Shown: one piece after another, positions 1 through 64,000 of the stretch
Layout of the letters: every line of letters begins with the position of its first letter
Position numbering within the stretch: the stretch's first letter is position 1
Assembly: GCA_022821965.1 (NCBI GenBank)
Contig: JAJECN010000015.1
Coordinates: forward strand, 54,785-118,784
Source: Candidatus Poribacteria bacterium
GTDB lineage: Bacteria > Poribacteria > WGA-4E > WGA-3G
Direction of reading: 5' to 3'
Length of the DNA stretch: 64,000 nt
Notes under the pieces: generated by a model
What the model saw: only the letters and a program-made list of their open reading frames with translations
Database searches by the model: none
Told to the model about the DNA's origin: nothing
Made by a program: the position numbers and the translations under genes

Positions 1-1
1 C

Positions 2-454
2 CGTCATTTCCATGCGAGTGCATCAGCGATAGTTGATGGTGGGCTTGATGCGAAAGGTGTATGGATTGTCAATCCCGGAAATGGTCACGCCTACAAAAAA
101 ATCCGTTTTAGTGGCGTAGAAGATGCTATTGCGCAAGCAGCGAAAGAAAATGCTTATCTTGTCGCAATTAACGATGAATCGGAACAAAACTGGATAGAAT
201 GGGCTTTTGTCCCGCATCGCACCTTAATTGGGCTCAACGATACCGAAAAAGAAGGACAGTGGCAATGGCACAGTGGAGAACCCGTCACATATACCAATTG
301 GGCGAGGGATGAACCACACGATACTGACAAAGGTGATGAAGATTATGTCATCCTGTTTGCCAACCAATGGGTGGACATCGGTCCTGGAGACATAAGATGG
401 AGGTTTATTCAGTCCGTACTCCTTGAAAAGGAAGAAACGTCTCTAAAGAAGTAA
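2..454 (+). CDS. C-type lectin domain protein, 5'-truncated by window start (paralog of the array)
   Basis: Frame-2 ORF runs from the window start to TAA at 452-454. It has CTLD motifs (VWIVNPGNGHAY, LIGLND, W-W, EPH/DED) and an AILEK-like C-terminus. Confidence 0.75.
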   Translation, partial: RHFHASASAIVDGGLDAKGVWIVNPGNGHAYKKIRFSGVEDAIAQAAKENAYLVAINDESEQNWIEWAFVPHRTLIGLNDTEKEGQWQWHSGEPVTYTNWARDEPHDTDKGDEDYVILFANQWVDIGPGDIRWRFIQSVLLEKEETSLKK

Positions 455-472
455 ACCCTAAAGGAGGAAACC

Positions 473-1888
473 ATGAAATTTTCAAATTCTAAAAGGCACG
501 TTTTGTTATTGTTGATGGTGATAGTCGCACTTTTTATCGGTTTCATTTCACACACTGTCGCGCAGGAAGATACAGGTACCGTTACCGGACGTGTTATTGA
601 TCTGGATGGAAACCCAGTTGTCGGGTTGCAGATATTTATCGCGCCTCTTGACCTTGATCCGGATGGACACATGTGGACGGTGTTTTTACCGGATGAGCAC
701 GCACAGTTGCGCCGCGCTTACACAGATCGAGAAGGTCGGTTTTCCGTAACGGATGTTCCTTCAGGTCCGGTATATATCAGTGCCCTTCCAGACGACATAG
801 ATAAACGACTGCCCAAAGACTTTGAAAGAATTGTAGATGAGTTCACGTCCAGGGATTGGACGAAGATCACAGAAGACGACATAGATGCATTCTATTCCAG
901 TAACTTCGGCATGCACTTAGATGATTTTGAACCAGATGTTGAAATTTTATTCATTCGCGTCCGAAGATTCACCTTATACCCGCGCACTGATTACGATCAA
1001 ATCGCTTTTGGTGTCAAATCGGGCGCACATATTAAGGATGTGGAAGTCATCGTACAGCCGAGGATGCGAGTTCGCGGACGTGTCCTTTTCAAAGATGGAA
1101 CACCGCTTACTAATACGCGTGTTGACCTTCGCGCGCCTTCTCGTGATGTGGATGGCTCCGGTTCCGGCGGTGCCAGCGGAGACTTGTGGGTGGATACTGA
1201 AGGTTATTTCGTTCTTTATATAGATGAGAAGAATGATCCAGCGTTCTACACGTTTTCGGTGGAATATCAGGACCTTTCTACAGAGGTTGAACCAATTCGC
1301 CTTGATCCAGGCGATCGATTTGATGGGTTGACGTTGACGTTTGACAGCGAACCGATTCCTCCCAAACGACCCTCTCAAAAAACGGAAATAGACGAGCCTG
1401 AACTATCTTCGCCTCCGCCCGTACCAGAACCATCGTCGAGACCGATGTCTCGTGATGTATGGGTCGTCAATCCTGAAAATGGGCACGCCTATAAAAGAAT
1501 TCACTGCGAAACCCGCGACGATGCGATTGCCCAAGCTACAAAGGAAAAAGCGCATCTCGTCTCAATCAACAACGAAGCGGAACAGGCATGGTTGGAGGCG
1601 GTTTTTGGGCGCAAATTCTATTGGATCGGACTCCGTCGTGTTCCCGCGACTGGTCAACTTGCCAAACGCGCAAAAGAATGGTGGCAGTGGGACAACGGCG
1701 ACTCTATCACCTATGCGAACTGGTTACCCAACGAGTTCTTTTCTGAAGCTTTGGATGCCAGCAAAAGAGATTATGTCGTCATGACGCTTCCTGACGGGAA
1801 ATGGTATCCGGTGAGTCCTGACAGTGTTATCTGGGGTATGACGGAGATGGCAATCCTCGAAAAAGCAAACGTGCTTGATAATCCGTAG
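473..1888 (+). CDS. secreted protein with 2x CarboxypepD_reg-like beta-sandwich, Pro-rich linker and C-terminal C-type lectin domain
   Basis: Strong SD AAGGAGG precedes a signal peptide. GRVIDLDGNPVVG prealbumin-like motif; CTLD motifs WVVNPENGHAY...WIGL...WQWDNGD...YANW. Confidence 0.85.
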   Translation: MKFSNSKRHVLLLLMVIVALFIGFISHTVAQEDTGTVTGRVIDLDGNPVVGLQIFIAPLDLDPDGHMWTVFLPDEHAQLRRAYTDREGRFSVTDVPSGPVYISALPDDIDKRLPKDFERIVDEFTSRDWTKITEDDIDAFYSSNFGMHLDDFEPDVEILFIRVRRFTLYPRTDYDQIAFGVKSGAHIKDVEVIVQPRMRVRGRVLFKDGTPLTNTRVDLRAPSRDVDGSGSGGASGDLWVDTEGYFVLYIDEKNDPAFYTFSVEYQDLSTEVEPIRLDPGDRFDGLTLTFDSEPIPPKRPSQKTEIDEPELSSPPPVPEPSSRPMSRDVWVVNPENGHAYKRIHCETRDDAIAQATKEKAHLVSINNEAEQAWLEAVFGRKFYWIGLRRVPATGQLAKRAKEWWQWDNGDSITYANWLPNEFFSEALDASKRDYVVMTLPDGKWYPVSPDSVIWGMTEMAILEKANVLDNP

Positions 1889-1983
1889 TGTTCTTTTTAT
1901 CTCAACACCCCCCAATTCTTTGAAAAATTATGCACCAGTTTTGCACCGAATAAGCGTCACTATAGGGCAATCGGAGGTAATTC

Positions 1984-4026
1984 ATGAAAAACATCGATGT
2001 TGAACTCATTCACCGTGTGCTTGATGGCGATGATGCCGCTTTCGCTGAGCTTGTGAAAAAATACCAAAAACCGGTTCACACGCTGGTGTGGCGTAAAATT
2101 GGAGATTTCCACATCGCCGAGGAAATTACGCAGGATACATTCTTAAAGGCGTATCAAGAATTGGCAAAGTTGAAAAAACCGCAGAGTTTTGCGAGTTGGC
2201 TTTATGTGATCGCTGCGAACCACTGCAGTACATGGCTGCGTAAAAAGCGTTTACAGACGCAGTCGCTTGAGGAAACGAGTAGTGCTCGCTTAGAAAAGGC
2301 GACATATTCGGGATATGTTGTTGAAGAAAAGGAGCGGACAGCCTTGGAAGCACAACGCGAAGTCGTGAAAAAATTGCTTGCGAAACTCCAAGAGAGTGAG
2401 CGCACAGTGCTCACACTGCATTACTTCGGTGAGATGTCCAGTGCAGAGATTAGCGCGTTTTTGGGTGTGTCAGCGAATACGATAAGGAGTCGTCTCCGTC
2501 GTGCGCAGCAGCGTTTAAGGAAGGACGAACCGATGATTCGAAAAGCCTTGGAAAATTTTCAAATCACGCCGCATCTCACAGAAAATATCATGCGTGAGAT
2601 CGCGCGTATGAAACCCGCTGCACCGTCCGGCAGTAAACCGGTGGTGCCGTGGGCAATTACTGTTTCTACGGTAGCGGTGGTATTTTTGATGTTGGGCGTT
2701 GGAAGCCATCAATACTTGTCGCGTGTCCAAAAACCGTATAATTTCGACGCAAGGTCAGAGATGACAGTTGAACTCATTGAAGCCCCCGTTGTGCTAAATC
2801 TTGAGTCCAAACCGGATATTCGGACTCAACTTGGCGACAACGATGCAATCGGTAGAGACAATAAAACGCATCAGAACCCTGATGCGACGCTATTTTCTTC
2901 CGCCTCTGGGCACATTCTCGATGAAGCGGGAGAACCGGTTTCTGGGATCACAATAGCCATTACACCTGTCGTAGACGGCAATGGGGGTTGGTTCCCGATG
3001 CGGGAACGTGCGCTTGAGGATACGCCTGCACGCCACGTGGAAAGCGATGAGAAAGGACGTTTTACTATCACCGATGCTATCTCTGGTCCCGTGTTGTTGT
3101 CGCTATTTCCATCCGGTGGCGCGGCAGTCCGTATTTTAAAGGTTCAAATCGGCGGATTGGTTTTCTATCCAAGCGGAATGATGGATCGTGGAATTGTATT
3201 TACCCCACCCCCGGGTGAGTCTATTGAGAATATTGAAGTTACGGTGCAGAGTCCGCACATCCGAGGGAGAGTACAACGCATGGATGGGAGACCCCTCGCC
3301 AACACAAAAGTCAACATCCGTTTTCGGGCAATAAGTCAGCACGGTCAAGCTTCTTCGTCTTCAAGTAGGAATACAGATCCTGAGGGGTACTTCGCATACT
3401 ATGCGGAGAGAGATATAGAGCAACCAACATTTTACATGTTTTCTGTGACATATCAGGGACAGACCCTCAATGCAGACCCGATTGTGCTTAAACCTGGAGA
3501 TCCAACACACGACATTGTTTTCACGTTTGATGGTTTGCCAGAAGAGCATTTACAGGCGCGGCGTGGCGGTTTCGCGAGCGCGTCCGCCTCAACAAGTGTT
3601 CGTGCGCAAGATGTGTGGGTAATAAAGCCGAACTTTTCTCTACAAACTGGGGCGCACGCTTACAAGAAGATTAAGTGTGAGAGTTGGGAAGATGCACGAA
3701 CCCAAGCCGCCGCCGAAGGCGCACATCTCGTTACAATCAACGATGCCGCAGAGCAGAAATGGTTGCACATTGTCTTTGGAAGCCAACCGAGTTGGATTGG
3801 ATTGAATGATATTGCGCAAGAGGGAGAGTGGCGATGGGACAACGGCGAACCGCTTACCTATATCAATTGGGGATTTCAAGAACCCAATGATACAAACAAT
3901 GGAGATGAAGATTGTGTCATCATGGGTCCCTCAGGAGAATGGGTAGATGTTAACCCTGCGGACGGCGAATGGCGCTGGATCCGGACAGCAATCATTGAGA
4001 AGGAAACGTTGTCCGTAGAGAAGTAG
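1984..4026 (+). CDS. ECF sigma-70 factor (regions 2 and 4) fused to anti-sigma-like segment, one TM helix, CarboxypepD_reg domains and C-terminal CTLD with EPN/DEDC motifs
   Basis: N-terminal sigma-70 r2 (FLKAYQEL) and r4 (TVLTLHYFGEMSSAEISAFLGVSANTIRSRLRRAQQRLRK). TM helix VVPWAITVSTVAVVFLMLGVG. C-terminal WIGLND..EGEWRWDNGEPLTYINW..EPNDTNNGDEDC. Confidence 0.85.
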   Translation: MKNIDVELIHRVLDGDDAAFAELVKKYQKPVHTLVWRKIGDFHIAEEITQDTFLKAYQELAKLKKPQSFASWLYVIAANHCSTWLRKKRLQTQSLEETSSARLEKATYSGYVVEEKERTALEAQREVVKKLLAKLQESERTVLTLHYFGEMSSAEISAFLGVSANTIRSRLRRAQQRLRKDEPMIRKALENFQITPHLTENIMREIARMKPAAPSGSKPVVPWAITVSTVAVVFLMLGVGSHQYLSRVQKPYNFDARSEMTVELIEAPVVLNLESKPDIRTQLGDNDAIGRDNKTHQNPDATLFSSASGHILDEAGEPVSGITIAITPVVDGNGGWFPMRERALEDTPARHVESDEKGRFTITDAISGPVLLSLFPSGGAAVRILKVQIGGLVFYPSGMMDRGIVFTPPPGESIENIEVTVQSPHIRGRVQRMDGRPLANTKVNIRFRAISQHGQASSSSSRNTDPEGYFAYYAERDIEQPTFYMFSVTYQGQTLNADPIVLKPGDPTHDIVFTFDGLPEEHLQARRGGFASASASTSVRAQDVWVIKPNFSLQTGAHAYKKIKCESWEDARTQAAAEGAHLVTINDAAEQKWLHIVFGSQPSWIGLNDIAQEGEWRWDNGEPLTYINWGFQEPNDTNNGDEDCVIMGPSGEWVDVNPADGEWRWIRTAIIEKETLSVEK

Positions 4027-4082
4027 GTCTTATGCTTTATTCAAGAAGTAGGTCTTATGCTTTATTCAAAAGGAGAGAAATT

Positions 4083-5531
4083 GTGAAACGTTTGAAAGCC
4101 AGTAACAAGGTTTTTGCATCGTTCATAGTAATTGGCTCGCTTTTCATCGGGTTCGCTTCACACAGCATTGCTGACGTGGAGACGGGAACCTTCTCTGGAC
4201 GTGTTGTTGATGCGGAAGGAAATCCTGTTGCGAAATTGCCGGTTATGATTGGACCCGCTATGGTTATGGGACACGGAATTCAATCCGCATTTTTTCCAAG
4301 GCTGTATTCTGCTTCGCGACGTTCACTTACAGGTGCGGATGGACAGTTTTCCATTACCGATATTACGCCGGGAATTTCCTACTTCGGGGCACTTCCTTAC
4401 GATGTAGAGACGCTCTTGCCAGATGAACTTACGGCAAACACTGCAAAGGCTACGGCAGAAAAGGATATCGCTGCGTTCCACGCAAGTGGAGTCATGAAAA
4501 TGGAGGTGGAGGATTTTGAACCCGATGTTGAGATCTTATCTCTCCGCATCCAAGGGATAACGTTCTATCCGCGTACCGATCACGAGAAGATTGGGTTTAG
4601 TGTCAAACCGGGAACCCATATTGAAAATGTAGAGGTCACGGTGCAACCTCGGATGCGAATTCGGGGACGTATCATTTTTAAAGACGAAACACCTCTTGTC
4701 AATGCACGTGTTCACCTCCGCTTCCGCTCTCAGAGTGTGGGTGGTAATCGCAACCGGCAGTCAGGCGGAAAACCGCGAACAGATGCTGCGGGTTATTTCA
4801 TCCATTATCTGGAGGAGAAAGATGATCCGGCGTTCTACACGTTTTCCGTGGAATACCAAGATCTTTCCGCAGAGGCTGGACCGATCCGTCTTGATCCAGG
4901 GGAACGTCTTGACGGAGTAAAGTTTACATTTGATAGTGAACCGGTTCCGCCGCCACAACCACCGTCTCACACTATTCCACAACCACCGCTACATATTGCT
5001 CCACAAGCATTACCTCAGACAAAGACCCTTGATCGTCCATCTGCAGCTACGCCACCGTCGCCGAGAAGATCCATGCCGATGTCAGAAGAGGTGTGGATAG
5101 TCAATCCAGAGAATTTGCATGCCTACAAAAAGATTTATTGTGAAACTCGCAGCGATGCTGTTGCACAAGCAAGGGAAGAAAACGCGCATCTTGTCACTAT
5201 TAACGACGCGGCAGAGCAGACGTGGTTAGCAAAGGTTTTTGAGCATAAATTCTACTGGATCGGGCTCAGTCGCGTTCCACCGGTGGGCACGTCTTCTAAC
5301 GCAACGCAATGGCGATGGGAGAGTGGTGAACCTATCACCTATGCGAATTGGTTACCCGATTATATCTTTGGTGAATCCTTGGATGTTGGTAAGAGGAACT
5401 ATGCTATTATGACGTTCACCGATGGGAAATGGTATGCCGTTGGTCCTGACAGTCTTGTCTGGGGTATTACGGAAATGGCGATCCTCGAAAAAGCAGACGT
5501 GCTTGATAATCCGTCCGCCGCAGAAGAATGA
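4083..5531 (+). CDS. secreted CarboxypepD_reg + C-type lectin domain protein (array paralog)
   Basis: SD AAAGGAGAG then GTG start giving signal peptide VKRLKASNKVFASFIVIGSLFIGFA. Track ORF 4032 has an upstream in-frame extension. CTLD at the C-terminus. Confidence 0.8.
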   Translation: MKRLKASNKVFASFIVIGSLFIGFASHSIADVETGTFSGRVVDAEGNPVAKLPVMIGPAMVMGHGIQSAFFPRLYSASRRSLTGADGQFSITDITPGISYFGALPYDVETLLPDELTANTAKATAEKDIAAFHASGVMKMEVEDFEPDVEILSLRIQGITFYPRTDHEKIGFSVKPGTHIENVEVTVQPRMRIRGRIIFKDETPLVNARVHLRFRSQSVGGNRNRQSGGKPRTDAAGYFIHYLEEKDDPAFYTFSVEYQDLSAEAGPIRLDPGERLDGVKFTFDSEPVPPPQPPSHTIPQPPLHIAPQALPQTKTLDRPSAATPPSPRRSMPMSEEVWIVNPENLHAYKKIYCETRSDAVAQAREENAHLVTINDAAEQTWLAKVFEHKFYWIGLSRVPPVGTSSNATQWRWESGEPITYANWLPDYIFGESLDVGKRNYAIMTFTDGKWYAVGPDSLVWGITEMAILEKADVLDNPSAAEE

Positions 5532-5622
5532 TAACTGTAAAAGGTATTCCTGTCCGAATAAACGTTTACATTAGCGCAATTTACTACCCTAATGCATCAA
5601 TATTACAAAAGGGGAATTTATA

Positions 5623-6864
5623 ATGAATCTTCAAAATTTCAAACAAAATCTTAGATTTTTTGTTGGGATGATAATACTTTCTCTTCTGGTATCATTGTCT
5701 GTTGTTGCTCAACAAGGCGCGACAATTTCTGGACGCGTCGTTGATGAGCTGGGGGATCCGGTTGTCGGCACTTCGGTAGCACTCCATCGGTATAAAGCCA
5801 TAGATGATGATGAGCGACGAGTACGATTCGTGCCTTTCTGGCAAAAGCCGGTCGATTTAGATGGAAGTTTTTCATTCACGAACATCGCGCCAACGGAGTC
5901 CGTTAGTTTCATTGTAGAGGGTGAACGAACGAAAGGAAAAATCCTTTCTATTCAAATGGGTGAACTCACCCTTTATCCGGGGGACCATCCACATTTTGGT
6001 AAAGTAAGGTTTTCCTTGGAAGCAGGGATGGAAATCGAAGACGTTGTCGTCACGGTGAATACTACTATCCAACCACAAGTCCGCGTCCGAGTCGTTTCTG
6101 CCGATGGAACACCGCTTGCCAACGCGAATATACACGTTGCAGTACAACGTAAAGATTTAGATGGAACTGGCTCTGGGAGTTCTGGTAACACAACACAGAC
6201 CGATGCAGAAGGATATTTCGTAGAAGACCTTAGGGTGGATGACGATCCTAAATTCTATGTGCTTGGCGTTGAACACCAAGGACTTTTCGCGAAAGCACCG
6301 CCTTTCATTTTACATGAAGGACAACCACAAGTTCATCTCCTTTTGACCCTCAACGGTAATCCAGATCCACTTGCACGTCCACCAGTACGTCCGCCAATGG
6401 GTCCACCTGCGTCCGCTATTGCACTAACGGCGTTTCTTGATCCACCAACGGTATGGATTGTGAACCCCGCAAATGGACACGCTTACAAAAAGATCCATTG
6501 TAACAGTATAGCAGATGCTACGACCCAAGCCGCTGCAGAAAAGGCGTATCTCGTTGCCATCAATGATGAGGCAGAAAATGAATGGCTGGACGGAATCTTT
6601 GGGCGAGAGAGTTTTTGGATTGGACTCAACGATGCCGCCGAAGAAGGACAGCTGGTTTGGGATAGCGGTGAACCTGTTACCTATACGAATTGGGGTGAAC
6701 ATGAACGAGTAGGTGACAACACTGAGGTGAATGACTACGTTATCTGGGGATTTGGCGGTAGATGGGAAATGGTCGCGCTTGGAAGTCCGCATACGCATTT
6801 TGTCAAAACAGCTATTCTTGAAAGGACAGATGTCCCTGTTGAAACAGCATCTGAAGACAATTAG
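5623..6864 (+). CDS. secreted CarboxypepD_reg + C-type lectin domain protein (array paralog)
   Basis: SD precedes a signal peptide. CTLD motifs [43 protein letters not shown]. Confidence 0.85.
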   Translation: MNLQNFKQNLRFFVGMIILSLLVSLSVVAQQGATISGRVVDELGDPVVGTSVALHRYKAIDDDERRVRFVPFWQKPVDLDGSFSFTNIAPTESVSFIVEGERTKGKILSIQMGELTLYPGDHPHFGKVRFSLEAGMEIEDVVVTVNTTIQPQVRVRVVSADGTPLANANIHVAVQRKDLDGTGSGSSGNTTQTDAEGYFVEDLRVDDDPKFYVLGVEHQGLFAKAPPFILHEGQPQVHLLLTLNGNPDPLARPPVRPPMGPPASAIALTAFLDPPTVWIVNPANGHAYKKIHCNSIADATTQAAAEKAYLVAINDEAENEWLDGIFGRESFWIGLNDAAEEGQLVWDSGEPVTYTNWGEHERVGDNTEVNDYVIWGFGGRWEMVALGSPHTHFVKTAILERTDVPVETASEDN

Positions 6865-6930
6865 CGACAACGCAACGTTGGGTTGGCTTTCAGTTTAATC
6901 CAATCTGCATTTTTATAAGGAGAATTTACG

Positions 6931-8265
6931 ATGAATCACCGAAGTTTCACACACATTGCATACCTTTTCAGTGTTGTAATAGTACTCTTTCTCGTTGCAT
7001 CCGTCCCTTGTATCGCACAGAACGGGACAGCACTCTCTGGTACCGTCCTTGACATGGAAGGGAAGCCGATTGCTGGATTTGCCATTGGGTTGTTACAAGG
7101 GGCTCTAATATCCATGACTGATGAAAAGGGTGCTTTCACTTTCACCAATATCCCCGCCGGACCGGTTCAAATTGCGATTCCAACGCAGCCGTCCAAAGAG
7201 AATGAAGAACCTATGTTCGATTTTGAGGCGGATGATGAAATCCTCTCAATCAAAATCAGGGGTATAACGCTTTATCAAGACACGCGTCCGCCTTTCGGCG
7301 GCATCGAGTTCGGTGTCAAATCGAGCAGCCATATCAAGGATGTAGCGGTTACCGTGCGTCCCCGAACGCGCATTCGGGCGAAAGTTATTTTCAAAGATGG
7401 AAAGCCGCTAACGAACGCCTCTGTTTCCCTGATAGTTGAGGGCAACGGTAGGGCGACCGGAGGAGCTACCACGGATGCCGAGGGATATTTTGTAAGTTAT
7501 TTCGATAAAAACGAGGTCCCAGCACACTACACGGTCTCCGTGAAATATAAAGGACTCTCGGCGAAATCAGAACTATTTCTGCTTGAAGAGGGGGCGCGCT
7601 ATGACGATTTAGTTTTAACGCTCGATGGTAATGTGCCGCCTGCTGCCCCACAAAAGGAATCTCTGCCGAAAGTTTTAGATAAATTGAGTGATGGATTGAC
7701 ACCACCTGAGAAACCGACACTCACCGAAACAGACCGCTCTGTACCAACTAACAAGGGGCAGGTTAATATTCAAGAGGTAGAAGTAAAACCTCGTGTAACA
7801 GGGGCTGAACCTACTAAACCCGTTAGGCAGATGCGACCGCCGTGGGAGAAAGATGCGTGGGCTGTGAACCCTGCAAATGGACACGGTTATAAAAAGATCC
7901 GGTGCGACAGTCTGGATGAGGCGCGAGATCGCGCTGCCGCTCAAGGCGCGTTCCTTCTTGCGATTAACGACGAAGCGGAGCAGAAATGGATTTCGGGATT
8001 CTTTGGGAATCATCTCTATTGGATTGGACTCAGCGATGCTGAAAACGAAGGGGAATGGGTATGGCAGAACGGTGATCCGCTCACCTATACGAATTGGGGA
8101 CCCAAGCACAGTTTCCCGCGGAGTCCGCTTTCACAGGAAAAGAAGGACAGTGCTGTGATGACGTTTGCGAATGGACAGTGGCATGCCGTTGGTCCCGGTG
8201 ACGTGCTCTGGCGTATGACGAAGATGGCAATCCTTGAAAAAGCAGACGTGCTTGATGGAAAATAA
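6931..8265 (+). CDS. secreted CarboxypepD_reg + C-type lectin domain protein (array paralog)
   Basis: SD AAGGAGA precedes a signal peptide. C-terminal CTLD; its 3' end is near-identical to that of the next gene. Confidence 0.85.
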   Translation: MNHRSFTHIAYLFSVVIVLFLVASVPCIAQNGTALSGTVLDMEGKPIAGFAIGLLQGALISMTDEKGAFTFTNIPAGPVQIAIPTQPSKENEEPMFDFEADDEILSIKIRGITLYQDTRPPFGGIEFGVKSSSHIKDVAVTVRPRTRIRAKVIFKDGKPLTNASVSLIVEGNGRATGGATTDAEGYFVSYFDKNEVPAHYTVSVKYKGLSAKSELFLLEEGARYDDLVLTLDGNVPPAAPQKESLPKVLDKLSDGLTPPEKPTLTETDRSVPTNKGQVNIQEVEVKPRVTGAEPTKPVRQMRPPWEKDAWAVNPANGHGYKKIRCDSLDEARDRAAAQGAFLLAINDEAEQKWISGFFGNHLYWIGLSDAENEGEWVWQNGDPLTYTNWGPKHSFPRSPLSQEKKDSAVMTFANGQWHAVGPGDVLWRMTKMAILEKADVLDGK

Positions 8266-8321
8266 TATTTCTCGGACTCCAGTTTATTTGATGTCTCAAC
8301 ATTCAAAAAAGGAGAATCTAC

Positions 8322-9722
8322 ATGAATCTTCAACGTCTCGGTTTAAAACTTGGGATCCTCGTCGGCATTGTGGTATTCTCCTCTACTGTCGTCACTAAAG
8401 TGCAGGCAGGTAAACGCCCACAAATTCGCGCACGGGTCGTCTTTGCCGATGGAACACCGCTTGCTAACGCTGAAATATATGTTTTGGTGATACGCAGAAA
8501 CTTAGATGCAGGCGGCTCCGGAGGTTCAGGAAGTACAATGCAGACCGATGCCGAGGGATACTTTGTGGAAACCCTTAACGTAGGTAATAGATCCAAATTT
8601 TATGTGGTTGGTGTTGCGTATCAGAGGTATCTCGCGAAAGTCCCCCCTTTTATTTTGCAGGAGGGACAACCAGAAGTTCATCTACTCTTGACACTTGATG
8701 ACAATCGCGTTCCGATAGATAGATGGAACCCTGACCGAGAACACACAGCATTAGAAGCGTTTCTTGAGCCACCGACGGTATGGGTAGTGAATCCTATAAA
8801 TGGGCACGCTTATAAAAAGATTTATTGCCACGATGTAATGGATGCCCTGACCCAAGCCGCTACAGAAGGTGCGTATCTTGTTTCCATTAACGATGAAGCG
8901 GAGGAGATATGGATACAAGGAGTCTTTGAACCAGATAGTTTTTGGATCGGACTCAGCGATGTTGCTAAGGAGGGACAGTGGGTCTGGCACAGCGGTGAAC
9001 CGGTTACGTATACTAACTGGGGAGAGAATAAACAGGACGGTGGTAACACCGAGGTGAACGATTACGTCATCTCTGACTTTGGTGCCGAATGGCGGGCGGT
9101 TGCGCCGGGGGATGAACATACCCCTTTTACCCAAGAGGCAATCCTCGAAAGAGCAGATGTGCCTGTTAAGACACTATCTAATGAACAGACAAATGCCCAG
9201 CCAACGGGTGTCTCAATACCACCTGATAAAACTACCACCGCTCAAACCGGTCGTTTTGTCCCATCTCGGCAAATAAAGTCACTTTTGGAGATAGGTGTAT
9301 GGGCTGTAAACCCGGCAAATGGGCATGCTTACATAAGTATTCCGTGCAAAAGTCTGGACGATGCGCGAGATAGTGCCGCTGCCCAAGGTGCACACCTCGT
9401 CGCGATTAACGACGCAGCGGAACAGCAGTGGCTTTTAGGACTTTTTGGGAATCACCTTTATTGGATCGGACTCAGTGATGCCAAAAAAGAGGGTGAATGG
9501 ATATGGCAGAACGGTGAACCACTTACCTATAAGAATTGGGGATCCAAGTATAAATTCCCTCGTAGTTCTCTCTCACTGGAAGAGAAAGACAGTGCTGTTA
9601 TGACGTTTGCGAATGGACAGTGGCATGCTGTTGGTCCCGGTGACGTGCTCTGGCGTATGACGAAGAGGGCGATCCTTGAAAAAACAGACGTGTTTGACAG
9701 TTCCTCTGTGAAAGAAAAATAA
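8322..9722 (+). CDS. secreted mosaic paralog with two tandem C-type lectin domains
   Basis: Signal peptide, then a single prealbumin-like domain (5623-type). CTLD 1 resembles the 5623 gene's CTLD and CTLD 2 resembles the 6931 gene's CTLD. Confidence 0.85.
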
Positions 9723-9972
9723 TAGTTTGAATCTACAATTTTTCGTTTCGTGCTCACTTCTCCCCAGACAATTTTTTCCAATTAATTTGTCAGTCATTCC
9801 CACAAAGTCTACAGAGACATTCAGTTTTCCTGTGGCATTCAAAATATGTAGAACTGCCACAAGGTTCTCTTGCTAACGACCCATAACTGATAACTCCCGC
9901 GTGGAACGGGTTTCTTCGGGAAACACACAAGGAAAACACCCCGATCTCTCCCGCATAAGATGGAAATGGCTT

Positions 9973-10722
9973 ATGAGCCACCGAAACCTTTTACATAGAA
10001 TATTGGTAATCCCCCTTACAGTTACAATTTGTGCTTTCTTGGGTTGTGGTGAAACTATAGAAACTATAGAGATAGACAGAGCGAGTTTTTCAGGACGCGT
10101 TGTTGATGAAGTTGGAAATCCAGTTGCAGGGCTCGCGTTAGTCATTGTCCCGTGTAAAGTTGATGATGAGGCCGATATAGCGGTTTACGACGCGGAGACT
10201 AATGATACAGGTCATTTCTCTATTACGGGTATCTATCCCGGAAAAGCTCATTTCATGTTAGAGCCTGGGTATCAAAACGGTCTACCTCTTGAGCCGGAAT
10301 ATCAACTCCTTTCCTTTAAAATCGGGGTTTCTGCTTACTCTCCGAAAGACTTGTCTCCTGATCCTTGCACTCAGGATACCTTTTTTATTTCGCCGGGTGC
10401 GCGAATCGAAAACGTAGAGGTCGCGGTGCGCCTCCGGATGCGGATTCGCGCGAAAGTCGTTTTTGCAGATGGCACCCCCTTGGTAGATAAAGAGGTTAGT
10501 CTCAACATAAGAGCGTTCGATTTACAAGGAAGTAGTGTTGTTGGAGGTATCCAGGGGTCTGTGCAAACCGATGCTCAGGGATACTTTGTGCAGTATGTAG
10601 ATAGGAACGAGGCAATCGGCTATAGGGTGTCAGTTGAATATAAATGGCTTTGCTCAACATCGGAGATATTTATATTCGGAGTTGAGGAACGTCGCGAAGA
10701 TCTGATTTTGAAGTTAAGTTGA
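9973..10722 (+). CDS. lipoprotein paralog with CarboxypepD_reg-like domains, lacking the lectin domain
   Basis: Lipobox AFLG-C after MSHRNLLHRILVIPLTVTI. GRVVDEVGNPVAG motif. The protein ends before any CTLD. Start chosen at the in-frame ATG that gives a canonical lipoprotein signal; track ORF begins at GTG 9901. Confidence 0.7.
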   Translation: MSHRNLLHRILVIPLTVTICAFLGCGETIETIEIDRASFSGRVVDEVGNPVAGLALVIVPCKVDDEADIAVYDAETNDTGHFSITGIYPGKAHFMLEPGYQNGLPLEPEYQLLSFKIGVSAYSPKDLSPDPCTQDTFFISPGARIENVEVAVRLRMRIRAKVVFADGTPLVDKEVSLNIRAFDLQGSSVVGGIQGSVQTDAQGYFVQYVDRNEAIGYRVSVEYKWLCSTSEIFIFGVEERREDLILKLS

Positions 10723-10844
10723 AGTTAACAAGTGCACCCAAGTGAAGTGTGCCCTTTTTAAATCCAGACACCTGTAAACTGATTCATACCTTAGCTTGGA
10801 CGACATGCAGAGAAGATTCTACCCACATAAAGGGGAGGGTAACT

Positions 10845-11642
10845 ATGAGTTGTCAAAATTTTTTACATGAAATAGTGTTAATTTCCTTTGTAATTGCAAT
10901 CTGTACCTTATTGGGTTGTGGTGAAACTGAAGATACGTCCTCCTTGGCATTGTCGGAAACCGTGATAGATGGGGACACAGCAAGTTTTTCAGGGCGCGTT
11001 GTTGATGAAAATGGGAATCTGGTTGCTGGGCTTGCCTTGGTCATTCAGCCTCTTGAAGTCGACGATAATACTGGGGGGTGGATGTACGGTCCGACTTTGG
11101 AAGCGGAGACCGATGATGCAGGACATTTCTCTATCACAAATATTCGTCCTGGGCAATTTCAATTCATGTTGGCACGTGACTATCGGAACAGTCTGCTTTT
11201 TGAAACGGAATATCAACTCCTTTCTGTCAAAATCGGGACTTTTGCCTATCATCCGGGCGACCGGTTCCCTCCTGCTTTTACTAAAGATACTCTTTCTATC
11301 ACTCCAGGCGCGGAAATAGAAAACGTAGAGGTCACGGTACGACTCCGAATGCGGGTTCGCGCGAAAATTGTTTTTGCAGATGGCACGCCCTTGGCAAACA
11401 AGGAAGTTAAAATCAGCATAAAAACGCGAGATTTACATGGAGATGGGAGTGGGAGTATTGGGTCTATATTGCAAACCGATGTCCAAGGGTACTTCATACA
11501 GTACGTGGATAGAGGTCGGGCGACCTCCTACACCGTATCGGTAGAATATAAAGAACTTTCTGCAACGTCAGAGAAATTTGTACTCAATGTCGGGGAACGT
11601 CGCGAAGATTTAATTTTGAAATTATCGGGTCCTCCCCAGTAA
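10845..11642 (+). CDS. lipoprotein paralog with CarboxypepD_reg-like domains, lacking the lectin domain
   Basis: SD AAAGGGGAGGG then ATG. Lipobox TLLG-C. About 60% identical to the 9973 gene. Confidence 0.75.
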   Translation: MSCQNFLHEIVLISFVIAICTLLGCGETEDTSSLALSETVIDGDTASFSGRVVDENGNLVAGLALVIQPLEVDDNTGGWMYGPTLEAETDDAGHFSITNIRPGQFQFMLARDYRNSLLFETEYQLLSVKIGTFAYHPGDRFPPAFTKDTLSITPGAEIENVEVTVRLRMRVRAKIVFADGTPLANKEVKISIKTRDLHGDGSGSIGSILQTDVQGYFIQYVDRGRATSYTVSVEYKELSATSEKFVLNVGERREDLILKLSGPPQ

Positions 11643-11687
11643 AGTGATGATAACGGCACTAAAGCGTATGAATTAGATGTGGTCGCT

Positions 11688-12767
11688 TCACGAAAGTAGA
11701 TTTCCACAGTAGGCACAAGCGTCTAACTTGACATCTCCATTAAACGTTTCACGCTCCGGCGTTAAGTAGGTCTCATAGTTCGTAACGCAATTTGGGTTTT
11801 CACACGTCCGAGTAGAGGTGCCAATGTCTCGTTTCGGGGGTTGGGTCAAGATGAGTTGTTCCAATCCCATGAGACTGGCGATGAGTGCCATCCGAACCGG
11901 TACTGCGTTGGCGGATTGCTCGAAATAGGCGGCACGTGGGTCGTCGTCTAACTCATAAGCGAGTTCATTGACGCGCGGGAGTGGATGCATAATCATCGCG
12001 TCCGGCTTTGCGTTTTTCATGACTTCTGCATTCAGTAGATAACTGCCGCGCACGGCGGCTGGATCCATGTTCGATGGCAGTCGTTCCTCCTGAAGCCGAT
12101 TCACATAGATGACATCCAACCTCTCAATCACTTCTGTGATATTTTCTACTTCAAGCGGTATCTGTCCATGACACTGTTCGAGTTGCGCGAGCAGCCACGG
12201 TGGCATCTGTAGCGGTTGTGGCGCGATGTGAACCAGTTGCCCACCGAATCTCGCAACTGCCAAAGCAAAGGAGTGTGCCGCTCGTCCAAACTGCAGATCG
12301 CCGCAGATACCGACGGTTAACCCTTCTACTTTCGATTTTCGGCGTATAATCGTATATAGGTCCGCGAGTGCTTGTGTCGGATGTGTATGGCTGCCATCAC
12401 CGCCGTTGATGACGGGGATATGCGCGTATTTTGCCATAACACGTGCTGCGCCTGCCCAGTTATGCCGCACCACAATGATGTCGGCATAATTCGTCACCAT
12501 CCGCGCAGTGTCGGCGAGCGTTTCGCCTTTGGCGGTAGAAGTCGCGCTTGGGTCAGCGAAACCGAGAGTGCCACCATTGAGGCGTTCCATCGCACTTTCA
12601 AACGAAAGCCGGGTACGTGTACTCGGTTCATAGAAGAGCGTTGCGAGCAATTTGCTCCTGCTGATGCCCGCCCATGTCTCTAATTGCGACTGCATGCCTC
12701 CTGCAAGTCGAAAAATCTGTTCAATCTCAAAATTCGACAAATCGTCGAGTGTTATCAGATGCCGCAT
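11688..12767 (-). CDS. pyrB: aspartate carbamoyltransferase catalytic chain fused to a PyrI-type C-terminal zinc-ribbon domain
   Basis: STRTR and HPTQALAD ATCase motifs with SD AAGGAGG. Extra C-terminal ~45 aa C-ENPNC...C-AYC resembles the PyrI zinc domain (CPNSNC...CKYC). Confidence 0.85.
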   Translation of the reverse strand: MRHLITLDDLSNFEIEQIFRLAGGMQSQLETWAGISRSKLLATLFYEPSTRTRLSFESAMERLNGGTLGFADPSATSTAKGETLADTARMVTNYADIIVVRHNWAGAARVMAKYAHIPVINGGDGSHTHPTQALADLYTIIRRKSKVEGLTVGICGDLQFGRAAHSFALAVARFGGQLVHIAPQPLQMPPWLLAQLEQCHGQIPLEVENITEVIERLDVIYVNRLQEERLPSNMDPAAVRGSYLLNAEVMKNAKPDAMIMHPLPRVNELAYELDDDPRAAYFEQSANAVPVRMALIASLMGLEQLILTQPPKRDIGTSTRTCENPNCVTNYETYLTPERETFNGDVKLDACAYCGNLLS

Positions 12768-12809
12768 TTTCCTCCTTTAAGCACGTGTTGTGAGTGTATC
12801 TTTTCGTTC

Positions 12810-13766
12810 TTATCTGCTTAAAGATTGCATGAACGCTTCAAGACTGTCGGATTGAGGAACCGCAAGTAACAATTGCTTGAGGTCTTGCAAATCGTCTATA
12901 GATTCAAGAGCAGGCTTTAAGGCTTGGACTGCATCAGTCTCAAACTGCATCCCGAGCAATGCGATAATGTTTTCAATGGTGCCTTTTTTTTCACCTTGTT
13001 CGATGCCTTGTTCAATACCTTGTTCAATACCTTGTTCAATACCTTGTTCGATGCCTTCCTTGAGTCCCTCTTGTTTAGCCTCTATTTTTGCCTCCTGAAT
13101 GTAGTGTTGAAAAAAAGGAGATTCTTGCATGATACCCTCCGGTAAAAGTTGTTTAATCAGTTGGGGTTCATAAACTAAACCGCCAAAAACACCCAGGGCT
13201 GCCAATAAAGTATCTCGAGTATGTCGGTCTGTGCGTGCTGATGCTGTTACATCAATACATTTTTCCAACCAACGGTTCGGATTTGTCCCTTCTGGCGGTT
13301 TCATCAACGGTGTGAACGGCAGTAATCCCGGTGCCTGCATTTCCAAAATTGATTGTCCATCTATCTCAATCAACTTAATCACTTTGTAGCGCAATGTGTA
13401 TTCATAACCGGAATCCTTGTAAGCATAGTAGCCTTTATCATATCTGCCTGCTTTGGGGTGCAGATAGAGAACGTTAGAGTAAACAGGTATCTCATGTAAA
13501 TTCATCAGAAAACCGTTATATCCTGCAATCCGGGACCACATCGGTTTTCTGCTATTATCTGCTTGGACCTCGGTATGAAGTATCACTGTTGCGTTGTCGA
13601 GCTGCACCTTCAAGGTACTGTCATTTTGATGCGTCTTGAGTGTTGGTTCCTCAGTTTCAAGTCTCTCCAGAACTGTGATGTTTGAATGCCCCACCATGAA
13701 TTCTGCGAATTCTTGTGAATATTCCAGCATAATATATTTCGCTGCGTTGTCATAATGCTGTGCCAT
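12810..13766 (-). CDS. Rpn-family recombination-promoting nuclease / putative transposase (PDDEXK_7) with C-terminal GIEQ repeat domain
   Basis: VILHTEVQ (D/E..Q nuclease motif) and a C-terminal (GIEQ)x5 DUF4351-like repeat. Start uncertain; an alternative upstream start at 13841 would overlap pyrD. Confidence 0.6.
   Translation of the reverse strand: MAQHYDNAAKYIMLEYSQEFAEFMVGHSNITVLERLETEEPTLKTHQNDSTLKVQLDNATVILHTEVQADNSRKPMWSRIAGYNGFLMNLHEIPVYSNVLYLHPKAGRYDKGYYAYKDSGYEYTLRYKVIKLIEIDGQSILEMQAPGLLPFTPLMKPPEGTNPNRWLEKCIDVTASARTDRHTRDTLLAALGVFGGLVYEPQLIKQLLPEGIMQESPFFQHYIQEAKIEAKQEGLKEGIEQGIEQGIEQGIEQGIEQGEKKGTIENIIALLGMQFETDAVQALKPALESIDDLQDLKQLLLAVPQSDSLEAFMQSLSR
12995..13054. repeat. 5 tandem copies of a 12-bp unit (CTTGTTCAATAC/CTTGTTCGATGC) encoding the (GIEQ)5 repeat of the Rpn-family protein
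   Basis: Direct reading of the sequence. The repeat lies inside the CDS, is in-frame and is not a CRISPR array. Confidence 0.9.
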
Positions 13767-13815
13767 ATTGTTATTATACACCAGATTTTCAGGAGATACA
13801 ACTTTTTCACAATAA

Positions 13816-14745
13816 TTACGAATCGACCTGCAAGCTACCAATCAATTCATTAATCGATTTCATGTTTGCTTCTTTGAGGTAGGCGTGAATCCCTTTTACG
13901 ACTTCTATTGATGCGTGTGGATTAACGAAGTTCGCTGTCCCGATTGCGACGGCGGAGGCACCGGCGATAAAAAATTCAATGGCATCTGTCGCAGTCATAA
14001 TGCCTCCCATGCCGATAATTGGGATTGAGACGTTTTTGTAAACCTCCCAAACCAATCGGAGTGCCACGGGCTTTATCGCAGGACCGGAGAGTCCTCCTGT
14101 CACGTTTGCAAGTTCCGGTTTTCGTGTTTCTGCATTAATCGCCATACCGAGAAGCGTGTTGATGGCGGAAAGCGCGTTCGCACCCGCATCCTCGACGGCA
14201 CGTGCAATAATGCTAATATCTGTAACGTTTGGGGAGAGTTTCACTAAGAGTGGTAGGTGTGTGTTTGCTCGAACCTCTGTGACAAGTTGATGTGCCAACG
14301 TTGCATCAACACCGAAACTCATACCACCGCAATCTAAGTTCGGACAGGAGATGTTGAGTTCCACCCCCGCGATGCCATCTGCCGTGTTTAGTTTTTCGAT
14401 CACTGTCAGGTATTCTTTGACCGTTTTGCCACAGACGTTGACAATTACCGGTACATCGAAATCACGGAGGTAGGGAAGTTTCTCCGAGATAAAACCGTCT
14501 ACGCCGACGTTTTGAAGTCCAATCGCATTGAGCATACCGGAGGGTGTTTCCATGATGCGTTGCATCGGATTGCCGGGCCACGGCACGCTTGTGATGCCTT
14601 TAACGACGACCGCACCGAGTCGGTTCAGATCCACGAAATCCACGTATTCACTGCCGTAGCCGAAGGTGCCGGATGCCGTCATGACGGGATTGCGCATCTG
14701 TATCCCGCCGATATTCACGCTGAGTGGTAAGTCTGTTGTGTCCAT
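13816..14745 (-). CDS. pyrD: dihydroorotate dehydrogenase, class 1 catalytic subunit
   Basis: Motifs NPVMTASGTFGYG, LNISCPN, GGMSFG. Start chosen by homology at MDTTDLPL; the ORF extends in-frame to 14790. Confidence 0.8.
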   Translation of the reverse strand: MDTTDLPLSVNIGGIQMRNPVMTASGTFGYGSEYVDFVDLNRLGAVVVKGITSVPWPGNPMQRIMETPSGMLNAIGLQNVGVDGFISEKLPYLRDFDVPVIVNVCGKTVKEYLTVIEKLNTADGIAGVELNISCPNLDCGGMSFGVDATLAHQLVTEVRANTHLPLLVKLSPNVTDISIIARAVEDAGANALSAINTLLGMAINAETRKPELANVTGGLSGPAIKPVALRLVWEVYKNVSIPIIGMGGIMTATDAIEFFIAGASAVAIGTANFVNPHASIEVVKGIHAYLKEANMKSINELIGSLQVDS

Positions 14746-14854
14746 TTTATCTAAATGAGGGTAGTTTTGCTGTTCTTCATGAATCTTCATGAAAAGTTTA
14801 GCACCAATATATCTCAGAAGTCAAGCAATTTTCCGCATTCTTTTGGTAAGAGGT

Positions 14855-16798
14855 TTACCAACTTAGGTAGACGACGCGAAAATCGAAAATCAATCCCAAA
14901 ATACTAATTATGGATGCGACGATCACATCACCAATAACCAAGCCGATGAAGAACGGGATTGAACGCCGGTATAAGCGGACACCTCCAGTCGAGAGCAATA
15001 TCCGTTTAATGATCCAACTGATTAAGAGCGGAAACCAAAGTCCGGTAAAGGTCCACCAACTTGAAACGACGTATCCAACGGGATGCAGGGGCCACTGAAT
15101 GAATCGCCATCGTAGGAGCAGGAGGCTAACAGCGAAGGTAAATCCGCCAGCGGTATAGAGCATACCGCTAATACTCGTTTCGCTGGGATTATAAAGCCAT
15201 CCCGCGAGTCTGTTGAAAGCGGCGCGAGCATACCACGAGCGCGCCTGCTCTAAACCGACTTGGTAGGAGAGATGCAAGTGTCCCCACGCTGCAGAGAGCG
15301 CACCTACGAAGATAGCAATCGCTAATACCCATAGCAATTGCGTCGGATTGAAGCGGGTTTGATGTGCGAGTTTCAATCCCTCCAGTTGATGCGGCATCGG
15401 GTGTGCACGATACGAGAGATGGTTCAACCAGAAAAAGAGCGACATCACCGAGAGGTTCCGGTTGCCGATACGCCGTGTGCCGAGAGCATCTGTCAAAAGT
15501 AGGTCTGGACCGGCGTTGTAGAGGTCGTGCGCGGGCGGTCCCAGTTCGGCACGGATACGGGTGATTGTCACCGACATCGCGAAATAGAGCGCGAAGAATA
15601 AGGCTGCAAACCAGAGCGACATTCCCGCCTTCAGACAAAACGCCAGAATCAAGATAAATCCGATGAGCGCGCCGATGCCTGCTGTTCTATAACGTAACGC
15701 TTCACCTTCGTCGTTAGTGGGAGGCGCGCGGTTGTTGAAAATCGTCTGCAGCACCACCTTAACATGTGAACGTCCCATCCACAGGGTCCAGAGAAATAGG
15801 GCTATCCAGACCCCTCGAATTTGCGCCATTTCTCGCGGAAATCCGACAGCACCTCGCCAGCCGAACATCTCACCAATGATCCGCTCAAAGTGCCAAAACA
15901 GGTGAAAAAACCAGCAGGAGAACCCCAAATCGAGTGGGATCAGAAAACCCACCCCAATCGCAAACGGAAAGAAACTGATACGGAAACCGGGGTTATTCAT
16001 CGCACTCCACGGCTTTTCACCGAGTCGAAATCCGTGGTAAAGCGGAATTGTAGGGAAAACAGGATCGATTTGGTGTAAACTATAAAGAAGATTCAGGACA
16101 GCAGCGATGCATAAGCCGACGGTCATCATCCGTCTATTGAAAAACAGATGGGACGCAGTTCGTAGGGGGTTTCCTGCATTTGTCGCCGCTCGTGTGATTT
16201 CGTAAGGGAGTTGTGCGATCGGGTAGGTGAGCCGTTCATGTTCTTGCCACTGCTTACGTATAAGCACATTGATGCAGAGCATCGTCACCCCGATGACGAG
16301 GCAGAAACAGACCCAGATTAACGTTGGCAATAGCCACGCTTGTATGTTGGTCTGGAGGTAGAACGTGGATTCGCCTTTGTAGAAACCTTGTAATACCTCC
16401 TGTTTTCCAACGACAAGCCATTCAGGAAGGTGTTGATGAAAGAGTTGTGCCCATTCATTTTCGGTAGTTGCGTACCAAAAACCGTTGCCCATCAATGGCA
16501 CCAAGACTTGTAGCATATCGCGTCCGGCGAAAACGGAGGCTTGGCACAGCATCGCATAGATCGTTAGCAATTCGCTCTGTGTAAACGCCAACGTTGGGTG
16601 CAAGCGGCGTAGTATCACACTGAGTCCGATAAGGACGAGCAGCGTGAACAGGACATTGAACAGCAATGCTAAACTCGTGGGGCGGTTGGAGTCCCATATA
16701 TAACTGAGGTGTAGAACCCAGTAGCTATTAAATGGGATGAGCAGAATTCCAATCAGCGTTGCACGTAGCGTAATAGGGCTTTTTGAAGGGTGTTTCAT
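14855..16798 (-). CDS. large polytopic integral membrane protein of unknown function (647 aa, >12 predicted TM helices)
   Basis: Long ORF made of hydrophobic segments throughout. No catalytic motif recognised. Confidence 0.6.
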   Translation of the reverse strand: MKHPSKSPITLRATLIGILLIPFNSYWVLHLSYIWDSNRPTSLALLFNVLFTLLVLIGLSVILRRLHPTLAFTQSELLTIYAMLCQASVFAGRDMLQVLVPLMGNGFWYATTENEWAQLFHQHLPEWLVVGKQEVLQGFYKGESTFYLQTNIQAWLLPTLIWVCFCLVIGVTMLCINVLIRKQWQEHERLTYPIAQLPYEITRAATNAGNPLRTASHLFFNRRMMTVGLCIAAVLNLLYSLHQIDPVFPTIPLYHGFRLGEKPWSAMNNPGFRISFFPFAIGVGFLIPLDLGFSCWFFHLFWHFERIIGEMFGWRGAVGFPREMAQIRGVWIALFLWTLWMGRSHVKVVLQTIFNNRAPPTNDEGEALRYRTAGIGALIGFILILAFCLKAGMSLWFAALFFALYFAMSVTITRIRAELGPPAHDLYNAGPDLLLTDALGTRRIGNRNLSVMSLFFWLNHLSYRAHPMPHQLEGLKLAHQTRFNPTQLLWVLAIAIFVGALSAAWGHLHLSYQVGLEQARSWYARAAFNRLAGWLYNPSETSISGMLYTAGGFTFAVSLLLLRWRFIQWPLHPVGYVVSSWWTFTGLWFPLLISWIIKRILLSTGGVRLYRRSIPFFIGLVIGDVIVASIISILGLIFDFRVVYLSW

Positions 16799-16853
16799 AT
16801 TTTTTAGCGATGTACATTGCTACGGTCTGGCAGATGGGAGGAGATAACAGGAA

Positions 16854-17075
16854 ATGGCGATGATGGCGGTATTTGGTTTTGTTGTTATAGTTATGATATG
16901 TGGCGGTGTGCTATTGGCACGCTTGGCAACAGTCGCTAAATCCAAAGGTTCATGGATATGGGGATGCTTCATCCTCATTGTACTTATCTGCGTTCCACTT
17001 TTTTTACTGGGTCTCGGTGTGTGGTTTCTCCACTTTAGTGGAATATCCTCGGGACAATTTAGCCCATTTGGTTAA
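16854..17075 (+). CDS. possible small membrane protein (73 aa, 2 TM helices)
   Basis: A GGGAGGAG motif lies ~12 nt upstream of the ATG. The peptide is strongly hydrophobic. It is the only + strand ORF in a 290-bp gap between two minus-strand genes. Confidence 0.25.
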   Translation: MAMMAVFGFVVIVMICGGVLLARLATVAKSKGSWIWGCFILIVLICVPLFLLGLGVWFLHFSGISSGQFSPFG

Positions 17076-17090
17076 TCATGCGTTGCAAAA

Positions 17091-17783
17091 TCAAAGGTCT
17101 TCCTCCGCAGATGTTTCTTCTTGGGCAACTGGTGTTTTGCCTGCCAGATAAAGAAACCATATCGTAAGCGCGATTGCGATGAGAATCCACAAAGCACCCC
17201 AAATTTCAGTCGCTATGCCTGTTACCTCCGATAGCATCCGGGCATCTGAACGGAGACTGGATCTGTCTAAAACATCGCTCTTGATGTCAAGGATCGCGTA
17301 GAGACAACTCGTCACGCCGATAATACGTAACACCCAATCGTTGACAACCTCTGGAAGATAAAAGCCGATGGCGATCAGCGCAACGCCAAAACCGATACCG
17401 AACAGATAGGTAAATGTACTCTCGCCCAAGCCTATGGAGATGGCTACCATACCGACACCGATCAGGATACTAATCGCTTTATCAAAACGTGTTCTCGCTG
17501 CCAGAAGCAGAATGATCCCACCCCACAATAGACTGCCAAGATAGCCCGCTGTTAATGTCCAAAACCGAGAGCCACCTTGTGTGAGCGCGTGTCCCCCTTG
17601 CTGTGGGTTAATCTGAATTTCAAGGATGCGACCTCCCGTTGCGATCGCCGCAAGCCCATGGCTCACCTCATGCATGAACACAACGAAGATTTTGAGTGGA
17701 TATACAAACAGCGTGTTCCATAAAAACCCGATGGCTATGAAGATCAGGAGCAGCGCGATATAACGTTTAAAAATTGATAGCAT
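17091..17783 (-). CDS. membrane-embedded zinc metalloprotease-like protein (HExxH in a TM segment; M50/site-2-protease-like)
   Basis: FVVFMHEVSHGLAAIATGG motif within a hydrophobic helix; about 6 TM helices. Confidence 0.45.
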   Translation of the reverse strand: MLSIFKRYIALLLIFIAIGFLWNTLFVYPLKIFVVFMHEVSHGLAAIATGGRILEIQINPQQGGHALTQGGSRFWTLTAGYLGSLLWGGIILLLAARTRFDKAISILIGVGMVAISIGLGESTFTYLFGIGFGVALIAIGFYLPEVVNDWVLRIIGVTSCLYAILDIKSDVLDRSSLRSDARMLSEVTGIATEIWGALWILIAIALTIWFLYLAGKTPVAQEETSAEEDL

Positions 17784-18042
17784 AAAATCCTTTTAAGGAA
17801 TGACGGTCGGGTGTTGTGGTGGTTCTAATTGTACGGAAAATAAGAACGCTGTACAGATGTCCAAACCCGGTCGCGGTTTAACAGAAAACCTGCCTGAAAC
17901 GAAGTGGAAGGCAGAGCAGAAACTCCACATTTAAATTACTTGCGTTTTGCGAAAGAATCTGTTATATTATATCACAAAATGTCCAAAATATACAATTCTA
18001 AAAGTAAAGGTGCGCGCTTACAAAACGCGCCTGTAAAACTAA

Positions 18043-19128
18043 ATGAATACATTCGGTCACCTTTTTCGGATTACGACTTGGGGCGAGTCGCACGGCGGTG
18101 CTGTCGGTGTTGTGGTTGATGGATGTCCACCGCAAATTGACTTGGACGAATCCGCAATACAATTTGAACTTGATCGACGGAGACCGGGCCAAAGCCATCT
18201 CACAACATCTCGTCAAGAGGGCGATGCAGTTGAAATACTTTCCGGTGTCTTTGAAGGTAAAACGCTTGGAACGCCTATCTCTATGCTGGTATGGAATAAG
18301 GACGCGCGTCCATCAGCCTACGAACACCTGAAAGACCTTTACAGACCTTCACACGCCGATTTTACGTATCAGCAGAAATACGGTATCCGAAACTGGCAGG
18401 GGGGCGGTAGAGCGAGTGCACGGGAAACCATCGGGCGCGTCGCCGCGGGGGCAATCGCTAAGCAAGTTTTGCGTGAGATGTCCGGAACCGAAACGCTCGC
18501 TTATGTCAAACAGATTCATACATTGGAAGCCAACGTTGATGCCGACACGGTGACGCTTGAAGAGATAGAAGCAAGTCCTGTCCGGTGTCCCGATCCGATT
18601 GTTGGTCCAAAGATGGCGGAACGTGTCGATCAAGCGCGGCGTGACCTTGACTCTCTCGGCGGTATAATTGAGTCGGTTGCTCGTAATGTTCCTGTTGGAC
18701 TTGGTGAACCGGTATTCGACAAACTCAAAGCGGATTTGGCGAAAGCGATGATGTCTCTCCCCGCAACGATGGGTTTCCAAATTGGCTCCGGCTTTGGCGG
18801 TGTTACGATGACGGGGTCTGAACATAACGATCCCTTTTATCTCCAAAAGGACAACGAAACGGAGCGCATTCGGACGCGTACAAATAATTCCGGCGGCACA
18901 CAGGGCGGCATTTCAAACGGCGAAAATATTCTGTTCCAAGTCGCTTTCAAACCGACAGCGACAATTGGGAAGCCACAACAGACCGTCGATGTGGACGGAA
19001 ACGAGGTAACGTTAGAGGCGAGCGGACGACATGATCCTTGTGTGCTGGTACGCGCGCCCGCGATTGTGGAGGCGATGGCGGCACTTGTCCTCACAGATCA
19101 TCTGCTCCGCCAGCGCGCAAAATCTTAA
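18043..19128 (+). CDS. aroC: chorismate synthase
   Basis: N-terminus [30 protein letters not shown]; full-length 361 aa. Confidence 0.9.
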
Positions 19129-19171
19129 TGCCAGGTCCAACAATCATAAAAACATACGATGTCGTGGGTAT

Positions 19172-19205
19172 TTTCGCCTATTTTTTGTTGGCGAAAGTTC
19201 TGCTT
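19172..19205 (+). terminator. putative intrinsic terminator downstream of aroC
   Basis: Hairpin TTTCGCC-(11 nt)-GGCGAAA followed by a GTTCTGCTTT T-rich tract. Confidence 0.3.
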
Positions 19206-19255
19206 TCCGAGTAAATTGATGGTAGAAGCGTCTTAAAGTAGGGGATGCTGGAAAA

Positions 19256-19741
19256 ATGACGGCAACCTTGGAAATCGAAAAAATCTCGCCTGAAAATACA
19301 TTGGAAGCTTGTGCTCGGCAGGTGATTGTGAGTTATTTTCGAGAAATGATGTCCTACAAGGAGGGTGCCGAGGATGGAACGGATATTGAGTTTGTCCACG
19401 AAATGCGCGTTACGTCGCGTCGCCTGCGCGCTGCCATGGACAATTTCGCGGACTGTTTTCCAGAGAAACCCTTCAAAAAATACTACAAAAAGATAAAAGC
19501 GATAACTCGGACTATGGGAGCCGTGCGCGATTTAGATGTCCTTATCGCTCGTTTCCAAAGAGAATTGGTTATCCTGACTGAAGCGGAACAGGCAGACATT
19601 CGAGGATTAATCGAACATCTACAACAGGAACGGGAGGATGCGCGAAAACCGATGCTAATGCTTTTTGCCGAACTGGAAGCCACCGATTTTGAGACCAAAT
19701 TTTTGGAATTCTTTAACTCATCTCACCGAACCGCAAGGTAA
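19256..19741 (+). CDS. CHAD domain protein, N-terminal half (ends at an in-frame TAA)
   Basis: CHAD motif HEMRVTSRRLRAAMDNF. Same reading frame as the following ORF. Confidence 0.6.
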   Translation: MTATLEIEKISPENTLEACARQVIVSYFREMMSYKEGAEDGTDIEFVHEMRVTSRRLRAAMDNFADCFPEKPFKKYYKKIKAITRTMGAVRDLDVLIARFQRELVILTEAEQADIRGLIEHLQQEREDARKPMLMLFAELEATDFETKFLEFFNSSHRTAR

Positions 19742-19750
19742 ATTAAAAAA

Positions 19751-20260
19751 ATGGCGAAGGTTCACACAATCATCGGAGTTAAGCCGCTGGGCAGCTATCG
19801 TGAAAATGCTCGGATTATTCTCCCGCAAAAGGTTGAGGAGGTTTATACGTGGGAGCCGTTCATCCATGATGAAACGCGGCAGGAAGAGCTCCACAACATG
19901 CGGATTTCGATTAAACGCCTCCGGTATACGATGGAAATTTTTCGTGCTGCTTATTGGTTACCGAAGACGGGTCCTAAAGAGGTTTCATTAACTCATGACG
20001 AGCGTTTCGCTAAATTGCTCGCCGTAATTGTTGATTTGCAAGAGATACTCGGTGATATTCACGATTGTGATGTCGTTTTGGAAGTTTTAACCGATTATGC
20101 ATGCCAGTCGGAGTGTGAAACTTCGGCACAAGGTGTTGCTACGCTTATTGATCAGACGAAGGAAGCCCGTAAAGCGGATTACAAAGTATTTCTGGAAAAG
20201 TGGGAGCAACTGTCGACAACAAACTTCAAACAAAAGTTGCTATCATTCTTGGCATCATAA
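19751..20260 (+). CDS. CHAD domain protein, C-terminal half (in-frame with 19256-19741; possible pseudogene or readthrough)
   Basis: Second CHAD motif HNMRISIKRLRYTMEIF. It starts 9 nt after the TAA of the preceding ORF, in the same frame. Confidence 0.55.
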   Translation: MAKVHTIIGVKPLGSYRENARIILPQKVEEVYTWEPFIHDETRQEELHNMRISIKRLRYTMEIFRAAYWLPKTGPKEVSLTHDERFAKLLAVIVDLQEILGDIHDCDVVLEVLTDYACQSECETSAQGVATLIDQTKEARKADYKVFLEKWEQLSTTNFKQKLLSFLAS

Positions 20261-20314
20261 CGACTAACTTTCAATGTGCGCTCACGGCAACTGCACAGAG
20301 GAGAAATTACTATA

Positions 20315-21289
20315 ATGGGCACGAATGTTATCGGTGTAGATATGGGTGGCACTAAGATTCTGTCTGCTGTCATTGACGCAGAAGGTAATATCTTAGGCAC
20401 AGCCAAAGTACCAACCAAAGCAGACAAAGGTCCATCCATTGTAATTGATCGGATCGCGGACAGTATCCAAAGGGCTATTGACAAATCAGGCGTTACCGCG
20501 GCATCAATTCAAGCTGTCGGAATTGGAGCACCGGGACCGCTTGATCCCGCTACAGGGATTGTTATTTTCGCACCCAACCTCCGTTGGAAGGATGTTCGAC
20601 TGAAAGAAGAGTTGGAGGCGCGCGTGGGCTTTCCGACATTCGTCGACAATGATGTGAACGTCGGGACGCTTGGTGAACACGTGTTCGGGGCAGGGAGAGG
20701 TTTTCAGAACGTCGTTGGGATTTTTGTGGGGACTGGTATTGGTGGCGGAATTATCCTGCAGGGTGAACTTTTCCACGGCGCAAGTAAGACGGCTGGTGAA
20801 ATCGGGCATATTATTGTCAAAGCAGGGGGACCGCGGTGTGGGTGTGGAACTCGTGGCTGCTTAGAAGCCATCGCGAGCCGTACTGCAATGACAAAACAGT
20901 TTCAGAAAGCGATTGTGAAAAAAAGGAAAAAAAGCGTGCTCTCTGAACTCACTGGTGGTGACTTGCGGGCGATTCGGAGTGGCGTATTGGCGAAGGCGAT
21001 TCGCGCAAATGATAAACTAACCTTGAAAGTTATCAAGAAGACGACGAAATACCTCGGCATCGGCATCGGTTCTATTGTGAATTTCTTAAATCCAGAGCTG
21101 ATTGTGTTGGGTGGTGGTGTCGTTGAAGCATTGGACAATACATTTTTGGACAGCATCCGAGCCGCTGCGAAAAAATACGCACTGCCCAACACATTGGACG
21201 GGGTCCAGATTGTACAGGCAGAACTGGGAGACAATGCTGGTATTCTTGGCGCAGCAGCACTTGCGCGACAGCGGTCGGGTGCAACGTAA
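20315..21289 (+). CDS. ROK-family glucokinase
   Basis: SD GAGGAGA precedes MGTNVIGVDMGGTKI. ROK signature GHIIV..GG..CGCGTRGCLE. Confidence 0.85.
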   Translation: MGTNVIGVDMGGTKILSAVIDAEGNILGTAKVPTKADKGPSIVIDRIADSIQRAIDKSGVTAASIQAVGIGAPGPLDPATGIVIFAPNLRWKDVRLKEELEARVGFPTFVDNDVNVGTLGEHVFGAGRGFQNVVGIFVGTGIGGGIILQGELFHGASKTAGEIGHIIVKAGGPRCGCGTRGCLEAIASRTAMTKQFQKAIVKKRKKSVLSELTGGDLRAIRSGVLAKAIRANDKLTLKVIKKTTKYLGIGIGSIVNFLNPELIVLGGGVVEALDNTFLDSIRAAAKKYALPNTLDGVQIVQAELGDNAGILGAAALARQRSGAT

Positions 21290-21339
21290 AGTAACCCAGA
21301 CACGGAGGTATCGTTACACAAGTCAAGGGGGATACATCC

Positions 21340-23019
21340 ATGTTAGTAGATGATAACAGAGAAGAACATCGGATGATGATTTTCGGCAACGATAGTCGTC
21401 TCGTCCAAGATCAGTTAATCGTGGAAAGCAACGCAAAGCGGGAGGGGATCCTTGCGCAGAAGGTTCACGCGGATTCCTATACTGTTACACTGTATGTGTT
21501 GCTAAAAGATTACGGCCTCACACCGGTCTTTCGCATCAAGCCGCGCATCCGTTTCCACCGCTCTAACTACGATAATCTCTCTTCAAGCGCACCCATCCGG
21601 TACAACCTTGATGACATCATCCACTTCGCTGAGTTGAAACGTGGTGTTGACTTGACGGAAAAGATTGACGATGTCAAACTCGCGGAGATCCTTGGGGACG
21701 CGCCTGCACTCAAGGATGTAACAGATGATCCAGCACTGCACCTTGTCTCACAGCGCGACGTATCACTCCGAAACCCACCTTTCAAAACCAAGACTAAGGT
21801 TTTTGGACAAAGCGAAGATGAAGGTGTAGAAGAGGGCGGCATTCGTATTGGAACGTTCCTTGATGCACTTAATCAGCCACAAAACACCGAGCAAATTTTC
21901 AAACGGTTTGCAAAAGGAAGTGAATTCGCACGCGATTTGCGGGAGACTTTGGCACCCTACGAAGACTTTGAGTTTCAATTCGGTCTTTATTCTCGATATG
22001 AACGGCGGGATTGCGTGTTGGCAAATGAGGATACTGAAGTCAGCGGAAATTACCGGGCAACGTTTGATCCGTGGACGGCACTCGGGTATATCCGAACCGC
22101 TGGCGATATGCAGCAGTTCCAGATTTTAATGCATGAGCGTGGAACACGATGGGAACATAAAATTATGTTGGAGCAGCTGGATGCTCCGACGCTTGATCGC
22201 CTCGCAACGGAGATTCCGAGACTCCGCCGCGAGTATCTAATTGGGCGCGTCTTATCCAAAAGCCAGACTGCCTTGACACGCTTGGCTGAACTTCGTCAAT
22301 CCCAGCTAAATCTGACAACCGATTTACACACTGGATATACACTCCGACTTGAAATACCTGTTTCTCAAAAACGGTTTTCTGTCATAGAACACCGCCGGAA
22401 ATTGCGCCAGACATTTAACGGCGGCGGTGCTTATCGCCTCCATCCACTGAATGGTGAATTTGTCGAGAAACATCATAACATGGCGAAGGGCATCCGAGAT
22501 GGGATCGTCTGGACCTTGGATTCCGTGGATCTATTTACAGGACAACCCGCTTTAGAGAAGAACGATGACGGGTTTCTTATCATCAAAACGCCATATCAAA
22601 ACAAGTTTGTCGTCCGTTCTGCCGAAGAGCTTCGCGAACGTCTCCCAAAAAATGGATTTGAGAAGTGTTGGAATGAAGCAATTGATATGGGTGGCTATAC
22701 TGTGCTCAACCAAATGAGTGGTAGAGTCTATATGGTGAGTTACGGACGGAGAAATACTGGCAGCATCCATGAGGGCAATATTACGAAAGCGGATGTCGCG
22801 CACTATCTCTCAATTGACTACCTCGGTGTAGATCCTACACGTGTTGGCGTTTCACGCTTTGGGGTCCCGGCTTATGTCCAGCAGGGTTTCTTTGACAGAC
22901 TTTTCAGTAGACAACCTGTATCACCGCTCTTTAGCCAGTTGATGCAGACTGAGGCACAGGTTCTCGCAGAAATAAAAACGCTTGCGCGGTACTGTAGGGA
23001 AAAGCTGGAGATTCCATAA
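21340..23019 (+). CDS. hypothetical protein (559 aa), no recognisable domain
   Basis: Long ORF with SD AAGGGGGA. It lies directly upstream of the ATPase remnant. Confidence 0.6.
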   Translation: MLVDDNREEHRMMIFGNDSRLVQDQLIVESNAKREGILAQKVHADSYTVTLYVLLKDYGLTPVFRIKPRIRFHRSNYDNLSSSAPIRYNLDDIIHFAELKRGVDLTEKIDDVKLAEILGDAPALKDVTDDPALHLVSQRDVSLRNPPFKTKTKVFGQSEDEGVEEGGIRIGTFLDALNQPQNTEQIFKRFAKGSEFARDLRETLAPYEDFEFQFGLYSRYERRDCVLANEDTEVSGNYRATFDPWTALGYIRTAGDMQQFQILMHERGTRWEHKIMLEQLDAPTLDRLATEIPRLRREYLIGRVLSKSQTALTRLAELRQSQLNLTTDLHTGYTLRLEIPVSQKRFSVIEHRRKLRQTFNGGGAYRLHPLNGEFVEKHHNMAKGIRDGIVWTLDSVDLFTGQPALEKNDDGFLIIKTPYQNKFVVRSAEELRERLPKNGFEKCWNEAIDMGGYTVLNQMSGRVYMVSYGRRNTGSIHEGNITKADVAHYLSIDYLGVDPTRVGVSRFGVPAYVQQGFFDRLFSRQPVSPLFSQLMQTEAQVLAEIKTLARYCREKLEIP

Positions 23020-23064
23020 GCATTCAGAATTTACGTAGGGAATTATCTCTGTGAGGTAAAACAG

Positions 23065-23371
23065 ATGATACGATATCTTAAAGTTAAGGGACTCAGTAAG
23101 CGGCTTGACGGTGAATTTGAGTTCAATGAAGACTTGAACATTTTTACCGGTCCAAACGGCTCAGGCAAGACGACGATCCTTAAACTGCTATGGTATTTCA
23201 TCAGTGGACACCTTGCGCAAATCCTTGCTGAAATTCCGTTTCATTCCATTACAATTCAAAGATCAAAGCACTGAAAACCAGTTTTTCATAGCAACGCATT
23301 CACCTTTTATTTTTACTGGGTATCCTGACAAAGAATTTATGTTAGATGGTACGCACGCGTATCAAGGGTAA
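23065..23371 (+). pseudogene. remnant of an AAA_21/OLD-like ABC-type ATPase with internal deletion and frameshift
   Basis: The 69-aa ORF carries Walker A (GPNGSGKTT). A +1-frame continuation encodes the C-terminal signature IATHSPFIF, and the usual ~300 intervening residues are missing. Confidence 0.6.
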
Positions 23372-23420
23372 ACCTGAATGCCAACATCTAATCCAATTTA
23401 CTCAAAGGAGACACCCCAAC

Positions 23421-24248
23421 ATGCCAAACCGCAGAAAAGTCCTTATCACCGGCGCATCAGGCTATGTCGCTGGACGGATGCTCCCGGAATTTCGCCAACG
23501 TTACGAACTCGTACTGCTGGACGTGAAGACCACAAATCGGCAGGGAGAGGAAGTTGAAGGGATTCAAATCGCTGAACTCACCGACCCTGACCGAAACGCA
23601 TATCGACACTTTTTCGAGGGTGTTGATGCCGTCGTTCACTGTGCTTTTAAGGGTGGCAGTTTTGAGAACGAGCTTGCCAACGTTCAGATGGCATACAACC
23701 TCTACCAAACCTGTGTTGAAACCGATGTCCGGCGTGTCGTCGTCTGTAGTTCCAACCACGCCGCCGACTATTATGAGCGTCTCATCTGGGCAGATAAGTG
23801 GGATGTGGTGACCCCAGAGATGCGTCCGCTCTCCGATAACTTCTATGGATGGGCAAAGGAAGCGTATGAACACCTCGGATTTGTCTTTGCAACGGGGCAC
23901 GTTGACGGTAAGAAGCTGCAGAACGTTCAGTTGCGTATTGGTGGACCGCGCGAGACGGATATGGCGAATTCTTCAGCGGACGATTTGAAAGCGATGCACC
24001 GTGGACTCGGCGCGTATTTGAGTGTCCGGGACCAGGTTCAACTCTTCGTTAAGAGTATTGAGACAGAGAATATAGAGGACGAGAACGGTATCCCGTTCCA
24101 GATTTTCTACGGCATCAGCGACAATACGCACAAGTTCTGGAGCATCGCCAACGCCCGAAAAGTGATAGGCTATGCCCCGGAAGATGACAGCCAACGCCGT
24201 TTTGCCGATCGGTTAGCAGAATTGTTAGAGCAGGCGAAAGACAAGTAG
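23421..24248 (+). CDS. NAD(P)-dependent epimerase/dehydratase family (SDR) protein
   Basis: SD AAAGGAG precedes the ATG. Rossmann motif LITGASGYVAG. Confidence 0.75.
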   Translation: MPNRRKVLITGASGYVAGRMLPEFRQRYELVLLDVKTTNRQGEEVEGIQIAELTDPDRNAYRHFFEGVDAVVHCAFKGGSFENELANVQMAYNLYQTCVETDVRRVVVCSSNHAADYYERLIWADKWDVVTPEMRPLSDNFYGWAKEAYEHLGFVFATGHVDGKKLQNVQLRIGGPRETDMANSSADDLKAMHRGLGAYLSVRDQVQLFVKSIETENIEDENGIPFQIFYGISDNTHKFWSIANARKVIGYAPEDDSQRRFADRLAELLEQAKDK

Positions 24249-24272
24249 TTCCCTCCTTTAAGGATTCCCACA

Positions 24273-25295
24273 ATGCCGCACTTTACAGCAGAAGAACTCA
24301 CCGAGATTTGCCGCAACGTCTTCCAAAAATTAAATATCCCAGCAGCCGAGGCAGAAATCGTAACCCGCTCCATGGTGGATGCCAATCGCGTCGGACACGA
24401 CTCACACGGTGTTATCCACCTCCCAAAATATGTCCGTGAATTGGAGGAAGGATTAATCCAACCCGGTGCGCCAACAGAGACGCTACACGAATCTGCATCC
24501 ATCGCGGTGTTAGATGGGAATTGGGGATTCGGTCCCGTAATCGCGACGCGTGCTGTTGAATTGGCAATTCAAAAAGCGAAACAGACGGATCTAAGTTCTG
24601 TCGCTGTGTCGCGGTGTAACGAGACAGGTAGGTTAGGAGGATACGCGTGCCTCGCTGCGGAGGCAGAGATGATCGCACTGCTCATGGCAAATGACCATGG
24701 AGGGGGCACGTGTGTCGCACCGCACGGCGGCGTTGAAGGTAGACTCTCTACAAATCCGATCGCGTGTGCAGTCCCAATTGAAGGGCAAGATCCGATTATA
24801 CTGGATATGTCGACAAGTGTTGTCGCATCAGGGAAAATTCGGGTTAAACAGCATCGGGACGAAGCGGTGCCGCACGGGTGGTTGATTGGCGCAGATAGTG
24901 AGTCAACCACTGATGCAGACGATTTCTATGGAGTGCCACCCGCCGCCTTATTGCCGTTCGGTGGGATTGCTGCGCATAAAGGGTTCGGGTTGAGTGTCAT
25001 TGTTGACATCTTGTCGGGCGCGCTTACGGGAGCAGGGTGTAGCCAGAGTGAAGATGCCCGTGTCGGCAATGGGTTGTTTGTGCTGGTGATTAACGTTGCG
25101 AGTTTTAGAGGATTTCCGGGGTTCAGCGCGGAGATAGAACGTTTTATCGAGTATCTCAAATCGGCAAAGCGTGCTGCTGGCGTTGACGCGATTCGGATGC
25201 CGGGTGAACGCGGTTGGAAGGAACAACGCAGACGAGAACGGGAAGGTATTCCGATAGACGCGGAAACATGGGCGCAAATTCAAATTCTTTTCTAA
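24273..25295 (+). CDS. Ldh_2 family (malate/L-lactate/ureidoglycolate/sulfolactate dehydrogenase-type) oxidoreductase
   Basis: Motif HDSHGVIHLPKY and a 340-aa length typical of Ldh_2. Confidence 0.7.
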   Translation: MPHFTAEELTEICRNVFQKLNIPAAEAEIVTRSMVDANRVGHDSHGVIHLPKYVRELEEGLIQPGAPTETLHESASIAVLDGNWGFGPVIATRAVELAIQKAKQTDLSSVAVSRCNETGRLGGYACLAAEAEMIALLMANDHGGGTCVAPHGGVEGRLSTNPIACAVPIEGQDPIILDMSTSVVASGKIRVKQHRDEAVPHGWLIGADSESTTDADDFYGVPPAALLPFGGIAAHKGFGLSVIVDILSGALTGAGCSQSEDARVGNGLFVLVINVASFRGFPGFSAEIERFIEYLKSAKRAAGVDAIRMPGERGWKEQRRREREGIPIDAETWAQIQILF

Positions 25296-25350
25296 TTTTC
25301 CTTGCGGTTCGTTGAGGCTGGTTTTAGGAAGGATGTCCCTCTCTGTATAT

Positions 25351-25395
25351 CCAGCCCAGTCCATTGGCTGGGCTTACACTCTTTTCACTCTTTTC
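25351..25395. terminator. putative bidirectional terminator between convergent genes
   Basis: GC-rich hairpin CCAGCC-N9-GGCTGG followed by a CTCTTTTCACTCTTTT tract. Confidence 0.35.
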
Positions 25396-26497
25396 AATGG
25401 CGTGCGGAAGCTGTTAACGATTTGCCTGTTTCTGGGTGAAACAGGTGCGCTTTATCCATGTTGAAGTTGACCGTGACTTGAGCGTTGTGTTGCGGCACAT
25501 TGATGAGATCCGATTGTGCGACGAAGTTGTTTTTTTCTGTCCGAAGGTATAAGAGCGCGTGATTTCCGAGGGGCTCAACCAGTTCCACCTGTGTTCCAAC
25601 TTGATTGTTCCCGTTTTCACCGACATGAATATCCTCTGGACGGATACCGAGTGTCACCGAATCCCCTGGAAGTTCGTTCAGAACTGATTGGAGTTGCGCA
25701 TTCAATTCCACTTTGAAATTTTCAAATTGGAGGGTTGGGGTACCACCGTTGTTCATAATCTCTGTCTCTATAAAGTTCATCGGCGGCGTGCCGATGAAGC
25801 CTCCGACGAATTGATTCGCAGGTTTGTGATAGAGCGTTCCGGGATCGGCAATCTGTTGGATTTTCCCTTCATTGAGCACCACGATCTGATCGCCCATCGT
25901 CATCGCTTCGACTTGGTCGTGCGTGACGTAGACGATGGTAGCATTGAGCCGATCGTGCAGCCGACTGATTTCCATCCGCATCTGCACACGTAGTTTCGCG
26001 TCGAGGTTACTCAAGGGTTCGTCGAATAGGAAAACCTTCGGGTGTCGAACGATTGCTCTGCCGACAGCGACGCGTTGACGTTCTCCACCAGAGAGATGCT
26101 TCGGTTTGCGGTTCAATAGATGTGAGATGCTCAGAATCTCCGCCGCCTCTTTAACACGTTCTTCAATCTCCGCTTTTGAATATTTGCGGAGTTTCAACCC
26201 AAACGCCATGTTCTTATACACCGTCATGTGTGGATAGAGGGCATAATTTTGGAAGACCATGGCGATATCCCTATCTTTAGGCGGGATGTCGTTAATGCGT
26301 TCCTCATCAATATAGATGTCCCCTTCCGTTATCTCTTCCAACCCGGCAATCATCCGCAAAATTGTCGATTTGCCGCAACCCGACGGACCGACGAGCACCG
26401 TAAACGACTCATCTGGAATCTGAAAATCCGCTTGTTCAACTGCGAGAACGTCACCGTCGTAAATTTTGGTGACATCTTTCAAGATAAGGTGTGCCAT
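25394..26497 (-). CDS. ABC transporter ATP-binding protein (MalK/UgpC-type sugar importer ATPase)
   Basis: Walker A GPSGCGKST, ABC signature LSGGERQRV, Walker B FLFDEP, and a C-terminal transport-associated domain. Start chosen at MAHLILKD. Confidence 0.85.
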   Translation of the reverse strand: MAHLILKDVTKIYDGDVLAVEQADFQIPDESFTVLVGPSGCGKSTILRMIAGLEEITEGDIYIDEERINDIPPKDRDIAMVFQNYALYPHMTVYKNMAFGLKLRKYSKAEIEERVKEAAEILSISHLLNRKPKHLSGGERQRVAVGRAIVRHPKVFLFDEPLSNLDAKLRVQMRMEISRLHDRLNATIVYVTHDQVEAMTMGDQIVVLNEGKIQQIADPGTLYHKPANQFVGGFIGTPPMNFIETEIMNNGGTPTLQFENFKVELNAQLQSVLNELPGDSVTLGIRPEDIHVGENGNNQVGTQVELVEPLGNHALLYLRTEKNNFVAQSDLINVPQHNAQVTVNFNMDKAHLFHPETGKSLTASARH

Positions 26498-26523
26498 AAT
26501 TTCTGCGTCAACGAGACGCTGCA

Positions 26524-26544
26524 AATAGGCGGGATTTCAAATCC
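26524..26544 (-). terminator. hairpin GGCGGGA-TTTCAAA-TCCCGCC between the TPR-thioredoxin gene and the ABC ATPase gene
   Basis: Perfect 7-bp GC stem. It sits downstream of the stop of the 26587-28860 gene on the minus strand. The following U-tract is weak. Confidence 0.3.
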
Positions 26545-26586
26545 CGCCAGCAAGGTATGAGGGAAGCGTTACGCCCGCGTTTATTC

Positions 26587-28860
26587 TCACGGACGAAACA
26601 GGGCTTCGTCAATTTCAGTGTTCAGCGTAATGTCGGTGATAAAGACTCGTCGAAATTCCCCGTTCTTTGTCGTACGATAATGTGGGATTTTAATGCCATC
26701 TACGTCCCGATAATCGTCGAGGAATGCTACCACGTTTCCCACTTCTCCGCCTATCTCAACGTCATAACTAAACTGGATTACGTAGTGGGTTTCTTTACTA
26801 ATGAAGATTTTTAACTTTTTCCCGGAAGGCTGCGTAACGAGGAGAACGGATGTAGGTTCACCCTTTACATTTTCTGTTCCTATGTATTGAACCGGAACAT
26901 CGTTTTTCGAGAGGGTTGCCAAAAGCCACATAGGCTCTCGAAAAAGGCTATCCTTAAAGAAGTTAATATAAGACTCGGTCTCCTCGAGTGGAACAGGTTT
27001 GACCTCTCCGGCTGCTATCATAAACACCGATTCTCCATCAAAGATTAGATGGTTATCCTTCTGGGCGTGAATACCCCAATCGCTGCGAACCCTGTTGGCA
27101 TCAAAATATGTTTTTGCCGGTCCCTCATCCTGCATGGTTCCATCCGGAAGGTGTTCAAAACTCTCAGATTCCATCACAATACTTTTCACTGTTTCGAGGT
27201 TCTCAAGTCCACCGTGCGCAGCGATAGCCGCATTGATAATTTCTTTGGCATCGGGTTCTACATTTTGCGCACCATCAGGCGAATCGGAGGGTGTCCTTAT
27301 AGGAGCATCGACGGGTTTCGCGAGGTTTTCCTTCATCAATTCAGCAACGGCAGATTCAACATCAAAACCGCCGAGGCTCGCCTTTCGGATAATCCCTTCA
27401 CTGTCAATTAAAAAAGCTGATGGAATTCCCCAAACCCCGTATAGCGTCCTTAACTTCCGACTTTCGTCCCAGTAGTGAATCCACCCAAGTCCTTCTTTTT
27501 CAACATAAGCCTCAAGTGGTTGCTTTGACCTATCCAAGCTGATGCCGATGATTTGGAAATTCTGATCCTTGTATGCTTCATAAGTCCGCTTCAGTTTCGG
27601 CATCTCTGCTATGCAGGGTCCACACCATGTTGCCCAGAAGTCAAGCAGCACAACCTGCCCACGATAGTCTTTCAAAGAAAGTTCTTCCCCTTTCAAATTC
27701 GTTACCTGAAAATCTGGGGCAGGTTTACCGACCCACTCACTCGGATTTGTTCTGGAAGACTTAATTGATTCATCTTTTTGAGAAGTTGTTTCCTGTTTCA
27801 GGATCTTTGTCGCGGGTATTGACTCTTTCTCAGATGTTTTGGCAGGCTTCGCGAGATTTTCCGTCACCAATTCCTCGACGGCATGTTCAAGCGCGTGTCC
27901 ACGGAGGTTCGTCTTGCGGATGGTCCCTTCACCGTCAATCAGGAAGGTAGATGGAATCGCCCGCACCTTATACATATTACTAACCTTGCCACTGTTATCC
28001 CAATAGTGCACCCATCCGAGTTCCTTTTTTTCTATATATTCCTCAAGGGGCGTTATGGATCTGTCGAGGCTAATCCCAATAATCTGAAACTTTTGATCTT
28101 TATACTTTTTATAAGTCCGCTTAACGTTCGGCATCTCTGCTATGCAGGGTCCGCACCACGTTGCCCAGAAGTCCAGCAGCACAACCTGCCCGCGGTATTT
28201 TTCCAACGAAAGTTCTTCGCCGTTCAGATCCGTCACCTGAAAGTCAAGTGCAGGTTTACCGGTCCACTCACTGGAGGTCATTCCCGGTCCTTGGCTTGTC
28301 CCAGGCGGTTTCGATAATTCACCCTTTCGGTCGGTTCTATCCTGTTCAAGGAGCTGCTTCGCAAGTTTTGCTTGCGATCGTTTACCATACTTCGGGTGAT
28401 CTATCAATTTCTGGTAAGCACCGTCTGCTGCATCGTGATTGCCAAGTTTATCATACGCCAATCCTAAGTCTAACAGGCAGCGTTCAACGTAGCGAGCCTC
28501 TGGATAGTCTGCAACGACTTTTTCAAAGATGTGGATACCTTCTTCAACATGCTCCAACTGAACTAATGCGTTGCCGAGCAGGTAATAGACCTCATCTACC
28601 CGTTTGTATCCTGGATGCGCTGCAACAAATTCTTCGGATTTCTCAACCAACCTCTCTAAATCTTCCTGTGTCTTCTGCTTTTTGAGACTTTTGGAAATTG
28701 CCTTAATTTCCTGATACTTGTAAGCTGCTTTCATCGAAGCCTCACCAGAGAAGTTCACACAAAAACCTATTAGGACAAGACTTGTGAGCACGTAAATGAG
28801 ATGAGCACAAAAACCTCTATTTCTGCTTTGCTGTGAATTTATTTCATTTTGGAAGAACAT
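26587..28860 (-). CDS. secreted TPR-repeat protein with two tandem TlpA/ResA-like thioredoxin domains and a C-terminal beta-rich domain
   Basis: SD GAGGAG then MFFQNE and a signal peptide. WATWCGPCIAEMP occurs twice. Confidence 0.8.
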   Translation of the reverse strand: MFFQNEINSQQSRNRGFCAHLIYVLTSLVLIGFCVNFSGEASMKAAYKYQEIKAISKSLKKQKTQEDLERLVEKSEEFVAAHPGYKRVDEVYYLLGNALVQLEHVEEGIHIFEKVVADYPEARYVERCLLDLGLAYDKLGNHDAADGAYQKLIDHPKYGKRSQAKLAKQLLEQDRTDRKGELSKPPGTSQGPGMTSSEWTGKPALDFQVTDLNGEELSLEKYRGQVVLLDFWATWCGPCIAEMPNVKRTYKKYKDQKFQIIGISLDRSITPLEEYIEKKELGWVHYWDNSGKVSNMYKVRAIPSTFLIDGEGTIRKTNLRGHALEHAVEELVTENLAKPAKTSEKESIPATKILKQETTSQKDESIKSSRTNPSEWVGKPAPDFQVTNLKGEELSLKDYRGQVVLLDFWATWCGPCIAEMPKLKRTYEAYKDQNFQIIGISLDRSKQPLEAYVEKEGLGWIHYWDESRKLRTLYGVWGIPSAFLIDSEGIIRKASLGGFDVESAVAELMKENLAKPVDAPIRTPSDSPDGAQNVEPDAKEIINAAIAAHGGLENLETVKSIVMESESFEHLPDGTMQDEGPAKTYFDANRVRSDWGIHAQKDNHLIFDGESVFMIAAGEVKPVPLEETESYINFFKDSLFREPMWLLATLSKNDVPVQYIGTENVKGEPTSVLLVTQPSGKKLKIFISKETHYVIQFSYDVEIGGEVGNVVAFLDDYRDVDGIKIPHYRTTKNGEFRRVFITDITLNTEIDEALFRP

Positions 28861-28959
28861 CGTTAGTCTCCTCAAGATTTATTGGATTTGTGTGCAACGT
28901 TTTATAGTAAAGTTCCGTGAAACAGGCGAAGTTTCCAACCTCGTTAGCGAAATCGGGGC

Positions 28960-29967
28960 TCAATTTGTTAAATTCTCCCGTACGAGATTACCAACGGCAG
29001 TCTCAAGGGCGTAACCACGGAGGTTCACCTTGCGAATAATACCAGCACCATCAATTAGAACAGTTGAAGGAATTTCGCGGACATTGTACAGAAGCGTAAT
29101 CTTGCCGCCCGTGTCCCAATAGTGCCGCCACGCGATCCCTTCTTTGTTGACGTATGCTTCAAGCGGATCGGTTGAGCGATCCAAGCTAATACCGACAATC
29201 TCAAACTTCTGATTTTTATACTTTTCGTAAGTCCGCTTAACGTTCGGCATCTCCGCAATACAAGGTGGTGCCGACGTTGCCCAGAAATTGAGAAGGACAA
29301 CCTGCCCACGATACTGCGCCAGTGAGAGTGTTTCACCCATTAGATCCGTCACCTGAAAATCTGGTGCGGGTTTATTAATAAACCGGTTCAGACTCTGACT
29401 CTGATTTGCTTCAGATGAACTTGCTAATTCGCCTTTTCGCTCGTTTCTATCCTGTTCAAGCAGCTGCTGTGCCGTCGCGGCATATTTACCTGTTTGATAC
29501 TTTGAATGATTTGTCAGTTTTTCGTAAATCGCATCCGCTTTGTCATGCTCGCTGATTCTGTCGTAAGCCAATCCCAATGTTAACAGACTTTGTTCAACGT
29601 AGCGGGCAGAAGGATAATCCCGAATAAGTTCCTCAAGGACAGTTATCCCTTCTTCGGCACGCTGCAACTGAAGTAAGATGGCACCGAGAATGTAGTAAAC
29701 CTCATCCACCTGCTTGTATTTCGGGTACGCTTTGATGAAAATCCGTGATTTTTCAATCAGCACCTCATAATCAGCCGGTCCGCCTCCGTCTGAAAGTTTT
29801 TCAACAATTGCTTTGATTTCGTTGTAGGCATGGCTGGCTGTAACAGGAGGTGAATCTGTTGCGTTAAGAGTTGGACTTGCGCAGGAACTGATTAATACCA
29901 ATCCCATGAGTCCGATGATAAGGTAATACCAGCTGTTTGTGCCGACACCCTTATTGCGTGGAAACAT
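28960..29967 (-). CDS. lipoprotein: TPR repeats plus thioredoxin-like domain with degenerate active site (WATSAPPC)
   Basis: Lipobox LISS-C with SD GAAGGAGG. Paralog of the upstream gene in which the first Cys of the CxxC is replaced. Confidence 0.75.
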   Translation of the reverse strand: MFPRNKGVGTNSWYYLIIGLMGLVLISSCASPTLNATDSPPVTASHAYNEIKAIVEKLSDGGGPADYEVLIEKSRIFIKAYPKYKQVDEVYYILGAILLQLQRAEEGITVLEELIRDYPSARYVEQSLLTLGLAYDRISEHDKADAIYEKLTNHSKYQTGKYAATAQQLLEQDRNERKGELASSSEANQSQSLNRFINKPAPDFQVTDLMGETLSLAQYRGQVVLLNFWATSAPPCIAEMPNVKRTYEKYKNQKFEIVGISLDRSTDPLEAYVNKEGIAWRHYWDTGGKITLLYNVREIPSTVLIDGAGIIRKVNLRGYALETAVGNLVRENLTN

Positions 29968-29998
29968 TGTCTGCCTCCTTCAGACAAATTAGCGTATG

Positions 29999-30589
29999 TT
30001 AAACGGCGTTTCGGTAGGAATACGCCAATAACAACTTAATCTCTTCCGCCTGCACTTGTTGCAAGAAACGGGTTACATCCGAATCAGCGTCACCTTCGGC
30101 AGCTTGGCACCAATCGATAAATTGATAAGCATCCCACGCCTCTTGCGCCGCAATCGTCTGCCCGATGTCTGTGAGCGCGTCCGATGGATTTTGTGTTCCC
30201 TCGAAAAGCTCGAGTGCGCGTTCACGAAGTGCCGGGAAAATTGGGTGCGTACCAACTCTGCCGAACCAATACTTGGAGTTGCTGTAGTCCGGTTCACGAC
30301 GATGCATAATGCCGTGCCAGTAGCTGCCCGTCTGGTTTCCTAACTCTTGCGAGATGTTATGGGATTCGTCCAGCGCGTCGTTCCATAGAAGCAAGCCGCT
30401 TTTGATGGCTTCCGCAAACGTCGTATTTTTCAGCGATTCTCCCTCAAAAAGCTCGTCGAGGGATGCCGATTCTAAAGAATCTGTCAGTTCACTGTTCCAC
30501 GCTTCCTGTGGAACGAGGGGCGGGAGTGGGTTCCCTGCTTCTAATTTTTCGATAGCTTCAGCGATTGCTGATGTGTATGTTACGTTCAT
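29999..30589 (-). CDS. hypothetical protein
   Basis: SD AAGGAG lies 9 nt before MNVTYTS. No recognisable domain. Confidence 0.5.
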   Translation of the reverse strand: MNVTYTSAIAEAIEKLEAGNPLPPLVPQEAWNSELTDSLESASLDELFEGESLKNTTFAEAIKSGLLLWNDALDESHNISQELGNQTGSYWHGIMHRREPDYSNSKYWFGRVGTHPIFPALRERALELFEGTQNPSDALTDIGQTIAAQEAWDAYQFIDWCQAAEGDADSDVTRFLQQVQAEEIKLLLAYSYRNAV

Positions 30590-30689
30590 AAGAAGACTCC
30601 TTAGCGTCCAAATCAATCTAATTTGGAATTAATTTATCATCTTTCTTCAAATAAATCAAGCATTTTTGGATTCTGTCAGGGGAAAACGA

Positions 30690-30718
30690 TTGACATTCCC
30701 GAAGATTTATGATAGACT
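30690..30718 (+). promoter_or_regulatory. sigma70-like promoter candidate (TTGACA-17-TAGACT) upstream of the 30822 gene
   Basis: Perfect -35 hexamer, 17-bp spacer and a 4/6 -10 hexamer, about 100 bp upstream of the start codon. Confidence 0.3.
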
Positions 30719-30821
30719 CTATCGGTATGCGTTGGCGCAGTTGCTGTGGTTGCACTAAGGACAAAACAACCTACGTGTATACTATATACTATTTTACTCA
30801 GGAGACACTTTGAGGTAATTT

Positions 30822-31715
30822 ATGGCAAAAGTTGGACTCATCGGGGTCGGCAACATGGGCATGGGGATGTCGAGAAATATCTTGAAAGCTGGACATGAAC
30901 TGACGGTATATGATGTCCGCCCAGAGCCGTTAGAAACACTTGCACAAGAAGGGGCAAACGCCGCCGCATCACCGCGTGAAGTGGGTGCTGCTGCAGATGC
31001 CGTTTTTATCATGGTGCTGAATATCGAACAGGTTAAAGCAGCACTACTCACAGAAGATGGACTGCTGGCAGGGCTCAAACCGGGATCTACAGTCATCTGT
31101 ACGGCGACTATTGGACGTTCACAAGTGATGGAGGTCGCCGAACTGGTGACAGCGGAAGGAATCAATATCGTTGACGCGCCTGTCAGTGGGGGTGCCCCAG
31201 GGGCAGCTGCGGGGACACTCACGATGATGGTGTCGGCACCAACCGAGACGTTTGAAGCGTTAAAACCGGTGCTTGAAGCAGTCGGGCGGGACATCTACCA
31301 TGTCGGGGAAGAGGTCGGGATGGGACAGACTGTCAAATCCGCGCTTGCAGTACTGATAGGGACCACGTATGCGGGTATCTTTGAGGCACTGACACTCGCA
31401 GTGAAAGCAGGTGTAACGCCGGAAACACTTCGCGATGTCGTCAGTACAAGCGTCGTCGGGAATTTCCTCTTCAGGGATACAACACAAAACATCTTGGATC
31501 GGAACTTCAAGGGACAGAGCAATATCGGTACAATGTATAAAGACCTCACCTTAGCAAAAAATATGGCGAGTGAATGTGGTGTCCCTCTTTTCGCAGCAAG
31601 TGCCGCCTTTGAACTCTTTCAAGCGGGGAAGGCAGTAAATCCTGATGAGGATAACTGGACGATTATCAAAATCCTCGAAAACATCGCAGGTGTTGAGATC
31701 AAAAAAACGGAATAA
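30822..31715 (+). CDS. NAD-binding 3-hydroxyisobutyrate/2-hydroxy-3-oxopropionate dehydrogenase family oxidoreductase
   Basis: N-terminus MAKVGLIGVGNMGMGMSRNI, with a 6PGD-like NAD-binding domain followed by an HIBADH C-terminal domain. Confidence 0.8.
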   Translation: MAKVGLIGVGNMGMGMSRNILKAGHELTVYDVRPEPLETLAQEGANAAASPREVGAAADAVFIMVLNIEQVKAALLTEDGLLAGLKPGSTVICTATIGRSQVMEVAELVTAEGINIVDAPVSGGAPGAAAGTLTMMVSAPTETFEALKPVLEAVGRDIYHVGEEVGMGQTVKSALAVLIGTTYAGIFEALTLAVKAGVTPETLRDVVSTSVVGNFLFRDTTQNILDRNFKGQSNIGTMYKDLTLAKNMASECGVPLFAASAAFELFQAGKAVNPDEDNWTIIKILENIAGVEIKKTE

Positions 31716-31797
31716 TTGCATAACAGAGTTATGCGAGAGTATTGCTTAGCACGTTGGAAACCCACGGAAATATAGAAAGAAATTGAAAGGGAATTGA

Positions 31798-32649
31798 ATG
31801 TTCAAACTGGGGACAATTACGGATGGAATTAGTCGGGATTTCGAGTACGCACTCGACACAATGGTAGAAACCGGCTTAGAATACGTTGAATTACAGTACC
31901 TTTGGGAGAAACAGGTCGGAGAATTGACGGATGCAGATATCGAGCGAGTCAAAGCATTAATTAATGATCGGGATTTAAAGGTATCGTGTATCTCACACCA
32001 TAACCTCTCGGCACTTCCTGTAGACACAGCGGTTGACGCGCCTGCGTATCGCTCCCACATTGAGACATTGCAACGGTGTATTGAGGTTGCACAAGCACTC
32101 GGCACAAATCTGGTACGGATTTTCAGTTTTCGGAAAGAGATGGTCCTTTTTGGGGCGGAACCGATTATCTCCGAAGACGCATGGACAACCCTTCTGAATC
32201 GCTTAGAAGAACCCTTGCGAATCGCTGATGGGGCGGGCATTACACTTGTCATTGAAACTGCAATCTCCGGTAATGTGACATCCGCATACCTTGCCAGAAA
32301 ACTGATTGATGAATTGGATGTCTCACATCTGAAAGTCCTCTGGGATCCGTGCAGCTCACTCTATTGTACCGAGGTCCCCTACCCGGACGGCTACGAAATG
32401 ATCCGTGACTCTCTCGCACATGTCCATCTCAAGGACGGTGTTGTGAATCTTCCAGCGGCAACATTCGATTTCTGTGCGATGCGTCAAGGACAGATGGACC
32501 CTTACTACAATGACATTGTGGACGCGTTGAAACGGGATGGATATGACGGTGCGATCTCTTTAGAGAGTGTTTATACACCAGCGGGTGGAACGCGCGAAGA
32601 TGGATTTAGGGAGTCTTTACCTGTCTTTATGGAACTTATGGGTAAGTAA
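31798..32649 (+). CDS. sugar phosphate isomerase/epimerase (xylose isomerase-like TIM barrel)
   Basis: 283-aa AP_endonuc_2-like pattern of acidic and His residues. Metabolic context with neighbouring dehydrogenases. Confidence 0.6.
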   Translation: MFKLGTITDGISRDFEYALDTMVETGLEYVELQYLWEKQVGELTDADIERVKALINDRDLKVSCISHHNLSALPVDTAVDAPAYRSHIETLQRCIEVAQALGTNLVRIFSFRKEMVLFGAEPIISEDAWTTLLNRLEEPLRIADGAGITLVIETAISGNVTSAYLARKLIDELDVSHLKVLWDPCSSLYCTEVPYPDGYEMIRDSLAHVHLKDGVVNLPAATFDFCAMRQGQMDPYYNDIVDALKRDGYDGAISLESVYTPAGGTREDGFRESLPVFMELMGK

Positions 32650-32813
32650 CCTGCGTTAGCAGCTGACCTGAACAGGACTTACGCAATTTTGACTGTGGTT
32701 TCCGGTTCTGTTAGATGCGATTTTTCGGAAAACACAGCGTTCTGGTGGAAACCCAAACTAAAAGTTTATGCTACAAAAGAGCAGCATGCGTAAGTTCTAC
32801 CGAAAAGAAAAAA

Positions 32814-32858
32814 GGACGCAGTCAATATATAATATAAAGACTGCGTCCTTTATTTATT
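32814..32858. terminator. bidirectional intrinsic terminator between convergent genes
   Basis: Perfect 10-bp stem GGACGCAGTC/GACTGCGTCC with a 15-nt AT loop, flanked by AAAAAA and TTTATTTATT. Confidence 0.6.
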
Positions 32859-32877
32859 GCTAAGGTACGAAGACCTA

Positions 32878-34143
32878 TTACCTGGCTTTCAAGCTTCCCC
32901 AAGTAGTGAAGAGTTTACCAGCAGGTTCGACAGAAACAAATCCACCGGTGTAAACTTCCCATATACCACCAACACCAGCGAACAAGCTCCAACCGCCGCC
33001 ACGTTCGCTGACCTTCACCAACAGGACATTTTTCCCTGCGACAAGGTTAACTTTGAAGTCGTCTTGGAAGTCGCCAGCACCACGGTTGACGGGGTTGTTA
33101 TGGACAACCTCACCGTTGAACCAGACTTTGACAGAGTCATCACTACCGACTTTCGCCGGAACGCCTTCCTGAGCTTCAGGAGCGTCAAGGATGATCAATC
33201 CATAAACCGAGTGGTCGTTGACATCGCCTTCACCCAAACCGAGATCGTTGACGAGATCGTTGACGTTGTTACCGCCGGTTTCAGAAATCTCACCAACTGT
33301 CCATTCCAGATCACCGACAGCATCGCCTGCGCTGGCACCGTTTGCTGCGACCATGTCTTCAGTGACTTCACCACCGCTGGCTTCAGCGAGTGAATCCACA
33401 TCGGTAGAATTTGCGCCACCTTGGTTAGCCTCAGTTGCAGCAATCATCCAGAGCCACGGACCGGTAATTTTCCCAGCGACACCAATAACAGCGGGTCTTA
33501 TGGCAGTTTCCACATCGGCATTAACACCGGCGAACATACTCCAACCACCACCACGCTCACTGACCTTCACGAGTAAGAGGTTATCACCTTGCTTTAGATC
33601 AACCTGAAATGTGTCCTGGAAATCACCAGCACCGCGGTTGACAGCGTTTTTATGAACCACTTCACCGTTGAGCCAGACCTTGACAGAGTCATCACTGCCA
33701 ACTCGCATATCCACGCCGCTCTGATCAGAAGCGGATACAAGCGTGATAAGTCCATAAGACGAGTGGTCGTTGACATCACCTTCGCCTAAGCCGATCTCAT
33801 TGACGAGATCGTTGACGTTGTTGCCGCCGGTTGCAGAAATCTCACCGACCGTCCATACCAAGTCACCCACAGCATCGCCTTCGTTTGCGCCGTTTTCTGC
33901 GACCATGGCTTCAGTGACTTCACCACCGCTGGCTTCAGCGAGTGAATCCACATCAGTAGCAGCCGCGCCACCTTGGCCCGATTCGGTTGGAGCAATCATC
34001 CAAAGCCACGGACCGGTAATTTTGTCTTGGGCGTTAGCGGTCATCGTCATGGCAAAAAGTGCTATAAGACATGCCAACCCCAGTGTGAATAGTTTCCTAT
34101 ACATGAAAATCCTCCAATCAATTTTTTTTACTTTATAAATCAA
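32878..34143 (-). CDS. secreted protein with two tandem PA14-like beta-sandwich repeats and a conserved VEPAGKL..W C-terminal tail
   Basis: Signal peptide followed by an internally duplicated ~190-aa unit (GPWLWMIA...SDDSVKVWLNGEVVH...GGGW). SD GGAGGA. Confidence 0.7.
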   Translation of the reverse strand: MIYKVKKIDWRIFMYRKLFTLGLACLIALFAMTMTANAQDKITGPWLWMIAPTESGQGGAAATDVDSLAEASGGEVTEAMVAENGANEGDAVGDLVWTVGEISATGGNNVNDLVNEIGLGEGDVNDHSSYGLITLVSASDQSGVDMRVGSDDSVKVWLNGEVVHKNAVNRGAGDFQDTFQVDLKQGDNLLLVKVSERGGGWSMFAGVNADVETAIRPAVIGVAGKITGPWLWMIAATEANQGGANSTDVDSLAEASGGEVTEDMVAANGASAGDAVGDLEWTVGEISETGGNNVNDLVNDLGLGEGDVNDHSVYGLIILDAPEAQEGVPAKVGSDDSVKVWFNGEVVHNNPVNRGAGDFQDDFKVNLVAGKNVLLVKVSERGGGWSLFAGVGGIWEVYTGGFVSVEPAGKLFTTWGSLKAR

Positions 34144-34372
34144 ACAAAGTGAAATTAGTGTTGCCCATTCTTGCGGGTCTGATTGCGTCTTAATCAGAAG
34201 ATCACGATCACAATATTGTGTCGGTGTTTATACAGATAGGACAACCTCTTTAGAGTAGTATATAAAATATACCACAATTAAATCAAGCACAAAAAATTTT
34301 GTGCGGTTTTAACCGGTAAAAGCGATTCCGAATTGCGAACCTCGGAACGATAATACCGGTTAAAACACCAAC

Positions 34373-35065
34373 TTAGTAAGAACTTTTAACTTCTGCCCAC
34401 TTCGCCGCTAATTTGCCAGCGGGTTCAACGGGAAATCCTTTGAACTTCAGATTGTAGTCCAAAGCCGCATCGATACCGACAAACATGCTCCAACCGCCGC
34501 CGCGTTCACACACTTTAACCATTAGAACGTTATCGCCTTTTTTCAGGTCTACCTCAAATGTGTCCTGAAAATCGCCAGCACCGCGGTTGACAGGGTTTTT
34601 GTGAACCTCATCACCGTTGAACCATACCTTAACGGAATCATCACTACCGACACGGGCTTCAACGCCTTTCTTCGTAACCTTTGAGTTAGCATTGATCACG
34701 GCGTAGGAGCAATGGTCGTTGATATCGCCCCCGGGACCCAACTTAATCTTTAGGAGTGTGTCGTTGATATTGTTACCACCGACTGCGGCGATTTCTCCCT
34801 CGGTCCATTTGTAATTTTCGGCAAATTTGACCTTCAGGACTTTATCGGTAATCCCTTCTTTGGCAACATCTTCCTCGGTCAGCTTACCTTTTGTTGCGTC
34901 CTTGATGCCGTCGTCATCTGTCACAGCGGCACCACCGCCGCCAGCAGGACTCTCGGTGATCATCCACATCCAAGGTCCTTCAATTTTATCTATGGCAGTC
35001 GCAAATTGTGCTGTAAGAAGGAATCCGATCGCACACACTGCCAAAAGTACATATCTGCTTTTCAT
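34373..35065 (-). CDS. secreted protein with one PA14-like domain and a VEPAGKL..W C-terminal tail
   Basis: Signal peptide. Motifs GPWMWMI and SDDSVKVWFNGDEVH..GGGW. SD AAGGAGG. Confidence 0.7.
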   Translation of the reverse strand: MKSRYVLLAVCAIGFLLTAQFATAIDKIEGPWMWMITESPAGGGGAAVTDDDGIKDATKGKLTEEDVAKEGITDKVLKVKFAENYKWTEGEIAAVGGNNINDTLLKIKLGPGGDINDHCSYAVINANSKVTKKGVEARVGSDDSVKVWFNGDEVHKNPVNRGAGDFQDTFEVDLKKGDNVLMVKVCERGGGWSMFVGIDAALDYNLKFKGFPVEPAGKLAAKWAEVKSSY

Positions 35066-35098
35066 TTTTTAGTTTAACCTCCTTAATATTCAACTAAC

Positions 35099-35132
35099 GT
35101 GATAGATTATCACAAGTTACCAAAAATGTCAA
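35099..35132 (-). promoter_or_regulatory. sigma70-like promoter (TTGACA-17-TAATCT) with overlapping dyad operator GTGATA-GAT-TATCAC for the 34373-35065 gene
   Basis: The minus strand reads TTGACAtttttggtaacttgtgaTAATCT. A perfect 6-bp palindrome spans the -10 hexamer. SD and ATG lie about 35 bp downstream. Confidence 0.45.
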
Positions 35133-35175
35133 TTTAATTTTTCAATTAAAATTAAATTTGAAAAACGTTTATCAG

Positions 35176-35481
35176 TTATTCTATCTCTAACTGATTTTGG
35201 ACACTGGTAACCTTATCGTTCATTGTTTGGGTTCTGTCAATTCGAGTCCCAAATTTGAGTGTCGTTGTGATTCGGGGCGCGCCCATTTCATGGACGACCT
35301 CGTGGCACCGTCGAATTGCCGCAAATACAACGTCCCACTCACCTTCAATATTGGTGCCATAAGCATGCAAATTCGTTTCCAAACCTGCCTCTTTTAGTAC
35401 CTTCTCGCACGCGGTAACGTATTTGGAGACCGATACACCGACACCTATCGGAACAACACAAAGATCCGCGATAACCTTCAT
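35176..35481 (-). CDS. MTH1187/YkoF (UPF0045) family protein
   Basis: 101 aa with N-terminus MKVIADLCVVPIGVGVS. SD GAGGGGG. Confidence 0.6.
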   Translation of the reverse strand: MKVIADLCVVPIGVGVSVSKYVTACEKVLKEAGLETNLHAYGTNIEGEWDVVFAAIRRCHEVVHEMGAPRITTTLKFGTRIDRTQTMNDKVTSVQNQLEIE

Positions 35482-35490
35482 ATAGCCCCC

Positions 35491-36429
35491 TCAATTACGG
35501 CGTAATTGTTCCAAAACGTTAGTAGGCAGAGGTACCGCATCCGAAGTCGCAACACCATCATCCACCTGTGCTGGTGTCATCATCCCTGGCACGACACAGG
35601 AGACTGCCGGGTGTGCCAAAATAAATTTGAGGGCGGCTTGTGGAAGGCTGCGCGCTTTGTTTCCAATGATTGACTTGACGGTTTCTACCCGCTCCAGATC
35701 GGCGAGGAATCTTTCACGGGACCACGTCTTGCGGTAATCGTTCTCCGCAAAGACGGTATCCGGCCCGAGTTGTCCAGAGAGTAAACCTGAGGACAATGGT
35801 TGTCGGACGATAACAGCAACACCTCTTTCAGCAGCGGTTTCCATCACCGGAGTTACCATCTCTTGTGTAAGGATATTGTAGGTGAGCATCAGCGAAGAGA
35901 TACCGGTTTCTTCCATAGCTTTTAGTGCATCCGCTTCACTGCCGAGACCCATCCCATAGAATCGGATTTTGCCTTCGGCTTTGAGATTTTCCATCGTTCC
36001 GAACGCGTCGTCCCATTCGGGTGCCGAGGGTGGTCCATGGAATTGGTAGATGTCTATAACATCCCTCTTTAACCGTGTGAGGCTGCCTTCAACTGCTGAC
36101 CGGATATAATCGGGTGAAACATTGAACGATGGGCGTTCCCATCCATGGCTAATCCACCCGTCAGAGTCCAATTCATAGCCGAGTTTTGTGGCAATAACGA
36201 CTCTGTCGCCGAGTGCTGAAAAAGCCTCACCGAGTAGGCGTTCTGCGCGTCCACCACCATATTGGTCTGCCGTATCGTAATAGGTAACACCGCTCTCAAA
36301 GGCGTATCGAAGGAGATCAACGGCATCGGTTTCACCGATGTCACCCCATTCGCGTCCACCGAGCTCCCATGTTCCCATGCCGATTTCAGAGACGGTTAAT
36401 CCTGTGCTCCCTAATTCGCGTTTGCGCAC
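35491..36429 (-). CDS. aldo/keto reductase
   Basis: N-terminus RKRELGSTGLTVSEIGMGTWELGG. GTG start preceded by SD AAGGAA; the track ORF extends upstream to 36459. Confidence 0.8.
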   Translation of the reverse strand: MRKRELGSTGLTVSEIGMGTWELGGREWGDIGETDAVDLLRYAFESGVTYYDTADQYGGGRAERLLGEAFSALGDRVVIATKLGYELDSDGWISHGWERPSFNVSPDYIRSAVEGSLTRLKRDVIDIYQFHGPPSAPEWDDAFGTMENLKAEGKIRFYGMGLGSEADALKAMEETGISSLMLTYNILTQEMVTPVMETAAERGVAVIVRQPLSSGLLSGQLGPDTVFAENDYRKTWSRERFLADLERVETVKSIIGNKARSLPQAALKFILAHPAVSCVVPGMMTPAQVDDGVATSDAVPLPTNVLEQLRRN

Positions 36430-36657
36430 TGTTTTTTCCTTCGCAAAATTGCAGGGCACGGATCCCTACGTTTAGAAAGTCGTACGATTTAAAACTGTTT
36501 ATTATTTTACGGCATTTGCAATTATTTGTCAAGAGATATTTAAGTTTTTCTGTAGTTTTGATCTCTTCATCCGCGGACGAATTTGAATTGACAGGTAATG
36601 TCTCTTTCTGATAAGATATAGATATTCGTTTGACTCCGCGGAAGGAACTCATAATTA

Positions 36658-37692
36658 ATGAAATTACTGGTCACGGGTGGTGCTGGATTTATTGGTACTA
36701 ACTTCATCCGATACTGGCTACACCACTACCCAGACGATGCCATTGTCAACCTTGATTTACTGACGTACGCTGGAGATCTCTCCAGTCTAACGGATATAGC
36801 GACACACTACCCAGAGCGGTACAAATTTGCACAGGGTGATATTCTGGATTCCACTTTCGTGGAAAATGTTCTGAAAGAGGAGCGTCCGGAGACAATCGTT
36901 AATTTCGCTGCAGAGTCACACAACAGTCGAGCGATTCTGAATCCGCGGCGTTTCTTTGAGACAAACGTGATGGGCACGCAGGTATTACTGGACGCGGCTC
37001 AAAAGTACGATGTCCAACGGTTCCATCATATTTCTACATGTGAGGTTTACGGCGAGCTCCCTTTAGATTCGCCCAATAGATTTAGTGAAGACGCACCCTA
37101 TCGTCCGCAGACACCCTATAACGCCTCTAAAGCGGCAGCAGATCATCTCGTGAACGCTTACTTTCATAGTTTCGGCACACCGATAACGATTTCTAATTGT
37201 GCGAACAACTACGGTCCCTACCAGCACCCAGAGAAGTTGATTCCGCTCTTCACAACGAATGCGATCCGAGATTTACCTTTAACGCTCTATCGGAGCAGTC
37301 ATAACCGACGCGAGTGGCTGCATGTTGATGACCATTGCGCAGCAATCGCAGCGGTTCTCAAACATGGCAAGATTGGAGAAACCTACAACGTTGGGAGCGG
37401 TGTGGAAAAGAGCATTGAAGAAATAAGCGATTTCATCTTGGATGTGCTCAACAAACCACAGACGTTGAAAACTTACGTTCCTGACAGACCCGGACACGAT
37501 TGTCGGTATTTCTTAGATTCGGAAAAGATCGCCCGTGATGTCGGGTGGAAACCAGCTATCGCATTTGAGGAGGGCATGCGCGAGACGATTCAGTGGTACG
37601 TCGAAAATCAGGAATGGTGGCAGACGATTCAACAGAAAGCAGACAGTGAAATGGTTCAAGAAGATAAATGGGAAAAGTTCACAGCGAGGTAA
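36658..37692 (+). CDS. rfbB: dTDP-glucose 4,6-dehydratase
   Basis: Motifs MKLLVTGGAGFIGTNF and YNASKAAADH (YxxxK). Confidence 0.85.
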   Translation: MKLLVTGGAGFIGTNFIRYWLHHYPDDAIVNLDLLTYAGDLSSLTDIATHYPERYKFAQGDILDSTFVENVLKEERPETIVNFAAESHNSRAILNPRRFFETNVMGTQVLLDAAQKYDVQRFHHISTCEVYGELPLDSPNRFSEDAPYRPQTPYNASKAAADHLVNAYFHSFGTPITISNCANNYGPYQHPEKLIPLFTTNAIRDLPLTLYRSSHNRREWLHVDDHCAAIAAVLKHGKIGETYNVGSGVEKSIEEISDFILDVLNKPQTLKTYVPDRPGHDCRYFLDSEKIARDVGWKPAIAFEEGMRETIQWYVENQEWWQTIQQKADSEMVQEDKWEKFTAR

Positions 37693-37697
37693 ATGTC

Positions 37698-38666
37698 ATG
37701 CAACTGACGACTGAACAATTGGCAGCATGGAAACGGGATGGAATAATCGTAGTGCCGAACGTGTTTTCACCGGAAATAATTGCGCCCGCGCTTGAAGAGA
37801 TTGAACGGAATGCTTATGATGGATTAACTTACGCCGAATATCAAGCGAAATGGAGGCCGCAGCCAGACGCACTGAAAAGTGCCTATGAGAAGAACAGTGA
37901 TATGCAACGACTTGCGGGTCCTTTTGGAAAGGCAGTACATTTCCCGACGGGCTTGGAAGCCGTGGATAAACTGATTGAAAATGAAGCGTATTTGGCGATT
38001 GCAAAGCAGCTGTTAGATACGGAAGAAATTCGGCTCGGTTATGGGCAGATCTTCTTTCGCGAAGGTCTCACCGATAGTCGTCATAGTGAACATCCATGGC
38101 AAGGATACCATATTGACAATGCAACAAACTCCCCCTTACCACCGCACCCGGATTGGCAACGCTACGGATATGTTCTGACCGCGATCTTCGTACACGACAT
38201 TGAATTAGACGGTGCGCCGATGCTTGTCTGCCCAGGTTCGCAGAACCAGTTGGATAAAATATGGGCAAAGTATCCGGGTAGAGCGGGTGGAATGGGAATT
38301 CCTGACCTACGTGAATTTAAAGGAGAGCTCGCGGATCCGGTCCCCCTTACGGCGAAAGCGGGGAGTGTGTCGTTCCGCTCAAGTTACTTGGTTCATGCCG
38401 CACAACCGTTTGAGAACAAGAGTAGACAGCGAGGGTGGATGGGATATCATTTCCATCGCGCCGACAATGACGATTGGTGCAAAACAACGCGCCCTGTGCC
38501 CGGTTGGGGCAGCCCAAACTACATGAAATTTGTCGCACAAACGACCCCTGCTGTCCGACATGTTTTAGGGTGGCCCGCCCCTGGGGATGCATACTATACG
38601 TCGGAAGCCCTTGCACGTCTTGAGCAAGCATATCCGGGGATTGATCTTGAACCTTACCGAATGTAA
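37698..38666 (+). CDS. phytanoyl-CoA dioxygenase (PhyH) family Fe(II)/2-oxoglutarate oxygenase
   Basis: SD GAGGT precedes the ATG. PhyH-like HxD...H pattern (YHIDNA, LVHAAQP). Confidence 0.6.
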   Translation: MQLTTEQLAAWKRDGIIVVPNVFSPEIIAPALEEIERNAYDGLTYAEYQAKWRPQPDALKSAYEKNSDMQRLAGPFGKAVHFPTGLEAVDKLIENEAYLAIAKQLLDTEEIRLGYGQIFFREGLTDSRHSEHPWQGYHIDNATNSPLPPHPDWQRYGYVLTAIFVHDIELDGAPMLVCPGSQNQLDKIWAKYPGRAGGMGIPDLREFKGELADPVPLTAKAGSVSFRSSYLVHAAQPFENKSRQRGWMGYHFHRADNDDWCKTTRPVPGWGSPNYMKFVAQTTPAVRHVLGWPAPGDAYYTSEALARLEQAYPGIDLEPYRM

Positions 38667-38684
38667 AATCAGAAAGGACTGTTT

Positions 38685-39734
38685 ATGAGCAAAACGAGAA
38701 AAGTCGTCATGATGAATGAGGCAGGACGTATCTGGACGGAGGAGCAGGAAACGCCTGCGCCGAAACCGGGGCAGCTGTTGGTTGAAGTTCGCGCCTCAAT
38801 GGTGAGTCCGGGTACGGAACTCGGTGGTGTTAAAGGACGACGCGAGAATCCAGGTTCTGAAACACGGCAACGTCCATTTGGATATACCAACGCTGGTGTT
38901 GTTGTGGGTAAAGAAGGCGATTGCGACGAATTTGAGATCGGCGATAGGGTGGCTGGTATGGGCGGTGGATACGCACTTCACGCCACGTCCGCTTGTATAC
39001 CACACAATCTGTGTGCGAAGGTTCCGGATAATGTCACCAGTGAGGAAGCCGCTTCTATTCATCTTGCTGCAACCGCTTTGCATGCCGTGCAACGCGGGCG
39101 TATCCGTATCGGCGAAAACGTTGTCGTCGCAGGTTTGGGGATCGTTGGGCAATTTGCGTGCCAGATAGCCAAAACCGCGGGTGCCTACGTTATCGGTTTA
39201 GACCAATTGCCATTACGGATCGGTATCGCCGAGAAAGCCGGTGTACACCGCGCCATAAACGTATCTGAAACGGATCCAATTCCCATCTCAACGGAATTCA
39301 CCAACGGCTACGGTATGGATTGTGGGATTATCGCCTTCGGTGGTGATGCAACGAGCGCGTTTCAGCAGATCCGGGCAATGCTGAAGACAGCACCGGATAC
39401 ACACAAAGTTGGGCGGATTGTCATCGTTGGGGGTGCGAACATTACACACGGTTTCGCAGCAGGACTTGGTAATGTAGATGTTATCAGTGCCGCACGTACC
39501 GGACCCGGCTACCACGACGAGGATTATGAACACGGCGCGGATTATCCACCGGTGTTTGTTCCGTGGCCCACACAACGCAACTTGGAATTATCACTGCGAC
39601 TGATGTCGGAGGGCAAAATTCAGGTGAACCCGTTGATTACGGATGTTGTGCCAATTGACCAAGCCTCCGAGGCATGCGAGAAATTAATCCAAACGCCGAA
39701 CGAGGCGTTGGGTGTCGTCTTCTTAATGCAATAA
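38685..39734 (+). CDS. MDR-family zinc-type alcohol dehydrogenase-like oxidoreductase
   Basis: GroES-like N-terminal domain followed by a Rossmann GLGIVG motif; 349 aa. Confidence 0.7.
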   Translation: MSKTRKVVMMNEAGRIWTEEQETPAPKPGQLLVEVRASMVSPGTELGGVKGRRENPGSETRQRPFGYTNAGVVVGKEGDCDEFEIGDRVAGMGGGYALHATSACIPHNLCAKVPDNVTSEEAASIHLAATALHAVQRGRIRIGENVVVAGLGIVGQFACQIAKTAGAYVIGLDQLPLRIGIAEKAGVHRAINVSETDPIPISTEFTNGYGMDCGIIAFGGDATSAFQQIRAMLKTAPDTHKVGRIVIVGGANITHGFAAGLGNVDVISAARTGPGYHDEDYEHGADYPPVFVPWPTQRNLELSLRLMSEGKIQVNPLITDVVPIDQASEACEKLIQTPNEALGVVFLMQ

Positions 39735-39875
39735 CCGATTTGAACTTACACAATTTACACCAGCATAAAAAAATGTCCAAAATCAGCAGCACTGCAACAA
39801 CGGCAGCAGTGCGGATCTGAAAGGTGGGGCTGTACGTCAAGTGATCCTAACAATTCGCTTGCGCCAGTTGAAAAT

Positions 39876-41093
39876 ATGGAAATTAGAGGAGCGCGTGAAT
39901 CAGAGTTAGAACAGGTCGTTGAACTGTGTTGTGTGGCGTTTAACCCCGACGGTCATGAACGCTATTGGCAATACGTCCAAGGCGATAGCAGCTATAGACT
40001 TCCGCAAACCCGTGTCGTCGTAGTGAACGACACGGTTGTATCAACCTTGCGCGTCTGGGAACGACGGATGCGGGTCGGTGCATCCCTTGTAACCATGGGT
40101 GGTATTGGCGGTGTCTGTACACATCCGAATTATCGCGGTGTCGGATACGCGTCTGCGCTCATGCGCGATACAATTGATTATCTGCGAGCAACCGGATGTG
40201 ATCTTGGTGTGCTGTTTACGATTATTCCAGAGGTGTTTTACCGTCGATTGGGATGGACCTCTTTGCCGCTACACGGCTTCAATATAACGTACAACACCTC
40301 AACGCGCGAGACGGATTCATCGGAGTGGCAAATAATCGACTTTAACCCAGAAACGGATTTAGACGCAGTCGCAGCACTATACGATCTTGCCAACGCTAAG
40401 CAGAGCGGAACTATCGCGCGGACGCGCGCGTATTGGGATATGGCACCGTCACGCATCCGCGGTGTTCTTCCGACCGTGGTTGCCCATCAAAATGGACATA
40501 TCGGCGGGTATCTTAACTATGGGATAGGCGAAAAACGTGCGGAAGTGTGTGAAGTGGGATACGCACCGGATAACCCTCCGGTTTTGGACGCGCTCGTATC
40601 CCATTTTTTACAAGCGTGTGAATCACAAAAGGTTGAAAAAATAAACGGCAGATTTCCGTCTCAGCATCCGTTTGTAGAACGCCTGATAGCGGAGGTTGAC
40701 AGTCCGGGAACCCCAACAGAATACACGAGAATGATGCTCTATGCTGTAAATCTACCGGTGCTTTTGCGGCGCCTTGTGGTGGGATGGGAATCGCAAATTG
40801 CGGATGCCGAAGAGACGTTTGCACCACTTGCGGTCAAACTGCCTGTTTTTAATAATCAACAGATAGTTCTGCGACACAATGCCGATGGCACACTCCAAAT
40901 TGTTCCTGAAGATGCCGACGCTGTTGACTTAGGAGTAGACCTAACCGAAGCAGATTATTGGCAACTTCTATTCGGCGAAATAGGGTGGGAGCATATAAGC
41001 TCTGACGCTTCGGTCTCTCCAGAAATCTCGGCGTTCTTGGAGACGCTGTTTCCCAAACGCGATGTCATCTTCTGGAATCCAGACCAGTATTGA
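39876..41093 (+). CDS. Eis-like GNAT N-acetyltransferase (GNAT + SCP2-like C-terminal domain)
   Basis: Motifs RVWERRMRVGASLVTMGGIGGVCTHPNYRGVGYASALM. 405 aa, typical of the Eis family. Confidence 0.65.
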   Translation: MEIRGARESELEQVVELCCVAFNPDGHERYWQYVQGDSSYRLPQTRVVVVNDTVVSTLRVWERRMRVGASLVTMGGIGGVCTHPNYRGVGYASALMRDTIDYLRATGCDLGVLFTIIPEVFYRRLGWTSLPLHGFNITYNTSTRETDSSEWQIIDFNPETDLDAVAALYDLANAKQSGTIARTRAYWDMAPSRIRGVLPTVVAHQNGHIGGYLNYGIGEKRAEVCEVGYAPDNPPVLDALVSHFLQACESQKVEKINGRFPSQHPFVERLIAEVDSPGTPTEYTRMMLYAVNLPVLLRRLVVGWESQIADAEETFAPLAVKLPVFNNQQIVLRHNADGTLQIVPEDADAVDLGVDLTEADYWQLLFGEIGWEHISSDASVSPEISAFLETLFPKRDVIFWNPDQY

Positions 41094-41108
41094 GAAAACG
41101 AGGAAACA

Positions 41109-41492
41109 ATGAATACATCATTTGAAAGACCTTACAGACCTGTAGATCTAAATACATCATTGACGAAGTCATTTCCACTTGTGTCAATGGCTGAAAAACT
41201 CATGGAAGAAGCCGCATTCGCTACATCAGGTCGATCCTCGTTGACACTCGCCCGTGGGGACGAACTGACTGTTGTGCTGGTTGTTTTGAAAGCCGGAACT
41301 ACGCTTGAGGAGCATTCGGCACCCGCCGCTGCTGCCGTCGTTACGCTTAGCGGAAGCATCATATTTACAACAAGTGCTGATAAAATAACACTGGAACAGG
41401 GGGACGGTGTTACCTTCACCGATGACATTCTTCACAGTGTCTATGCGAGCGAAGATAGTGCGTTCCTTATTGTGATTGGCGGAAACAGTTAG
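41109..41492 (+). CDS. cupin domain protein
   Basis: 127-aa small beta-barrel pattern with SD GAGGAAA. Confidence 0.5.
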   Translation: MNTSFERPYRPVDLNTSLTKSFPLVSMAEKLMEEAAFATSGRSSLTLARGDELTVVLVVLKAGTTLEEHSAPAAAAVVTLSGSIIFTTSADKITLEQGDGVTFTDDILHSVYASEDSAFLIVIGGNS

Positions 41493-41535
41493 ATGTCACA
41501 CAACGGAACACTGAAGATGGTAAAGATACCGCGGG

Positions 41536-42474
41536 ATGGTTAAAAGGATGGAGCGTAGAAGTAAAAGCAATTCCGAGTCTCGAAAAGGTGGCACGCAAAC
41601 GAGCGCGTTCGGAACATCGGGTAGAATTAACCACGACGCAAGCGAGTTTTATGGGGGCAAACTCTACGCTGATCAGGAACTTCCGGAACCCGACGACTGG
41701 ACGGAAAACACGATTCCCACTGAAAACCTCAATCAACTCTATTGTACATCCAGCACAGACATGTCTGCAATTCCAGATGCCAGCGTCCACCTGATGGTTA
41801 CATCCCCACCTTACAATGTCAAAAAGGAATACGACGACGATCTGTCGCTCGCAGAATATAGGGAACTTCTCTATGCTGTTTTTGCTGAAACCTACGAAAA
41901 ATTGGTTACCGGCGGCAGGGCGTGTATTAATATTGCCAACTTAGGGCGGAAACCCTACATCCCACTGCATAGTTACATCATAGAGGACATGTTAACAATA
42001 GGTTACCACATGCGAGGTGAAATCATCTGGGATAAAGCCTCAAGTGCAGGGAGTTCAACGGCGTGGGGGAGTTGGTTATCGGCGGCAAATCCGGTGTTGA
42101 GAGACGTTCATGAATACATCCTTGTTTTCTCCAAAGACTCCTTTTCTCGGAAACGCAACGGGAAAGATAATTCGATTTGCAAAGAGGATTTCTTGGAGTG
42201 GACAAAAAGCGTTTGGGATTTTCCTGCCGTTTCAGCCAAACGCATCGGTCATCCCGCGCCTTTTCCCGAAGAACTACCGCACCGGTTAATTCAACTCTAT
42301 ACCTTTGTAGGAGATGTCGTCTTGGATCCGTTCTGTGGCAGCGGCACCACGTGCTTGAGTGCATTGAAATCGGGAAGGCACTATATCGGATACGATATTG
42401 AGGAGAAATATATAAAACTGGCAAACGAGCGGATCCAGCAGTATACCGATCAGCCGCATTTACCAGTTTTTTAA
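41536..42474 (+). CDS. beta-class N6-adenine/N4-cytosine DNA methyltransferase (orphan)
   Basis: Motif IV TSPPY lies upstream of motif I DPFCGSGTT. No restriction endonuclease gene is adjacent. Confidence 0.8.
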   Translation: MVKRMERRSKSNSESRKGGTQTSAFGTSGRINHDASEFYGGKLYADQELPEPDDWTENTIPTENLNQLYCTSSTDMSAIPDASVHLMVTSPPYNVKKEYDDDLSLAEYRELLYAVFAETYEKLVTGGRACINIANLGRKPYIPLHSYIIEDMLTIGYHMRGEIIWDKASSAGSSTAWGSWLSAANPVLRDVHEYILVFSKDSFSRKRNGKDNSICKEDFLEWTKSVWDFPAVSAKRIGHPAPFPEELPHRLIQLYTFVGDVVLDPFCGSGTTCLSALKSGRHYIGYDIEEKYIKLANERIQQYTDQPHLPVF

Positions 42475-42545
42475 CAAACAATTGGACTTTGCTTTGATCT
42501 CATTAGAAACCGATAATATTACCGACGGGTAGACATAGCAGAAGT

Positions 42546-44864
42546 TTATGACGAAAGAACTAAAATTGCGTATGTTTTCCCTGCTTCGGTTTTAAACCTA
42601 ATAACCGAATCCAATTGTTCTGTATCAACCGATGCGCCATCACACGTTACCGAGACAGCGGTATCTGTCCGTAGGGTGCAGTCTCGCCCAAGCGAGGAAT
42701 GAAGTTTCGCTTCGGTGAGTTGTCCATTTTCCCATGCCATCTCCACCTCAAATCCACCGCGGGCGCGCAACCCTTTGAGGCTTCCAGTGTGCCACGCCTT
42801 TGGAAGCGCGGGCAGCAGGTGAACCTCTCCTGCATGACTTTGAAGCAACATCTCGGCGATGCCGGAAGTGCCGCCGAAATTGCCATCGATCTGGAAAGGT
42901 GGATGTGTATCGAAAAGGTTCGTCAGGGTACATTTCGCCAGGAGTGCTTGGAGGTGGGTATACGCTTCCTCAGCGTCCTCAAGTCGTGCCCAGAAGTTCA
43001 CAAGCCACGCCCGGCTCCAGCCTGTGTGTCCACCACCGTGTGCCAACCGATACTCTAACGATTTTTTTGCTGCCGCCGCCAACGCCGGTGTGCCTCGCAG
43101 CGTAATCTGACAACTTGGGTGGAGTCCATACATGTGGGACATGTGTCGGTGTCCCGGTTCCGGTTCGTCGTAATCAAACACCCACTCCTGCAACCGTCCT
43201 GTTTTCTCGCTAATCTGAAGCGGCGCGAGTCGTTCCAGGGCGGAAGCCAACTCAGCGCGGAACTCAGCATCGCTGCCGAGGATATCGATGCAGGCAATGC
43301 AGTTGCTGAAAAGTTCATGGATAATCTCCAAGTCCATCGTCGCAGCATAGGTGAAAAGGGAACGCGTGCCGTCAGGCTTCAGAAAACTATTTTCGGGTGA
43401 GTGCGATGGGTTCGTGACGAGCTTACCGGCGAGGGGTGTGCCTTCCGGTGCCTCAACAAGGAAATCGAGGATGAAACGGGCGGCACCTTTCATCAGTGGG
43501 TAGCCCTGATTTGCGAGGAATTCCTTATCTCCACTGAAAAGGTAGTGTTCCCACACATGCCCGCACAACCACGCGGCACCAACAGGCCAGATGCCCCAGA
43601 TGCCGTCAGCAGGTGTTGTGAAACCCCATACATCTGAAAGGTGGTGGACCACCCAACCCTCAGCCCCGTAATGACATTTCGCGGTGCGATTTCCCGGTTC
43701 AACGAGCGTATCCATGTAATTAAACAGCGGTAGGTGGCACTCTGGAAGGTTGCAAACTTCAGGAACCCAATAGTTCATCTGGAGGTTGATATTGGTATGG
43801 AAATCGCTGTTCCAAGGTGCGTTCATGTGCTCATTCCAGATGCCTTGCAAATTCGCAGGCAGACATCCTGGACGCGAGCTTCCCATCATCAGGTAGCGTC
43901 CGTATTGAAAATAAAGTGTAATAAGTGCTGGATCTGATGCCCCTGCTTTCACGGCTTCCAGGCGTTCATCGGTGGGTAGATTTGCTCCGTCAGTAGAGCC
44001 GAAATCGAGATCTACCCGTTGGAAGAGGGATTGATGCTCAGCGATATGGTCTGCTCGAATTGTAGCGTAAGACTTTGTCTCAATATCTGCAAGATAATTT
44101 TCGCAAAGTGCATGCGGGTTTCCACTTGCATCTGTCTGATTTACGTAACTCGTCGCAGCGGCGAGCAAAAGTGTTACAGCGTTTGCACCTCGCACAGAAA
44201 GTCGGTCGCCTGCTGATTGCTCTTCTCCGCCCTCAAAATACATCTGTAGATAAGCCGAAAAGTGCATACCGTCGTCGCCGCACTGTCCATCAAGCCGAAG
44301 GATATTCGCAGCAATTGCTTCAACGGTGGCATCCTGTTCTCGTGTCATCGTCACGTCGAAAGTGAGTTGTCCTACCGCATCGGATTCAATTCTTATAACA
44401 ATGAGATTGTCCACTGCCGTTACGAAAACTTCTCTGCTAAAATTGACATTGCCGTGACGATAGGTCGTCCGAGCGATACCTGTGTCTAAATCTAATTCTC
44501 GACGGTATTCAGTAGGATCGCCATCATGCTCGAATTCCAGAAACAGATCGCCCAGGGATTGATAGGATTTGATGCGTTCTGGTATGCCGAGCATCGTTTC
44601 GCCAGCAAGCTGAGTCGCTTCTTCGTTTTTATCGTCAAAGAGCAGCTGCTGGACTTTCGGGAGTGCGTCTAAAGCGTTTGGGTTGTTGGTATCACGAGGA
44701 CCACCGTCCCAAAGGGTTTCCTCGTTAAGTTGGATACGTTCTTGTTTAATACCACCAAACACCATAGCACCAAGCCGCCCGTTTCCAACGGGTAATGCGT
44801 CTGTCCATGCTTGGGCTGGTTCCTGATACCATAAAACGAGATTATTTATGTTTTTGTTTGTCAT
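42546..44864 (-). CDS. glycoside hydrolase family 95 (alpha-L-fucosidase-like)
   Basis: N-terminus [27 protein letters not shown]...EETLWDGGP. 772 aa. SD GGAGGG. Confidence 0.8.
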
Positions 44865-44947
44865 TCGCCCTCCGTTGTGTTAAGAAAAATAGTCGTCATC
44901 TGTAACAAAAGCGAGAAATCCACATGAGACGTAAACCTTGGAGGCTA

Positions 44948-45886
44948 TTACCATACCCATCCTCTTCGCTCCCGGTGACCGCATAGTACCTTCACTGTCT
45001 CATGTGCTTTTTTCTCTGCCGCAATATGCAAGGGGGTATGACCTTTATCATTCTCCGCACTGGTATCAGCCCCATTTTCTAACAACACCACCGCCGTTTC
45101 GTATGCATTGTGCTGCGCGGCAATGTGCAAAGGAGTGTCGCCTTTTTCGTCTTTTGTGTTAACATCAGCCCCGTTTTTTAACAACACCATCGCTACTTCA
45201 GAAGTATCATCCTCGGCAGTAATGTGCAAGGGGGTGTGACCTTTATCATTCTTCGCGTTGGCATCAGCACCACTTCTCAGTAGTGCCATCGCTGTCTCAT
45301 AAGCGTTACGCCACGCTGCCCAGTGCAGGAGGGTATAACCAGATTTATTCCTCGGATTGACTCCGGTTTTGTCTTCCAGTGATGACCCTTCCACCTCATA
45401 GACATTGCGCCACGCTGCCCAGTGCAGAGGTGTATCGCCATCTTCATTCTTCACGTTGACATCAGCCCCATTTTCTAACAACACTACCGCTGTCTCATGC
45501 GCATTGTTCCATGCGGTCCAATGTAAAGGCGTAAAATCCTTGTCGTTCTTAGCATTGGCATCGGCACCGTTTTCTAATAGCACCACTGCTGCTTCAGAAG
45601 CATTGTGCCATGCCGCCCAGTGCAAGGCTGGATACCCATATTTGTCCTTCGCGTTGACATCAGCCCCATTTTCTAATAACGCTGCTACTGCTTCAGAAGC
45701 ATTGTCTCGCGCTGCATCATGCAACGAAGTGTAGCCGAGTGTGACCACACGTGCAACTGATGAATTTGTCCCCGATCCTGAAGTCCTTCCTACGATCTTA
45801 TCACGCTCTTCAAGACGCGAATCGGGGGGTTTGTCAACTGTGGTTCCAGATTTCGACGTATCAGATACATCTTGTTGCTTACACAC
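44948..45886 (-). CDS. ankyrin-repeat protein
   Basis: About 8 ANK repeats (TPLHWAAWNNAHETAVVLLENGADVN). GTG start with SD AAGGAGG. Confidence 0.8.
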   Translation of the reverse strand: MCKQQDVSDTSKSGTTVDKPPDSRLEERDKIVGRTSGSGTNSSVARVVTLGYTSLHDAARDNASEAVAALLENGADVNAKDKYGYPALHWAAWHNASEAAVVLLENGADANAKNDKDFTPLHWTAWNNAHETAVVLLENGADVNVKNEDGDTPLHWAAWRNVYEVEGSSLEDKTGVNPRNKSGYTLLHWAAWRNAYETAMALLRSGADANAKNDKGHTPLHITAEDDTSEVAMVLLKNGADVNTKDEKGDTPLHIAAQHNAYETAVVLLENGADTSAENDKGHTPLHIAAEKKAHETVKVLCGHRERRGWVW

Positions 45887-45982
45887 AATAGCAACCTCCT
45901 TTTTTTAGGGTAGGATTCTGTACAGAAAATGTCTATATGTTTTTTGCTTTGCCATAAGTGTAACATATACGGGACAAAAATA

Positions 45983-47263
45983 CTATAACCTCTGCCATGG
46001 CATACTGCCTGCTTTCTGTGTTTCCGCCTGAAATAGTTGACCCATTTCTCTGAAAAGATCCTTTTGTGTCGAGGCACCGTTCGTCGTTTCCAACGGATCA
46101 CTTGATAAATCGTAGAGTTCTAACGGTTCAAAGGGGCTGTTATGTAACAACTTAATATCCCCACGCCGGACCGCGTGTTGAGATTCCCCAAGAAACCTTT
46201 GACCACCTTCCCTGCGCAGCCAGTAAAGGATACGCTCAGAGAAATCCTGCTGTTCTCCTTGGAGTGTCTGCCAGATTGAGCGTCCTTCAATATCGTCTGG
46301 AATCGGCGCGCCTGCTACCTCACACACTGTCGGGAGGAGGTCCATGAGCAACGCGACCTGATCGGTGACGTGTCCCTCAGGAATATGTCCGGGCCACATC
46401 GCGCATGTCGGGACTCGGATGCCCCCTTCGTACATTTCTCCCTTTTGCCCACGCAGGGGACCATTGTGTGCCCCGACATCTATTGATCCGCCGTTGTCAG
46501 AGGTGTAGATAACGAGTGTGTTGGACAACTGATCGGTTTCTACAAGTGTATCAAGCACACGTCCAATGCCAGCATCCATGTGCTCAACGAGAGCGATATA
46601 TTTTGCGCGTTGTGGTGATATATCCGGCTCACGTTCCTGCACGCGCGCAATCCATTCGTCAGGCGGTTGGATCGGTGTATGCGGCGCGTTGTAGGCAAGA
46701 TATAGGAAAAAAGGTTCAGACGATTGGGTTTGCGCACGAATGAAGTCCATACTCCATTCTGTAAAGAGATCTGTGGCGTGTCCTCTTGGATCGATGGTGT
46801 CAAAACCTTGCCGCATATAATTTATATTGTGTCGGAGGTGTGTATAGTAGTCGTCCATCATATCGCCGAGAAAACCGTGAAAATGATCGAATCCGCGTTT
46901 GCACGGGTGGTTCTCCGGTTCAAGTCCGAGGTGCCATTTGCCAATAAGCGCAGTCCGATAATCCTTCTGTTTCAAAACTGAAGGAAGTGTAACAGTGTCT
47001 TGTCGAAAGTAGCCCCAACTGTTTTCTGGGTGAGTGCGGATTACCCCTGGCACGCCAACTCTGTCTGGGTAGCGTCCAGTCATAAGGGAGGCTCTGCTGG
47101 GGGAGCAGACAGAGGAATTCGCATAAAATTTAGTGAACCGCGTCCCCTCTGCAGCAATCCGATCAATATTTGGGGTTTGAATTGATGGACCCCCGTGTGC
47201 CGAAATATCGCCATAGCCGTGATCGTCCGCGAGAATCAGCAAGACGTTAGGCAATTTTGTCAT
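45983..47263 (-). CDS. arylsulfatase (formylglycine-dependent), no signal peptide
   Basis: LILADDHGYGD and the CSPSRASLMTGR (C-x-P-x-R) FGly motif. Confidence 0.85.
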   Translation of the reverse strand: MTKLPNVLLILADDHGYGDISAHGGPSIQTPNIDRIAAEGTRFTKFYANSSVCSPSRASLMTGRYPDRVGVPGVIRTHPENSWGYFRQDTVTLPSVLKQKDYRTALIGKWHLGLEPENHPCKRGFDHFHGFLGDMMDDYYTHLRHNINYMRQGFDTIDPRGHATDLFTEWSMDFIRAQTQSSEPFFLYLAYNAPHTPIQPPDEWIARVQEREPDISPQRAKYIALVEHMDAGIGRVLDTLVETDQLSNTLVIYTSDNGGSIDVGAHNGPLRGQKGEMYEGGIRVPTCAMWPGHIPEGHVTDQVALLMDLLPTVCEVAGAPIPDDIEGRSIWQTLQGEQQDFSERILYWLRREGGQRFLGESQHAVRRGDIKLLHNSPFEPLELYDLSSDPLETTNGASTQKDLFREMGQLFQAETQKAGSMPWQRL

Positions 47264-47320
47264 AGTTTTCTCCGTAAGTATATTATAATGTGGCGTGCAT
47301 AGTAATATCGTATTAATTTT

Positions 47321-48469
47321 TCAATTCACGAACTCACACCATGCAGCAGGAACGCCTACTGGCGCGCCAATTGGCGAAGCTTGGAGTTCTGAGGCATCTA
47401 TGTTCTCCAAACTATCGGTTAATATCGACAGATTGGTATGTGCCTCTGGTAGGTTTTCTGCTTCAATCGCCACTTTGAATTCTACAATTGCGGCATCACG
47501 TTTACCTTGTTGATAGTAGGCAATCCCCAGATTGTTGTGTGCTTCAGCCATCGCACCAGCTGTCCTATGCGCAGCAATAGCCTCTTCAACTTTGCCTTGA
47601 TGGGAGTGAATAATTCCGAGATTCGTGTTTGCCTCTGGGGAATCTGGGGCACTGTGGAGTGCGCCTTCTAAAAGTACCTTTGCTTCATCAAACCTATTTT
47701 GACAGATGTAGACAAAAGCGAGATTGATTTGCACTTCCACTGAATCCGGTGCTATATCGAGTGCTTCTTTGTGCAATGCTATTGCTTCATCATGTTTTCC
47801 CTGCCAACTATAGACCAGTCCAAGGTTTGTATGTGGCTCTTCACCACCGTCGTTATCAATTGAAGTCTTAAACACATCAATAGCACGCTCAAGTTTTCCT
47901 TGAAAAAGATAAACAAGTCCGAGGTTGTTGTGGGGTTCCGCGAGGGTGGGATCGGTTTCCAATGCCTTTTGGTAAAGTTCAATTGCCTCATCAAACCGTC
48001 CTTGCCAACTATAAATCAGTCCAAGATTCAGTTTCGCTTCTCCGCCATCACCGAGTCGAATCGCCTTTTCTGAGGCAGTTATAGCAGCGTCCAGTTTTCC
48101 TTGGGAGATGTAGACGAACCCTAAGTTTGTGTATGCTTCAGCAGAATCTGGGTTGCACTGAAGGGCTGTCTCCAGCGATTGAAGTGCTTCTTTAAGCTGT
48201 CCTTGCCACGCATAAGCGACACCGAGATTAATGTGAGGTGCTGAAAGATTTGGATCAAGGTGACGAGCTTTGAGATGTAAGATGATTGCTTCATCCAACT
48301 CGCCTTCCCAACAACGCAAAGCACCCAAATTGGTGTGTGGTGCTGCCAGATCGGGTGCAAGACGAATTGCTTTATTTAGGGCAACTTTTGCTTCCTCAAG
48401 CCTTCCATGATCGATATCGTCATACGCCTGACGATTTAGTTCTCGTGCACGCTCAATATGCTCAGTCAT
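47321..48469 (-). CDS. TPR-repeat protein
   Basis: About 10 TPR units (AxxNLG..Y..QGK..EAI). Start at MTEHIE, with SD AAGGAA. Confidence 0.75.
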   Translation of the reverse strand: MTEHIERARELNRQAYDDIDHGRLEEAKVALNKAIRLAPDLAAPHTNLGALRCWEGELDEAIILHLKARHLDPNLSAPHINLGVAYAWQGQLKEALQSLETALQCNPDSAEAYTNLGFVYISQGKLDAAITASEKAIRLGDGGEAKLNLGLIYSWQGRFDEAIELYQKALETDPTLAEPHNNLGLVYLFQGKLERAIDVFKTSIDNDGGEEPHTNLGLVYSWQGKHDEAIALHKEALDIAPDSVEVQINLAFVYICQNRFDEAKVLLEGALHSAPDSPEANTNLGIIHSHQGKVEEAIAAHRTAGAMAEAHNNLGIAYYQQGKRDAAIVEFKVAIEAENLPEAHTNLSILTDSLENIDASELQASPIGAPVGVPAAWCEFVN

Positions 48470-48553
48470 GCTGTTTTCCTTACAGCAACCATCTACAAAA
48501 TGAATGCAGCCAGTCATTCGGGTAACGCACCGGCTGCACTCAGTTTATCTTGT

Positions 48554-49336
48554 CTATTGCCCGGATTTGATGCTTGCCCATGTAGTGGCAAGTTTGGCAG
48601 AAGGCTCAACGGGCAGTAGTGTTACGAGTCCTTTATCCATCAAATCCTTTATATCCTCTGCTTCCAGTACGGAAGCGAAAATTGCGACCTCATAAAGCAT
48701 GCCATCAAGTGTTTCTGAAGTGTTGTTGGTCCAACCACCGATATTAACATCAGTGTCATTCTGGGGACCCGGTTTACCCATCCCACCAACAGAACCAATT
48801 TCCTCAGCATTTTCGTAGATTTTGATGGTGTCCTTTGCGTCGTAAGTTGCGGTCATGTACAACCAAACATCCTTCTTGACGTTTCCTTGATTCCAAGCCC
48901 CTTTCCAACCGTCTCGCGCGAAATAGGCTTCCCAGCCGGTGCCGTTGCCGCTTGTCCTAAAGGCGTAATTTGCCACTGTTCCATTCGCAGGTCTTTTGCC
49001 GAGAATATGCCCAAAACCGTTCTCGGATTTGTTGACGTACACCCATGAAGTAATTGACCACGCCTTTTCCAGGTACATACTCTTGGAGTCCGGGATAATA
49101 ACCCGATCATTCTGCCCGTTTAAACTTAGAGCAGGTCCATCCGGCCCTTTGATCCATTTTCCGCCCTGAAGTTCACCGTGGTTGTCGTTCCCAGAAATAT
49201 CCTCGATTTTATCGCCTTTACCTTCGTCGAGTAACCAAATACCCCTTGCGGTTTCAAAGTCGATCTCCGCATAGGTTTGTACCGCGAAGGGCAGACTGAT
49301 GGCGATAATCGCTAAGCAAACTATAATGGATTTCAT
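48554..49336 (-). CDS. secreted LamG-like (concanavalin A-like lectin/glucanase) protein with VEPSAKLATTW C-terminal tail
   Basis: Signal peptide. Motif ALSLNGQNDRVIIPDS. Tandem paralog of the next gene, with an identical 5' UTR. Confidence 0.7.
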   Translation of the reverse strand: MKSIIVCLAIIAISLPFAVQTYAEIDFETARGIWLLDEGKGDKIEDISGNDNHGELQGGKWIKGPDGPALSLNGQNDRVIIPDSKSMYLEKAWSITSWVYVNKSENGFGHILGKRPANGTVANYAFRTSGNGTGWEAYFARDGWKGAWNQGNVKKDVWLYMTATYDAKDTIKIYENAEEIGSVGGMGKPGPQNDTDVNIGGWTNNTSETLDGMLYEVAIFASVLEAEDIKDLMDKGLVTLLPVEPSAKLATTWASIKSGQ

Positions 49337-49400
49337 TTTACCTCCTAAAGGTTAATTTACCATTAAGATGCATTTTGACCAAGCTGGCTTGCTTAATCTA

Positions 49401-50183
49401 TTATTGAGATTTGATATCTGCCCATTTAGTTGCGAGTTTGCCGGAAGGTTCAACGGCAGTGAGCAGGGATGGTATCCCATCCTCCATCAGATCGTTTATG
49501 TCTGCTTCTGCCAGCGCGACATCGAAAAGCGCGACCTCATAAAGCATACCGTCAAGTGTCTCTGAAGTGTTGTCTGTCCAACCGCCAATGTTGACATCCG
49601 TATCATTCCGAGGTGCCGGTCCACCCATCCCACTAACAGAACCGATTTCAGCTCCATTTTCGTAGATCTTGATGGTATCTTCTCCATCATAGGTTGCGGT
49701 CATGTACAACCAGACATCTTTCTTGACGCTTCCTTGATTCCAAGCACCTTTCCAACCGCCTCGCGAATAGTATGCTTCCCAGCCGGTGCCATTGCCGCTT
49801 GTCCTGAATGCGTAATTCGCCACCGTTCCAGATGCCGGTCTTTTGCCGAGAATATGTCCAAAACCGTTCTCGGTTGGATTCACAAAAGTCCATGCAGTGA
49901 TCGTCCACGCTTTCTCCAGATACAGGCTGTCGGAGTCGGCAATGATAACCCGATCATTTTGTCCATTTAAACTTAGGGCAGGACCACTTGGACCTTCGAC
50001 CCATTCTCCGCCTTGAAGTTCACCGTGATTTTCGTTGCCGGACATATCGGTGATAACATTGCCTTCACCTTCGTCGAGTAGCCAAATTCCCCTTGCTGTT
50101 CCAAGGTCAATCTCCGCATAAGTATGTACTGTGAAGGTCAGACTGATGGCAACGATCGCTAAACAAGCTATAATGGATTTCAT
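49401..50183 (-). CDS. secreted LamG-like protein with VEPSGKLATKW C-terminal tail
   Basis: About 75% aa identity to the 48554 gene, with the same 5' UTR and SD. Confidence 0.7.
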   Translation of the reverse strand: MKSIIACLAIVAISLTFTVHTYAEIDLGTARGIWLLDEGEGNVITDMSGNENHGELQGGEWVEGPSGPALSLNGQNDRVIIADSDSLYLEKAWTITAWTFVNPTENGFGHILGKRPASGTVANYAFRTSGNGTGWEAYYSRGGWKGAWNQGSVKKDVWLYMTATYDGEDTIKIYENGAEIGSVSGMGGPAPRNDTDVNIGGWTDNTSETLDGMLYEVALFDVALAEADINDLMEDGIPSLLTAVEPSGKLATKWADIKSQ

Positions 50184-50264
50184 TTTACCTCCTAAAGGTT
50201 AATTTACCATTAAGTTAAGATATGTTTTGACTAAATGTGTGTACGCTAATTAAAATCAATCAAC

Positions 50265-51263
50265 CTACTGTTCCGAATTTACCGCCTGAATCAAAGCGAT
50301 GATATATCCGAACTGGAACGCCCACGCTTGCCGCACCCGACCAGAAACACCCGGTGGTGATGGATCATCTGGATGCCCCGGTGCGTGGTCAGGCATCAAC
50401 ATGTAGGGATATTCTACATCTCGAAGGATCTGCGCAACTCTGTGCATGTCGAGGTGTCCCTCGTCGGGCCAGACCTCTTGGAAATTGTGCAATCCACCGC
50501 GAATGTTACGAAAGTGAATGTTAAAAAGTTTCTTGCGTTCGCCGAAATACTGGATAATCTCATAGAATTCAGTGCCGGGATCATCTAAACCCTCCGACAC
50601 AGTGCCGCAGCAAAAATTAAAGCCGTGATAGGGGCTATCCGCAATTTCAGCGTAACGTTTCAAGCCATCAAAGGCGGGATGATTCCAGCGTTCAACGCCC
50701 CTCAAGATAGGCGCGGGTGGATCGTTTGGATGACATGCCATCTGGACCTTGTTTTCTTCAGCAACAGGAATTACCCGTTCGAGAAAGTATGCGACCCGAT
50801 CAAACGCCTCTTCACGACTCACTTCACCTGCTTCTGAAAGTGTTTCGTTATCGTACTTGGAGAAATCGAAAGTGCTGTAGCTTGAGCCGCCGCGTCCGAA
50901 TGTACTCTCAGTTCGCTGATTTTGCAGGATGCAAAAATTATAGTTCAAACCTCGTAAGCCTGCCGCCGCAGCATTCTCGATCATTTTACAAACTGCCTCG
51001 ATATCCTTGTCGCGCTGCGGATCTTGAGCGAGCGTAATGCTCCGCGGCATTCCGATATGAATCATCTCAAGGCTCACACCAGCTTCCGCGGCTTCTTCCT
51101 TATGTCGAATTAGCGTTTCGGTTTCAGTGTCCTCGGGGGTGGTATCCATATGCGTTACACCGTGCCGAGCGAGGAATGCCAGCTCTTTCGGAGATGTCCC
51201 GATGCCTTGAACACCGACATGCATCGCTGCCTTTTCGCGTGGTTGCTTCTCAGGTCTATCCAT
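50265..51263 (-). CDS. uxuA: mannonate dehydratase
   Basis: VIPVAEENKVQMACHPNDPPAPIL matches E. coli UxuA [24 protein letters not shown]. ATG preceded by SD AAGGAG; the track ORF has a TTG extension. Confidence 0.8.
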   Translation of the reverse strand: MDRPEKQPREKAAMHVGVQGIGTSPKELAFLARHGVTHMDTTPEDTETETLIRHKEEAAEAGVSLEMIHIGMPRSITLAQDPQRDKDIEAVCKMIENAAAAGLRGLNYNFCILQNQRTESTFGRGGSSYSTFDFSKYDNETLSEAGEVSREEAFDRVAYFLERVIPVAEENKVQMACHPNDPPAPILRGVERWNHPAFDGLKRYAEIADSPYHGFNFCCGTVSEGLDDPGTEFYEIIQYFGERKKLFNIHFRNIRGGLHNFQEVWPDEGHLDMHRVAQILRDVEYPYMLMPDHAPGHPDDPSPPGVSGRVRQAWAFQFGYIIALIQAVNSEQ

Positions 51264-51448
51264 CGTTTCGTTCTCCTTTGACAATTGAATGTGCTGTCAA
51301 CTGTTCGGGCTTAAGATGGTATCTGAGCATTATAGCACACTTGAAAAATTTAAGTCAATTCAAAAACAGAAAATTTCTGGACATGTGATCGGCTTCATGC
51401 TATGCTAAAAGCCACAGAATTTCATAGCGATTACACAATAGAGGAGAA

Positions 51449-53008
51449 ATGATGGCTACAGAAGATTATACTTCGCGTGTACCGCATCATACGTTCGCAG
51501 ACACATTGGAAGAGCAGGAAGCACAGTTGGAAACGAATCCACTGATGCAGCGGCTCAACGCTTATCGGAAAACGTATGAAGGCGATCCGCACCGTCCGAT
51601 TTATCACTATATCAACCCTGAAGCGATGCTCAATGATCCGAACGGTCTCTGCTTTTGGCAGGGACGGTGGCATCTTTTTTATCAGGCGTATCCACCTGAA
51701 GATACGCGACAGCACTGGGGACACGCAATCAGTGATGATCTCATCCACTGGCGCGACCTGCCTTATGCAATTTATCCCAACCCCGAAAGATGCTGTTTCT
51801 CCGGTGCAACGCTTGTAGAAGAAGATCGCGTGATTGCGATGTACCACGGCACGGTTGTCGGTAACATGGTGGCGGTATCAAGCGATCCACTTCTCCTGAA
51901 TTGGGAGAAAGTCTCCGGTAAAGCGGTCATCCCATCACAACATGCGGATGGCACAACCCCGGTCTACCGCGTCTTTGACCCGTGTATCTGGAAGAAAGAC
52001 GGTATGTACTATTCACTGTCGGGCGGCACACTCCCGCACGGACCCGGTGGCAAACCGATTCGTGCCAATTTTTTGCTCCGTTCAGCAGACCTCGCAAACT
52101 GGGTCTACCTGCACCCCTTCGTTGAAGATGATATGTTCACGTTGGTCGGCGATGATGGCGCGTGTCCCTATTTTTGGCCCATTGGAGATCGACACATGCT
52201 CCTTTTCTTCAGCCACATGAGCGGTGGACAGTATTTGCTCGGTGATTATGACACTGAACGAGACAAGTTCGTCGTAACAGCAGGTGCGAAAAACAATTTC
52301 GGGGCGGCATCCCCTGCGGGTGTCCACGCACCCTCAGCAACACCTGATGGGAACGGCGGTCTCATTGTCATCTATAACATGAATCCAGCGAAGCCTACCA
52401 AGGGTTGGAACCAGATCATGACGCTGCCGCGTCGCTTAACACTCCTCTCCAGAGATGAAATCGGGATTGAGCCTGCGGGTGATATTGAATCGTTGCGATC
52501 CGAACATCGGCACGTCGATGCGATGACACTCCCCGCGAATGAGGAGATCGTACTGGAAGGCATAAATGGCAATGCGATGGAGCTTGAACTCGAAATTGAC
52601 ACGAAATCGGCACCGATGGTTGAACTGAATGTCCTCCGTTCACCGCAGAAAGAAGAGTTTACCCGTATTGCGTTCTTCAGGGAACGCGGTATGCGTAACC
52701 TGAATTCCGATGTTAACGTGCGCGATAGTCTGCTAACAATCGATTCATCCTATTCGTCGATTGCATCGGATGTTCTCTCACGTGCACCTGAAACCGGAGC
52801 GATCTCCATTGCACAAGACGAGACTCTCAAATTACGGGTGTTTGTTGACAAGAGTGTTGTAGAGGTGTTCGCGAACGGGAAGCAGTGCGTCGCGATGCGT
52901 GTCTATCCGGACAAAGAGGAAAGCGTCGGTGTATCGTTGCGTTCACAAGGACAAGCGTGTGAACTCAAATCTCTGGATGCTTGGCAGATGCATAACATCT
53001 ATGAATAG
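51449..53008 (+). CDS. GH32-family beta-fructofuranosidase-like protein, cytoplasmic, EC-motif Glu replaced by Ala
   Basis: Motifs MLNDPNGLCFWQGRWHLFYQ and FDPC. The ACPYF segment aligns to the ECPDF motif. Confidence 0.75.
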   Translation: MMATEDYTSRVPHHTFADTLEEQEAQLETNPLMQRLNAYRKTYEGDPHRPIYHYINPEAMLNDPNGLCFWQGRWHLFYQAYPPEDTRQHWGHAISDDLIHWRDLPYAIYPNPERCCFSGATLVEEDRVIAMYHGTVVGNMVAVSSDPLLLNWEKVSGKAVIPSQHADGTTPVYRVFDPCIWKKDGMYYSLSGGTLPHGPGGKPIRANFLLRSADLANWVYLHPFVEDDMFTLVGDDGACPYFWPIGDRHMLLFFSHMSGGQYLLGDYDTERDKFVVTAGAKNNFGAASPAGVHAPSATPDGNGGLIVIYNMNPAKPTKGWNQIMTLPRRLTLLSRDEIGIEPAGDIESLRSEHRHVDAMTLPANEEIVLEGINGNAMELELEIDTKSAPMVELNVLRSPQKEEFTRIAFFRERGMRNLNSDVNVRDSLLTIDSSYSSIASDVLSRAPETGAISIAQDETLKLRVFVDKSVVEVFANGKQCVAMRVYPDKEESVGVSLRSQGQACELKSLDAWQMHNIYE

Positions 53009-53185
53009 ACCTCAAGAGCCGGATGCATCAATAAAATACGCCGCGGATCTTTATAATGTCAAAGAGGTTACGCTCCACGGCACAGCAGACTTATCGTTCT
53101 GGGAGACGGTGCTGCACAAGGAAAACCTTTTTCCGTACCACGAAAGAGGTAAAGCAGTCCTCTCGCTCAGTGCGATAGAGGCAAA

Positions 53186-53698
53186 ATGGAGGGGTTCAGG
53201 TTTAAAGAGTTTGTTATGGCTGTTGGAACTTGCCTTGATGAAAATGGAATGAGTTTGGATGGATACTATCTGCCGCACGCATTTAATTCGTCCAAATTCT
53301 TAGTTTTCTCAGAGAGGGTGTTCTTTCGTACCCCATATTTTCACGGTAACATCCGACTCGAAAACAAACTCCCTGCTTCCATCAAGTTGCAGGATAAGAC
53401 AGAAGTGCTCCTCCACGCGAGAATGTCTATCCCGAGCACACCACCCATAGTTGAATATTTGGAATGGAAAGGCCCTATTTTTCTTCCAAATAACCGCGGT
53501 AAATTCTTCGCTATATTGGCAGGTGAAACCGAAATTTATCCATTTTCACCCGAAATAGATCAGTTTGAAATCAAACCGTCAGCGCGGCACCGAATTTTTC
53601 AGGAACTTATTGACAGCAATTTTGTTGGCAGCGTATGGGGTTTGAGAGGCAATTCTCGCCACGCAAGGTCGAAGACGAACAGGCGAGATTCTGAGTAA
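53186..53698 (+). CDS. hypothetical protein between the two GH32 genes
   Basis: 170-aa ORF with SD AGAGG and no recognised domain. Confidence 0.3.
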   Translation: MEGFRFKEFVMAVGTCLDENGMSLDGYYLPHAFNSSKFLVFSERVFFRTPYFHGNIRLENKLPASIKLQDKTEVLLHARMSIPSTPPIVEYLEWKGPIFLPNNRGKFFAILAGETEIYPFSPEIDQFEIKPSARHRIFQELIDSNFVGSVWGLRGNSRHARSKTNRRDSE

Positions 53699-53711
53699 GG
53701 GATGATCTGAT

Positions 53712-55334
53712 ATGGCAGATACATGGGAAAAACTCCAAGGTAAAACCTATCCTGATACGGAGGCGGAACAGTTCGCTGCCCTTGAAACGGATGAGACATT
53801 GCGCGACTACAAGAAACGGAGAGAGGCGTGGGCATCGGATCCTTACCGTCCCATCTATCATATATCTTCTCTCTACGGCATGGGCGATGCGAACGGACTT
53901 TGTGAATGGCAGGGTCGGTATCATCTGTTTTATCAATTTGGTCCCCCAGGTGTTGAGCGGGTTCATTGGGGACACTGCTATAGCGAAGACTTGGTGCATT
54001 GGCAAGATCTGCCCCCTGCGCTGTATCCTGATACCGAACTACACTGCTTCAGCGGTCAGTGTCTCGTGGAAGATGAGCGGGTTGTTGCGCTCTATCACGG
54101 TAAAATGTCGGGGAATAGCATTGCGACTGCGAGCGATCCGCTCCTGCTCAATTGGGAAAAGCATCCGAATAATCCTGTCATACCGAATGTCGAGACCAAT
54201 GAATACGAGCAGCCTTATAACGTCTTTGATCCATGTATCTGGAAAGAAGAAGATGGGTATTATTCAATCTCTGGTACATCAGCCAACGGCTGGATTCGAG
54301 AGCGGCGTAGATCTGCCTCACACCTCTTTTATTCAAAAGACCTGACATACTGGGAGTATCTCCATCCGCTGCTGATTGACGATGTTTTTTGTGATCTCGG
54401 TGAAGATGGGGCGGTGCCGAATTTCTTGCCTATTGGAAACGGTAAGCATATCCTACTTCTTTTCAGCCACAAACGTTCAGCGCGCTACTACATCGGCGAA
54501 TACGACCGCGGGAACCACAAATTTACGCCTGAATATCACGGCAGGATCAACCACGGCACTTTCGGGGGTGGGATGGTTTCCTGTCCCTCCGCAACGGTGG
54601 ATACAAGAGGTCGCCTCATCGCTATCTTAAACTGCTCGGACGGAAGGCAGAACGAGCAAGCCGCGTCCGGATTGTGTATGACTCTCCCGTGGCACCTCAC
54701 GCTGAAAGCGGACAACGCGCTGGCAGTAGAACCCGTTGAGGAGGTAAAAAGTCTGCGAAATACGCATACCCGCCTCACGGACATCGCTTTATCAGCCAAT
54801 GAGGAATTTATACTTGATGCGGTAAAAGGCAAAGCAATTGAGATTGACCTGACCTTAGAGATAGGAACTGCGCGGGAGGCCGGATTATATGTATTCCGAT
54901 CACCAAACGGGAATGAACGGACAAAAATCTCTATCTATAACCATAGACACGGCAAAACCAATGATAGCCTACAGATTGACACGTCCTATTCCTCTTTGCG
55001 TACAGACCTTGTCGGTAAACCTCCTGAGACTGCACCGTTCCGCTTGAGCAGTGACGGTAGAGTCCGACTCCGTATCTTCCTTGATCGTAGTCTCATTGAG
55101 GTCTTCGCCGATAACGGAGAATGCTTTCCAGAATGGGCGTTTCCGAGAAAGGGTATTGACAAACTCTTCCCGCTATTCTCGCGACAGTGTGCTGTTGCAC
55201 GCGCCTATCCGCTGCAAGAGGAGAGCAACGGCATTTCGCTTTTCGCCATCGGTGGCGAGGCGAAGGTTGTTTCGATGGATGTGTGGCAGATGCGCTCCAT
55301 CTGGCAAGAGTTGAAGTATCGTGAAGGGGAGTAA
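53712..55334 (+). CDS. GH32-family paralog, cytoplasmic, with divergent catalytic motifs (GDANG; AVPNF in place of ECPDF)
   Basis: Motifs MGDANGLCEWQGRYHLFYQ and VFDPCIW; 540 aa. Confidence 0.7.
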   Translation: MADTWEKLQGKTYPDTEAEQFAALETDETLRDYKKRREAWASDPYRPIYHISSLYGMGDANGLCEWQGRYHLFYQFGPPGVERVHWGHCYSEDLVHWQDLPPALYPDTELHCFSGQCLVEDERVVALYHGKMSGNSIATASDPLLLNWEKHPNNPVIPNVETNEYEQPYNVFDPCIWKEEDGYYSISGTSANGWIRERRRSASHLFYSKDLTYWEYLHPLLIDDVFCDLGEDGAVPNFLPIGNGKHILLLFSHKRSARYYIGEYDRGNHKFTPEYHGRINHGTFGGGMVSCPSATVDTRGRLIAILNCSDGRQNEQAASGLCMTLPWHLTLKADNALAVEPVEEVKSLRNTHTRLTDIALSANEEFILDAVKGKAIEIDLTLEIGTAREAGLYVFRSPNGNERTKISIYNHRHGKTNDSLQIDTSYSSLRTDLVGKPPETAPFRLSSDGRVRLRIFLDRSLIEVFADNGECFPEWAFPRKGIDKLFPLFSRQCAVARAYPLQEESNGISLFAIGGEAKVVSMDVWQMRSIWQELKYREGE

Positions 55335-55484
55335 TGCTTACAGGACAGGAAATGGCTCTGTGAAAACCCAGAAACCTTTGACGCGGGTTGTAAATTCTGA
55401 TAAACTCTTATGGTAGATTTGCCGAGAGAGGTACGCAATCCCTTTGTTAGCGGCATCCCCGCATTGTGAAGAAGGAGGAAAACC

Positions 55485-55790
55485 GTGTCAGTTACAGCAA
55501 AAGAATGGGTCTTTAATACCGTCGAAAAATTATCCGCTTCTGAGATCGAAGAATTGAAGCGTTACTTGGAATACCTCGTTTGGAAATCGGAAATCCCAAC
55601 AGGAAGTTTAGGAAACTCTCAAGATTCGTCCAAACTTAAACGAAAAGGCCAACCCAAGCGGATCTTATCAGCTATTAACAAATCGCATGATATGACACCA
55701 GAAGACGCGGAAGCATTGCTAAACGCAATTAAAGAAGGAGAAATCCCAATGCGTTTTGATTCTGTCTTCGACGAGTCGGAAGGTGAATAG
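55485..55790 (+). CDS. putative antitoxin of VapBC pair
   Basis: 101-aa ORF with SD AAGGAGG and a GTG start. Its stop abuts the PIN-toxin start. Confidence 0.5.
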   Translation: MSVTAKEWVFNTVEKLSASEIEELKRYLEYLVWKSEIPTGSLGNSQDSSKLKRKGQPKRILSAINKSHDMTPEDAEALLNAIKEGEIPMRFDSVFDESEGE

Positions 55791-55793
55791 TTG

Positions 55794-56210
55794 ATGGACT
55801 ATCTCTTGGATACCTCTACGTGCAGCTTCCTAATGGCACGTGTCCCTTATGTTACTGGTCACTTCGATTCTCTGTCCGACCTCAATGACTACCTCTTTAC
55901 CTGTACGATTGTTAGAGGCGAAATCCTTTTCGGGATTCAGAAACTTCCGATAGGTCGCAGGCGGCAAGTTTTGGAGAATCAAGCAATTAATCTGTTTGAA
56001 GAATTGCCCTGTTTAGCAATCCCGAAGCAGGCTGCTGATTACTATGCCCCAATGAAGAATTACGCCGAACAACAGGGAACCCCATTGTCGGAGAACGACC
56101 TTTGGATAGCCTCTACTGCTGTGGCTCTTGACGCAATTCTCGTCACTACTGACTCAGACTTCCAAAGGATTGCTGAATTCGGATTAAAACTTGAAGATTG
56201 GACAAATTGA
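55794..56210 (+). CDS. vapC: PIN-domain ribonuclease toxin VapC
   Basis: Acidic PIN residues LLDTS...E...D...TTDSDF. 138 aa. Confidence 0.75.
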   Translation: MDYLLDTSTCSFLMARVPYVTGHFDSLSDLNDYLFTCTIVRGEILFGIQKLPIGRRRQVLENQAINLFEELPCLAIPKQAADYYAPMKNYAEQQGTPLSENDLWIASTAVALDAILVTTDSDFQRIAEFGLKLEDWTN

Positions 56211-56311
56211 TCTGGGAAGATGTGGATTTCTTTTTGAAAATTAAGATGAAACAGTTTCTGAATTTCTTTACAATTCTAACACAACTTCTGATGCAAAATG
56301 AAGACTAACCT

Positions 56312-57538
56312 ATGTTTTATCTAACTGTTATTTTCACAGTCTATATCCTATTCTTTTCAATCCAATTGGCTGCAACAGCGCAAAGCGTCAACATCTCTGA
56401 ACCTACCCCTCTACCGGCTGCTGTCCGCAAAACTTTTAACTTAGACCCGTTTTACGAGCAATGGATTGATGTGGAAGGATTGCCTGTTGTCGCATCATCG
56501 AAGGTGGATCCTTATGCTATGAAAGAAGCGGCATGGCTCATTCGGCGGATGATTGGGTATCGTCGGGATGTGTTGCAGGCACTCGCTGAAAATAACGTGC
56601 GTTTTGCTGTGATGGCACATAACGAACTGACAACCCAAATCCCCGAACACAGCGATCTGCAACCCGACTATTATTGGGATCGACGTGCACGCGGTTTGGG
56701 TTCCACGCCAGCGAGACCAGCAGTAAGTTGCGGTGAGGAAAATCTGCTTAACTATTCAGGTGACCCTTATTCCACTGAGAACATTCTGGTACACGAATTC
56801 GCGCATGCGATCCACCAGATGGGGTTGAATACGGTGGATCCCAGTTTTGATAACCGCCTTAAAACACTATATGATGCTGCAGTCGAAAAAGGATTGTGGA
56901 AAGATACCTACGCGATTACAAACCGAGCAGAGTACTGGGCTGAAGGCACACAATCCTGGTTCGATACAAACCGAGCAAACGATGACCAACATAACCATGT
57001 TGATACCCGCGACAAGTTGAAAGAATACGACCCCGCACTCGCGGAACTGTTGACAGAAGTCTTTGGCGATGCGGACTGGCGATACACGCAGGCAATAACC
57101 CGTACGCATCTCGTACATCTCCAAGGGTTCAGTCCTGAAGGATCTCCAGGGTTTGAATGGCCCGCCGAGTTGATAGAATTGACAGAGTTTCACCAACAGT
57201 TAAAGAACCCAGACAGCGATGGTAATGACAAGTGGATAGACTTGAAGGCGCATGATCCAAGTTTGCTTCCAAATCTAAGATCTGGAGACGACGACACGGA
57301 GACCGCAATCCTCTTCGTGAACGGCACAAAAACTGAGATCGCCTACTATTGGGTGGATTATGAAGGTAGTGAGAAATTCTACGGCAAAATTGCTCCAGAT
57401 GCCTTCGTCAATCAACACACATACATAGGGCATATCTGGGTGGTTAAGGGCACAAATGAAGGAAACCTTGCTGTGTTCCGTGCTGAAGAAAAGACTGGAC
57501 GGGCATTTATTGATTTGGAGTTGCTGAATGGTCAATAA
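56312..57538 (+). CDS. secreted zinc metalloprotease-like protein (HEFAHAIH) with C-terminal beta-sandwich domain
   Basis: Signal peptide. HExxH motif LVHEFAHAIHQMG followed by a downstream AEYWAEG. Confidence 0.5.
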   Translation: MFYLTVIFTVYILFFSIQLAATAQSVNISEPTPLPAAVRKTFNLDPFYEQWIDVEGLPVVASSKVDPYAMKEAAWLIRRMIGYRRDVLQALAENNVRFAVMAHNELTTQIPEHSDLQPDYYWDRRARGLGSTPARPAVSCGEENLLNYSGDPYSTENILVHEFAHAIHQMGLNTVDPSFDNRLKTLYDAAVEKGLWKDTYAITNRAEYWAEGTQSWFDTNRANDDQHNHVDTRDKLKEYDPALAELLTEVFGDADWRYTQAITRTHLVHLQGFSPEGSPGFEWPAELIELTEFHQQLKNPDSDGNDKWIDLKAHDPSLLPNLRSGDDDTETAILFVNGTKTEIAYYWVDYEGSEKFYGKIAPDAFVNQHTYIGHIWVVKGTNEGNLAVFRAEEKTGRAFIDLELLNGQ

Positions 57539-57607
57539 GATGTGTGGATTGGTAATATTTTTTACTTTTATCCTTAATCGAAGATTGAATACTTTAGGAA
57601 ACAAATT

Positions 57608-60600
57608 ATGGCAACAGATTATAAAAAGATAGCTGAAGAGCACGAAAAACGATACGGGTGGGATGTAAAGCCTCGTCGTATCTACAAACGGCTTTACAAC
57701 GACAAGACACATTTCGTCTATGAGCTCATTCAGAATGCTGATGATAACGAAAGCCTAAACCTCGAACTGCAGCTAGACAAAAATGAGTTGTTTGTTTGGA
57801 ACGATGGATATCAGTTTAGCGAAGAAGATGTGCGCAACATCTGTTCGCTAGGTTCAAGTAATAAGGATTTGACACAAATTGGTACTTTCGGCATCGGTTT
57901 CAAAGCGGTTTACAACTATACGGATTTTCCGGAAATTTACTCTGGTGCTGAACGTTTTCTTATCCGAGATCTCATCAAACCAGAAAGTATCGCTGAAATG
58001 GATTTTGCGGTTGCAAAACAAGTAGGTAACGGCAAAACAGTCTTTCATTTGCCTTTCAAAGATGGCCTGCGTCAAGAAGATATTGAACGATTGAAAAATC
58101 GACTTCTCAATTTAAACAAGCGAGCTTTACTATTTCTACGTCATCTCGAAATGGTTCACTGGCGTGATGCGCGCGACGCACAGGAAGGTTCTTATTCCTG
58201 TCACCGCCAACCTCATAGTAAAATTCAGAATGCCTCCGAGGTCAAGTTAACTGTGTCGTTGAACGGTGATAATCAACCTTCGGAGACATTCCTCGTTTTT
58301 CGCAAGGAAGTTCAGCCACCACAAGATGTAATTAATCAGTTGTTGCAACAAGAAGAAGATGACGAAGATCGACACCGTATTAAGCGGTCCGCCGAAAAGT
58401 TACAACCTGTTGAAGTTGCATTCAAAGTACAGGATGGTGGAGTAACACCAATAGACGATTGTGTGTTGTTTGCTTATCTTCCAACCCAGAAAGAAACTCA
58501 TCTGCGATTTCTCATTCAGGCGCGCTATCAAACAACGCCTGCCCGTGATAATATTTCAAATGATAATCCATGGAACAAATGGTTAGTGCAAGAAACAGCC
58601 AACTTTCTTCCGGATGTATTGGAACAATTGAAAGCAGGTGGTTTGCTTACTCCTACGTTTTTTAATGTAATGCCTTTGAGAGATGACAATGTACCTGTAG
58701 AGTATGGACCTATCTCCGAGTCATTGGGCAGAGCGATGCGAGATCGGTCGTTCGTTCCTACGCAAAACGGAGGGTATGCAAAAGCAGAACATGTGCTCTA
58801 TCCCCATGCCGAATCTCTGCGGCAATTAATTAAAAGCGATTGGATGCATCCGAATAATTGGTTACATCCTGAGATACGAAATACGAAAGAGTTTCGTCGA
58901 TGTTTTAGGGCTATATGTGAAGCAGGTGTAGAAATAGCGTCTACCGGTCGTGTTTTGCGCTGGCTTGAAAGGAAGACTCCATCCTGGCTTGAAGGCAGAT
59001 GTAGCGAATGGCTATGTTCTTTGTACGTCTATTTGAATAGTCAGAAATCCGAATTGAAGCGAATAAAGAAGCTGCCGTTGGTTCGGCTTGAAAGTGGGAA
59101 GCATGTATGTGCAGACAATCAGTCAGTATTTTTCCCACCAGATCAAGCCGAAGTGCGCGAAGATATGGTTTCTTTCTTCATGGAATTGCCTATTCTTCAA
59201 TCCTCTCTGCTTGCGGGGAACACACGCAACGTCATTGAAACTTTCTTAAAAAGTCTAGGGGTTAGGATGTTGCACCCTGAAGATTTGATTCGTGAATCAA
59301 TTTGTCCCAGGTACCTTCAAACCGAGAAACCTACCGAAGCACAAAACCGTGCGCATGTGCGCTACCTTCGGCATTTTTTATCAAAGGCTTCAAAAGCAGC
59401 GCGTAGCAGTTTGAGTAAAGAAATTAGTAAGATCCCAATTCTGTCGGTTTACAGAGGAAATCAACGAAAACCTCTTGACTTCCTAGAACCTTGCAACGCC
59501 TATCTCTCTCAAGCTTATACAAGTGATACTAGTTTAGAAACCTACTTTTCTGAATGCGGCAACGTTTGGTACGTAGATGATAATTATATAGAAAATGATT
59601 CCGATCGAAAAAAATGGCTCCAGTTTTTTAAATCAATTGATGTTATGGAAACACCACGAGTTATTGAAGAAAACTTAACTATCAGTTCCCAAAACCGTCA
59701 AGAACTTGACAAACGCGGACTTGAGTGGAAAAATAGTAAGAAAGGGTTAATCATTGAAGATCGTCACTTCGATGGTCTGCCGGAAGTGTTGGCTCGAGTT
59801 AGCAATCATAAGGAAATGGATCTTGCACAAGTTCTTTGGCATCTATTAGTTAAAGCACTTCCATCAGGAGAATCGCAACGAGATGCTCTCTTTCAAGGCA
59901 TTTATCGCTGGGGCACTTATAGTTCTCAATTTGAATCCTTTCAGGCTATGTTTTATCGCCAACTGCAGAAGGCAGCATGGCTTCCTGACGAACAAGAGAA
60001 CTTTCGTGTTCCTGCTGAATGTTTCGCACCCACTTCTGAAAACCGTAAGGTTTTAGGGGATAGTGTAGCGTACCTGCACCCAGATTTTGATATTAGTCAA
60101 GACAGCGAAGCTGCACGATGGCTAGCTAGAAAATTGGGGGTACATTTGGACGCAAATATGGATAGTGTACTCAATTACCTTCAAGCCCTGAGCCGCACCG
60201 GAGTGAGTGTTGAACAGGTTAAACCACTCTATTGCTTTCTTGCACAACAAAATTCGTGTCGGAGCGAAGAATTCAAGCAAAAACCGCTTATCTTCACTTC
60301 CAATCCAGAAACAAATTGGTGGAAACTAGATAAAGTATTCTGGGAAGATGAAAATCCAGTTTTCGGTAATCATCGTGGTTACCTTAGAGAGAGTTACGCT
60401 GATAATGAAGCAATACTAAAGCCGTTTTTTATCGCTTTGGGAGTCTCGGAACGCGCTGCACCTTTAGACTATGTCCGTGTTATCCGAGAGGTCACGTCTG
60501 TGGAGCTAGCTGACGACGCAACAGTACGTGAGCGTGTTAAGATTCTTTACGGTCGCTTATGGCAGTCTCTGCAGGAAAGCGGTAACTTGCTAAACAGTGA

Positions 60601-61927
60601 AGAATGGGAAAAAGAGTGGGAACAAACACGCGATGGCAAATGCTGGCTTGGCAAGAATGGAAGCAAATGGGATTTTTACCCTCGGTACGAATTGGTTTGG
60701 AACGATCATCCTCATGTTGCTGGGGTTTTTGAAGGTGAGGTTCCATTTTGGAAATTCGACGGTAGTTTATTAGACCTTGCTAAGCATCTGGAAGTCGAAT
60801 GTTGCTCTCGAGCCGTGATAGAAGTCCAGCCTTGTGGTGTCCAAGAAGAGGATAAGGATTGGTCAGCGAGGGTCCGAGATCTGCGTCCATATATTCATGC
60901 CTTTCTCAATTCACCGAGTTTGTGTGAGTTACAAGAAGATAAATCTGCCCATATTTTAGATTTTTTGTCGGTTCGCTTGGTCGAGAAGTTAGAAACGGCG
61001 TATACATTGAAAAAAGTTTCCTTGATTGATCCAAACGCACCTCAGAGTTTTTTAGATGTGACCGACCAGAAAGTAGTACTCTGGTTGGCATTGGAGGCAG
61101 GTGTAAGTGAATATGCAGAGCTGATCGGTGATGCTTTACAGGGATACTTTGATGTTAGAGATCTAGGGAGATTTGCCGAAGATTTGCTGACAAAAAAACG
61201 AGATCGTGTGCTTTCCCGCTGGCAACAAAAGGGTCTCGAAATAGATATTTGCCTAATGCCAGAAACGGATACTAAAAAAGGTGAAGGAAAACAACCGATA
61301 CCTATTAATGAGGAACTTCCAGCTCAATCTAATGATGAAGATGCTAATTTGGTAAAGGATGAATCTGATACGGGAATCCTAGTAGTCGATGAGATTTCTG
61401 AGCACAGCAGTGGAATGATTAATTCGAGAACAGACGAATCTGGACACCATGAATATACTCCGCGTTCCAGTGGTACAAGTTGGTCGGGTGGGCATTCAAT
61501 AAGTACGTCTAGTGGAAAAAGTAAGGGCAAAGGCCATAGTGGTCACTATGGAAGTGAGGAAAGCGATGAACATCGAGAATTAAAGGAATACCTAGCAGCG
61601 AAAACCTTTGAACTTGGTATCGGATTGAAACTCGTTGAGGTTGAGTATACATTCGGGTCAGGCGATAGAGTGGATATTTTGCTGAAGGATGATTTTGGGA
61701 ATCCTGTAACTGTAGAAGTGGAAATAGGTTTTTCATCCAAAGCCGGAAGATACATCGGGATTTGGCAAGCCATAAAGTATCAGCATCTTGCGGCTGTGGA
61801 ATATGGTTTGCCGTGTGAACAGGTACGTAGTATTCTTGCAGCGCCAGAAATTCCTGAAGACATTAAAAAGAAATGTAAGGAATTGGGAATTGAACCCATT
61901 GAGGTTTCTAATCAGACGAAAGCATAG
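57608..61927 (+). CDS. 1439-aa sacsin/NOV-like GHKL (HATPase_c) ATPase with DUF3883/PD-(D/E)xK-like C-terminal domain
   Basis: N-terminal Bergerat N-box ELIQNADDN and G-box GTFGIGFKAVY. Low-complexity S/G/H/K linker. C-terminal GDRVDILLKD...VTVEVEIG beta-strand motif. Confidence 0.65.
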   Translation: MATDYKKIAEEHEKRYGWDVKPRRIYKRLYNDKTHFVYELIQNADDNESLNLELQLDKNELFVWNDGYQFSEEDVRNICSLGSSNKDLTQIGTFGIGFKAVYNYTDFPEIYSGAERFLIRDLIKPESIAEMDFAVAKQVGNGKTVFHLPFKDGLRQEDIERLKNRLLNLNKRALLFLRHLEMVHWRDARDAQEGSYSCHRQPHSKIQNASEVKLTVSLNGDNQPSETFLVFRKEVQPPQDVINQLLQQEEDDEDRHRIKRSAEKLQPVEVAFKVQDGGVTPIDDCVLFAYLPTQKETHLRFLIQARYQTTPARDNISNDNPWNKWLVQETANFLPDVLEQLKAGGLLTPTFFNVMPLRDDNVPVEYGPISESLGRAMRDRSFVPTQNGGYAKAEHVLYPHAESLRQLIKSDWMHPNNWLHPEIRNTKEFRRCFRAICEAGVEIASTGRVLRWLERKTPSWLEGRCSEWLCSLYVYLNSQKSELKRIKKLPLVRLESGKHVCADNQSVFFPPDQAEVREDMVSFFMELPILQSSLLAGNTRNVIETFLKSLGVRMLHPEDLIRESICPRYLQTEKPTEAQNRAHVRYLRHFLSKASKAARSSLSKEISKIPILSVYRGNQRKPLDFLEPCNAYLSQAYTSDTSLETYFSECGNVWYVDDNYIENDSDRKKWLQFFKSIDVMETPRVIEENLTISSQNRQELDKRGLEWKNSKKGLIIEDRHFDGLPEVLARVSNHKEMDLAQVLWHLLVKALPSGESQRDALFQGIYRWGTYSSQFESFQAMFYRQLQKAAWLPDEQENFRVPAECFAPTSENRKVLGDSVAYLHPDFDISQDSEAARWLARKLGVHLDANMDSVLNYLQALSRTGVSVEQVKPLYCFLAQQNSCRSEEFKQKPLIFTSNPETNWWKLDKVFWEDENPVFGNHRGYLRESYADNEAILKPFFIALGVSERAAPLDYVRVIREVTSVELADDATVRERVKILYGRLWQSLQESGNLLNSEEWEKEWEQTRDGKCWLGKNGSKWDFYPRYELVWNDHPHVAGVFEGEVPFWKFDGSLLDLAKHLEVECCSRAVIEVQPCGVQEEDKDWSARVRDLRPYIHAFLNSPSLCELQEDKSAHILDFLSVRLVEKLETAYTLKKVSLIDPNAPQSFLDVTDQKVVLWLALEAGVSEYAELIGDALQGYFDVRDLGRFAEDLLTKKRDRVLSRWQQKGLEIDICLMPETDTKKGEGKQPIPINEELPAQSNDEDANLVKDESDTGILVVDEISEHSSGMINSRTDESGHHEYTPRSSGTSWSGGHSISTSSGKSKGKGHSGHYGSEESDEHRELKEYLAAKTFELGIGLKLVEVEYTFGSGDRVDILLKDDFGNPVTVEVEIGFSSKAGRYIGIWQAIKYQHLAAVEYGLPCEQVRSILAAPEIPEDIKKKCKELGIEPIEVSNQTKA

Positions 61928-62172
61928 GTGTCAATTTAAAGATTTTCGCCAGTGTTTTATAGACCATCTATATAAACATGCCGCCCTTACAGGGCTGAAG
62001 CGTTATAAACTGATGCTGCTATAAACATACCGTCCCCACGGGACTGAAGAGGTTTTTTGAAGCCTTCAAGGTTTCCGCGTAAATCCAGTTCGGTTAGGAA
62101 ACCAAACCTACCGGATCTGAGGAGCGAGACGATTGTTTTTTTAAATTGACATGTATGGTTTCTAATCAGACG
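61903..62172. repeat. structured intergenic element: 16-bp direct repeats flanking 12-bp terminal inverted repeats and two tandem hairpin-containing ~33-nt repeats
   Basis: GGTTTCTAATCAGACG occurs at 61903-61918 and 62157-62172. TGTCAATTTAAA at 61929-61940 is mirrored by TTTAAATTGACA at 62140-62151. Two internal hairpin repeats, ATAAACATGCCGCCCttacaGGGCTGAAG and ATAAACATACCGTCCCcacGGGACTGAAG, lie between them. Confidence 0.5.
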
Positions 62173-62182
62173 GAAAATACAG

Positions 62183-62812
62183 ATGGATGAAGTCGTCCAG
62201 AAGGTTACTGCGTTTATCGTGCGTGAAAGGGGTCGTGTCAAGGAATTACTTGTCTTTAAACATCCAACTGCCGGTATCCAAATTCCCGCAGGTACTGTTG
62301 AAAAGGGCGAAGATATTGAAACTGCTGTAAAGAGAGAGGCTTATGAAGAAACAGGCTTACAGTTTGTGGAAATCGAAGATTATCTGGGTTGTTTTGAGAA
62401 CGAATTGGAATGCAACCAAAGAATAATAGCGGAAACAACGCAGGTTTATATCGAACCCAACTTAAAGGCGATTCCCTACAAGCGAAAACTACCCAAAGGA
62501 CTTACCGTTGGTTACCATTCCACACAAGAGGATTTCACACACATTTCGTACATTGAGTATGAATATGACCAATTTTACGAGCCGATCTGCATTGACGCTA
62601 ATATCACTGGGTGGGTACCGAATGAAAACCTAAGTGCCCAGAAGAAAAGACATTTTTTCCTACTAACAACGCAAGAAGAAACGGCGGACGCGTGGGAATT
62701 AAAGAGCGATCAAGGACACATTTTCAAGCCGTACTGGACACCGCTTTCGCCGAAACCCCAAATTATACCGCCACAAGACAAGTGGTTGGATTTTGTCTAC
62801 GAGAGAATCTGA
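62183..62812 (+). CDS. Nudix hydrolase with C-terminal extension
   Basis: Nudix box GTVEKGEDIETAVKREAYEETGL. Confidence 0.75.
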   Translation: MDEVVQKVTAFIVRERGRVKELLVFKHPTAGIQIPAGTVEKGEDIETAVKREAYEETGLQFVEIEDYLGCFENELECNQRIIAETTQVYIEPNLKAIPYKRKLPKGLTVGYHSTQEDFTHISYIEYEYDQFYEPICIDANITGWVPNENLSAQKKRHFFLLTTQEETADAWELKSDQGHIFKPYWTPLSPKPQIIPPQDKWLDFVYERI

Positions 62813-62892
62813 ATTGTGATAGAATAAATGTGAGTAGGACGAGGTAACCTTTCCCTTACAGTTAAAATATTGGAACGGGGAGCAAGATAATT

Positions 62893-64000
62893 ATGGAACG
62901 CATCAAACTAACTTCGTTGGGACAAATTCATGAAGCCGACATCTCCTTTGGAGATCTGACAGTATTCGTCGGTGAACAAGCGAGTGGAAAGAGCATTCTA
63001 CTCCAGCTTATGAAGTTAATTTTAGACGCAGGCGATATTACGCAAACCCTTAAAAAACACGGTTTTGATTGGCACGAAAAAATAGAACATTTTCTATCTC
63101 TCTATTTTGGTGAAGGGATGGAGTGCATTTGGGACCCCGTCGCAACAAAAATCACCGTTGACAACGACACGTTTGAACTTGACAAAGTCCTAACGAAAAA
63201 AGGCAGAAAAAAAACGGAATCTCTCTGCATGATACCTGCACAACGGGTGATGACGCTCAAAGATGGATGGCCGCGCGCCTTTACGGACTATGCTATCGGT
63301 GACCCATACGTTATTAAACAATTCAGTGAACAATTACGACGATTGGTGGAAATGAAATTAGTTACCAGTGAAGATACTATTTTCCCGCAGGTAGGTCGCT
63401 TGAATAAAGTCGTCCGCGATGCAATTGGGGAAAGTATTTTTGGTGGGGCTAAGGTTAAATTGGATCGTTCAGGTTTACGTAAACGGATTGTCTTAGACAT
63501 GGCGGGCAGCCAACTGCCGTTTATGGTTTGGTCTACTGGGCAGAGAGAATTTGTACCGCTTTTGATGGGATTGTCCCAGTTAATGCCATCAGGCGGCGCG
63601 GCAAAAAAAAATAACCTCAACTGGGTTATTATTGAAGAACCGGAAATGGGCTTACATCCCCAAGCGATCTCAGCACTGCTTCTTATTTTTTTGGAGCTGC
63701 TAAGGCGAGGCTACAAAGTCATCGTTTCTACGCATTCATCCCAAATTTTAGAACTTATTTGGGCGATTCGATTTATTGCTAAGTCAAATTCTGCTCCAAC
63801 ACGGTTAAGACAGTTGTTGGATTTGAATGCAAATGTCTATTCCAAAGACCTCACGGAGACAATTTTGAGTGAAAAAACTTTCAAAACCTATTATTTTTCT
63901 CGTCAGGAGAGTGTTGTGAACGTCAAAGACATTTCAACCTTAGACGCTGAAGATCCAGATGAAGCAGTATCGGATTGGGGTGGTCTTACACTATTTAGTA
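62893..64000 (+). CDS. AAA_21/OLD-like ABC-type ATPase, 3'-truncated by window end
   Basis: SD GGGGAG precedes the ATG. Walker A GEQASGKS; LHPQ and VIVSTHS motifs. No stop codon before the window ends. Confidence 0.7.
   Translation, partial: MERIKLTSLGQIHEADISFGDLTVFVGEQASGKSILLQLMKLILDAGDITQTLKKHGFDWHEKIEHFLSLYFGEGMECIWDPVATKITVDNDTFELDKVLTKKGRKKTESLCMIPAQRVMTLKDGWPRAFTDYAIGDPYVIKQFSEQLRRLVEMKLVTSEDTIFPQVGRLNKVVRDAIGESIFGGAKVKLDRSGLRKRIVLDMAGSQLPFMVWSTGQREFVPLLMGLSQLMPSGGAAKKNNLNWVIIEEPEMGLHPQAISALLLIFLELLRRGYKVIVSTHSSQILELIWAIRFIAKSNSAPTRLRQLLDLNANVYSKDLTETILSEKTFKTYYFSRQESVVNVKDISTLDAEDPDEAVSDWGGLTLFS

Follow-up and report, generated by a model that had tools for sequence, protein, structure and literature searches.

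Why do otherwise different secreted proteins of one bacterium end in the same short peptide? The window, 64,000 nucleotides of a Candidatus Poribacteria contig, encodes four such proteins of sugar-binding type, all on its minus strand; their common ending is VEPxxKLxxxWxx[ILV]K, after which only 2-3 residues precede the stop codon (Table 1). The six-frame translation of the window holds exactly these four matches, each of them C-terminal, where 0 are expected by chance, and this bears out the preliminary description of four genes with a common C-terminal motif. That description also took the tail for a sorting, anchoring or secretion signal, a reading that we judge to be supported. We infer that, by a modest balance of probability, the tail serves as a modular tag, specific to the phylum and read in trans, that sorts or anchors proteins by their C-terminus and lacks a transmembrane (TM) segment.

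The two proteins encoded in the first part of Table 1 have the PA14 beta-sandwich fold, although neither is recognized as such by Pfam: the 421-aa product of the longer gene scores 16 bits against the PA14 (PF07691) gathering cutoff of 24, and the 230-aa protein gives no PA14 match. The longer gene likely starts at the ATG at 34104, and its product has orthologues in Poribacteria (e.g., L021:4354-5613). The internal duplication that had been noticed in it is real; the repeats are 79% identical in amino acid sequence and 80.5% identical in nucleotide sequence. The LamG bodies of the other two proteins, which are tandem paralogues with 78% identity, pass the Laminin_G_3 (PF13385) gathering cutoff of 27.6 with 69.5 and 69.2 bits, for matches that span model positions 1-151 of 151.

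Table 1. Genes of the window that carry the C-terminal tag, and their parts
Feature	Position	Strand	Remarks
Gene for secreted protein with two tandem PA14-like domains and C-terminal tag	32878..34143	(-)	ORF
Signal peptide of the preceding, MYRKLFTLGLACLIALFAMTMTANA			
PA14-like repeat 1 (residues 41-224), followed by a linker, no tail	33472..34023	(-)	
PA14-like repeat 2 (residues 225-404)	32932..33471	(-)	
C-terminal tag VEPAGKLFTTWGSLKAR of the 32878..34143 gene	32881..32931	(-)	
Gene for 230-aa secreted single-domain PA14-like protein with tag	34373..35065	(-)	
C-terminal tag VEPAGKLAAKWAEVKSSY of the 34373..35065 gene	34376..34429	(-)	
Putative signal peptide MKSRYVLLAVCAIGFLLTAQFATA of the 34373..35065 gene	34994..35065	(-)	Sequence reading; AlphaFold helix, residues 2-19
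Gene for 260-aa secreted LamG protein with tag	48554..49336	(-)	Laminin_G_3, E 4.4e-19, residues 73-230
C-terminal tag VEPSAKLATTWASIKSGQ of the 48554..49336 gene	48557..48610	(-)	
Gene for 260-aa secreted LamG protein with tag	49401..50183	(-)	Pfam Laminin_G_3, E 5.5e-19
C-terminal tag VEPSGKLATKWADIKSQ of the 49401..50183 gene	49404..49454	(-)	

Scanned with a DNA pattern, 185,579 species genomes yielded at least 120 tail loci from 85 assemblies, all of which contain tail matches; chance matches in the whole collection are estimated at about 4. Among these listed loci, 115 are named Poribacteria and the remaining 5 are metagenome-assembled genomes (MAGs) without a name, so that the tail, judged from them, looks lineage-restricted and phylum-wide in Poribacteria. 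The core motif lies within 12 residues of the stop codon in 183 of 190 matches in the 120 listed Poribacteria loci, with a mode of 3. Removal of the tail from the 187 tailed ORFs of the 120 listed loci leaves bodies that fall into 37 BLAST clusters. Pfam, run on cluster representatives and 150 full-length members, assigns the carriers to at least 9 families, whose folds number three or more and include the jelly roll, the beta-sandwich and the beta-propeller: Laminin_G_3 (83), 3keto-disac_hyd, CBM9_1, NPCBM, CBM_4_9, F5/8 type C (discoidin), PD40, Kelch and DUF3108-like. Many carriers match no Pfam family, and no catalytic domain was found in the same set. The median carrier is 262 aa long, and 151 of the 159 full-length carriers (95%) have an N-terminal hydrophobic region or signal peptide. 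Thus, the tail indeed sits on otherwise different secreted proteins. A bacterial-microcompartment or encapsulin targeting peptide was also considered and rejected, because so large a share of the carriers have signal peptides.

The tail is abundant: its density is 2.7-6 per 100 kb in the window and the sampled loci, and 46 of 104 loci have two or more tail genes. A profile built from four tail sequences retrieves, at E<=1e-3, 108 clusters at 50% identity, ~105 of which are true C-terminal tails; a 1590-aa protein (P0310) proved to be a false positive with a repeated 'REPSGKLGHRW' propeller motif. A 44-aa tail-alignment profile run against an index of 5.8 billion proteins returned only fragments of 30-77 aa, apparently a result of length matching of the candidates, and added little more than two further Poribacteria names.

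The consensus of the tail is [L/T/F]-[A/P]-V-E-P-x-[G/D/N]-K-L-[A/T/S]-T-T-W-[G/A]-x-[L/I/V]-K, then 1-4 mostly basic or polar residues; in short form it is VEPxGKLATTWGxIK, ~18 residues, joined by a linker of 5-8 residues to a carrier domain that is typically small, non-catalytic and of a glycan- or ligand-binding kind. Conservation is 98% for V, 81% for E, 90% for P, 88% for T and 94% for G/A, and the tail, which is net basic in character, has an invariant Lys at both ends of its core and an invariant Trp. The E of VEP varies inside single genomes (VSP, VYP, VDP), and that part of the tail therefore cannot be a strict cleavage site. Beyond the last conserved K, R is the commonest residue (122 of ~600), and the last residue is most often R or K, yet these extreme residues (R, K, Q, Y, F, D and others) are the least conserved, and 2-5 residues separate the conserved core from the end. 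The codons at the invariant positions include all 4 for Val, 4 for Pro, 6 for Leu and 4 for Thr; with synonymous codons fully randomised in this way, recent copying of the DNA is excluded. Selection on the tail acts at the peptide and not at the DNA level.

Is the tail a part of the domains that precede it? The outcome that the preliminary description had named as fatal to its own reading, a last beta-strand of a shared C-terminal domain, fails on the Pfam boundary, on pLDDT and on the single tail of the duplicated protein. The Laminin_G_3 model stops 10 residues short of the tail, and when BLASTP compares the 230-aa protein with a LamG protein, nothing aligns but the signal peptide and the tail of 18 residues (E 3e-5), as the claim of unrelated bodies implies. 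The AlphaFold model of the 230-aa protein has a body with pLDDT >90 whereas its last 20 residues stand at ~50 and are undocked, from which it follows that no shared domain includes the tail as one of its strands. The two-domain PA14-like protein bears one tail only, after the second repeat. A strand at residues 250-256 of the LamG model would favor a tail that simply completes the structure of each carrier domain, but pLDDT in that region is only 32-38, and the model, built with 32 close homologues, has a mean pLDDT of 53 and therefore says nothing on the LamG tail; the diversity of carrier folds also stands against such a structural role, just as the randomised codons do against a recently spread DNA cassette devoid of function. 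A structural element or such a cassette is already largely refuted and extremely improbable. The conformation of the tail differs between models, a low-confidence helix at residues 217-229 of the 230-aa protein and a low-confidence strand in the poor LamG model. The preliminary description also suggested that the tail be examined for amphipathic-strand character; its hydrophobic moment is greatest at 155-160 degrees, as in a strand.

The claim that there is no TM segment stands, since the maximal Kyte-Doolittle 15-residue windows in the last 30 aa average 0.34 (highest 1.47) against 2.36 in signal peptides. These properties bear on a self-sufficient membrane or lipopolysaccharide (LPS) anchor, a cationic, Trp-containing amphipathic peptide that would enter a membrane interface or bind LPS directly, without a protein receptor, as the short membrane-targeting peptides of MinD and PBP5 do. 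The basic character with its two invariant lysines, the R/K-rich extreme end, the invariant Trp, the amphipathicity (a moment of 0.48 vs 0.28 in shuffled sequences at 160 degrees) and the short AlphaFold helix all agree with it. Even so, it seems unlikely: the core 10-mer has a mean hydropathy of -0.32 and ~3 hydrophobic side chains, polar and small residues that lipid binding does not need and that are atypical of membrane-targeting helices are highly conserved, and the constant spacing from the C-terminus suggests a protein reader. Another alternative is that the tail is a C-terminal propeptide or degron, read by a Prc/CtpA-type periplasmic protease, that sets the activation or half-life of lectin-like modules. 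The tail is strictly C-terminal and unstructured in the model, as are ssrA-type and Prc substrates. Such a maturation or turnover signal is nevertheless improbable in our estimate: proteases of this kind read the final residues, where the tail is conserved least, and a degron shared by ~10^2 unrelated proteins per genome is hard to explain. A little less doubtful than either is a docking peptide that plugs the module non-covalently into a partner, for instance a membrane transporter or scaffold such as DUF6785/DUF6784 or CRTAC1-like/TPR pairs; the modules would then resemble detachable substrate-binding subunits, or parts of a dockerin-type assembly, and would not be sorted.

The case for docking comes from the neighborhoods of the tail genes. 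Within 2 kb of a DUF6785 gene their density is 9 per 100 kb, compared with 2.7 per 100 kb at 4-10 kb, although this enrichment is only ~3-fold and inflated by tandem arrays; 21 of 36 tail genes lie within the shorter distance (binomial p 0.0026), and 24 of 80 DUF6785-selected loci have tail genes. In several loci the DUF6785 gene is preceded on its own strand, at a distance of 15-220 nt, by a tail gene, and DUF6785 adjoins LamG-tail genes in 6 of the 120 listed tail-centred loci and also in L125. Pairs of CRTAC1-like (FG-GAP + UnbV_ASPIC) and TPR genes are also repeatedly found next to tail genes, whose families differ. Against this, the DUF6785 homologue of the window (14855-16798) has no adjoining tail gene, and the neighbor families have many Poribacteria paralogues, which makes chance adjacency frequent. 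The DUF6785/DUF6784 polytopic membrane proteins are thus weak candidates for the partner of the tail. The TPR protein encoded at 47321-48517, beside a tail gene of the window, was rejected as a receptor for the tail in the periplasm, since it lacks a signal peptide and these genomes abound in TPR genes. FGE-sulfatase-fold lipoproteins, which are encoded beside some tail genes, were rejected as PorK/GldK: they reach 95-158 bits on that model against a cutoff of 350 and match EgtB, SenA and PvdO equally well. No recognition machinery came to light in the tail-gene neighborhoods examined, which contain no dedicated secretion or sortase-like operon. The tail matches no Pfam or NCBIfam model, the NCBIfam scan finds no sorting-signal model in the four proteins at E<=1 or in five isolated tails at E<=10, a PDB profile search gives nothing significant, and the literature search found no paper with the tail motif, a Poribacteria sorting signal or an account of DUF6785.

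A tag that is strictly C-terminal, conserved as a peptide, lineage-restricted, present in high copy and carried by Sec-exported proteins is most economically read as a signal for sorting, anchoring or recognition in secretion. The N-terminal signal peptide, a sequence feature, would carry the protein over the inner membrane, and the folded binding domain would leave the last ~20 residues exposed and unstructured, as the AlphaFold model suggests. The exposed peptide, together with its position next to the free C-terminus, would then be recognized in trans by one common envelope component, which may sort, retain or attach the module, most likely at the outer envelope or cell surface, to give a large, exchangeable repertoire of lectin-like modules. 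Sortase-style cleavage of the tag at or near VEP and non-covalent retention are both conceivable. The short linker is unusual for surface tethers, an observation that speaks against a sorting or anchoring tag. The bolder proposal, to which we give rather less than an even chance, is of a new Poribacteria sorting or anchoring system with ~100+ lectin-like cargo proteins per genome and a reader unrelated to exosortase, sortase or T9SS, possibly DUF6785/DUF6784, that builds a glycan-binding surface.

How does the tail compare with known C-terminal signals? With PEP-CTERM/exosortase (TIGR02595) it shares its shortness, its C-terminal place, a wide range of Sec-exported carriers that are unrelated to each other, lineage restriction and high copy, an acidic-Pro motif (VEP vs PEP) after a hydrophobic residue, and a basic extreme end, here a cluster of only 1-4 residues. 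However, the first Pro of PEP is Val in 98% of Poribacteria tails, the E of V-E-P gives way to S, D or Y within genomes, and in place of the ~20-residue TM helix between motif and basic cluster there are ~12 mostly polar residues, in which Kyte-Doolittle windows find no TM helix. On inspection of the window and of ~2 Mb of loci, no exosortase (EpsH family) was seen. With no TM helix, Val for Pro and no HMM match, the inner-membrane exosortase mechanism is not applicable as such. T9SS type A C-terminal domains (CTDs; TIGR04183/PF18962) resemble the tail in following a Sec signal peptide, in being read in the envelope, as is proposed for the tail, and in having conserved lysines near the C-terminus, and T9SS cargo is often surface-displayed. 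These CTDs cannot do without their C-terminal lysines, and GFP is secreted when it carries no more than the final 22 residues of HBP35 (PMC10202324). CTD-like hits have been recorded in Poribacteria, in which none of the T9SS core genes (PorK/L/M/N, Sov, PorV, PorU) were found (Kamke et al. 2014, PMC3909097). The T9SS CTD is, however, a folded 7-strand Ig-like domain of ~70-100 residues, whereas the carriers have only the ~18 residues of the tag in common, which are unfolded in the model, and TIGR04183/PF18962 give no match, even with isolated tails at E<=10. That the tail is a degenerate form of T9SS CTD or of PEP-CTERM was accordingly rejected, since HMM similarity, a fold of its own and a TM segment are all absent.

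Short C-terminal docking or targeting peptides include the secretin S-domain bound by pilotins, the MinD and PBP5 helices, and PTS1-type signals bound by TPR receptors. They are 10-20 residues long, disordered until bound, located at the extreme C-terminus and able to confer localisation, and the tail may resemble them in this; unlike the tail, each belongs to one protein family or is cytoplasmic, and to our knowledge none is common to dozens of unrelated periplasmic or secreted families. The PDB profile search showed no sequence similarity between them and the tail. Dockerin-cohesin systems also place a common C-terminal module on many secreted glycan-related proteins, for a combinatorial surface repertoire, but dockerins are folded Ca-binding domains of ~70 residues found mostly on enzymes, whereas the Poribacteria tail, a peptide of 18 residues, is confined to binding modules that are not catalytic, and we know of no cohesin-like receptor for it.

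The C-terminal sorting tags LPXTG, PEP-CTERM, T9SS CTD and GlyGly-CTERM each led to a dedicated envelope machine, and the Poribacteria tag has their genomic signature. Since it has neither the TM helix nor the folded domain of the known classes, its reader is probably something new. Poribacteria are an uncultivated phylum that dominates sponge microbiomes, and the motif is a searchable handle on their surface or secreted "lectinome", a large and coherent set of non-catalytic glycan-binding modules; the display of host- or polysaccharide-binding proteins by symbionts becomes testable by metaproteomics and peptide pulldown. If the proposed system exists, it would build the glycan-binding surface that sponge symbionts and their free-living relatives turn toward host or environmental polysaccharides. 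The motif is also a near-diagnostic marker of Poribacteria contigs in metagenomes. Contigs from freshwater, groundwater and hot springs that encode tailed proteins are named Poribacteria too, and searches outside the phylum, with the VSP/VYP variants and in DUF6785-centred metagenome loci, met named relatives that were all Poribacteria save one. The sole exception, a contig of 2 kb assigned to Nitrosomonadaceae, was probably placed in the wrong bin.

Four open reading frames in the window (GC 47.6%) end in the same peptide: a regular-expression search of the six-frame translation finds these four matches only, each 2-3 residues from the stop codon, and the DNA pattern obtained by back-translation has three matches, where shuffles predict 0.00. 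The shared tail of the preliminary description is thus confirmed, and so is the internal duplication that it noticed: in the larger PA14-like protein, residues 41-224 and 225-421 are 79% identical over 167 aligned residues (80.5% at the nucleotide level), and the tail follows the second copy only. An ATG at 34104, lying before a typical signal peptide, is the likelier start of this protein than the TTG from which its length is counted in the table. The bodies that precede the tail do differ, as had been claimed. In BLASTP a PA14-like and a LamG protein align nowhere except across their signal peptides and the 18-residue tail (E 3e-5), and profile-profile comparison aligns the signal peptide alone. 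The signal peptides of 34373-35065 and 48554-49336 are alike (MKS..., BLAST E 0.003, hhalign probability 94%), which may just be common signal-peptide composition.

Could the tail be the last strand of a small C-terminal domain common to all four proteins? The Pfam domain boundary falls 10 residues ahead of it, the two-domain protein has one tail rather than two, and 18 residues are all that is held in common; there is therefore no shared C-terminal domain, and a tail that is part of the fold is essentially excluded. The predicted structure of the 230-aa protein has a body with pLDDT >90 and a stretch at ~50 (residues 211-230), including an undocked, low-confidence helix at 217-229; the LamG model (pLDDT 53) is too poor for use on the tail. 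The tag is a modular, exposed and strictly C-terminal peptide.

Its consensus, some positions of which were fixed by the search pattern, is [L/T/F]-[A/P]-V(98%)-E(81%)-P(90%)-x-G/D/N-K-L(97%)-A/T/S-T(88%)-T(65%)-W-G/A(94%)-x-L/I/V-K, followed by 1-4 residues rich in R/K/S/T. Within genomes, VSP, VYP and VDP occur in place of VEP, and the constant part is the GKLxTTWGxIK core. Every synonymous codon is in use at the invariant residues, so that the tag is conserved as a peptide and not through recent copying of DNA; it is under peptide-level selection. The reported absence of a transmembrane segment is borne out (core hydropathy -0.32). The hydrophobic moment has its maximum at 155-160 degrees (0.48 vs 0.28 shuffled) and is only slightly raised at 100 degrees; the tail may be a strand or a helix.

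The tag is real and extends far beyond four genes. A DNA pattern for V-E-P-x-x-K-L-x-T-x-W-x-x-Φ-K (Φ, hydrophobic), for which ~4 chance matches are estimated in 596 Gb, was scanned against 185,579 species-representative genomes and yielded at least 120 tail loci; those listed come from 85 assemblies, 115 of the loci being from named Poribacteria and 5 from unnamed MAGs. In the listed loci there are 190 occurrences of the relaxed core, 183 of them within 12 residues of a stop codon (mode 3). A profile built from four tail sequences gave 108 matches at E<=1e-3 from 1.84 billion representative proteins, ~105 of them genuine C-terminal tails and one a clear false positive. For both the 230-aa protein and the LamG proteins, the homologues with a name keep the tail and, except for one fragment attributed to the sponge Geodia barretti, all belong to Candidatus Poribacteria. 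No credible tail was found outside Poribacteria among the genome-scan matches listed (at least 120 loci) or the named relatives. Lake, groundwater and hot-spring contigs, found independently through a DUF6785 query and with Poribacteria as named relatives, also bear tailed proteins; the tag is therefore phylum-wide and not sponge-specific. Three IMG/VR "viral" contigs with LamG-tail genes, one of 78.7 kb, may carry prophage-borne cargo or be misclassified Poribacteria DNA. Match lists of short-profile searches are swollen by many "genes" of 40-100 aa that are mostly tail, or tail plus read-through (e.g., proteins P0322, P0363, P0245, P0247 and P0255), some on Mb-scale contigs; these are probably frameshifted pseudogenes or long-read assembly indel errors.

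BLAST clustering of 187 tailed ORFs, with the tails stripped off, gives 37 groups. Laminin_G_3 is present in 83 of 150 carriers; 3keto-disac_hyd, CBM9_1, NPCBM, CBM_4_9, F5/8 type C, PD40 and Kelch propellers and DUF3108-like domains also occur, many carriers match no Pfam family, and Pfam finds no catalytic domain in the 150 sequences. Full-length carriers (median 262 aa) have an N-terminal hydrophobic signal region in 151 of 159 cases and a lipobox-like motif in 12. The carriers are non-catalytic binding modules with Sec-type export. At 46 of 104 loci, tail genes occur in tandem sets of two or more, and in one LamG array all six complete LamG genes have the tail or a near variant. The window has 6 tails per 100 kb, and at 4-10 kb from a DUF6785 gene the density is 2.7 per 100 kb; extrapolation from these values, rather than a count, puts the number of carriers in a 5-6 Mb genome at the order of 10^2.

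The sorting, anchoring or secretion-recognition role first proposed is supported as far as in silico tests reach; we infer that a common envelope component would read the tag in trans and would sort, retain or attach the tagged modules. The tail might instead dock its carriers to a partner complex, serve as a maturation signal or degron, or anchor directly in membrane or LPS. Against direct anchoring, small and polar residues are conserved and the tag stands at a fixed distance from the C-terminus, which favours a protein reader over generic lipid binding. The suggested analogies hold at the level of logic. The tag resembles PEP-CTERM in its basic end and in the many unrelated exported proteins that carry it, and perhaps in its acidic-Pro motif (VEP compared with PEP), but it lacks the defining transmembrane helix. 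The T9SS CTD is a C-terminal signal with essential lysines that acts after Sec export, and the final 22 residues of one CTD suffice for GFP secretion (PMC10202324); the tag would share this logic, but it is not a folded Ig-like domain, and T9SS genes are reported missing from Poribacteria (PMC3909097). It therefore belongs to neither family. Neither Pfam nor NCBIfam has a model that matches the tail, within the protein or isolated, a profile search found no PDB sequence resembling it, and no paper containing the motif was found; the tag is apparently undescribed, and is best regarded as a new class among C-terminal sorting/anchoring tags.

Several tail-less families are repeatedly found close to tail genes: secreted TPR proteins (17 loci), CRTAC1-like FG-GAP + UnbV_ASPIC proteins (16), FGE-fold lipoproteins (15), GFO/IDH/MocA (15), PhyH (13), WD40 (7) and a polytopic DUF6785+DUF6784 membrane protein (6); several of them are just expanded across Poribacteria. 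CRTAC1-like and secreted TPR proteins form a recurrent group beside tail genes of different families, often with an FGE-sulfatase-fold lipoprotein 3-107 nt from the tail gene. Identification of these lipoproteins as PorK/GldK was rejected (95-158 bits vs a cutoff of 350; generic FGE-fold likeness only).

The polytopic protein (E 3e-139 to its Pfam families) has several ~35%-identical paralogues in Poribacteria; no structure, NCBIfam model or literature was found for DUF6785. In the reverse test, tail genes adjoin DUF6785 genes more often than expected: of 36 tail genes, 21 are no more than 2 kb away (p 0.0026, with tandem arrays left uncorrected), or 9 per 100 kb vs the 2.7 at 4-10 kb. The homologue in the window has no adjoining tail gene. 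The adjacency signal is modest, and DUF6785 as tag reader is a lead, not a finding. The most consistent pairing seen is with a tailed family of ~217 aa (N-terminal ...WDFNxxxQxxDWK..., no Pfam match), whose genes directly adjoin DUF6785 at locus L162 (15 nt, same strand) and at L198 and L199 (264 nt, opposite strand); at L164 a LamG-tail gene lies between the two. Immediately upstream of the window's DUF6785 gene, a multi-pass membrane protein, with no NCBIfam match, has an HEVSHG motif recognised by eye as an M50B-like metalloprotease signature.

Locations of tailed genes and neighbouring features (L, retrieved loci; other coordinates, window)
Feature	Location	Strand	Length	C-terminal end
PA14-like tailed ORF	32878-34143	minus	421 aa from TTG	SVEPAGKLFTTWGSLKAR
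PA14-like tailed ORF	34373-35065	minus	230 aa	PVEPAGKLAAKWAEVKSSY
LamG tailed ORF	48554-49336	minus	260 aa	PVEPSAKLATTWASIKSGQ
LamG tailed ORF	49401-50183	minus	260 aa	AVEPSGKLATKWADIKSQ
DUF6785 + DUF6784 protein	14855-16798	minus	640 aa	
DUF6785 + DUF6784 protein	L044:3670-5586; L125:15900-17831; L128-L207			
Multi-pass membrane protein	17091-17783	minus	230 aa	
Genes downstream of LamG pair	42546-48517	minus		
Tailed family beside DUF6785	L162:9342-9983; L164:68-724; L198:4785-5435; L199:2364-3014		~217 aa	
CRTAC1-like/TPR/FGE-fold group	L010:870-5927; L110; L038; L064; L017; L034; L065			
LamG-tail genes, IMG/VR contigs	L121:12755-13696; L122; L123:438-1232			

Downstream of the LamG pair are a 398-aa TPR protein without signal peptide, a sulfatase with no obvious signal peptide in the ORF as read, a 312-aa ankyrin-repeat protein and a GH95 fucosidase-type enzyme; such a combination of "eukaryote-like" repeat proteins with genes for breaking down sulfated glycans is typical of sponge symbionts.

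Follow-up and report, generated by a model that had tools for sequence, protein, structure and literature searches.

The locus analyzed here raises the question of whether a GH32 protein that lacks the catalytic acid/base glutamate can still be an enzyme, and what kind of enzyme it would be. The window, a 64,000-nucleotide stretch from a sponge-symbiont Poribacteria genome, carries two GH32 genes on the forward strand: protein A (ORF A; 51449..53008, 519 aa) and protein B (ORF B; 53712..55334, 540 aa), which share 40% identity. An earlier sequence-only reading had placed both genes here, quoted their GH32 motifs, and proposed that Ala replaces the catalytic Glu in each.

Family, fold, and location of the two proteins

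ORF A and ORF B are complete two-domain GH32 proteins. Both matched Pfam Glyco_hydro_32N (E = 1e-37 for ORF A and 8e-36 for ORF B) and Glyco_hydro_32C (9e-24 and 5e-25), and neither matched any other GH-J family in the Pfam search. The AF2 model of ORF A (pLDDT, 94.1; pTM, 0.93) has an N-terminal two-helix extension, a five-bladed beta-propeller, and a C-terminal beta-sandwich, and its best 50 structural neighbors in a Foldseek search of the PDB were all GH32. The suggestion that the pair belongs to a divergent GH-J subfamily thus holds in that they are part of one large conserved clade, but this clade lies inside GH32 and not in another GH-J family. The proteins also fell below every curated GH32 subfamily cut-off (sucrose-6-phosphate hydrolase, 158 versus 356; BfrA, 117 versus 900).

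The two proteins had been called cytoplasmic, which fits their sequences. Neither has a hydrophobic N-terminus (maximum Kyte-Doolittle 15-residue means of -0.58 and -0.17), and there is no space upstream of either ORF for an earlier start codon. In some homologues, by contrast, the N-terminus resembles a signal peptide or is extended by a LamG-like segment.

The acid/base glutamate and its partner residues are replaced

In ORF A the GH32 motifs read LNDPNG, with the nucleophile Asp63 (51635..51637) aligned to D17 of the Thermotoga maritima invertase; WHLFYQ; VFDP, with Phe176-Asp177 (51974..51979) where RDP is expected; and DDGACPYF, with Asp235-Asp236-Gly237-Ala238 at 52151..52162 and Ala238 at the position of the acid/base Glu. 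By alignment, the ORF B counterparts are MGDANG (Asp59; 53886..53888), YHLFYQ, VFDP (Phe172-Asp173; 54225..54230), and GEDGAVPNF, in which Ala234 takes the acid/base position and Asp stands two residues earlier (Glu231-Asp232-Gly233-Ala234; 54402..54413). The GDANG variant is limited to the closest relatives of ORF B; the wider B-type group has MNDPNG.

Three kinds of alignment bore out the loss of Glu. Single-sequence phmmer alignments to 7vco, 1uyp, and 1w2t and a 98-sequence profile aligned to 7vco, 6num, and 2ac1 all matched the acid/base Glu with Ala and the RDP Arg with Phe, and the same profile aligned this Ala with the Ala of WACPDFF in the engineered E203A mutant 2qqv. In no alignment did a Glu enter the acid/base column, and ORF A residues 227 to 245 contain only Asp and no Glu. 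Among the matches listed, all 120 A-type homologues at 73 to 94% identity, from Poribacteria, Latescibacterota, and Planctomycetota, carry ACPYF, and in each of the 120 B-type homologues the segment reads G[ED]DxA[VC]PN[FYL] or a close variant. Ala is thus common to 240 of 240 close homologues listed, from many independent assemblies, and the lack of Glu extends to the diverged members of the clade; neither decay nor error accounts for it.

The sequence-only reading overlooked that two further residues are changed as well: the RDP Arg, which is described as completely conserved across clan GH-J (PMC3360783), and the Tyr of the YASK/YAPQ motif, which neighbors the canonical Glu and whose role is described in the same paper. 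The Tyr position holds His293 in ORF A (52325..52327) and Ser in ORF B. Across 88 diverged Glu-less representatives, position 293 is His in 45, with Tyr in 3 of 5 Glu-retaining neighbors, and position 176 is Phe, Tyr, or Trp in 66 and Arg in none.

These observations bear on the simplest explanation, that the two proteins are ordinary beta-fructofuranosidases in which the missing Glu is an artefact of alignment, sequencing, or assembly. Loop lengths before the ECP strand do vary, with two residues inserted there in the clade relative to 7vco, but the C/V-P anchor sets the register in every alignment. The Glu-free segment of ORF A, the uniform Ala among the homologues listed, the replaced Arg and Tyr partners, and scores far under the curated sucrose-6-phosphate hydrolase and BfrA cut-offs further oppose this explanation, which is extremely improbable and, given the alignments and the homologues, effectively refuted.

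The Glu-less proteins form a large, nested clade

Relatives of the two proteins were found at at least 595 loci in species genomes of Poribacteria, Latescibacterota, Planctomycetota, and SAR202. In a quick neighbor-joining tree of 96 sequences, a rough tree with no support values, the approximately 90 diverged representatives that lack Glu (33 to 70% identity) formed one nested clade. The Glu-retaining sequences formed a basal grade in which every member already has FDP, and the two closest to the clade already carry His256. The Glu-less clade is split into many subclades with differing subsite residues. ORF A and ORF B, described earlier as paralogs, do share membership in GH32, but they are not recent duplicates: their ACPYF and AVPNF subclades separated anciently in the tree.

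Among the 88 Glu-less representatives, both catalytic Asp residues are invariant (D63 in 83 of 83 ungapped members and D177 in 88 of 88), and W90, H92, S118, and G119 are kept. The fructosyl-binding residues of ORF A are mostly retained (N62, Q79, W90, S118, and D177). Together with the uniform motifs of the A-type and B-type homologues listed, this points to strong purifying selection.

Two signature residues, Asp236 and His256

Two residues near the vacated position are nearly invariant. Asp236, two residues before the Ala, is present in 82 of the 88 clade members (93%) and is confined to the Glu-less clade in the tree, so that it co-occurs with the absence of Glu; the preceding residue is acidic in 80. 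One member has Glu at position 236, and five have neither acid there (Ala in three and Ser in two), some of which carry Asp one or two residues earlier. In the Glu-retaining neighbors the aligned residue is Met (MWEC/MWEM), Val (P0235), or a gap (P0256) but never Asp. His256 was found in 79 of 80 sequences of an independently chosen set and in 88 of 90 Glu-less full-length representatives; it was not scored in the 88-sequence set because that set was selected on His256. One clade member, P0143, lacks both residues. Conversely, the basal sequences P0256 and P0235 combine His256 with the canonical Glu, and thus His256 may serve in substrate binding and not in catalysis.

In the AF2 model, Ala238 starts the innermost strand of blade IV (238 to 245), Asp235 to Gly237 form the loop before it, and Ser255-His256 (52211..52216), a clade-specific SH motif, lie at the end of the adjacent strand, strand 2 of the blade. 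The ORF B counterpart is Ser252-His253 (54465..54470), in the motif SHKR; the A2 consensus is FSHKR, and many clade members have Lys or Arg at positions 257 and 258. Profile alignment to the Arabidopsis cell-wall invertase equated S255 with D239, H256 with D240, and residue 258 with K242. D239 of this invertase, AtcwINV1, has been the subject of mutation and of work on sucrose complexes (PDB 2qqu title; PMC3360783). Where ORF A has the SH-motif His, 7vco and 1uyp have Gln and Ile, respectively. Judged from secondary structure and the aligned sequences, Asp236 and His256 would lie close to the glycosidic oxygen. Asp236 is the candidate for a relocated carboxylate, and Ser255-His256 is a candidate general acid/base or a candidate binder of an anionic group.

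Plants have catalytically defective invertase-like GH32 proteins, and the Poribacteria proteins had been suggested to be nonhydrolytic binding or regulatory proteins. Such pseudo-enzymes would bind fructosides or related sugars without turnover, as the engineered E203A invertase does. The natural sequence has the same change as the engineered E203A mutant that was crystallized with sucrose, ORF B in addition changes NDPNG to GDANG, P0143 has lost both signature residues, and many gene contexts are orphan-like, with pathway genes absent. However, the nucleophile and the transition-state Asp are invariant across 33 to 70% sequence divergence, which argues against a protein that only binds, since it would have little reason to keep them, and the newly gained D236 and H256 hardly vary. 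The Pfam search found no fused DNA-binding, signaling, or transport domain in either ORF, the variety of subsite residues among subclades is as expected of enzymes with differing specificities, and the secreted or LamG-like-fused state of some members is often seen in glycan-degrading enzymes. We therefore consider a purely binding or regulatory role distinctly improbable.

Gene context of the GH32 genes

The gene that diverges from the ORF A gene (50265..51284, reverse strand; Pfam PF03786 and AP_endonuc_2) had been taken for uxuA. It is a UxuA-like, xylose-isomerase-like TIM barrel, but its PF03786 match (138.6 bits) covers the C-terminal half only (profile positions 167 to 336 of 352), it scores 70.5 bits against a cut-off of 199.55 for TIGR00695, and its NCBIfam scores are below cut-off, so that it is UxuA-like only and not a verified mannonate dehydratase. 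Its synteny is conserved at 24 of 82 loci.

Between the two GH32 genes lies a frameshifted gene (53001..53698, forward strand) whose ATG overlaps the ORF A stop codon (ATGAATAG). A 1-bp deletion near 53191 splits its frame of ∼232 aa, and the unknown 170-aa ORF noted earlier (53186..53698), although indeed an ORF between the GH32 genes, is only its 3' part. The family comprises 127 proteins, typically of 228 to 234 aa, all from sources named Poribacteria and annotated "hypothetical protein." Sequence searches of Pfam, NCBIfam, and the PDB gave no match, whereas the AF2 model (pLDDT, 91.6) had as its top 18 Foldseek PDB hits members of the acetoacetate decarboxylase (ADC) superfamily (5upb, 3bgt, 4jmd, and 4zbt; probability, 1.00; TM, 0.53 to 0.64). 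The protein thus shares its fold with ADC, MppR, Swit_4259, and the Sbi00515 aldolase-dehydratase but has no detectable sequence similarity to them, and its family, unlike theirs, is restricted to Poribacteria.

Near other clade genes, sulfatases, fucosidases, and sugar-acid enzymes recurred loosely, and no fructan genes were seen in the gene contexts of clade members. A 31%-identical homologue of the UxuA-like protein is encoded directly upstream of an A-type gene at locus L086. A neighbor that passes the galactonate dehydratase equivalog cut-off (335 versus 311 bits) occurs in Latescibacterota and in another group of Poribacteria; in other Latescibacterota an RraA-like aldolase gene adjoins the clade gene. 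Elsewhere there is an HpcH/HpaI aldolase two genes upstream (L084) or a BNR/sialidase-like neighbor (L087).

Such neighbors bring in another possibility, that these enzymes have no protein general acid and that the substrate needs none or supplies its own. Such substrates could be ketosides with an anomeric carboxylate (2-ulosonic or 2-keto-3-deoxy acids such as Kdo, Kdn, and DHA, or pyruvate ketals) or glycosides that release a good, anionic leaving group (phosphate or sulfate). Loss of Glu would give room to the substrate anion without repelling it, His256, with the Lys/Arg of the B-type SHKR motif, would bind the anion, and the aromatic residue that replaces Arg would pack on the deoxy position. 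GH1 myrosinase, which acts on a sulfated thioglucoside, is a natural precedent: like the proposed enzymes, it is retaining and has kept its nucleophile but lost the acid/base carboxylate, for which a good leaving group and an external base compensate, although it is a (beta/alpha)8 barrel in which Glu became Gln. The pattern of residues fits, with a negative Glu gone where His and, in many members, Lys/Arg are present and with Arg replaced by Phe, Tyr, or Trp. So do the keto-acid-type ADC-fold gene that overlaps the ORF A stop codon, the sugar-acid and keto-acid enzymes that recur beside clade members in several independent lineages, and the sulfatases directly adjacent in Phycisphaerae and Latescibacterota. 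However, the genomes of Poribacteria, Latescibacterota, and Planctomycetota are very rich in these neighbor families, so adjacency may be chance, and three B-type contexts have no carbohydrate theme. Moreover, the near-invariant acidic pair D235/D236 would repel an anionic substrate, the positive charge lost from Arg to Phe would be odd in an evolving anion site, GH32 binds a furanoside but most ulosonic-acid glycosides known are pyranosides, and most fructosyl-binding residues are kept in ORF A. On balance, we regard this possibility as unlikely.

A proposed relocation of the acid/base catalyst

The explanation we favor, while still holding it tentatively, is that both proteins are working enzymes from an old and widespread GH32 clade, as yet uncharacterized, in which the acid/base function has been relocated to Asp236 and/or His256. 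Of the options raised by the sequence-only reading, enzymes that use another residue agree best with the near-invariant, clade-specific D236 and H256 and the invariant nucleophile and transition-state Asp; phosphorolytic enzymes found no direct support. The retaining mechanism would be kept and a covalent glycosyl-enzyme still formed, with the relocated carboxylate of Asp236 protonating the leaving group and activating the incoming water or acceptor and with His256 either replacing Asp236 or joining it in an Asp/His arrangement. Precedent for His in place of a carboxylate acid/base, alone or with Asp, comes from the Asp-His dyad of NagZ (GH3) and from GH117, for which a His general acid has been proposed. 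GH117 is, like this clade, a five-bladed beta-propeller and comes from marine polysaccharide degraders; both precedents belong to other families with other mechanisms, GH117 being inverting. Ordinary fructans and sucrose are improbable substrates, because the pocket beside the scissile bond is remodeled and fructan or sucrose genes do not accompany the clade, and since signal peptides are absent, the targets of both Poribacteria proteins would be small glycosides taken up into the cytoplasm.

The closest known relatives are the intracellular bacterial beta-fructofuranosidases and sucrose-6-phosphate hydrolases, which are the best PDB sequence matches of both ORFs. The enzymes from Frischella perrara (7VCO), Thermotoga maritima (1UYP/1W2T), and Bifidobacterium (3PIG/6NUM) have the same two-domain fold (TM, 0.69 to 0.78) and share the nucleophile Asp, the transition-state Asp, the FYQ Gln, the WGH Trp, the FSG Ser, and the lack of a signal peptide. 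In contrast, identity to them is only 21 to 24%; other residues stand in for the acid/base Glu, RDP Arg, and YAPQ Tyr; and the clade lacks the Trp of WMNDPNG and has its own D-D-G loop and SH motif. The Glu-to-Ala change itself has been engineered at the same aligned position in Arabidopsis E203A (2QQV; WACPDFF versus GACPYFW), and other acid/base mutants include Arabidopsis E203Q (2OXB), T. maritima 1W2T, and chicory 1-FEH E201Q (2AEZ). These mutants are otherwise canonical and were crystallized with substrate, whereas the natural clade has coevolved compensating changes (D236, H256, and an aromatic residue for Arg) under long purifying selection.

Our literature searches found no paper describing a Glu-less GH32 clade and no assayed member. 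The clade is a large, old, and unstudied branch of the "invertase" family, GH32; its mode of action probably departs from that of the textbook fructosidases, and its substrate may differ as well.

Two GH32 proteins without the acid/base Glu

Two open reading frames, ORF A (GH32A; 51449..53008, + strand, 519 amino acids [aa]) and ORF B (GH32B; 53712..55334, + strand, 540 aa), are members of GH32 by domain models and by fold, and in sequence alignments both fail two features that usually define the family, the acid/base Glu and the Arg of the RDP motif. Both matched Pfam PF00251 and PF08244, the N-terminal catalytic domain and C-terminal beta-sandwich of GH32 (130.4 and 84.7 bits for ORF A; 124.6 and 88.7 bits for ORF B; cutoffs, ∼22), and the Pfam scan found no family in either ORF besides Glyco_hydro_32N and Glyco_hydro_32C. 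The AF2 model of ORF A (pLDDT, 94.1; pTM, 0.93) has a five-bladed beta-propeller followed by a beta-sandwich, and its top 50 Foldseek matches in the PDB were all GH32 (TM, 0.69 to 0.78). The sequence-only reading had raised the possibility of a better score to another GH-J family; none appeared in Pfam or among the top 50 Foldseek neighbors. For GH68, there was no Pfam match at an E value of ≤0.01 for either ORF and no structure among the top 50 fold neighbors of ORF A. GH68, GH43, or another propeller family as a better fit was ruled out by the Pfam scan and the Foldseek top 50, the sole match to another propeller being a marginal one (19 bits) of ORF B to an arabinanase model. Scores of the two ORFs against TIGR01322 (sucrose-6-phosphate hydrolase; 158.5 and 148.3 bits) and NF041092 (BfrA; 117.1 and 118.7 bits) were below the NCBIfam cutoffs of 356.4 and 900, respectively. 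Neither ORF has a hydrophobic N-terminus, and there is no space for an upstream start codon, so the cytoplasmic location proposed by the sequence-only reading is plausible for both. At the protein level, the window was 97 to 98% identical to contigs of several Poribacteria MAGs, e.g., PYJC01000130.

Catalytic positions were assigned from phmmer alignments of both ORFs to the solved GH32 enzymes 7vco, 1uyp, and 1w2t and from a profile of 98 clade members aligned to 7vco, 6num, the Arabidopsis cell-wall invertase, and the engineered E203A mutant 2qqv. In the phmmer alignments, the nucleophile Asp is retained, with D63 of ORF A (LNDPNG) and D59 of ORF B (MGDANG) on D17 of the Thermotoga maritima invertase 1uyp; the motif around it is degenerate in ORF B. 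FDP aligned on RDP, so that the transition-state Asp is kept (D177 in ORF A, D173 in ORF B) and the Arg is gone, being Phe in both ORFs and F, Y, W, G, or I across the clade, never Arg. At the acid/base position, both methods placed ACP of ORF A (A238) and AVP of ORF B (A234) on ECP. The profile gave the same register as phmmer, with the clade's G-A-[VC]-P falling on W-A-C-P of 2qqv residue for residue, and residues 227 to 245 of ORF A contain no Glu. The earlier claim that Ala occupies the Glu position therefore stands: a neighboring Glu was sought in both kinds of alignment, and none enters the site. An alignment shift that would bring a Glu or Asp into this column was rejected: the register is the same in the single-sequence and profile alignments and agrees with both the CP anchor and the AF2 strand that starts at A238.

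In canonical enzymes, the RDP Arg, "completely conserved in clan GH-J," adjoins the acid/base Glu and is its probable proton relay, and the Tyr of the YASK motif is a further neighbor of this Glu in GH32 and GH68 (PMC3360783). The YASK Tyr position is His293 in ORF A and Ser in ORF B. As judged from these alignments, the entire acid/base module is replaced, which is more than a single residue.

Extent and phylogeny of the Glu-less clade

The substitutions are widely shared. ACPYF was present in all 120 listed homologs of ORF A (73 to 94% identity), 117 of which also have FDP; their named sources include Poribacteria and Planctomycetota. All 120 listed homologs of ORF B carry motifs of the G[ED]DxA[VC]PN type, and the GDANG variant is restricted to the nearest relatives of ORF B, the wider group reading MNDPNG. 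Ala thus occupies the acid/base position in 240/240 of the close homologs listed, which rules out a pseudogene or a sequencing error as the origin of the Glu loss. That the whole pattern is an alignment or sequencing artifact is extremely improbable.

A search of representatives, one protein per 50%-identity cluster, returned 726 at an E value of ≤1e-30. Among the best 150 of these (33 to 71% identity, short fragments ignored), ∼90 were full length and lacked the Glu, with A (62), S (21), G (3), M (3), or V (1) in its place. In species-representative genomes, clade-specific peptide patterns occurred at 595 loci or more, the best 80 of which came from Poribacteria, Latescibacterota, and Phycisphaerae. 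On the evidence of these comparisons, the Glu-less clade is large, old, and under strong purifying selection and does not reflect decay.

In a quick neighbor-joining tree without support values, five Glu-retaining sequences formed a basal grade, and all Glu-less sequences fell into one nested clade, with ORF A in an ACPYF subclade (A-type) and ORF B in an AVPNF subclade (B-type). Given this placement in separate subclades, ORF A and ORF B are, as far as a rough tree of this kind goes, anciently diverged members standing in tandem and not products of a recent duplication. The two proteins are 40% identical to each other.

ORF B also carries a 22-residue insertion, NGECFPEWAFPRKGIDKLFPLF, in its C-terminal beta-sandwich (residues 468 to 489; 55113..55178) that is absent from ORF A. 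Judged by protein length, B-type proteins of ≤54% identity (∼519 to 521 aa) lack the insertion, and closer relatives of ORF B (540 to 552 aa) appear to keep it. Elsewhere in the clade, in the representatives P0255, P0261, and P0268 and a group reading PFDPNG/SWDP/SCPDFF, the acid/base position is Met or Ser, the Arg is replaced by Ala or Trp, the Asn of NDPNG by Phe, and the Gln of FYQ by Ile, often together with N-terminal extensions of 240 to 490 residues. The −1 subsite of these sub-subclades has diverged further, which suggests several specificities within the clade.

Signature residues and possible mechanisms

D63 and D177 are invariant in the Glu-less clade (D177 in 88/88), and H92, S118, G119, and W90 are essentially so; N62 (58%) and Q79 (76%) differ between subclades. 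That these are noncatalytic binding or regulatory proteins we consider improbable.

Two further residues mark the clade. Asp236, two residues ahead of the Ala, was found in 82 of 88 Glu-less representatives, 80 of which have an acidic residue at 235. His256 was present in 79/80 proteins of one set and in 88/90 Glu-less proteins of another; its equivalent is Gln in 7vco and Ile in the T. maritima invertase. The five Glu-retaining neighbors all read FDP, and two of them (P0256 and P0235) already have His256. Their aligned i−2 position is Met, Val, or gapped, and in none is it Asp. In the profile alignment, the loop before the Ala is two residues longer in the clade. The likely order of events, as read from the rough tree, would be replacement of the RDP Arg by an aromatic residue, then gain of His256, and then loss of the Glu with gain of Asp236 and the two-residue lengthening of the loop. 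Only one full-length clade member in the representative search, P0143, lacks both signatures (GASAACPYF; Ser at position 236, Gln at position 256); this could mark it as a true pseudo-enzyme or may hint that D236 and H256 are nonessential.

In blade IV of the AF2 model for ORF A, the innermost strand starts exactly at A238, which places D235-D236-G237 in the loop entering the predicted active-site funnel, and the neighboring strand ends at S255-H256. The profile alignment to the Arabidopsis cell-wall invertase puts S255 on D239, H256 on D240, and residue 258 on K242; D239 of that enzyme has been studied for sucrose binding (PDB 2qqu; PMC3360783). B-type proteins read S-H-K-R in this region. 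From model and alignments, we infer that D236 and H256 both face the leaving-group side of the scissile bond.

Starting from the observed family, fold, substitutions, conservation, and co-variation, we tentatively favor, as a quite possible reading, that the clade consists of active retaining GH32-fold glycosidases or transglycosidases that take their acid/base from D236 and/or His256. We infer the spatial proximity, the catalytic competence, and the mechanism, in which D63 would attack the anomeric carbon, D177 would stabilize the transition state, and the relocated carboxylate D236 and/or His256 would provide general acid/base catalysis. A rather unlikely alternative is that no protein acid is used, with substrate-assisted catalysis or a good leaving group in its stead; candidate substrates would be ketosides of 2-ulosonic or 2-keto-3-deoxy acids, pyruvate ketals, or phospho- or sulfo-glycosides. 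The remaining probability belongs to something else.

Gene neighborhoods

In close Poribacteria, the gene order is a divergent UxuA-like gene, GH32A, a gene predicted to encode an acetoacetate decarboxylase (ADC)-like fold, and GH32B. The sequence-only reading had called the first of these uxuA, a name that its product (50265..51284) does not sustain: it scored 70.5 bits against TIGR00695 (cutoff, 199.55) and 101.3 bits against NF003027 (cutoff, 191), and its Pfam UxuA match spans profile positions 167 to 336 only.

The ADC-fold gene (53001..53698, + strand), restricted to Poribacteria, is intact, at ∼232 aa, in 127 relatives, and every source name among these is a Poribacteria "hypothetical protein." The 170-aa ORF previously seen between the GH32 genes is present (53186..53698), but it is the 3′ piece of this longer, frameshifted gene. 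Compared with three relatives, one base is missing in AAATGGAG-GGGTTC near 53191, in or beside a G run, splitting the gene through either a genuine frameshift or a homopolymer error. The ATG at 53001 overlaps the stop codon of GH32A (ATGAATAG), which suggests translational coupling of the two genes. For the intact homolog P0391, an AF2 model (pLDDT, 91.6) gave 18 top Foldseek matches that all belong to the acetoacetate decarboxylase superfamily (probability, 1.00; TM, 0.53 to 0.64), including ADC, MppR, Swit_4259, and an aldolase-dehydratase. An ADC-like beta-cone fold is predicted on this basis; at the sequence level, no similarity or alignment to any ADC member was found, a sequence profile included. 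Enzymes of the ADC superfamily use a Lys Schiff base on keto acids. In the Poribacteria protein family, K62, K168, and K225 are invariant or near-invariant.

We clustered 1,398 neighboring ORFs from 82 loci and sampled six further contexts. The UxuA-like gene was syntenic in 24/82 loci, and the ADC-fold gene was present in 17. GH32B follows GH32A in 24 loci, comprising 16 from close Poribacteria (89 to 93% identity to ORF B) and 8 from a second Poribacteria lineage that has neither the UxuA-like nor the ADC-fold gene. One group of Latescibacterota has the order galactonate dehydratase, GH29 fucosidase, unassigned gene, sulfatase, GH32A; in another, GH32A is surrounded by an RraA-like aldolase, PhyH-like dioxygenases, an SDR, and a DUF6785/6784 membrane protein. 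In Phycisphaerae, GH32A is followed by a sulfatase. A UxuA-like gene (31% identical) lies directly upstream of an A-type gene at locus L086, and three B-type contexts showed no carbohydrate theme. At locus L087 (2..4234; JGI 3300041086, Planctomycetota), a BNR/sialidase-like gene and a Glu-less GH32 with a signal peptide (P0069) are followed by a Glu-retaining GH32 that reads WINDPNG, WDG, and WELP. This locus is a natural pairing of both GH32 active-site types.

Around the GH32 pair itself are a GH95 fucosidase, a sulfatase, and two LamG proteins, with no fructokinase, sucrose or fructan transporter, or regulator in this neighborhood. Across the window, the search for fructan or sucrose genes gave nothing beyond a ROK-family protein (20276..21289) and a MalK-like ABC ATPase (25394..26524), 25 to 30 kb away. 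No transporter, fructokinase, or regulator recurred near clade genes in the 82 loci and six further contexts. Nothing supports fructan use. A conserved operon that would name the substrate was rejected, there being only lineage-specific synteny and a loose recurrence of sulfatase, fucosidase, and sugar-acid genes. The recurrence of sulfatases, fucosidases, and sugar-acid/keto-acid enzymes near the clade is suggestive, but these families are abundant in such genomes.

A bolder and improbable reading draws on these neighbors: the clade would be a new class of ketosidases, not fructosidases. Its members would cleave glycosides with a carboxylate on the anomeric carbon: 2-ulosonic or 2-keto-3-deoxy sugar acids, or pyruvate ketals like those in sulfated glycans, rich in fucose, from sponges and algae. 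Acid/base catalysis would be substrate assisted, with a carboxylate of the substrate itself, positioned by His256, taking over from the lost Glu, and the linked enzymes (UxuA-like, galactonate dehydratase, aldolase, and ADC-fold) would then process the freed keto acid.

The window also encodes a large DUF6785/DUF6784 membrane protein (14855..16798, − strand). Homologs lie two or three genes from an A-type GH32 in Latescibacterota (L075 to L082) and ∼6 kb from one in another Poribacteria genome (L001, 1895..3820). A transporter function connected with the clade is possible, as is chance proximity.

Other features of the window

Directly downstream of GH32B, two abutting small ORFs (55485..55790 and 55791..56210, + strand; 101 and 139 aa) look by eye like a toxin-antitoxin pair, the second resembling a PIN/VapC-type protein. 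They are followed by a 408-aa protein (56312..57538, + strand) with a signal-peptide-like N-terminus, a zinc-metalloprotease-like HExxH region (weak ATLF and M90 matches), and a C-terminal match to the VHL beta-domain (E value, 8e-7), a domain unusual in a bacterium; the protein is present in 28/82 related loci. Further downstream, a 1,439-aa ORF (57608..61927, + strand) is present in 10 related loci at ∼53% identity.

Between the GH95/sulfatase and LamG genes lie an ankyrin-repeat protein (44948..45886, − strand) and a TPR protein (47321..48517, − strand), both identified by eye from their repeats; eukaryote-like repeat proteins of this kind are typical of sponge symbionts. Eight paralogous ORFs form a tandem array at 473..11642 (+ strand). 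Six of these have CarboxypepD_reg-like and C-type lectin domains, the last two have the CarboxypepD_reg-like match only, and one (1984..4026) carries an ECF sigma-factor N-terminus as a fusion. Bacteria do not usually have C-type lectin domains, and the array may represent a eukaryote-like protein family of a sponge symbiont.

Novelty and significance

GH32 is among the best-studied glycosidase families, and all its members are taken to have the Asp/Asp/Glu triad and the RDP Arg. No clade member was found among solved PDB structures, the best match being the canonical GH32 enzyme 7vco (125 bits with a single sequence, 219 bits with the profile). In the literature open to full-text searching without subscription, we found no description of the clade and no characterized member. 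What is new is a rewired catalytic center in a classical family, not a new type of biological system. That so huge a clade has lost the "completely conserved" Arg as well as the Glu would surprise a CAZy specialist and is of interest to enzymologists and CAZy curators. It points to an alternative catalytic solution inside GH32, for which we propose a relocated Asp/His pair or substrate-assisted catalysis.

GH32 members are all labeled "beta-fructofuranosidase" in genome and metagenome annotation, and the label is taken to mean fructan or sucrose use; public labels for the proteins studied here are "glycoside hydrolase family 32 protein" or "beta-fructofuranosidase." With no fewer than 595 loci of a clade lacking Glu and Arg among the species-representative genomes of Poribacteria, Latescibacterota, Planctomycetota, and other groups, such labels are probably incorrect, or at the least unproven, and the same holds for what has been concluded from them about the ecology of sponge symbionts and marine PVC/FCB bacteria. 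The clade may also offer a new substrate specificity, possibly tied to sulfated fucose-rich or acidic glycans.

Follow-up and report, generated by a model that had tools for sequence, protein, structure and literature searches.

A defence hotspot in a Poribacteria chromosome, probably a patchwork of already catalogued modules around a conserved Nudix gene

The window analysed here is a 64,000-nt stretch of a contig from a sponge-symbiont Candidatus Poribacteria genome, and it ends in a dense block of genes. An initial annotation had read this block as a defence island in which a giant GHKL ATPase, a Nudix hydrolase and an AAA_21-type ATPase formed an undescribed combination. In our ORF listing of the window, every ORF lay at the position first given for it and on the + strand up to the window end, but the one-strand block begins at 51449 rather than at 55485. 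The quoted motifs were likewise all found: ELIQNADDN, GTFGIGFKAVY, RVDILLKD..VTVEVEIG and a Ser/Gly/His/Lys-rich linker in the giant protein, and GEQASGKS and VIVSTHS in the ATPase. The features are collected in Table 1.

Table 1. Features of the locus, in window coordinates.
Feature	Position	Strand	Evidence
Putative VapB-like antitoxin, 101 aa	55485..55790	+	directly abuts PIN gene; position only
VapC-type PIN-domain toxin, 139 aa	55791..56210	+	PF01850 7.3e-13
Secreted-looking HExxH protein, 408 aa, VHL-beta-like domain	56312..57538	+	HEFAH motif; hydrophobic N-terminus
TmtA, sole protein of Tiamat system, 1439 aa	57608..61927	+	PADLOC TmtA PDLC03972 4.4e-111
TmtA sacsin/Hsp90-type GHKL ATPase domain, ~residues 30-300	57695..58507	+	Pfam SACS 1e-16
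TmtA Ser/Gly/His/Lys-rich low-complexity linker, ~residues 1230-1314	61295..61549	+	seen in sequence
TmtA NucS-type PD-(D/E)xK nuclease-fold domain, residues 1315-1439	61550..61927	+	PF01939 NucS_C 2.9e-5
MITE-like insertion, ~254 nt	61903..62175	.	19-nt direct duplication, 23-nt inverted-repeat arms
Nudix hydrolase, 209 aa	62183..62812	+	PF00293 2.2e-12; intact Nudix box GTVEKGEDIETAVKREAYEETGL
PDC-M56A, ABC-type (AAA_15/AAA_21) ATPase	62893..64000	+	PADLOC 3.2e-152

We compared the locus across 54 Poribacteria species, with 44 full loci serving for presence/absence counts; all of these loci were located via the Nudix gene, and the counts therefore give no frequency of Nudix absence. The PIN gene, which occurs in a minority of the full loci, encodes a protein that also matched two NCBIfam VapC models (5e-16 and 1e-8), both under their equivalog cut-offs. 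The toxin half of the VapBC pair proposed at first is borne out by its PIN family match, but the supposed VapB matched no Pfam, NCBIfam or PADLOC family above threshold and is an antitoxin by position only; several other Poribacteria loci have it ahead of their PIN gene too. The neighbouring HExxH protein has the motif and the hydrophobic N-terminus ascribed to it. It matched the VHL family (PF01847, 8e-7), with ATLF and Peptidase_M90 under the Pfam cut-off and no match in PADLOC. Its gene is found in 38 of the 44 full loci, and the protein is 84% identical to the orthologue in locus L001. The HExxH gene is a conserved resident rather than a defence gene, and the hotspot has a variable slot on either side of it.

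The giant protein is TmtA. Seven more PADLOC TmtA models matched it besides the best one (eight in all), covering residues 25-1208 at most. Tiamat is a single-gene anti-phage system (PMC12926258, PMC10482375), credited to Millman et al. 2022 in both papers, and is counted among the single-gene PD-(D/E)xK systems (bioRxiv 10.1101/2024.10.26.620412). Like Tiamat, the window gene encodes one protein of more than 1300 aa that matches TmtA profiles over residues 25-1099, where the best model ends; it joins an N-terminal GHKL ATPase to a PD-(D/E)xK-fold domain, and it stands alone within its hotspot, as reported for Pseudomonas islands. It differs in its host phylum, Poribacteria, known here from sequence. 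The head had been called MORC/sacsin-type, and the sacsin part of that label held: the NCBIfam model P_loop_sacsin matched at 7.5e-24 (84 bits, cut-off 50), whereas HATPase_c_3 stayed under its cut-off. In Foldseek the top match was sacsin SR1 (5v44, 1.7e-6), followed by GRP94/Hsp90, MutL, TRAP1, topo II and, as a distant match only, MORC2 (E 0.037). Among sacsin, NO VEIN (NOV) and prokaryotic MORC-like proteins, then, the head is nearest to sacsin SR1 by both sequence and fold, but TmtA has no S5-fold or CW domain match. Residues E39, N43, D46, G67, G92, G95 and G97, which include ATP-binding motifs, are invariant across 41 alleles. Behind the head follow about 1000 residues of alpha/beta scaffold without domain assignment, and then the disordered linker, which varies in length and is poorly conserved among alleles.

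The C-terminus of TmtA had been described as DUF3883/restriction-endonuclease-like. We found that it is a NucS-type PD-(D/E)xK fold: residues 1324-1433 matched NucS_C (PF01939; 24.5 bits, cut-off 24), and a profile search of the PDB returned NucS 2vld and EndoMS 5gke and no others. The DUF3883 part of the description failed, PF13020 being absent from the Pfam search at E <= 0.1. An AF2 model of the domain (pLDDT 92.8) matched EndoMS 5gke_A in Foldseek (E 1.4e-8, TM 0.74, rmsd 2.1 A), and hence the last 125 residues have the fold of the NucS catalytic domain. The D...E and Q..(K)Y motif positions are kept, with D1356 and E1370 lining up with NucS D160 and E174, but the position of the E-x-K lysine, K176 in NucS, is a glutamate in the window allele (E1372) and in most others, and nuclease activity is therefore not assured. 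In this substitution the window allele also differs from Tiamat. Unlike NucS/EndoMS, moreover, TmtA lacks the N-terminal DNA-binding domain and carries the nuclease fold fused onto a 1300-aa GHKL protein. Because the PADLOC alignments stop at residue 1208 or earlier, this C-terminal nuclease lies outside the TmtA family models, a further difference from Tiamat as profiled. Sibling Poribacteria alleles differ in this very domain, ending in either NucS_C or the NOV_C/DUF3883 domain shared with NOV proteins.

The last gene is cut by the window edge, as had been recorded, with 369 of its 385 residues inside and just 16 beyond. Its product matches PDC-M56A end to end (positions 1-367 of the 382-position profile) and scores against AAA_21 (4e-19) and AAA_15 (3e-18) in Pfam. 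Contig L057 repeats the window's final 1369 nt exactly and runs 819 nt further; on it, just past the window end, lies PDC-M56B (153 aa, PADLOC 4.7e-46), overlapping M56A by 4 nt and matching no Pfam family or PDB sequence. The initial label, AAA_21/OLD-like, was right in its first half: M56A has no Toprim domain and is an ABC/AAA_15-21 ATPase, not an OLD nuclease. Secondary PADLOC matches to AriA (1e-19), NsnB, HEC-01A, Old, GajA and PtuA place it near PARIS (AriA/AriB), Septu (PtuA/PtuB), Gabija (GajA/GajB), HEC-01/02/03 and OLD, which likewise have a Walker A, ATPase motifs at the C-terminus and a small partner encoded downstream. These matches, however, span the ATPase motifs only, and M56A and M56B have no Toprim, HNH, PIN or NERD domain. 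PDC systems are candidate phage defence systems proposed by guilt-by-embedding (bioRxiv 10.1101/2024.01.29.577857). At 80 loci examined outside Poribacteria, M56B follows M56A in 67 of the 68 with room for it, and some of these pairs are embedded in BREX (PglX / M56AB / PglZ, BrxL) and in R-M/helicase clusters. In contrast, the window pair adjoins a conserved Nudix gene and lies outside any BREX, DISARM or type I R-M system.

TmtA behaves as a presence/absence cassette. Loci L005, L036 and L059 share the window layout minus TmtA, with collinear flanks, and so define a clean 4.66-kb indel. TmtA alleles are 47-62% identical, as against 73-98% for GH32a, HExxH, Nudix and M56A in the same genomes, and GC3 is 0.362 in TmtA versus 0.53-0.54 in the flanking GH32 genes. 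The cassette lies upstream of the HExxH gene in nine loci, while L031 and L053 have it beside Nudix. The stop of TmtA and the start of Nudix overlap in L031, reading GTGAATGA; in the window, a MITE-like insertion splits this once-overlapping junction. Its direct repeats lie at 61903-61921 and 62157-62175 and its inverted-repeat arms at 61918-61940 and 62140-62162, together with two 30-nt hairpin units; it has a folding z-score of -3.6 and no Rfam match. In other Poribacteria the hotspot carries VapBC, PDC-M56, Tiamat alleles, IS elements, TnpB and a DDE transposase; it also has a HindVP-type R-M system, whose REase is accompanied by a C5 methyltransferase and which occurs in 14-17 species. The fusion of a GHKL ATPase to a restriction-endonuclease fold, the defence-type ABC ATPase and the variable hotspot together support the defence-island call, and the first reading was right that this region is a genuine anti-phage gene cluster in the Poribacteria chromosome.

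Of the 44 full loci, 8 have TmtA and 28 have M56A; 5 have both and 13 have neither. With an odds ratio of 0.94 (p = 1.0), TmtA and M56A occur independently. The best explanation, to which we give a probability of about 0.85, is a hotspot in which independent modules stand side by side, namely VapBC, single-gene Tiamat and the two-gene candidate PDC-M56, all already catalogued, with the conserved Nudix and HExxH/VHL genes as residents.

The Nudix hydrolase, whose identification stood, might alternatively serve PDC-M56, or whichever cassette lies upstream, as an accessory particular to the Poribacteria lineage, a regulator or safeguard that would, for example, hydrolyse a triggering or feeding nucleotide. 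M56AB does adjoin Nudix in nearly all Poribacteria loci that possess it, mostly on its downstream side but upstream in L043, L045, L048, L049, L051 and L052; the upstream gene overlaps the Nudix start codon in L005 as well as in L031; and a weak PADLOC PDC-S07 match (2.4e-4) falls over the Nudix box. Yet Nudix is intact and highly conserved in the 16 of 44 full loci that lack M56A, 13 full loci have neither module, and the 528 kb of flanks at the 80 non-Poribacteria M56A loci held 0 Nudix and 0 TmtA. The family is also widespread, with proteins of about 210 aa under generic MutT/YjhB names and generic Nudix matches only in NCBIfam and PDB searches, and adjacency within a single phylum can equal inherited hotspot synteny. 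We thus regard an accessory role as unlikely. Nudix, 70-89% identical among the 54 species and with its box intact in 12 of 12 aligned orthologues (loci without TmtA and M56A included), is a stable resident gene of the locus and belongs to neither defence module.

Less probable still is a role for the giant protein outside defence, as a housekeeping sacsin/Hsp90-like chaperone or a NucS-type DNA-repair factor in a coincidental cluster. Its two ends do have sacsin/Hsp90 and the mismatch endonuclease NucS/EndoMS as their best structural matches, and one NCBI record calls a homologue 'endonuclease NucS'. However, the eight TmtA models match strongly, the NucS likeness is confined to the C-terminal match, and the gene is polymorphic for presence, has deeply diverged alleles, a low GC3 and a swapped nuclease domain, and lies together with R-M, TA and PDC-M56 modules. 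Weakest of all is the proposal of a single new system with TmtA, Nudix and the AAA_21 ATPase as its three components, such as a nucleotide-signal or NAD/ADP-ribose-processing module: the genes are tightly packed on one strand, and the ancestral stop/start overlap and the same order in L031 favour it, but it is largely refuted by the census, in which just 1 of 54 species has that order again, the HExxH gene usually stands between TmtA and Nudix, and Nudix is equally conserved where the other two are absent, while Tiamat is defined as single-gene and M56A has its own partner. The reading of the combination as an undescribed system with a functionally linked Nudix is thus not supported: its synteny elsewhere is confined to that one species, and Nudix stands alone in many species.

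Returning to the hotspot of independent modules, we infer that these have anti-phage activity in the window organism. VapBC would be a type II toxin-antitoxin system whose toxin is a PIN RNase. The GHKL head of TmtA may drive ATP-dependent dimerisation or clamping, with phage DNA or a phage protein as the trigger; this would join two nuclease domains and lead to DNA cutting. On the model of PARIS, Septu, Gabija and HEC, the M56A ATPase may sense infection, and M56B may act as, or release, the effector. The cassettes insert around the resident Nudix and secreted HExxH/VHL genes.

We found that the region contains a defence island, as the initial annotation had proposed, and that it is built from known and candidate modules in a new host lineage; the three-gene GHKL-Nudix-ATPase system proposed as part of it was unsupported. 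An ORF listing bore out the annotated reading frames, all on the + strand, and every motif quoted from them is present in the sequence. The block of genes on one strand is also real, but its start, where two GH32 genes lie, is at 51449 rather than at 55485. These GH32 genes are paralogous (about 40% identical) and lie either side of a conserved 170-aa ORF (51449-55334) that has no family match; both the GH32 copy number and the presence of this ORF differ among Poribacteria species. No Rfam family was found between 55.0 and 64.0 kb, and a scan for promoters and terminators gave results at or below chance level, uninformative on operon structure.

Features of the defence region, in window coordinates
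Feature	Position	Strand	Description
Putative VapB	55485-55790	+	101-aa ORF
VapC-type PIN protein	55791-56210	+	PF01850 7.3e-13
HExxH protein	56312-57538	+	408 aa; HEFAH motif, hydrophobic N-terminus, VHL-beta match 8e-7
TmtA	57608-61927	+	1439 aa
Direct repeat, 19 nt	61903-61921 and 62157-62175		TmtA-Nudix spacer region
Inverted-repeat arms, 23 nt	61918-61940 and 62140-62162		TmtA-Nudix spacer region
Two 30-nt hairpin units	61971-62000 and 62020-62049		TmtA-Nudix spacer
MITE-like element, ~254 nt	61903-62175		Repeats and hairpins
Nudix	62183-62812	+	PF00293 2.2e-12
M56A	from 62893, runs off window	+	AAA_21 4e-19, AAA_15 3e-18

By sequence, the large GHKL protein is TmtA, which by itself makes up the Tiamat system. 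It matched the PADLOC model PDLC03972 at 4.4e-111 (370.9 bits; residues 25-1099 on profile positions 33-989 of 1302), and seven further PADLOC TmtA models, for eight in all, matched it at 1e-77 to 4e-22. The predicted N-terminal GHKL ATPase held up against the sacsin models (Pfam SACS, 1e-16; NCBIfam P_loop_sacsin, 84 bits with a cut-off of 50), whereas HATPase_c_3 scored 19.9 bits, under its cut-off of 25. In an alignment of 41 TmtA alleles, the Bergerat-fold residues E39, N43, D46, G67, G92, G95 and G97 were invariant. An AlphaFold model of residues 1-1200 (mean pLDDT 75.8) gave sacsin SR1 as its best PDB match (E 1.7e-6), followed by GRP94/Hsp90, MutL, TRAP1, ATPase domains of topoisomerase II, and MORC2. 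Structural similarity to MORC proper was only distant, and we rejected that identity. The search with the same model returned no significant PDB fold match for residues 300-1200, and the middle region is most divergent around residues 651-750.

The C-terminus had been described as a DUF3883 or restriction-endonuclease-like domain. PF13020 (NOV_C/DUF3883) gave no match at E <= 0.1 in the window's TmtA; the endonuclease half of the description survives as a NucS-type PD-(D/E)xK fold. NucS_C scored 24.5 bits, narrowly over its cut-off of 24. A profile search was needed because a single-sequence PDB search of the C-terminus gave spurious designed-Ig matches alone; a profile built from 29 allelic C-termini matched only NucS (2vld) and EndoMS (5gke) in the PDB. 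The AF2 model of the domain (pLDDT 92.8) aligned with EndoMS at E 1.4e-8, TM 0.74 and rmsd 2.1 A, and Card1/Can2, R2 endonuclease and restriction enzymes ranked behind it. Residues D1356 and E1370 line up with D160 and E174 of NucS, and the position of NucS K176 is held by E1372, a glutamate in most alleles and a lysine in a minority. These data settle the NucS-type fold, whereas nuclease activity is putative, with a glutamate where the E-x-K motif has its lysine (E-x-E). The C-terminal module is swapped among the Poribacteria TmtA alleles (homologues P0122-P0240): most carry NucS_C, six carry NOV_C/DUF3883 (P0163, P0169, P0171, P0173, P0177 and P0201) and one carries PF12449.

Tiamat is an established single-gene system whose mechanism is not known (PMC12926258, PMC10482375); it is counted among the single-gene PD-(D/E)xK systems (bioRxiv 10.1101/2024.10.26.620412) and occupies island hotspots (PMC12629846). 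The text of the Millman preprint mentions it neither by name nor by domain, and in the literature searched we found no description of TmtA in connection with phage. Like Tiamat, the window's TmtA joins a GHKL ATPase and a PD-(D/E)xK-fold domain in one protein; it differs in that the nuclease module is of the NucS type, with E-x-E instead of the canonical E-x-K. Each feature of Tiamat membership that can be checked by computation is present.

We examined how TmtA is distributed using 54 loci from different Poribacteria species, with 10-kb flanks, which were found through Nudix homologues in one genome-collection scan and scored by tblastn. The loci form a hotspot bordered by GH32 genes on one side and by Nudix and an oxidoreductase/PhyH/DUF6807 block on the other. 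Its variable cargo comprises VapB, VapC, a HindVP-type restriction enzyme with a C5 methyltransferase, TmtA alleles and PDC-M56AB, as well as TnpB, a DDE transposase, a desaturase and several unknown genes. The HindVP-type type II enzyme and its C5 DNA methyltransferase occur in 14-17 species, where they fill the slot preceding the HExxH gene (for example, L001 6664-8742), which is taken up by VapBC in the window. TmtA was present in 11 of the 54 loci. Nine of these have it upstream of the HExxH gene, L053 has it between M56A and Nudix, and L031 alone shares the window's arrangement, with TmtA between HExxH and Nudix. Of the 44 loci with complete flanks, 8 contain TmtA and 28 contain M56A; 5 contain the two together and 13 lack both, so that the two occur independently (odds ratio 0.94, Fisher p = 1.0).

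Three loci (L005, L036 and L059) reproduce the window's layout without TmtA, with collinear flanks at 77-88% nucleotide identity; TmtA is thus a clean single-gene indel of 4.66 kb (window 57522-62183). The TmtA alleles are 47-62% identical to the window's copy, with the exception of one truncated homologue at 77%, and GH32a, HExxH, Nudix and M56A are 73-98% identical in the same genomes. GC3 is lower in TmtA than in any other gene of the region (0.362; the GH32 genes have 0.53-0.54). From the clean indel, the varying position in the hotspot and the independence from M56A, we conclude that TmtA behaves as a single-gene system without an obligate neighbour.

The ATPase gene at the window's edge belongs to a second module. 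M56A matched the PADLOC model PDC-M56A end to end at 3.2e-152. A contig identical to the window's last 1369 nt (L057) adds 819 nt, on which M56A is completed at 385 aa; the next gene (153 aa), a match to PDC-M56B at 4.7e-46, shares a 4-nt overlap with M56A, and beyond it lies the start of a GFO/IDH/MocA-type oxidoreductase gene. Both subunits of PDC-M56 are therefore matched, adjacent and on one strand. The ATPase had been called OLD-like, a name that does not apply in the strict sense because the Toprim domain is absent. The full protein matched only AAA_15, AAA_21 and DUF2813, and an OLD nuclease was rejected; the PADLOC Old match (6.5e-15) spans residues 236-310 only. M56B contains invariant residues (D47, R59-W60-D61, E74-x-H76 and K90) and has no recognisable fold by family and PDB profile searches, the best PDB hit of its profile being at E 0.062.

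We then compared 80 M56A loci from outside Poribacteria (41-65% identity), collected by an alignment-driven scan of metagenome contigs together with one Opitutaceae plasmid; upstream sequence reaches 800 nt or more in 45 of them, and 18-19 are covered for 5 kb or more to both sides. Of the 68 loci with downstream room, 67 have M56B directly after M56A; neither a Nudix-box ORF nor a homologue of Nudix or TmtA turned up in 528 kb of flanks. One pair sits inside a BREX system, in the order PglX, M56AB, PglZ and BrxL (L127, 4633-13988), and the neighbours of the pair in three loci (L081, L099 and L111) are restriction genes of types IIG and IV together with helicases resembling DruE or DrmD; in L081 (750-15186) it lies between a type IIG restriction-modification gene, a type IV restriction enzyme and a DruE-like helicase. 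The Poribacteria pairs are located in the restriction-modification, toxin-antitoxin and Tiamat hotspot. The near-constant partnership with M56B, the flanks free of Nudix and TmtA and the embedding in known systems indicate that PDC-M56 is an autonomous two-gene module. Within Poribacteria the module also shows decay: L025 and L037 have a split M56A, M56B remnants stand alone in L006 and L022, and an IS605 TnpB separates the two genes in L001. PDC systems are a set of 145 untested candidates from 'guilt by embedding' (bioRxiv 10.1101/2024.01.29.577857), and the literature searched contained no mention of PDC-M56.

The undescribed GHKL-Nudix-ATPase system failed its synteny check: the same gene order recurred in one of the 54 Poribacteria species and in none of the 80 M56A loci outside the phylum. 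Distant TmtA-like GHKL proteins (26-28% identical, in the N-terminal half) are encoded on the Methanomethylovorans plasmid pMETHO01 (L139) and on an Ensifer plasmid (L140), where they come after a 'helicase-related protein' gene and, in Ensifer, also before a RecB-like nuclease gene. This arrangement suggests a multi-gene relative with the nuclease as a separate gene; the contexts are different and add no information on the triad.

A narrower role for Nudix is that of a lineage-specific accessory of the neighbouring modules, a resident partner rather than a bystander, and we consider this very unlikely. The gene is well kept in Poribacteria, at 70-89% identity across species, with hundreds of homologues named Candidatus Poribacteria at 85-100%. 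The Nudix box (GX5EX7REUXEEXGU) is intact and invariant in 12 aligned orthologues, including those in loci without TmtA and M56A. The gene is also tightly packed, its start overlapped by an upstream stop: that of TmtA in L031 (GTG start, GTGAATGA) and that of HExxH in L005 (GTGA). Tight packing is the sole feature that favours a link to the upstream neighbour, and it is equally true of the HExxH gene, which is not a defence gene. M56AB adjoins Nudix in either arrangement, since it lies upstream in a more distant group of Poribacteria (L043, L045, L048, L049, L051 and L052) and downstream in the rest. The family itself is widespread and stand-alone, about 210 aa long, under generic MutT/YjhB names, with one example from Herpetosiphonaceae; 59 clusters fall within E <= 1e-30, and over 100 relatives are full-length, with identities of 32-43%. 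None of the NCBIfam subfamily models reached its cut-off, and solved structures matched only the generic Nudix core. Assignment to PDC-S07 was rejected, as its 18.8-bit match was confined to the Nudix box. We treat Nudix as a conserved resident gene of the locus. Were it an accessory, it would be translationally coupled to the upstream cassette and kept beside PDC-M56 on either side, and would hydrolyse a nucleotide, either a signal or a substrate, and so tune or safeguard these modules; the locus would then be a three-part form of Tiamat or PDC-M56 specific to the lineage.

In the window, TmtA and Nudix are separated by 255 nt (predicted folding more stable than usual, z = -3.6; no Rfam match), within which lie the repeats and hairpins of the MITE-like element. 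In the reading frame of TmtA, the second copy of the direct repeat would lead to a TGA overlapping the Nudix ATG, so the element appears to have inserted into a once-overlapping TmtA/Nudix junction. An inverted match to L005 (18171-18071) covers about 100 nt of its interior, and its terminal arm is unique among the fetched loci.

Of the annotated VapBC pair, the toxin candidate has a PIN domain (7.3e-13) and scored below cut-off against the NCBIfam VapC equivalog models; the abutting 'VapB' fits no antitoxin family, with DUF2281 at 0.031 only. The genes are probably a generic PIN toxin-antitoxin pair with a putative antitoxin partner. The HExxH protein looks secreted, is 53-90% identical across Poribacteria and lies between the hotspot's variable slots; a VHL-beta match at its C-terminus (PF01847, residues 323-381) gives this sponge-symbiont protein a eukaryote-like domain.

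Beyond the module identities, domain folds, cassette behaviour and module independence observed here, a mechanism can be proposed. On the known behaviour of GHKL ATPases and NucS, the ATP-bound head of TmtA may dimerise or clamp upon phage DNA or a phage protein, and this movement would unite two NucS-type domains to cut DNA; NucS itself works as a dimer. The middle of about 1000 residues would likely serve as a sensor or scaffold. In PDC-M56, M56A may be a sensor ATPase and M56B an effector or adaptor, by analogy with the PARIS, Septu, Gabija and HEC systems; the comparison was drawn because AriA is the second-best PADLOC match of M56A (1e-19).

Together, these results reveal no new kind of system, and their value is modest; they provide a concrete case of a defence hotspot in an uncultivated sponge symbiont. 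The strict pairing of M56A and M56B across about 80 unrelated loci, sometimes within BREX, makes a stronger case for testing PDC-M56. In addition, the more than 100 TmtA alleles, at 50-60% identity, form a natural series with an invariant GHKL ATP site, interchangeable NucS_C and NOV_C modules and either an E-x-E or an E-x-K motif, which could guide mutagenesis and structural work.

Follow-up and report, generated by a model that had tools for sequence, protein, structure and literature searches.

Background

Classic MITE families duplicate 2-9 bp of their target, and casposon target duplications are 14-15 bp long. Prokaryotic MITEs are defined as elements shorter than 500 bp that have terminal inverted repeats and flanking direct repeats, contain no transposase and occur in many copies (PMC10969869). 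Direct target repeats of 16-17 bp are described for the ISTde1 subgroup of the IS1202 family, with 67 examples from many phyla (Siguier, Rousseau, Chandler; bioRxiv 10.1101/2022.12.17.520857), and in the available portions of the literature this was the only bacterial IS group that we found documented with target repeats of that length. The available portion of the same preprint gives the direct repeats of the IS1202 family as a series of 5-6, 16-17 and 27-28 bp.

The element described here lies between a GHKL ATPase gene and a Nudix hydrolase gene of a Candidatus Poribacteria genome, in a 64-kb stretch of DNA that was analysed as a whole (the window, to which coordinates refer unless another contig is named). 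It shares with prokaryotic MITEs such as Correia/NEMIS, ERIC, RUP and MITEAba12 a length below 500 bp, terminal inverted repeats, target repeats, the absence of a transposase and a high copy number, as well as insertion at gene ends and in intergenic DNA and a strongly folding transcript, the fold being a prediction in the present case. Several aspects set it apart from the classic MITEs. First, its target duplication is longer (16-18 nt); second, it prefers a palindromic target, GG-N17-CC, which is often a REP-like hairpin; third, its cargo is modular, with hairpin units that also occur alone; and finally, the copies that were seen confine its family to Candidatus Poribacteria. It is mainly the duplication of 17 bp of target that makes the element unusual.

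Results

An interrupted gene junction and its empty counterpart

The starting point was an initial annotation, made from the sequence alone, in which a 16-bp direct repeat, GGTTTCTAATCAGACG, was noticed at the end of the GHKL gene and again immediately before the Nudix start codon. The window indeed contains two copies of this 16-mer and no more (61903-61918 and 62157-62172); the expected count is 0.08 even when up to two mismatches are allowed, and a count of two was reached in none of 100 shuffles. When the second copy is read through, the frame runs ...VSNQTENTDG to a TGA stop that shares bases with the Nudix ATG (ATGGATGA), just as had been described. The right copy of the duplication (table 1), together with positions 62176-62190, is the GHKL gene's original 3′ terminus (...SNQTENTDG and stop), now orphaned.

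The annotation had proposed that an ancestral overlapping junction of the two genes was split by an insert, and had suggested looking for the uninterrupted form at orthologous loci. Such a form is present on a related Poribacteria contig (L004), where the junction GAGGTTTCTAATCAGACGGAGGATCCAGATGAGTGA (6975-7008 of that contig) is an uninterrupted target with the same 16-mer, and where the GHKL stop and the Nudix start overlap by 8 bp (ATGAGTGA); the contiguous sequence at this junction reads ...ATTGAGGTTTCTAATCAGACGGAGGATCCAGATGAGTGA. If 254 bp are deleted from the window, this arrangement is restored, and the reconstructed empty junction reads GAGGTTTCTAATCAGACGGAAAATACAGATGGATGA. The exact empty-site type was found in this one relative; in the others, the GHKL gene has a different 3′ end. 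The element family is absent from the orthologous loci L001, L002 and L004-L009. A Logan contig (run SRR16351678), which was assembled independently, is 100% identical at the left junction and ends within the element, as is expected of contigs, which break at repeats.

Boundaries of the element

The insert of about 240 bp and its 12-bp terminal inverted repeats, both reported earlier, are real, but their limits had to be corrected. Positions 61929-61940 carry the 12-mer TGTCAATTTAAA, and positions 62140-62151 its reverse complement; the inverted repeat is longer than that (23 nt at 87%), and by the family consensus the element ends at 61922 and 62158, rather than at about 61929 and 62151, which gives repeats of 19 nt that are complementary at 16 of 19 positions. 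From the 23-nt inverted repeat we had also considered an element of 245 bp (61918-62162) with a 9-bp duplication; it was dropped, as the family consensus fixes the termini as CC...GG. Comparison within the family likewise shows that the true target duplication flanking the cassette measures 17 nt and not 16. The 16-bp repeat consists of the target GG and 14 nt of the 17-nt duplication, and its opening GG has two origins, being target sequence in the left copy and the element's own terminal GG in the right copy.

Table 1. Coordinates of the element, its parts and the adjoining genes in the window.
Feature	Position	Strand	Details
GHKL/sacsin-type ATPase with C-terminal NucS-like nuclease domain	57608..61927	+	1439 aa; matches TmtA of Tiamat; ORF, Pfam, PADLOC
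Left target-site duplication copy	61905..61921	+	17 nt TTTCTAATCAGACGAAA; preceded by target GG at 61903-61904; 16/17 identical to right copy
Non-autonomous transposon (MITE)	61922..62158	+	237 bp, no coding capacity; nhmmer family profile, alignments
Left terminal inverted repeat	61922..61940	+	19 nt GCATAGGTGTCAATTTAAA; family consensus CCATAGGTGTCAATTTA
Hairpin unit 1	61971..62000	+	TATAAACATGCCGCCCTTACAGGGCTGAAG; stem CCCT/AGGG, kept in the family by compensatory changes; alignment columns 84-94
Hairpin unit 2	62020..62049	+	TATAAACATACCGTCCCCACGGGACTGAAG; stem TCCC/GGGA; alignment columns 156-166
Internal REP-like palindrome	62087..62108	+	AGTTCGGTTAGGAAACCAAACC; family form GGTTCGGTT-loop-AACCGAACC; alignment columns 211-232
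Right terminal inverted repeat	62140..62158	+	TTTAAATTGACATGTATGG; family consensus TAAATTGACACCTATGG
Right target-site duplication copy	62159..62175	+	17 nt TTTCTAATCAGACGGAA
Nudix hydrolase gene	62183..62812	+	209 aa; Pfam NUDIX E=2.2e-12; start formerly overlapped GHKL stop by 8 nt (62183-62190)

A dispersed family in Candidatus Poribacteria

Family loci were collected with the terminal-repeat pattern CATASRTGTCAATTTAAARA from species-representative genomes, among which the source genome of the window apparently is not included. The pattern retrieved 39 loci. About 30 of these belong to species genomes named as Candidatus Poribacteria, 19 in all, with up to four loci in one genome; further family copies lie inside the captured loci. 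The further copies that the initial annotation had recommended searching for therefore do exist in other Poribacteria genomes, but the 64-kb window itself contains a single one; a supposed second copy at 35120-35450, where end-like matches have 3-4 mismatches, is an AT-rich promoter-like stretch and coding DNA. According to blastn, MAFFT and nhmmer, homology spans the whole element. A profile built from nine copies of other genomes, with the window copy left out, matches 61910-62168 of the window with E=1.2e-53, the posterior probability being high over 61922-62158. A scan of metagenomes for TGTCAATTTAAA-N(185-215)-TTTAAATTGACA gave one match, which is a chance hit in an unrelated AT-rich contig (L006), and of the two matches to the 17-nt end in viral contigs neither fits the family profile.

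Both termini follow the consensus in 19 paired elements, and 12 of these are flanked by duplications of 16-18 nt (mode 17; four are perfect). When flanks of different elements were paired as a control, the mean was 4.9 matches of 17, and at least 12 matches were seen in only 5 of 342 pairs. The duplication is preceded by GG in 11 of the 12 elements and followed by CC in 8, so that the family target can be written as GG-N17-CC. The seven paired elements in which no clear duplication was seen could be nested insertions or products of recombination between copies.

These observations bear on two other explanations of the locus. It might be argued that the interval is an ordinary lineage-specific intergenic spacer with repeats that arose by chance, or that the compact junction of the relative was produced by deletion between the repeats, and the restriction of the exact compact junction to a single relative would be in keeping with it. 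The initial annotation itself had named this outcome for the case that neither other copies nor covariation were found; what was found is a multi-copy family with compensatory changes. Considering also the low expected count of the 16-mer, the strong match to the profile of a dispersed family, and the architecture of terminal inverted repeats with 17-nt duplications that is shared by independent elements, this explanation has virtually no probability. The repeats could, alternatively, be the attL/attR cores of a site-specific integration, the 240 bp being a recombination site or the remnant of a larger element. A perfect 16-bp repeat does exceed most transposon target duplications, and the locus lies in a hot spot where genes are gained and lost, but copies occur at many unrelated sites, in both orientations and each with its own duplicated target, so no common att core exists: it is the inverted termini that are conserved and not the repeats. 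Moreover, an integrase is absent nearby, and all 237 bp align end to end with other copies, as expected of a complete unit and not of a remnant. The recombination site that had been listed among the possible interpretations is for these reasons extremely unlikely.

To find an autonomous partner, ORFs of at least 150 aa from the 39 loci were clustered and those beside single ends were inspected; in no locus was a transposase found between or adjoining ends of the family. As judged by reading their sequences, the ORFs beside single ends are of housekeeping type (aldo-keto reductase, HsdM, Hen1-like, sigma-factor fusion, LamG-like); the sole transposase seen in these loci is an IS3-type OrfB (L028), the ends of which do not match. 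The window copy itself has stop codons in all six frames, and its longest open stretch is 57 codons. A search with this frame against 1.84 billion representatives, where other copies could appear as spurious proteins, found no family copy; the matches were all short, involved large multi-repeat proteins that are unrelated, and lay over a motif that looks like a leucine-rich repeat.

Hairpins inside the element

Two tandem hairpin repeats of about 33 nt with a compensatory change had been reported from the interior of the cassette. The hairpins and the compensation are present, but the units do not form a head-to-tail 33-nt tandem: they are 80% identical, start 49 nt apart, and their stems differ by two double (compensatory) changes. 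The internal palindrome has the shape GG-N17/18-CC, which is the preferred insertion target of the family, and is slightly decayed in the window copy; in four of eight family copies two of its pairs are altered on both sides. REP-like hairpins of the form GGnnCGGTT-loop-AACCGnnCC (21-22 nt) number 31 in the family loci, and hairpin unit 2 is also clustered outside elements bounded by terminal inverted repeats (L046, 3630-3830).

Folding and covariation, which the initial annotation had proposed to analyse, both gave a signal. The plus strand folds far better than its shuffles (-81.6 kcal/mol, z=-6.2; minus strand, z=-4.2), and across the eight copies six stem pairs are retained through changes on both sides. 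A review describes the transcripts of prokaryotic MITEs as forming stable structures (PMC10969869), and it may be asked whether a structured RNA gene or a cis-regulatory RNA (a small RNA, an antitoxin RNA or an attenuator) is what the element mainly represents, with the hairpins as its functional core. However, much of the folding energy stems from base pairing between the two terminal inverted repeats, and the compensatory changes would equally preserve a DNA hairpin or a target site; they also separate two subfamilies (TTCGGTT versus GCGCGGTT) and may therefore reflect few events. Rfam has no match in the interval 61903-62182, with hits accepted up to E=10, and at 61700-62400 neither promoter-like sites nor plus-strand terminator-like sites were found. 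An outward promoter was considered because the right terminal repeat contains TTGACA, a perfect -35 hexamer; the sole -10-like hexamer (TCTAAT) is 9 nt off. The dispersal over unrelated sites in both orientations, with terminal repeats and separate target duplications, argues against a dedicated RNA locus, and we regard the RNA reading, including the antitoxin RNA suggested earlier, as very unlikely.

Genes on both sides

The GHKL protein is matched by the Pfam families SACS (E=1e-16) and NucS_C (E=2.9e-5), and its best match among the PADLOC models of TmtA has E=4.4e-111 across residues 25-1099; from these profile matches, the gene is predicted to be the anti-phage defence gene of a Tiamat system (TmtA). 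Its final sense codon (GCA) and its stop (TAG, 61925-61927) come from the first 6 nt of the element. The TmtA gene itself is a variable island, and in the region around the junction the gain and loss of genes is concentrated. The Nudix protein has 901 homologues, with 85-100% identity in the best 120 of the 901; an exact-sequence look-up of the window's protein returned no record. The Nudix gene belongs to the conserved core and overlaps any gene that happens to stand upstream; its coupling to the GHKL gene is therefore incidental rather than a functional pairing. Thus, of the translationally coupled GHKL-Nudix junction proposed at the outset, the overlap is ancestral, as seen in the relative, but the pairing as such is incidental.

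Discussion

Taken together, the terminal repeats, the target duplication, the multi-copy family, the empty site and the lack of coding capacity bear out the MITE-like insertion that the initial annotation had offered as one of its interpretations. Very probably, positions 61922-62158 are one copy of a Poribacteria MITE family that a transposase acting in trans inserted at the TmtA-Nudix junction, with duplication of 17 bp. In the sequence of events that we infer, the transposase would have placed the element into the 3′ end of TmtA at GG|TTTCTAATCAGACGGAA|AA; staggered cuts 17 bp apart, followed by repair of the gaps, would have left the 17 bp duplicated at both sides. The last five codons of TmtA (ENTDG) were thereby replaced by KA and a stop from the end of the element, and the Nudix start, which overlapped the TmtA stop by 8 bp, was shifted 255 bp downstream, behind several stable hairpins. 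Such an insertion is predicted to abolish the translational coupling of TmtA and Nudix and might influence the expression of either gene. The insertion, the family, its terminal repeats, the 17-nt duplication and the target preference are shown by the sequences, whereas the enzyme and any influence on expression are inferred. The cargo consists of short palindromic units only, namely two hairpin units of about 30 nt and one REP-like hairpin. The window copy is somewhat decayed: with three mismatches in the terminal repeats and one in the duplication it is probably old, and it may no longer be mobile.

As for the enzyme, our best guess is a DDE transposase like those of the ISTde1 subgroup, a link suggested by repeat length alone. 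Transposases of that type have an HTH at the N-terminus and a DDE domain in which a Q comes after the E. The 16-17-bp repeats given for this subgroup in the available portion of the preprint are close to those of the Poribacteria family (mode 17, range 16-18), and the IS1202 repeat series quoted there would fit cuts spaced by whole helical turns, 17 bp corresponding to the middle class. On the other hand, ISTde1 ends, as given in that portion, start with 5′-TGT, whereas the Poribacteria ends start with 5′-CC (CCATAGGTGTC) and have TGT at positions 8-10 only; no transposase of any kind accompanies the Poribacteria ends in the 39 loci, and the list of subgroup phyla in the available text does not include Poribacteria (bioRxiv 10.1101/2022.12.17.520857). 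Casposon-derived MITEs resemble the present family in combining long target duplications with terminal inverted repeats, but the length of the duplication differs, and no Cas1-like gene was seen near any Poribacteria copy. With REP/BIME sequences and the ISs that target REP, the family has in common short G+C-rich palindromes that are found inside the element and often serve as its target; REP elements, however, have neither terminal inverted repeats nor target duplications, both of which are present here, and only the internal units are REP-like.

It is conceivable, albeit unlikely, that the family is moved by an undescribed enzyme, either of a new IS family or a host activity that recognizes REP-like hairpins and cuts GG-N17-CC with a 17-bp stagger, and that the conserved, covarying hairpins of the cargo serve a separate function, for example in RNA processing, attenuation or the seeding of target sites. 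If this were true, Poribacteria would possess a specific system that joins REP-like repeats and transposition.

Our literature search found no paper on MITEs in Poribacteria, an uncultivated phylum of sponge symbionts that is ecologically dominant, and the element defines a previously undescribed family of dispersed repeats in it. The combination of a 17-bp duplication with a palindromic GG-N17-CC target is rare and points to a hardly studied class of transposases (ISTde1-like) or to an undescribed one. Repeats of this family break metagenome assemblies and are open to being mistaken for regulatory RNAs. At the junction described here, the insertion rewrites the C-terminus of a Tiamat protein and is predicted to uncouple a conserved Nudix gene from upstream translation, and the filled junction is a small natural experiment in operon architecture within a hot spot of defence genes.

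Interruption of the TmtA-Nudix junction

The 16-nt sequence GGTTTCTAATCAGACG occurs at only two sites in the window (chance expectation in 64 kb is 0.08, even with two mismatches allowed); the left copy is the coding end of the TmtA ORF, and the right copy lies 10 nt upstream of the ATG of the Nudix ORF. The frame through the right copy reads ...VSNQTENTDG and then a TGA overlapping the Nudix start (ATGGATGA), as stated in the initial annotation, where an ancestral overlapping GHKL-Nudix junction, split by an inserted cassette, was proposed. The orthologous locus L004 has this junction uninterrupted (...GGGAATTGAGCCAATTGAGGTTTCTAATCAGACGGAGGATCCAGATGAGTGAAGTTGTCC), the window counterpart being ...GGGAATTGAACCCATTGAGGTTTCTAATCAGACG[254 nt]GAAAATACAGATGGATGAAGTCGTCC; its TmtA gene ends ...IEVSNQTEDPDE and runs into the Nudix gene, the stop and the ATG lying in an 8-nt overlap. 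Removing the 254 nt from the window in silico gives the L004 architecture, 8-nt overlap included, and therefore the proposed ancestral junction is correct.

This 8-nt overlap was found in L004. In L005, L007 and L051 the 3′ junction is of another type, where TmtA ends EVSD, EVPD or ERSD and Nudix has its native ribosome-binding site and a GTG start after that end. In two close relatives, L001 and L002, the TmtA-type gene is absent, and a 411-aa orthologue of the window's VHL-domain gene shares 4 nt (GTGA) with the start of Nudix; therefore the window segment between ~57.5 kb and 62.18 kb is accessory DNA inserted between two core genes. Whichever gene precedes Nudix, Nudix overlaps or abuts it.

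The first six bases of the element (GCATAG) form the new last sense codon and stop of TmtA, whose C-terminus changes from ...SNQTENTDG to ...SNQTKA. The 8-nt overlap is lost, and Nudix now lies 255 nt 3′ of the TmtA stop with several hairpins between. At three positions the ends of the window copy do not match each other, and its duplication has one mismatch; the insertion is therefore not very recent.

Neighbouring genes

Nudix homologues are present in hundreds of contigs, 85-100% identical among the best 120 of 901, and the named ones are from Candidatus Poribacteria, which are sponge symbionts. The TmtA protein combines an N-terminal sacsin/GHKL ATPase with a C-terminal NucS-like nuclease domain and is recognised by the PADLOC models for TmtA of the Tiamat defence system (E = 4.4e-111); its Poribacteria relatives are only ~55-60% identical, which makes TmtA much the faster-evolving of the two genes. 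What occupies the slot between the VHL-domain gene and Nudix varies. Tiamat-type TmtA fills it in the window, L004, L005, L007, L008/L009 and L051, at only ~55-77% identity between genomes; it is empty in L001 and L002, and in L052 an IS605 OrfB/TnpB gene is present there together with a truncated 3′ end of VHL and 120 bp of spacer. With two further variable slots, one on either side, the VHL-domain/Nudix region looks like a small defence-gene hot spot. The closest relative of the window TmtA (77% identity, L008/L009) stops at 1028 aa, and the L008 and L009 contigs both end within ~120 nt of that stop, which suggests interruption by another repeat or IS. The VHL-domain protein has weak metallopeptidase-like matches (ATLF, M90); the VHL beta-domain is a eukaryote-like domain, here in a sponge symbiont.

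Features of the window and of related loci
Feature	Position	Remarks
PIN-domain (VapC-like) gene	55791-56210	just before VHL-domain gene
VHL beta-domain gene	56312-57538	408 aa, upstream of island; VHL E=8e-7
Variable slot	57513-62182	
TmtA gene	57608-61927 (+)	1439 aa
GGTTTCTAATCAGACG copies	61903-61918; 62157-62172	
Flanking duplication	61905-61921; 62159-62175	TTTCTAATCAGACGAAA; TTTCTAATCAGACGGAA
Element	61922-62158	237 bp
TGTCAATTTAAA and complement	61929-61940; 62140-62151	
Hairpin units	61971-62000; 62020-62049	
Open frame	61990-62160 (-)	57 codons
Nudix gene	62183-62812 (+)	209 aa
HindVP-type restriction enzyme, DNA methylase	L008/L009 2616-4680	upstream of VHL-domain gene
TmtA stop	L008 9087-9205; L009 end	
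AAA_15/AAA_21 ATPase, small gene	L001 6711-8326; L002 6711-8311; L052 2273-3642	downstream of Nudix
REP-like palindromes	L012 1983; L017 1540; L035 2300; L036; L038 4465-4596; others	six sites in L036; three 44-nt tandem units in L038
Hairpin-unit cluster	L046 3630-3830	

A family of elements in Poribacteria

A species-level scan (one genome per species) with the pattern common to both ends (CATASRTGTCAATTTAAARA) gave 39 loci, of which ~30 are in 19 named Candidatus Poribacteria genomes (at most four per genome) and two in one MAG with strong full-length matches; the remainder are single chance matches in unrelated taxa. Homology covers the whole element, beyond the ends (blastn, MAFFT, nhmmer). 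A profile of nine copies from other genomes, each extended by 25 flanking nt, with the boundaries left to the data, matches the window at 61910-62168 (E = 1.2e-53), with high posterior probability from ~61922 to 62158. The fetched loci contain 98 full or partial profile matches; L001, L002 and L004-L009, the orthologous loci, have none, and the window element is the single copy in the 64 kb. An independent Logan assembly (run SRR16351678) contains the left junction at 100% identity, and its contig stops at window 61999, inside the element, which is usual contig behaviour at repeats.

The family consensus ends are 5′-CCATAGGTGTCAATTTA...TAAATTGACACCTATGG-3′. Members range from 143 to ~500 bp, the short ones being simple long hairpins, and in window-type members (233-263 bp) the left subterminal segment is followed by one to three hairpin units (TATAAACAT-CCG-stem-TAC-stem-CTGAAG) and a ~130-nt conserved 3′ block containing the palindrome GGTTCGGTT-AGGA-AACCGAACC; a T-run then leads to the right end. 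Small tandem arrays occur in some copies, as in L038 (three 44-nt units). Hairpin units also cluster without terminal repeats: L046 has four of window type (e.g. CTATAAACATATCGTCCCTACGGGACTAAGG), two per orientation, with no TIRs nearby. These units look like a small independent repeat captured by the MITE.

Folding of the element

The 12-bp terminal inverted repeats noted initially (TGTCAATTTAAA) are present, but their real extent is 23 nt at 87%. The hairpin repeats, described as ~33 nt long, are 30-nt units, 80% identical, with starts 49 nt apart; their stems are CCCT/AGGG versus TCCC/GGGA, so the two units differ by two double changes, and the compensatory nature of the difference stands. 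The cassette is more stably folded than shuffled sequence by a wide margin (plus strand, z = -6.2; minus strand, z = -4.2), and a large share of the energy comes from pairing of its two ends. In the RNAalifold consensus of eight family copies, the stems of both hairpin units are retained, as is the internal palindrome, with six pairs changed on both sides. The two strongest of these divide the family into two subfamilies, and hence few events may lie behind them. A dedicated RNA gene has foldability and some compensatory changes in its favour and nothing more; an RNA role may be a secondary property. Rfam gave no match to the cassette at E up to 10, and neither a promoter-like nor a plus-strand terminator-like site was detected at the locus. 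The sole long open frame in the element holds a leucine-rich-repeat-looking motif (LTELDLRGNLEG); its weak matches to large multi-repeat proteins (best E=2.7e-7) were judged chance resemblance, and it was rejected as a gene.

Target duplication

With boundaries taken from the termini of the family consensus, the flanks of the window element are identical at 16/17 positions. Such duplications of 16-18 nt (mode 17, at least 70% identity) flank 12 of 19 two-ended elements and are perfect in four, while left and right flanks of different elements share a mean of 4.9/17 matches; only 5 of 342 control pairs reach 12, and these involve similar hairpin targets. A plain lineage-specific spacer is refuted by these duplications, by the other family loci in Poribacteria genomes and by the match of the window to the other-genome profile. 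An att-site remnant, corresponding to the recombination site suggested initially, is contradicted, because the duplicated sequence differs at every site. The MITE-like insertion is supported by the multi-copy family, the TIRs, the 17-nt duplication and the L004 empty site.

GG precedes the duplication in 11/12 cases and CC follows it in 8/12; the target is therefore a palindromic GG-N17-CC. The 16-mer consists of the target GG and 14 nt from the start of the duplication, and the GG of its right copy is element sequence, not target. The terminal CC/GG is part of the element, outside the duplication, because the two bases after the right duplication can differ from the element's first two (window, L018, L020, L037, L041) and because of the L004 empty site. 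Several elements have a REP-like hairpin of 21-22 nt (GGTGCGGTT-loop-AACCGCACC) as target, which explains nested and head-to-tail copies exactly 17-18 nt apart (L032, L043). The hairpin GGnnCGGTT-loop-AACCGnnCC, found 31 times in ~430 kb of fetched DNA, alone and inside elements, is dispersed in Poribacteria genomes and is a frequent insertion target of the family.

Mobilization and relationship to known elements

The element is non-coding, TIR-bounded and multi-copy, and its insertion produced a 17-nt duplication. A transposase acting in trans would cut GG-N17-CC with a 17-bp stagger. At the 39 loci, no copy encloses or adjoins a transposase gene; recurrent ORFs there are housekeeping-gene-like, and the one transposase seen, an IS3 OrfB, has unmatched ends. 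The ISTde1 subgroup of the IS1202 family has 16-17-bp repeats in 67 examples from many phyla (bioRxiv 10.1101/2022.12.17.520857), close to the 16-18 nt found here; no other bacterial IS group documented with repeats this long was found. However, ISTde1 ends start with TGT, whereas in the Poribacteria ends, which start with CC, TGT comes at positions 8-10; one defining feature thus fails, and membership of the subgroup is not established.

Our results confirm the observation in the initial annotation and support its MITE interpretation. The elements are an undescribed new family of a known element kind, notable for a 17-bp duplication, a palindromic target with the shape of a hairpin and the missing transposase.
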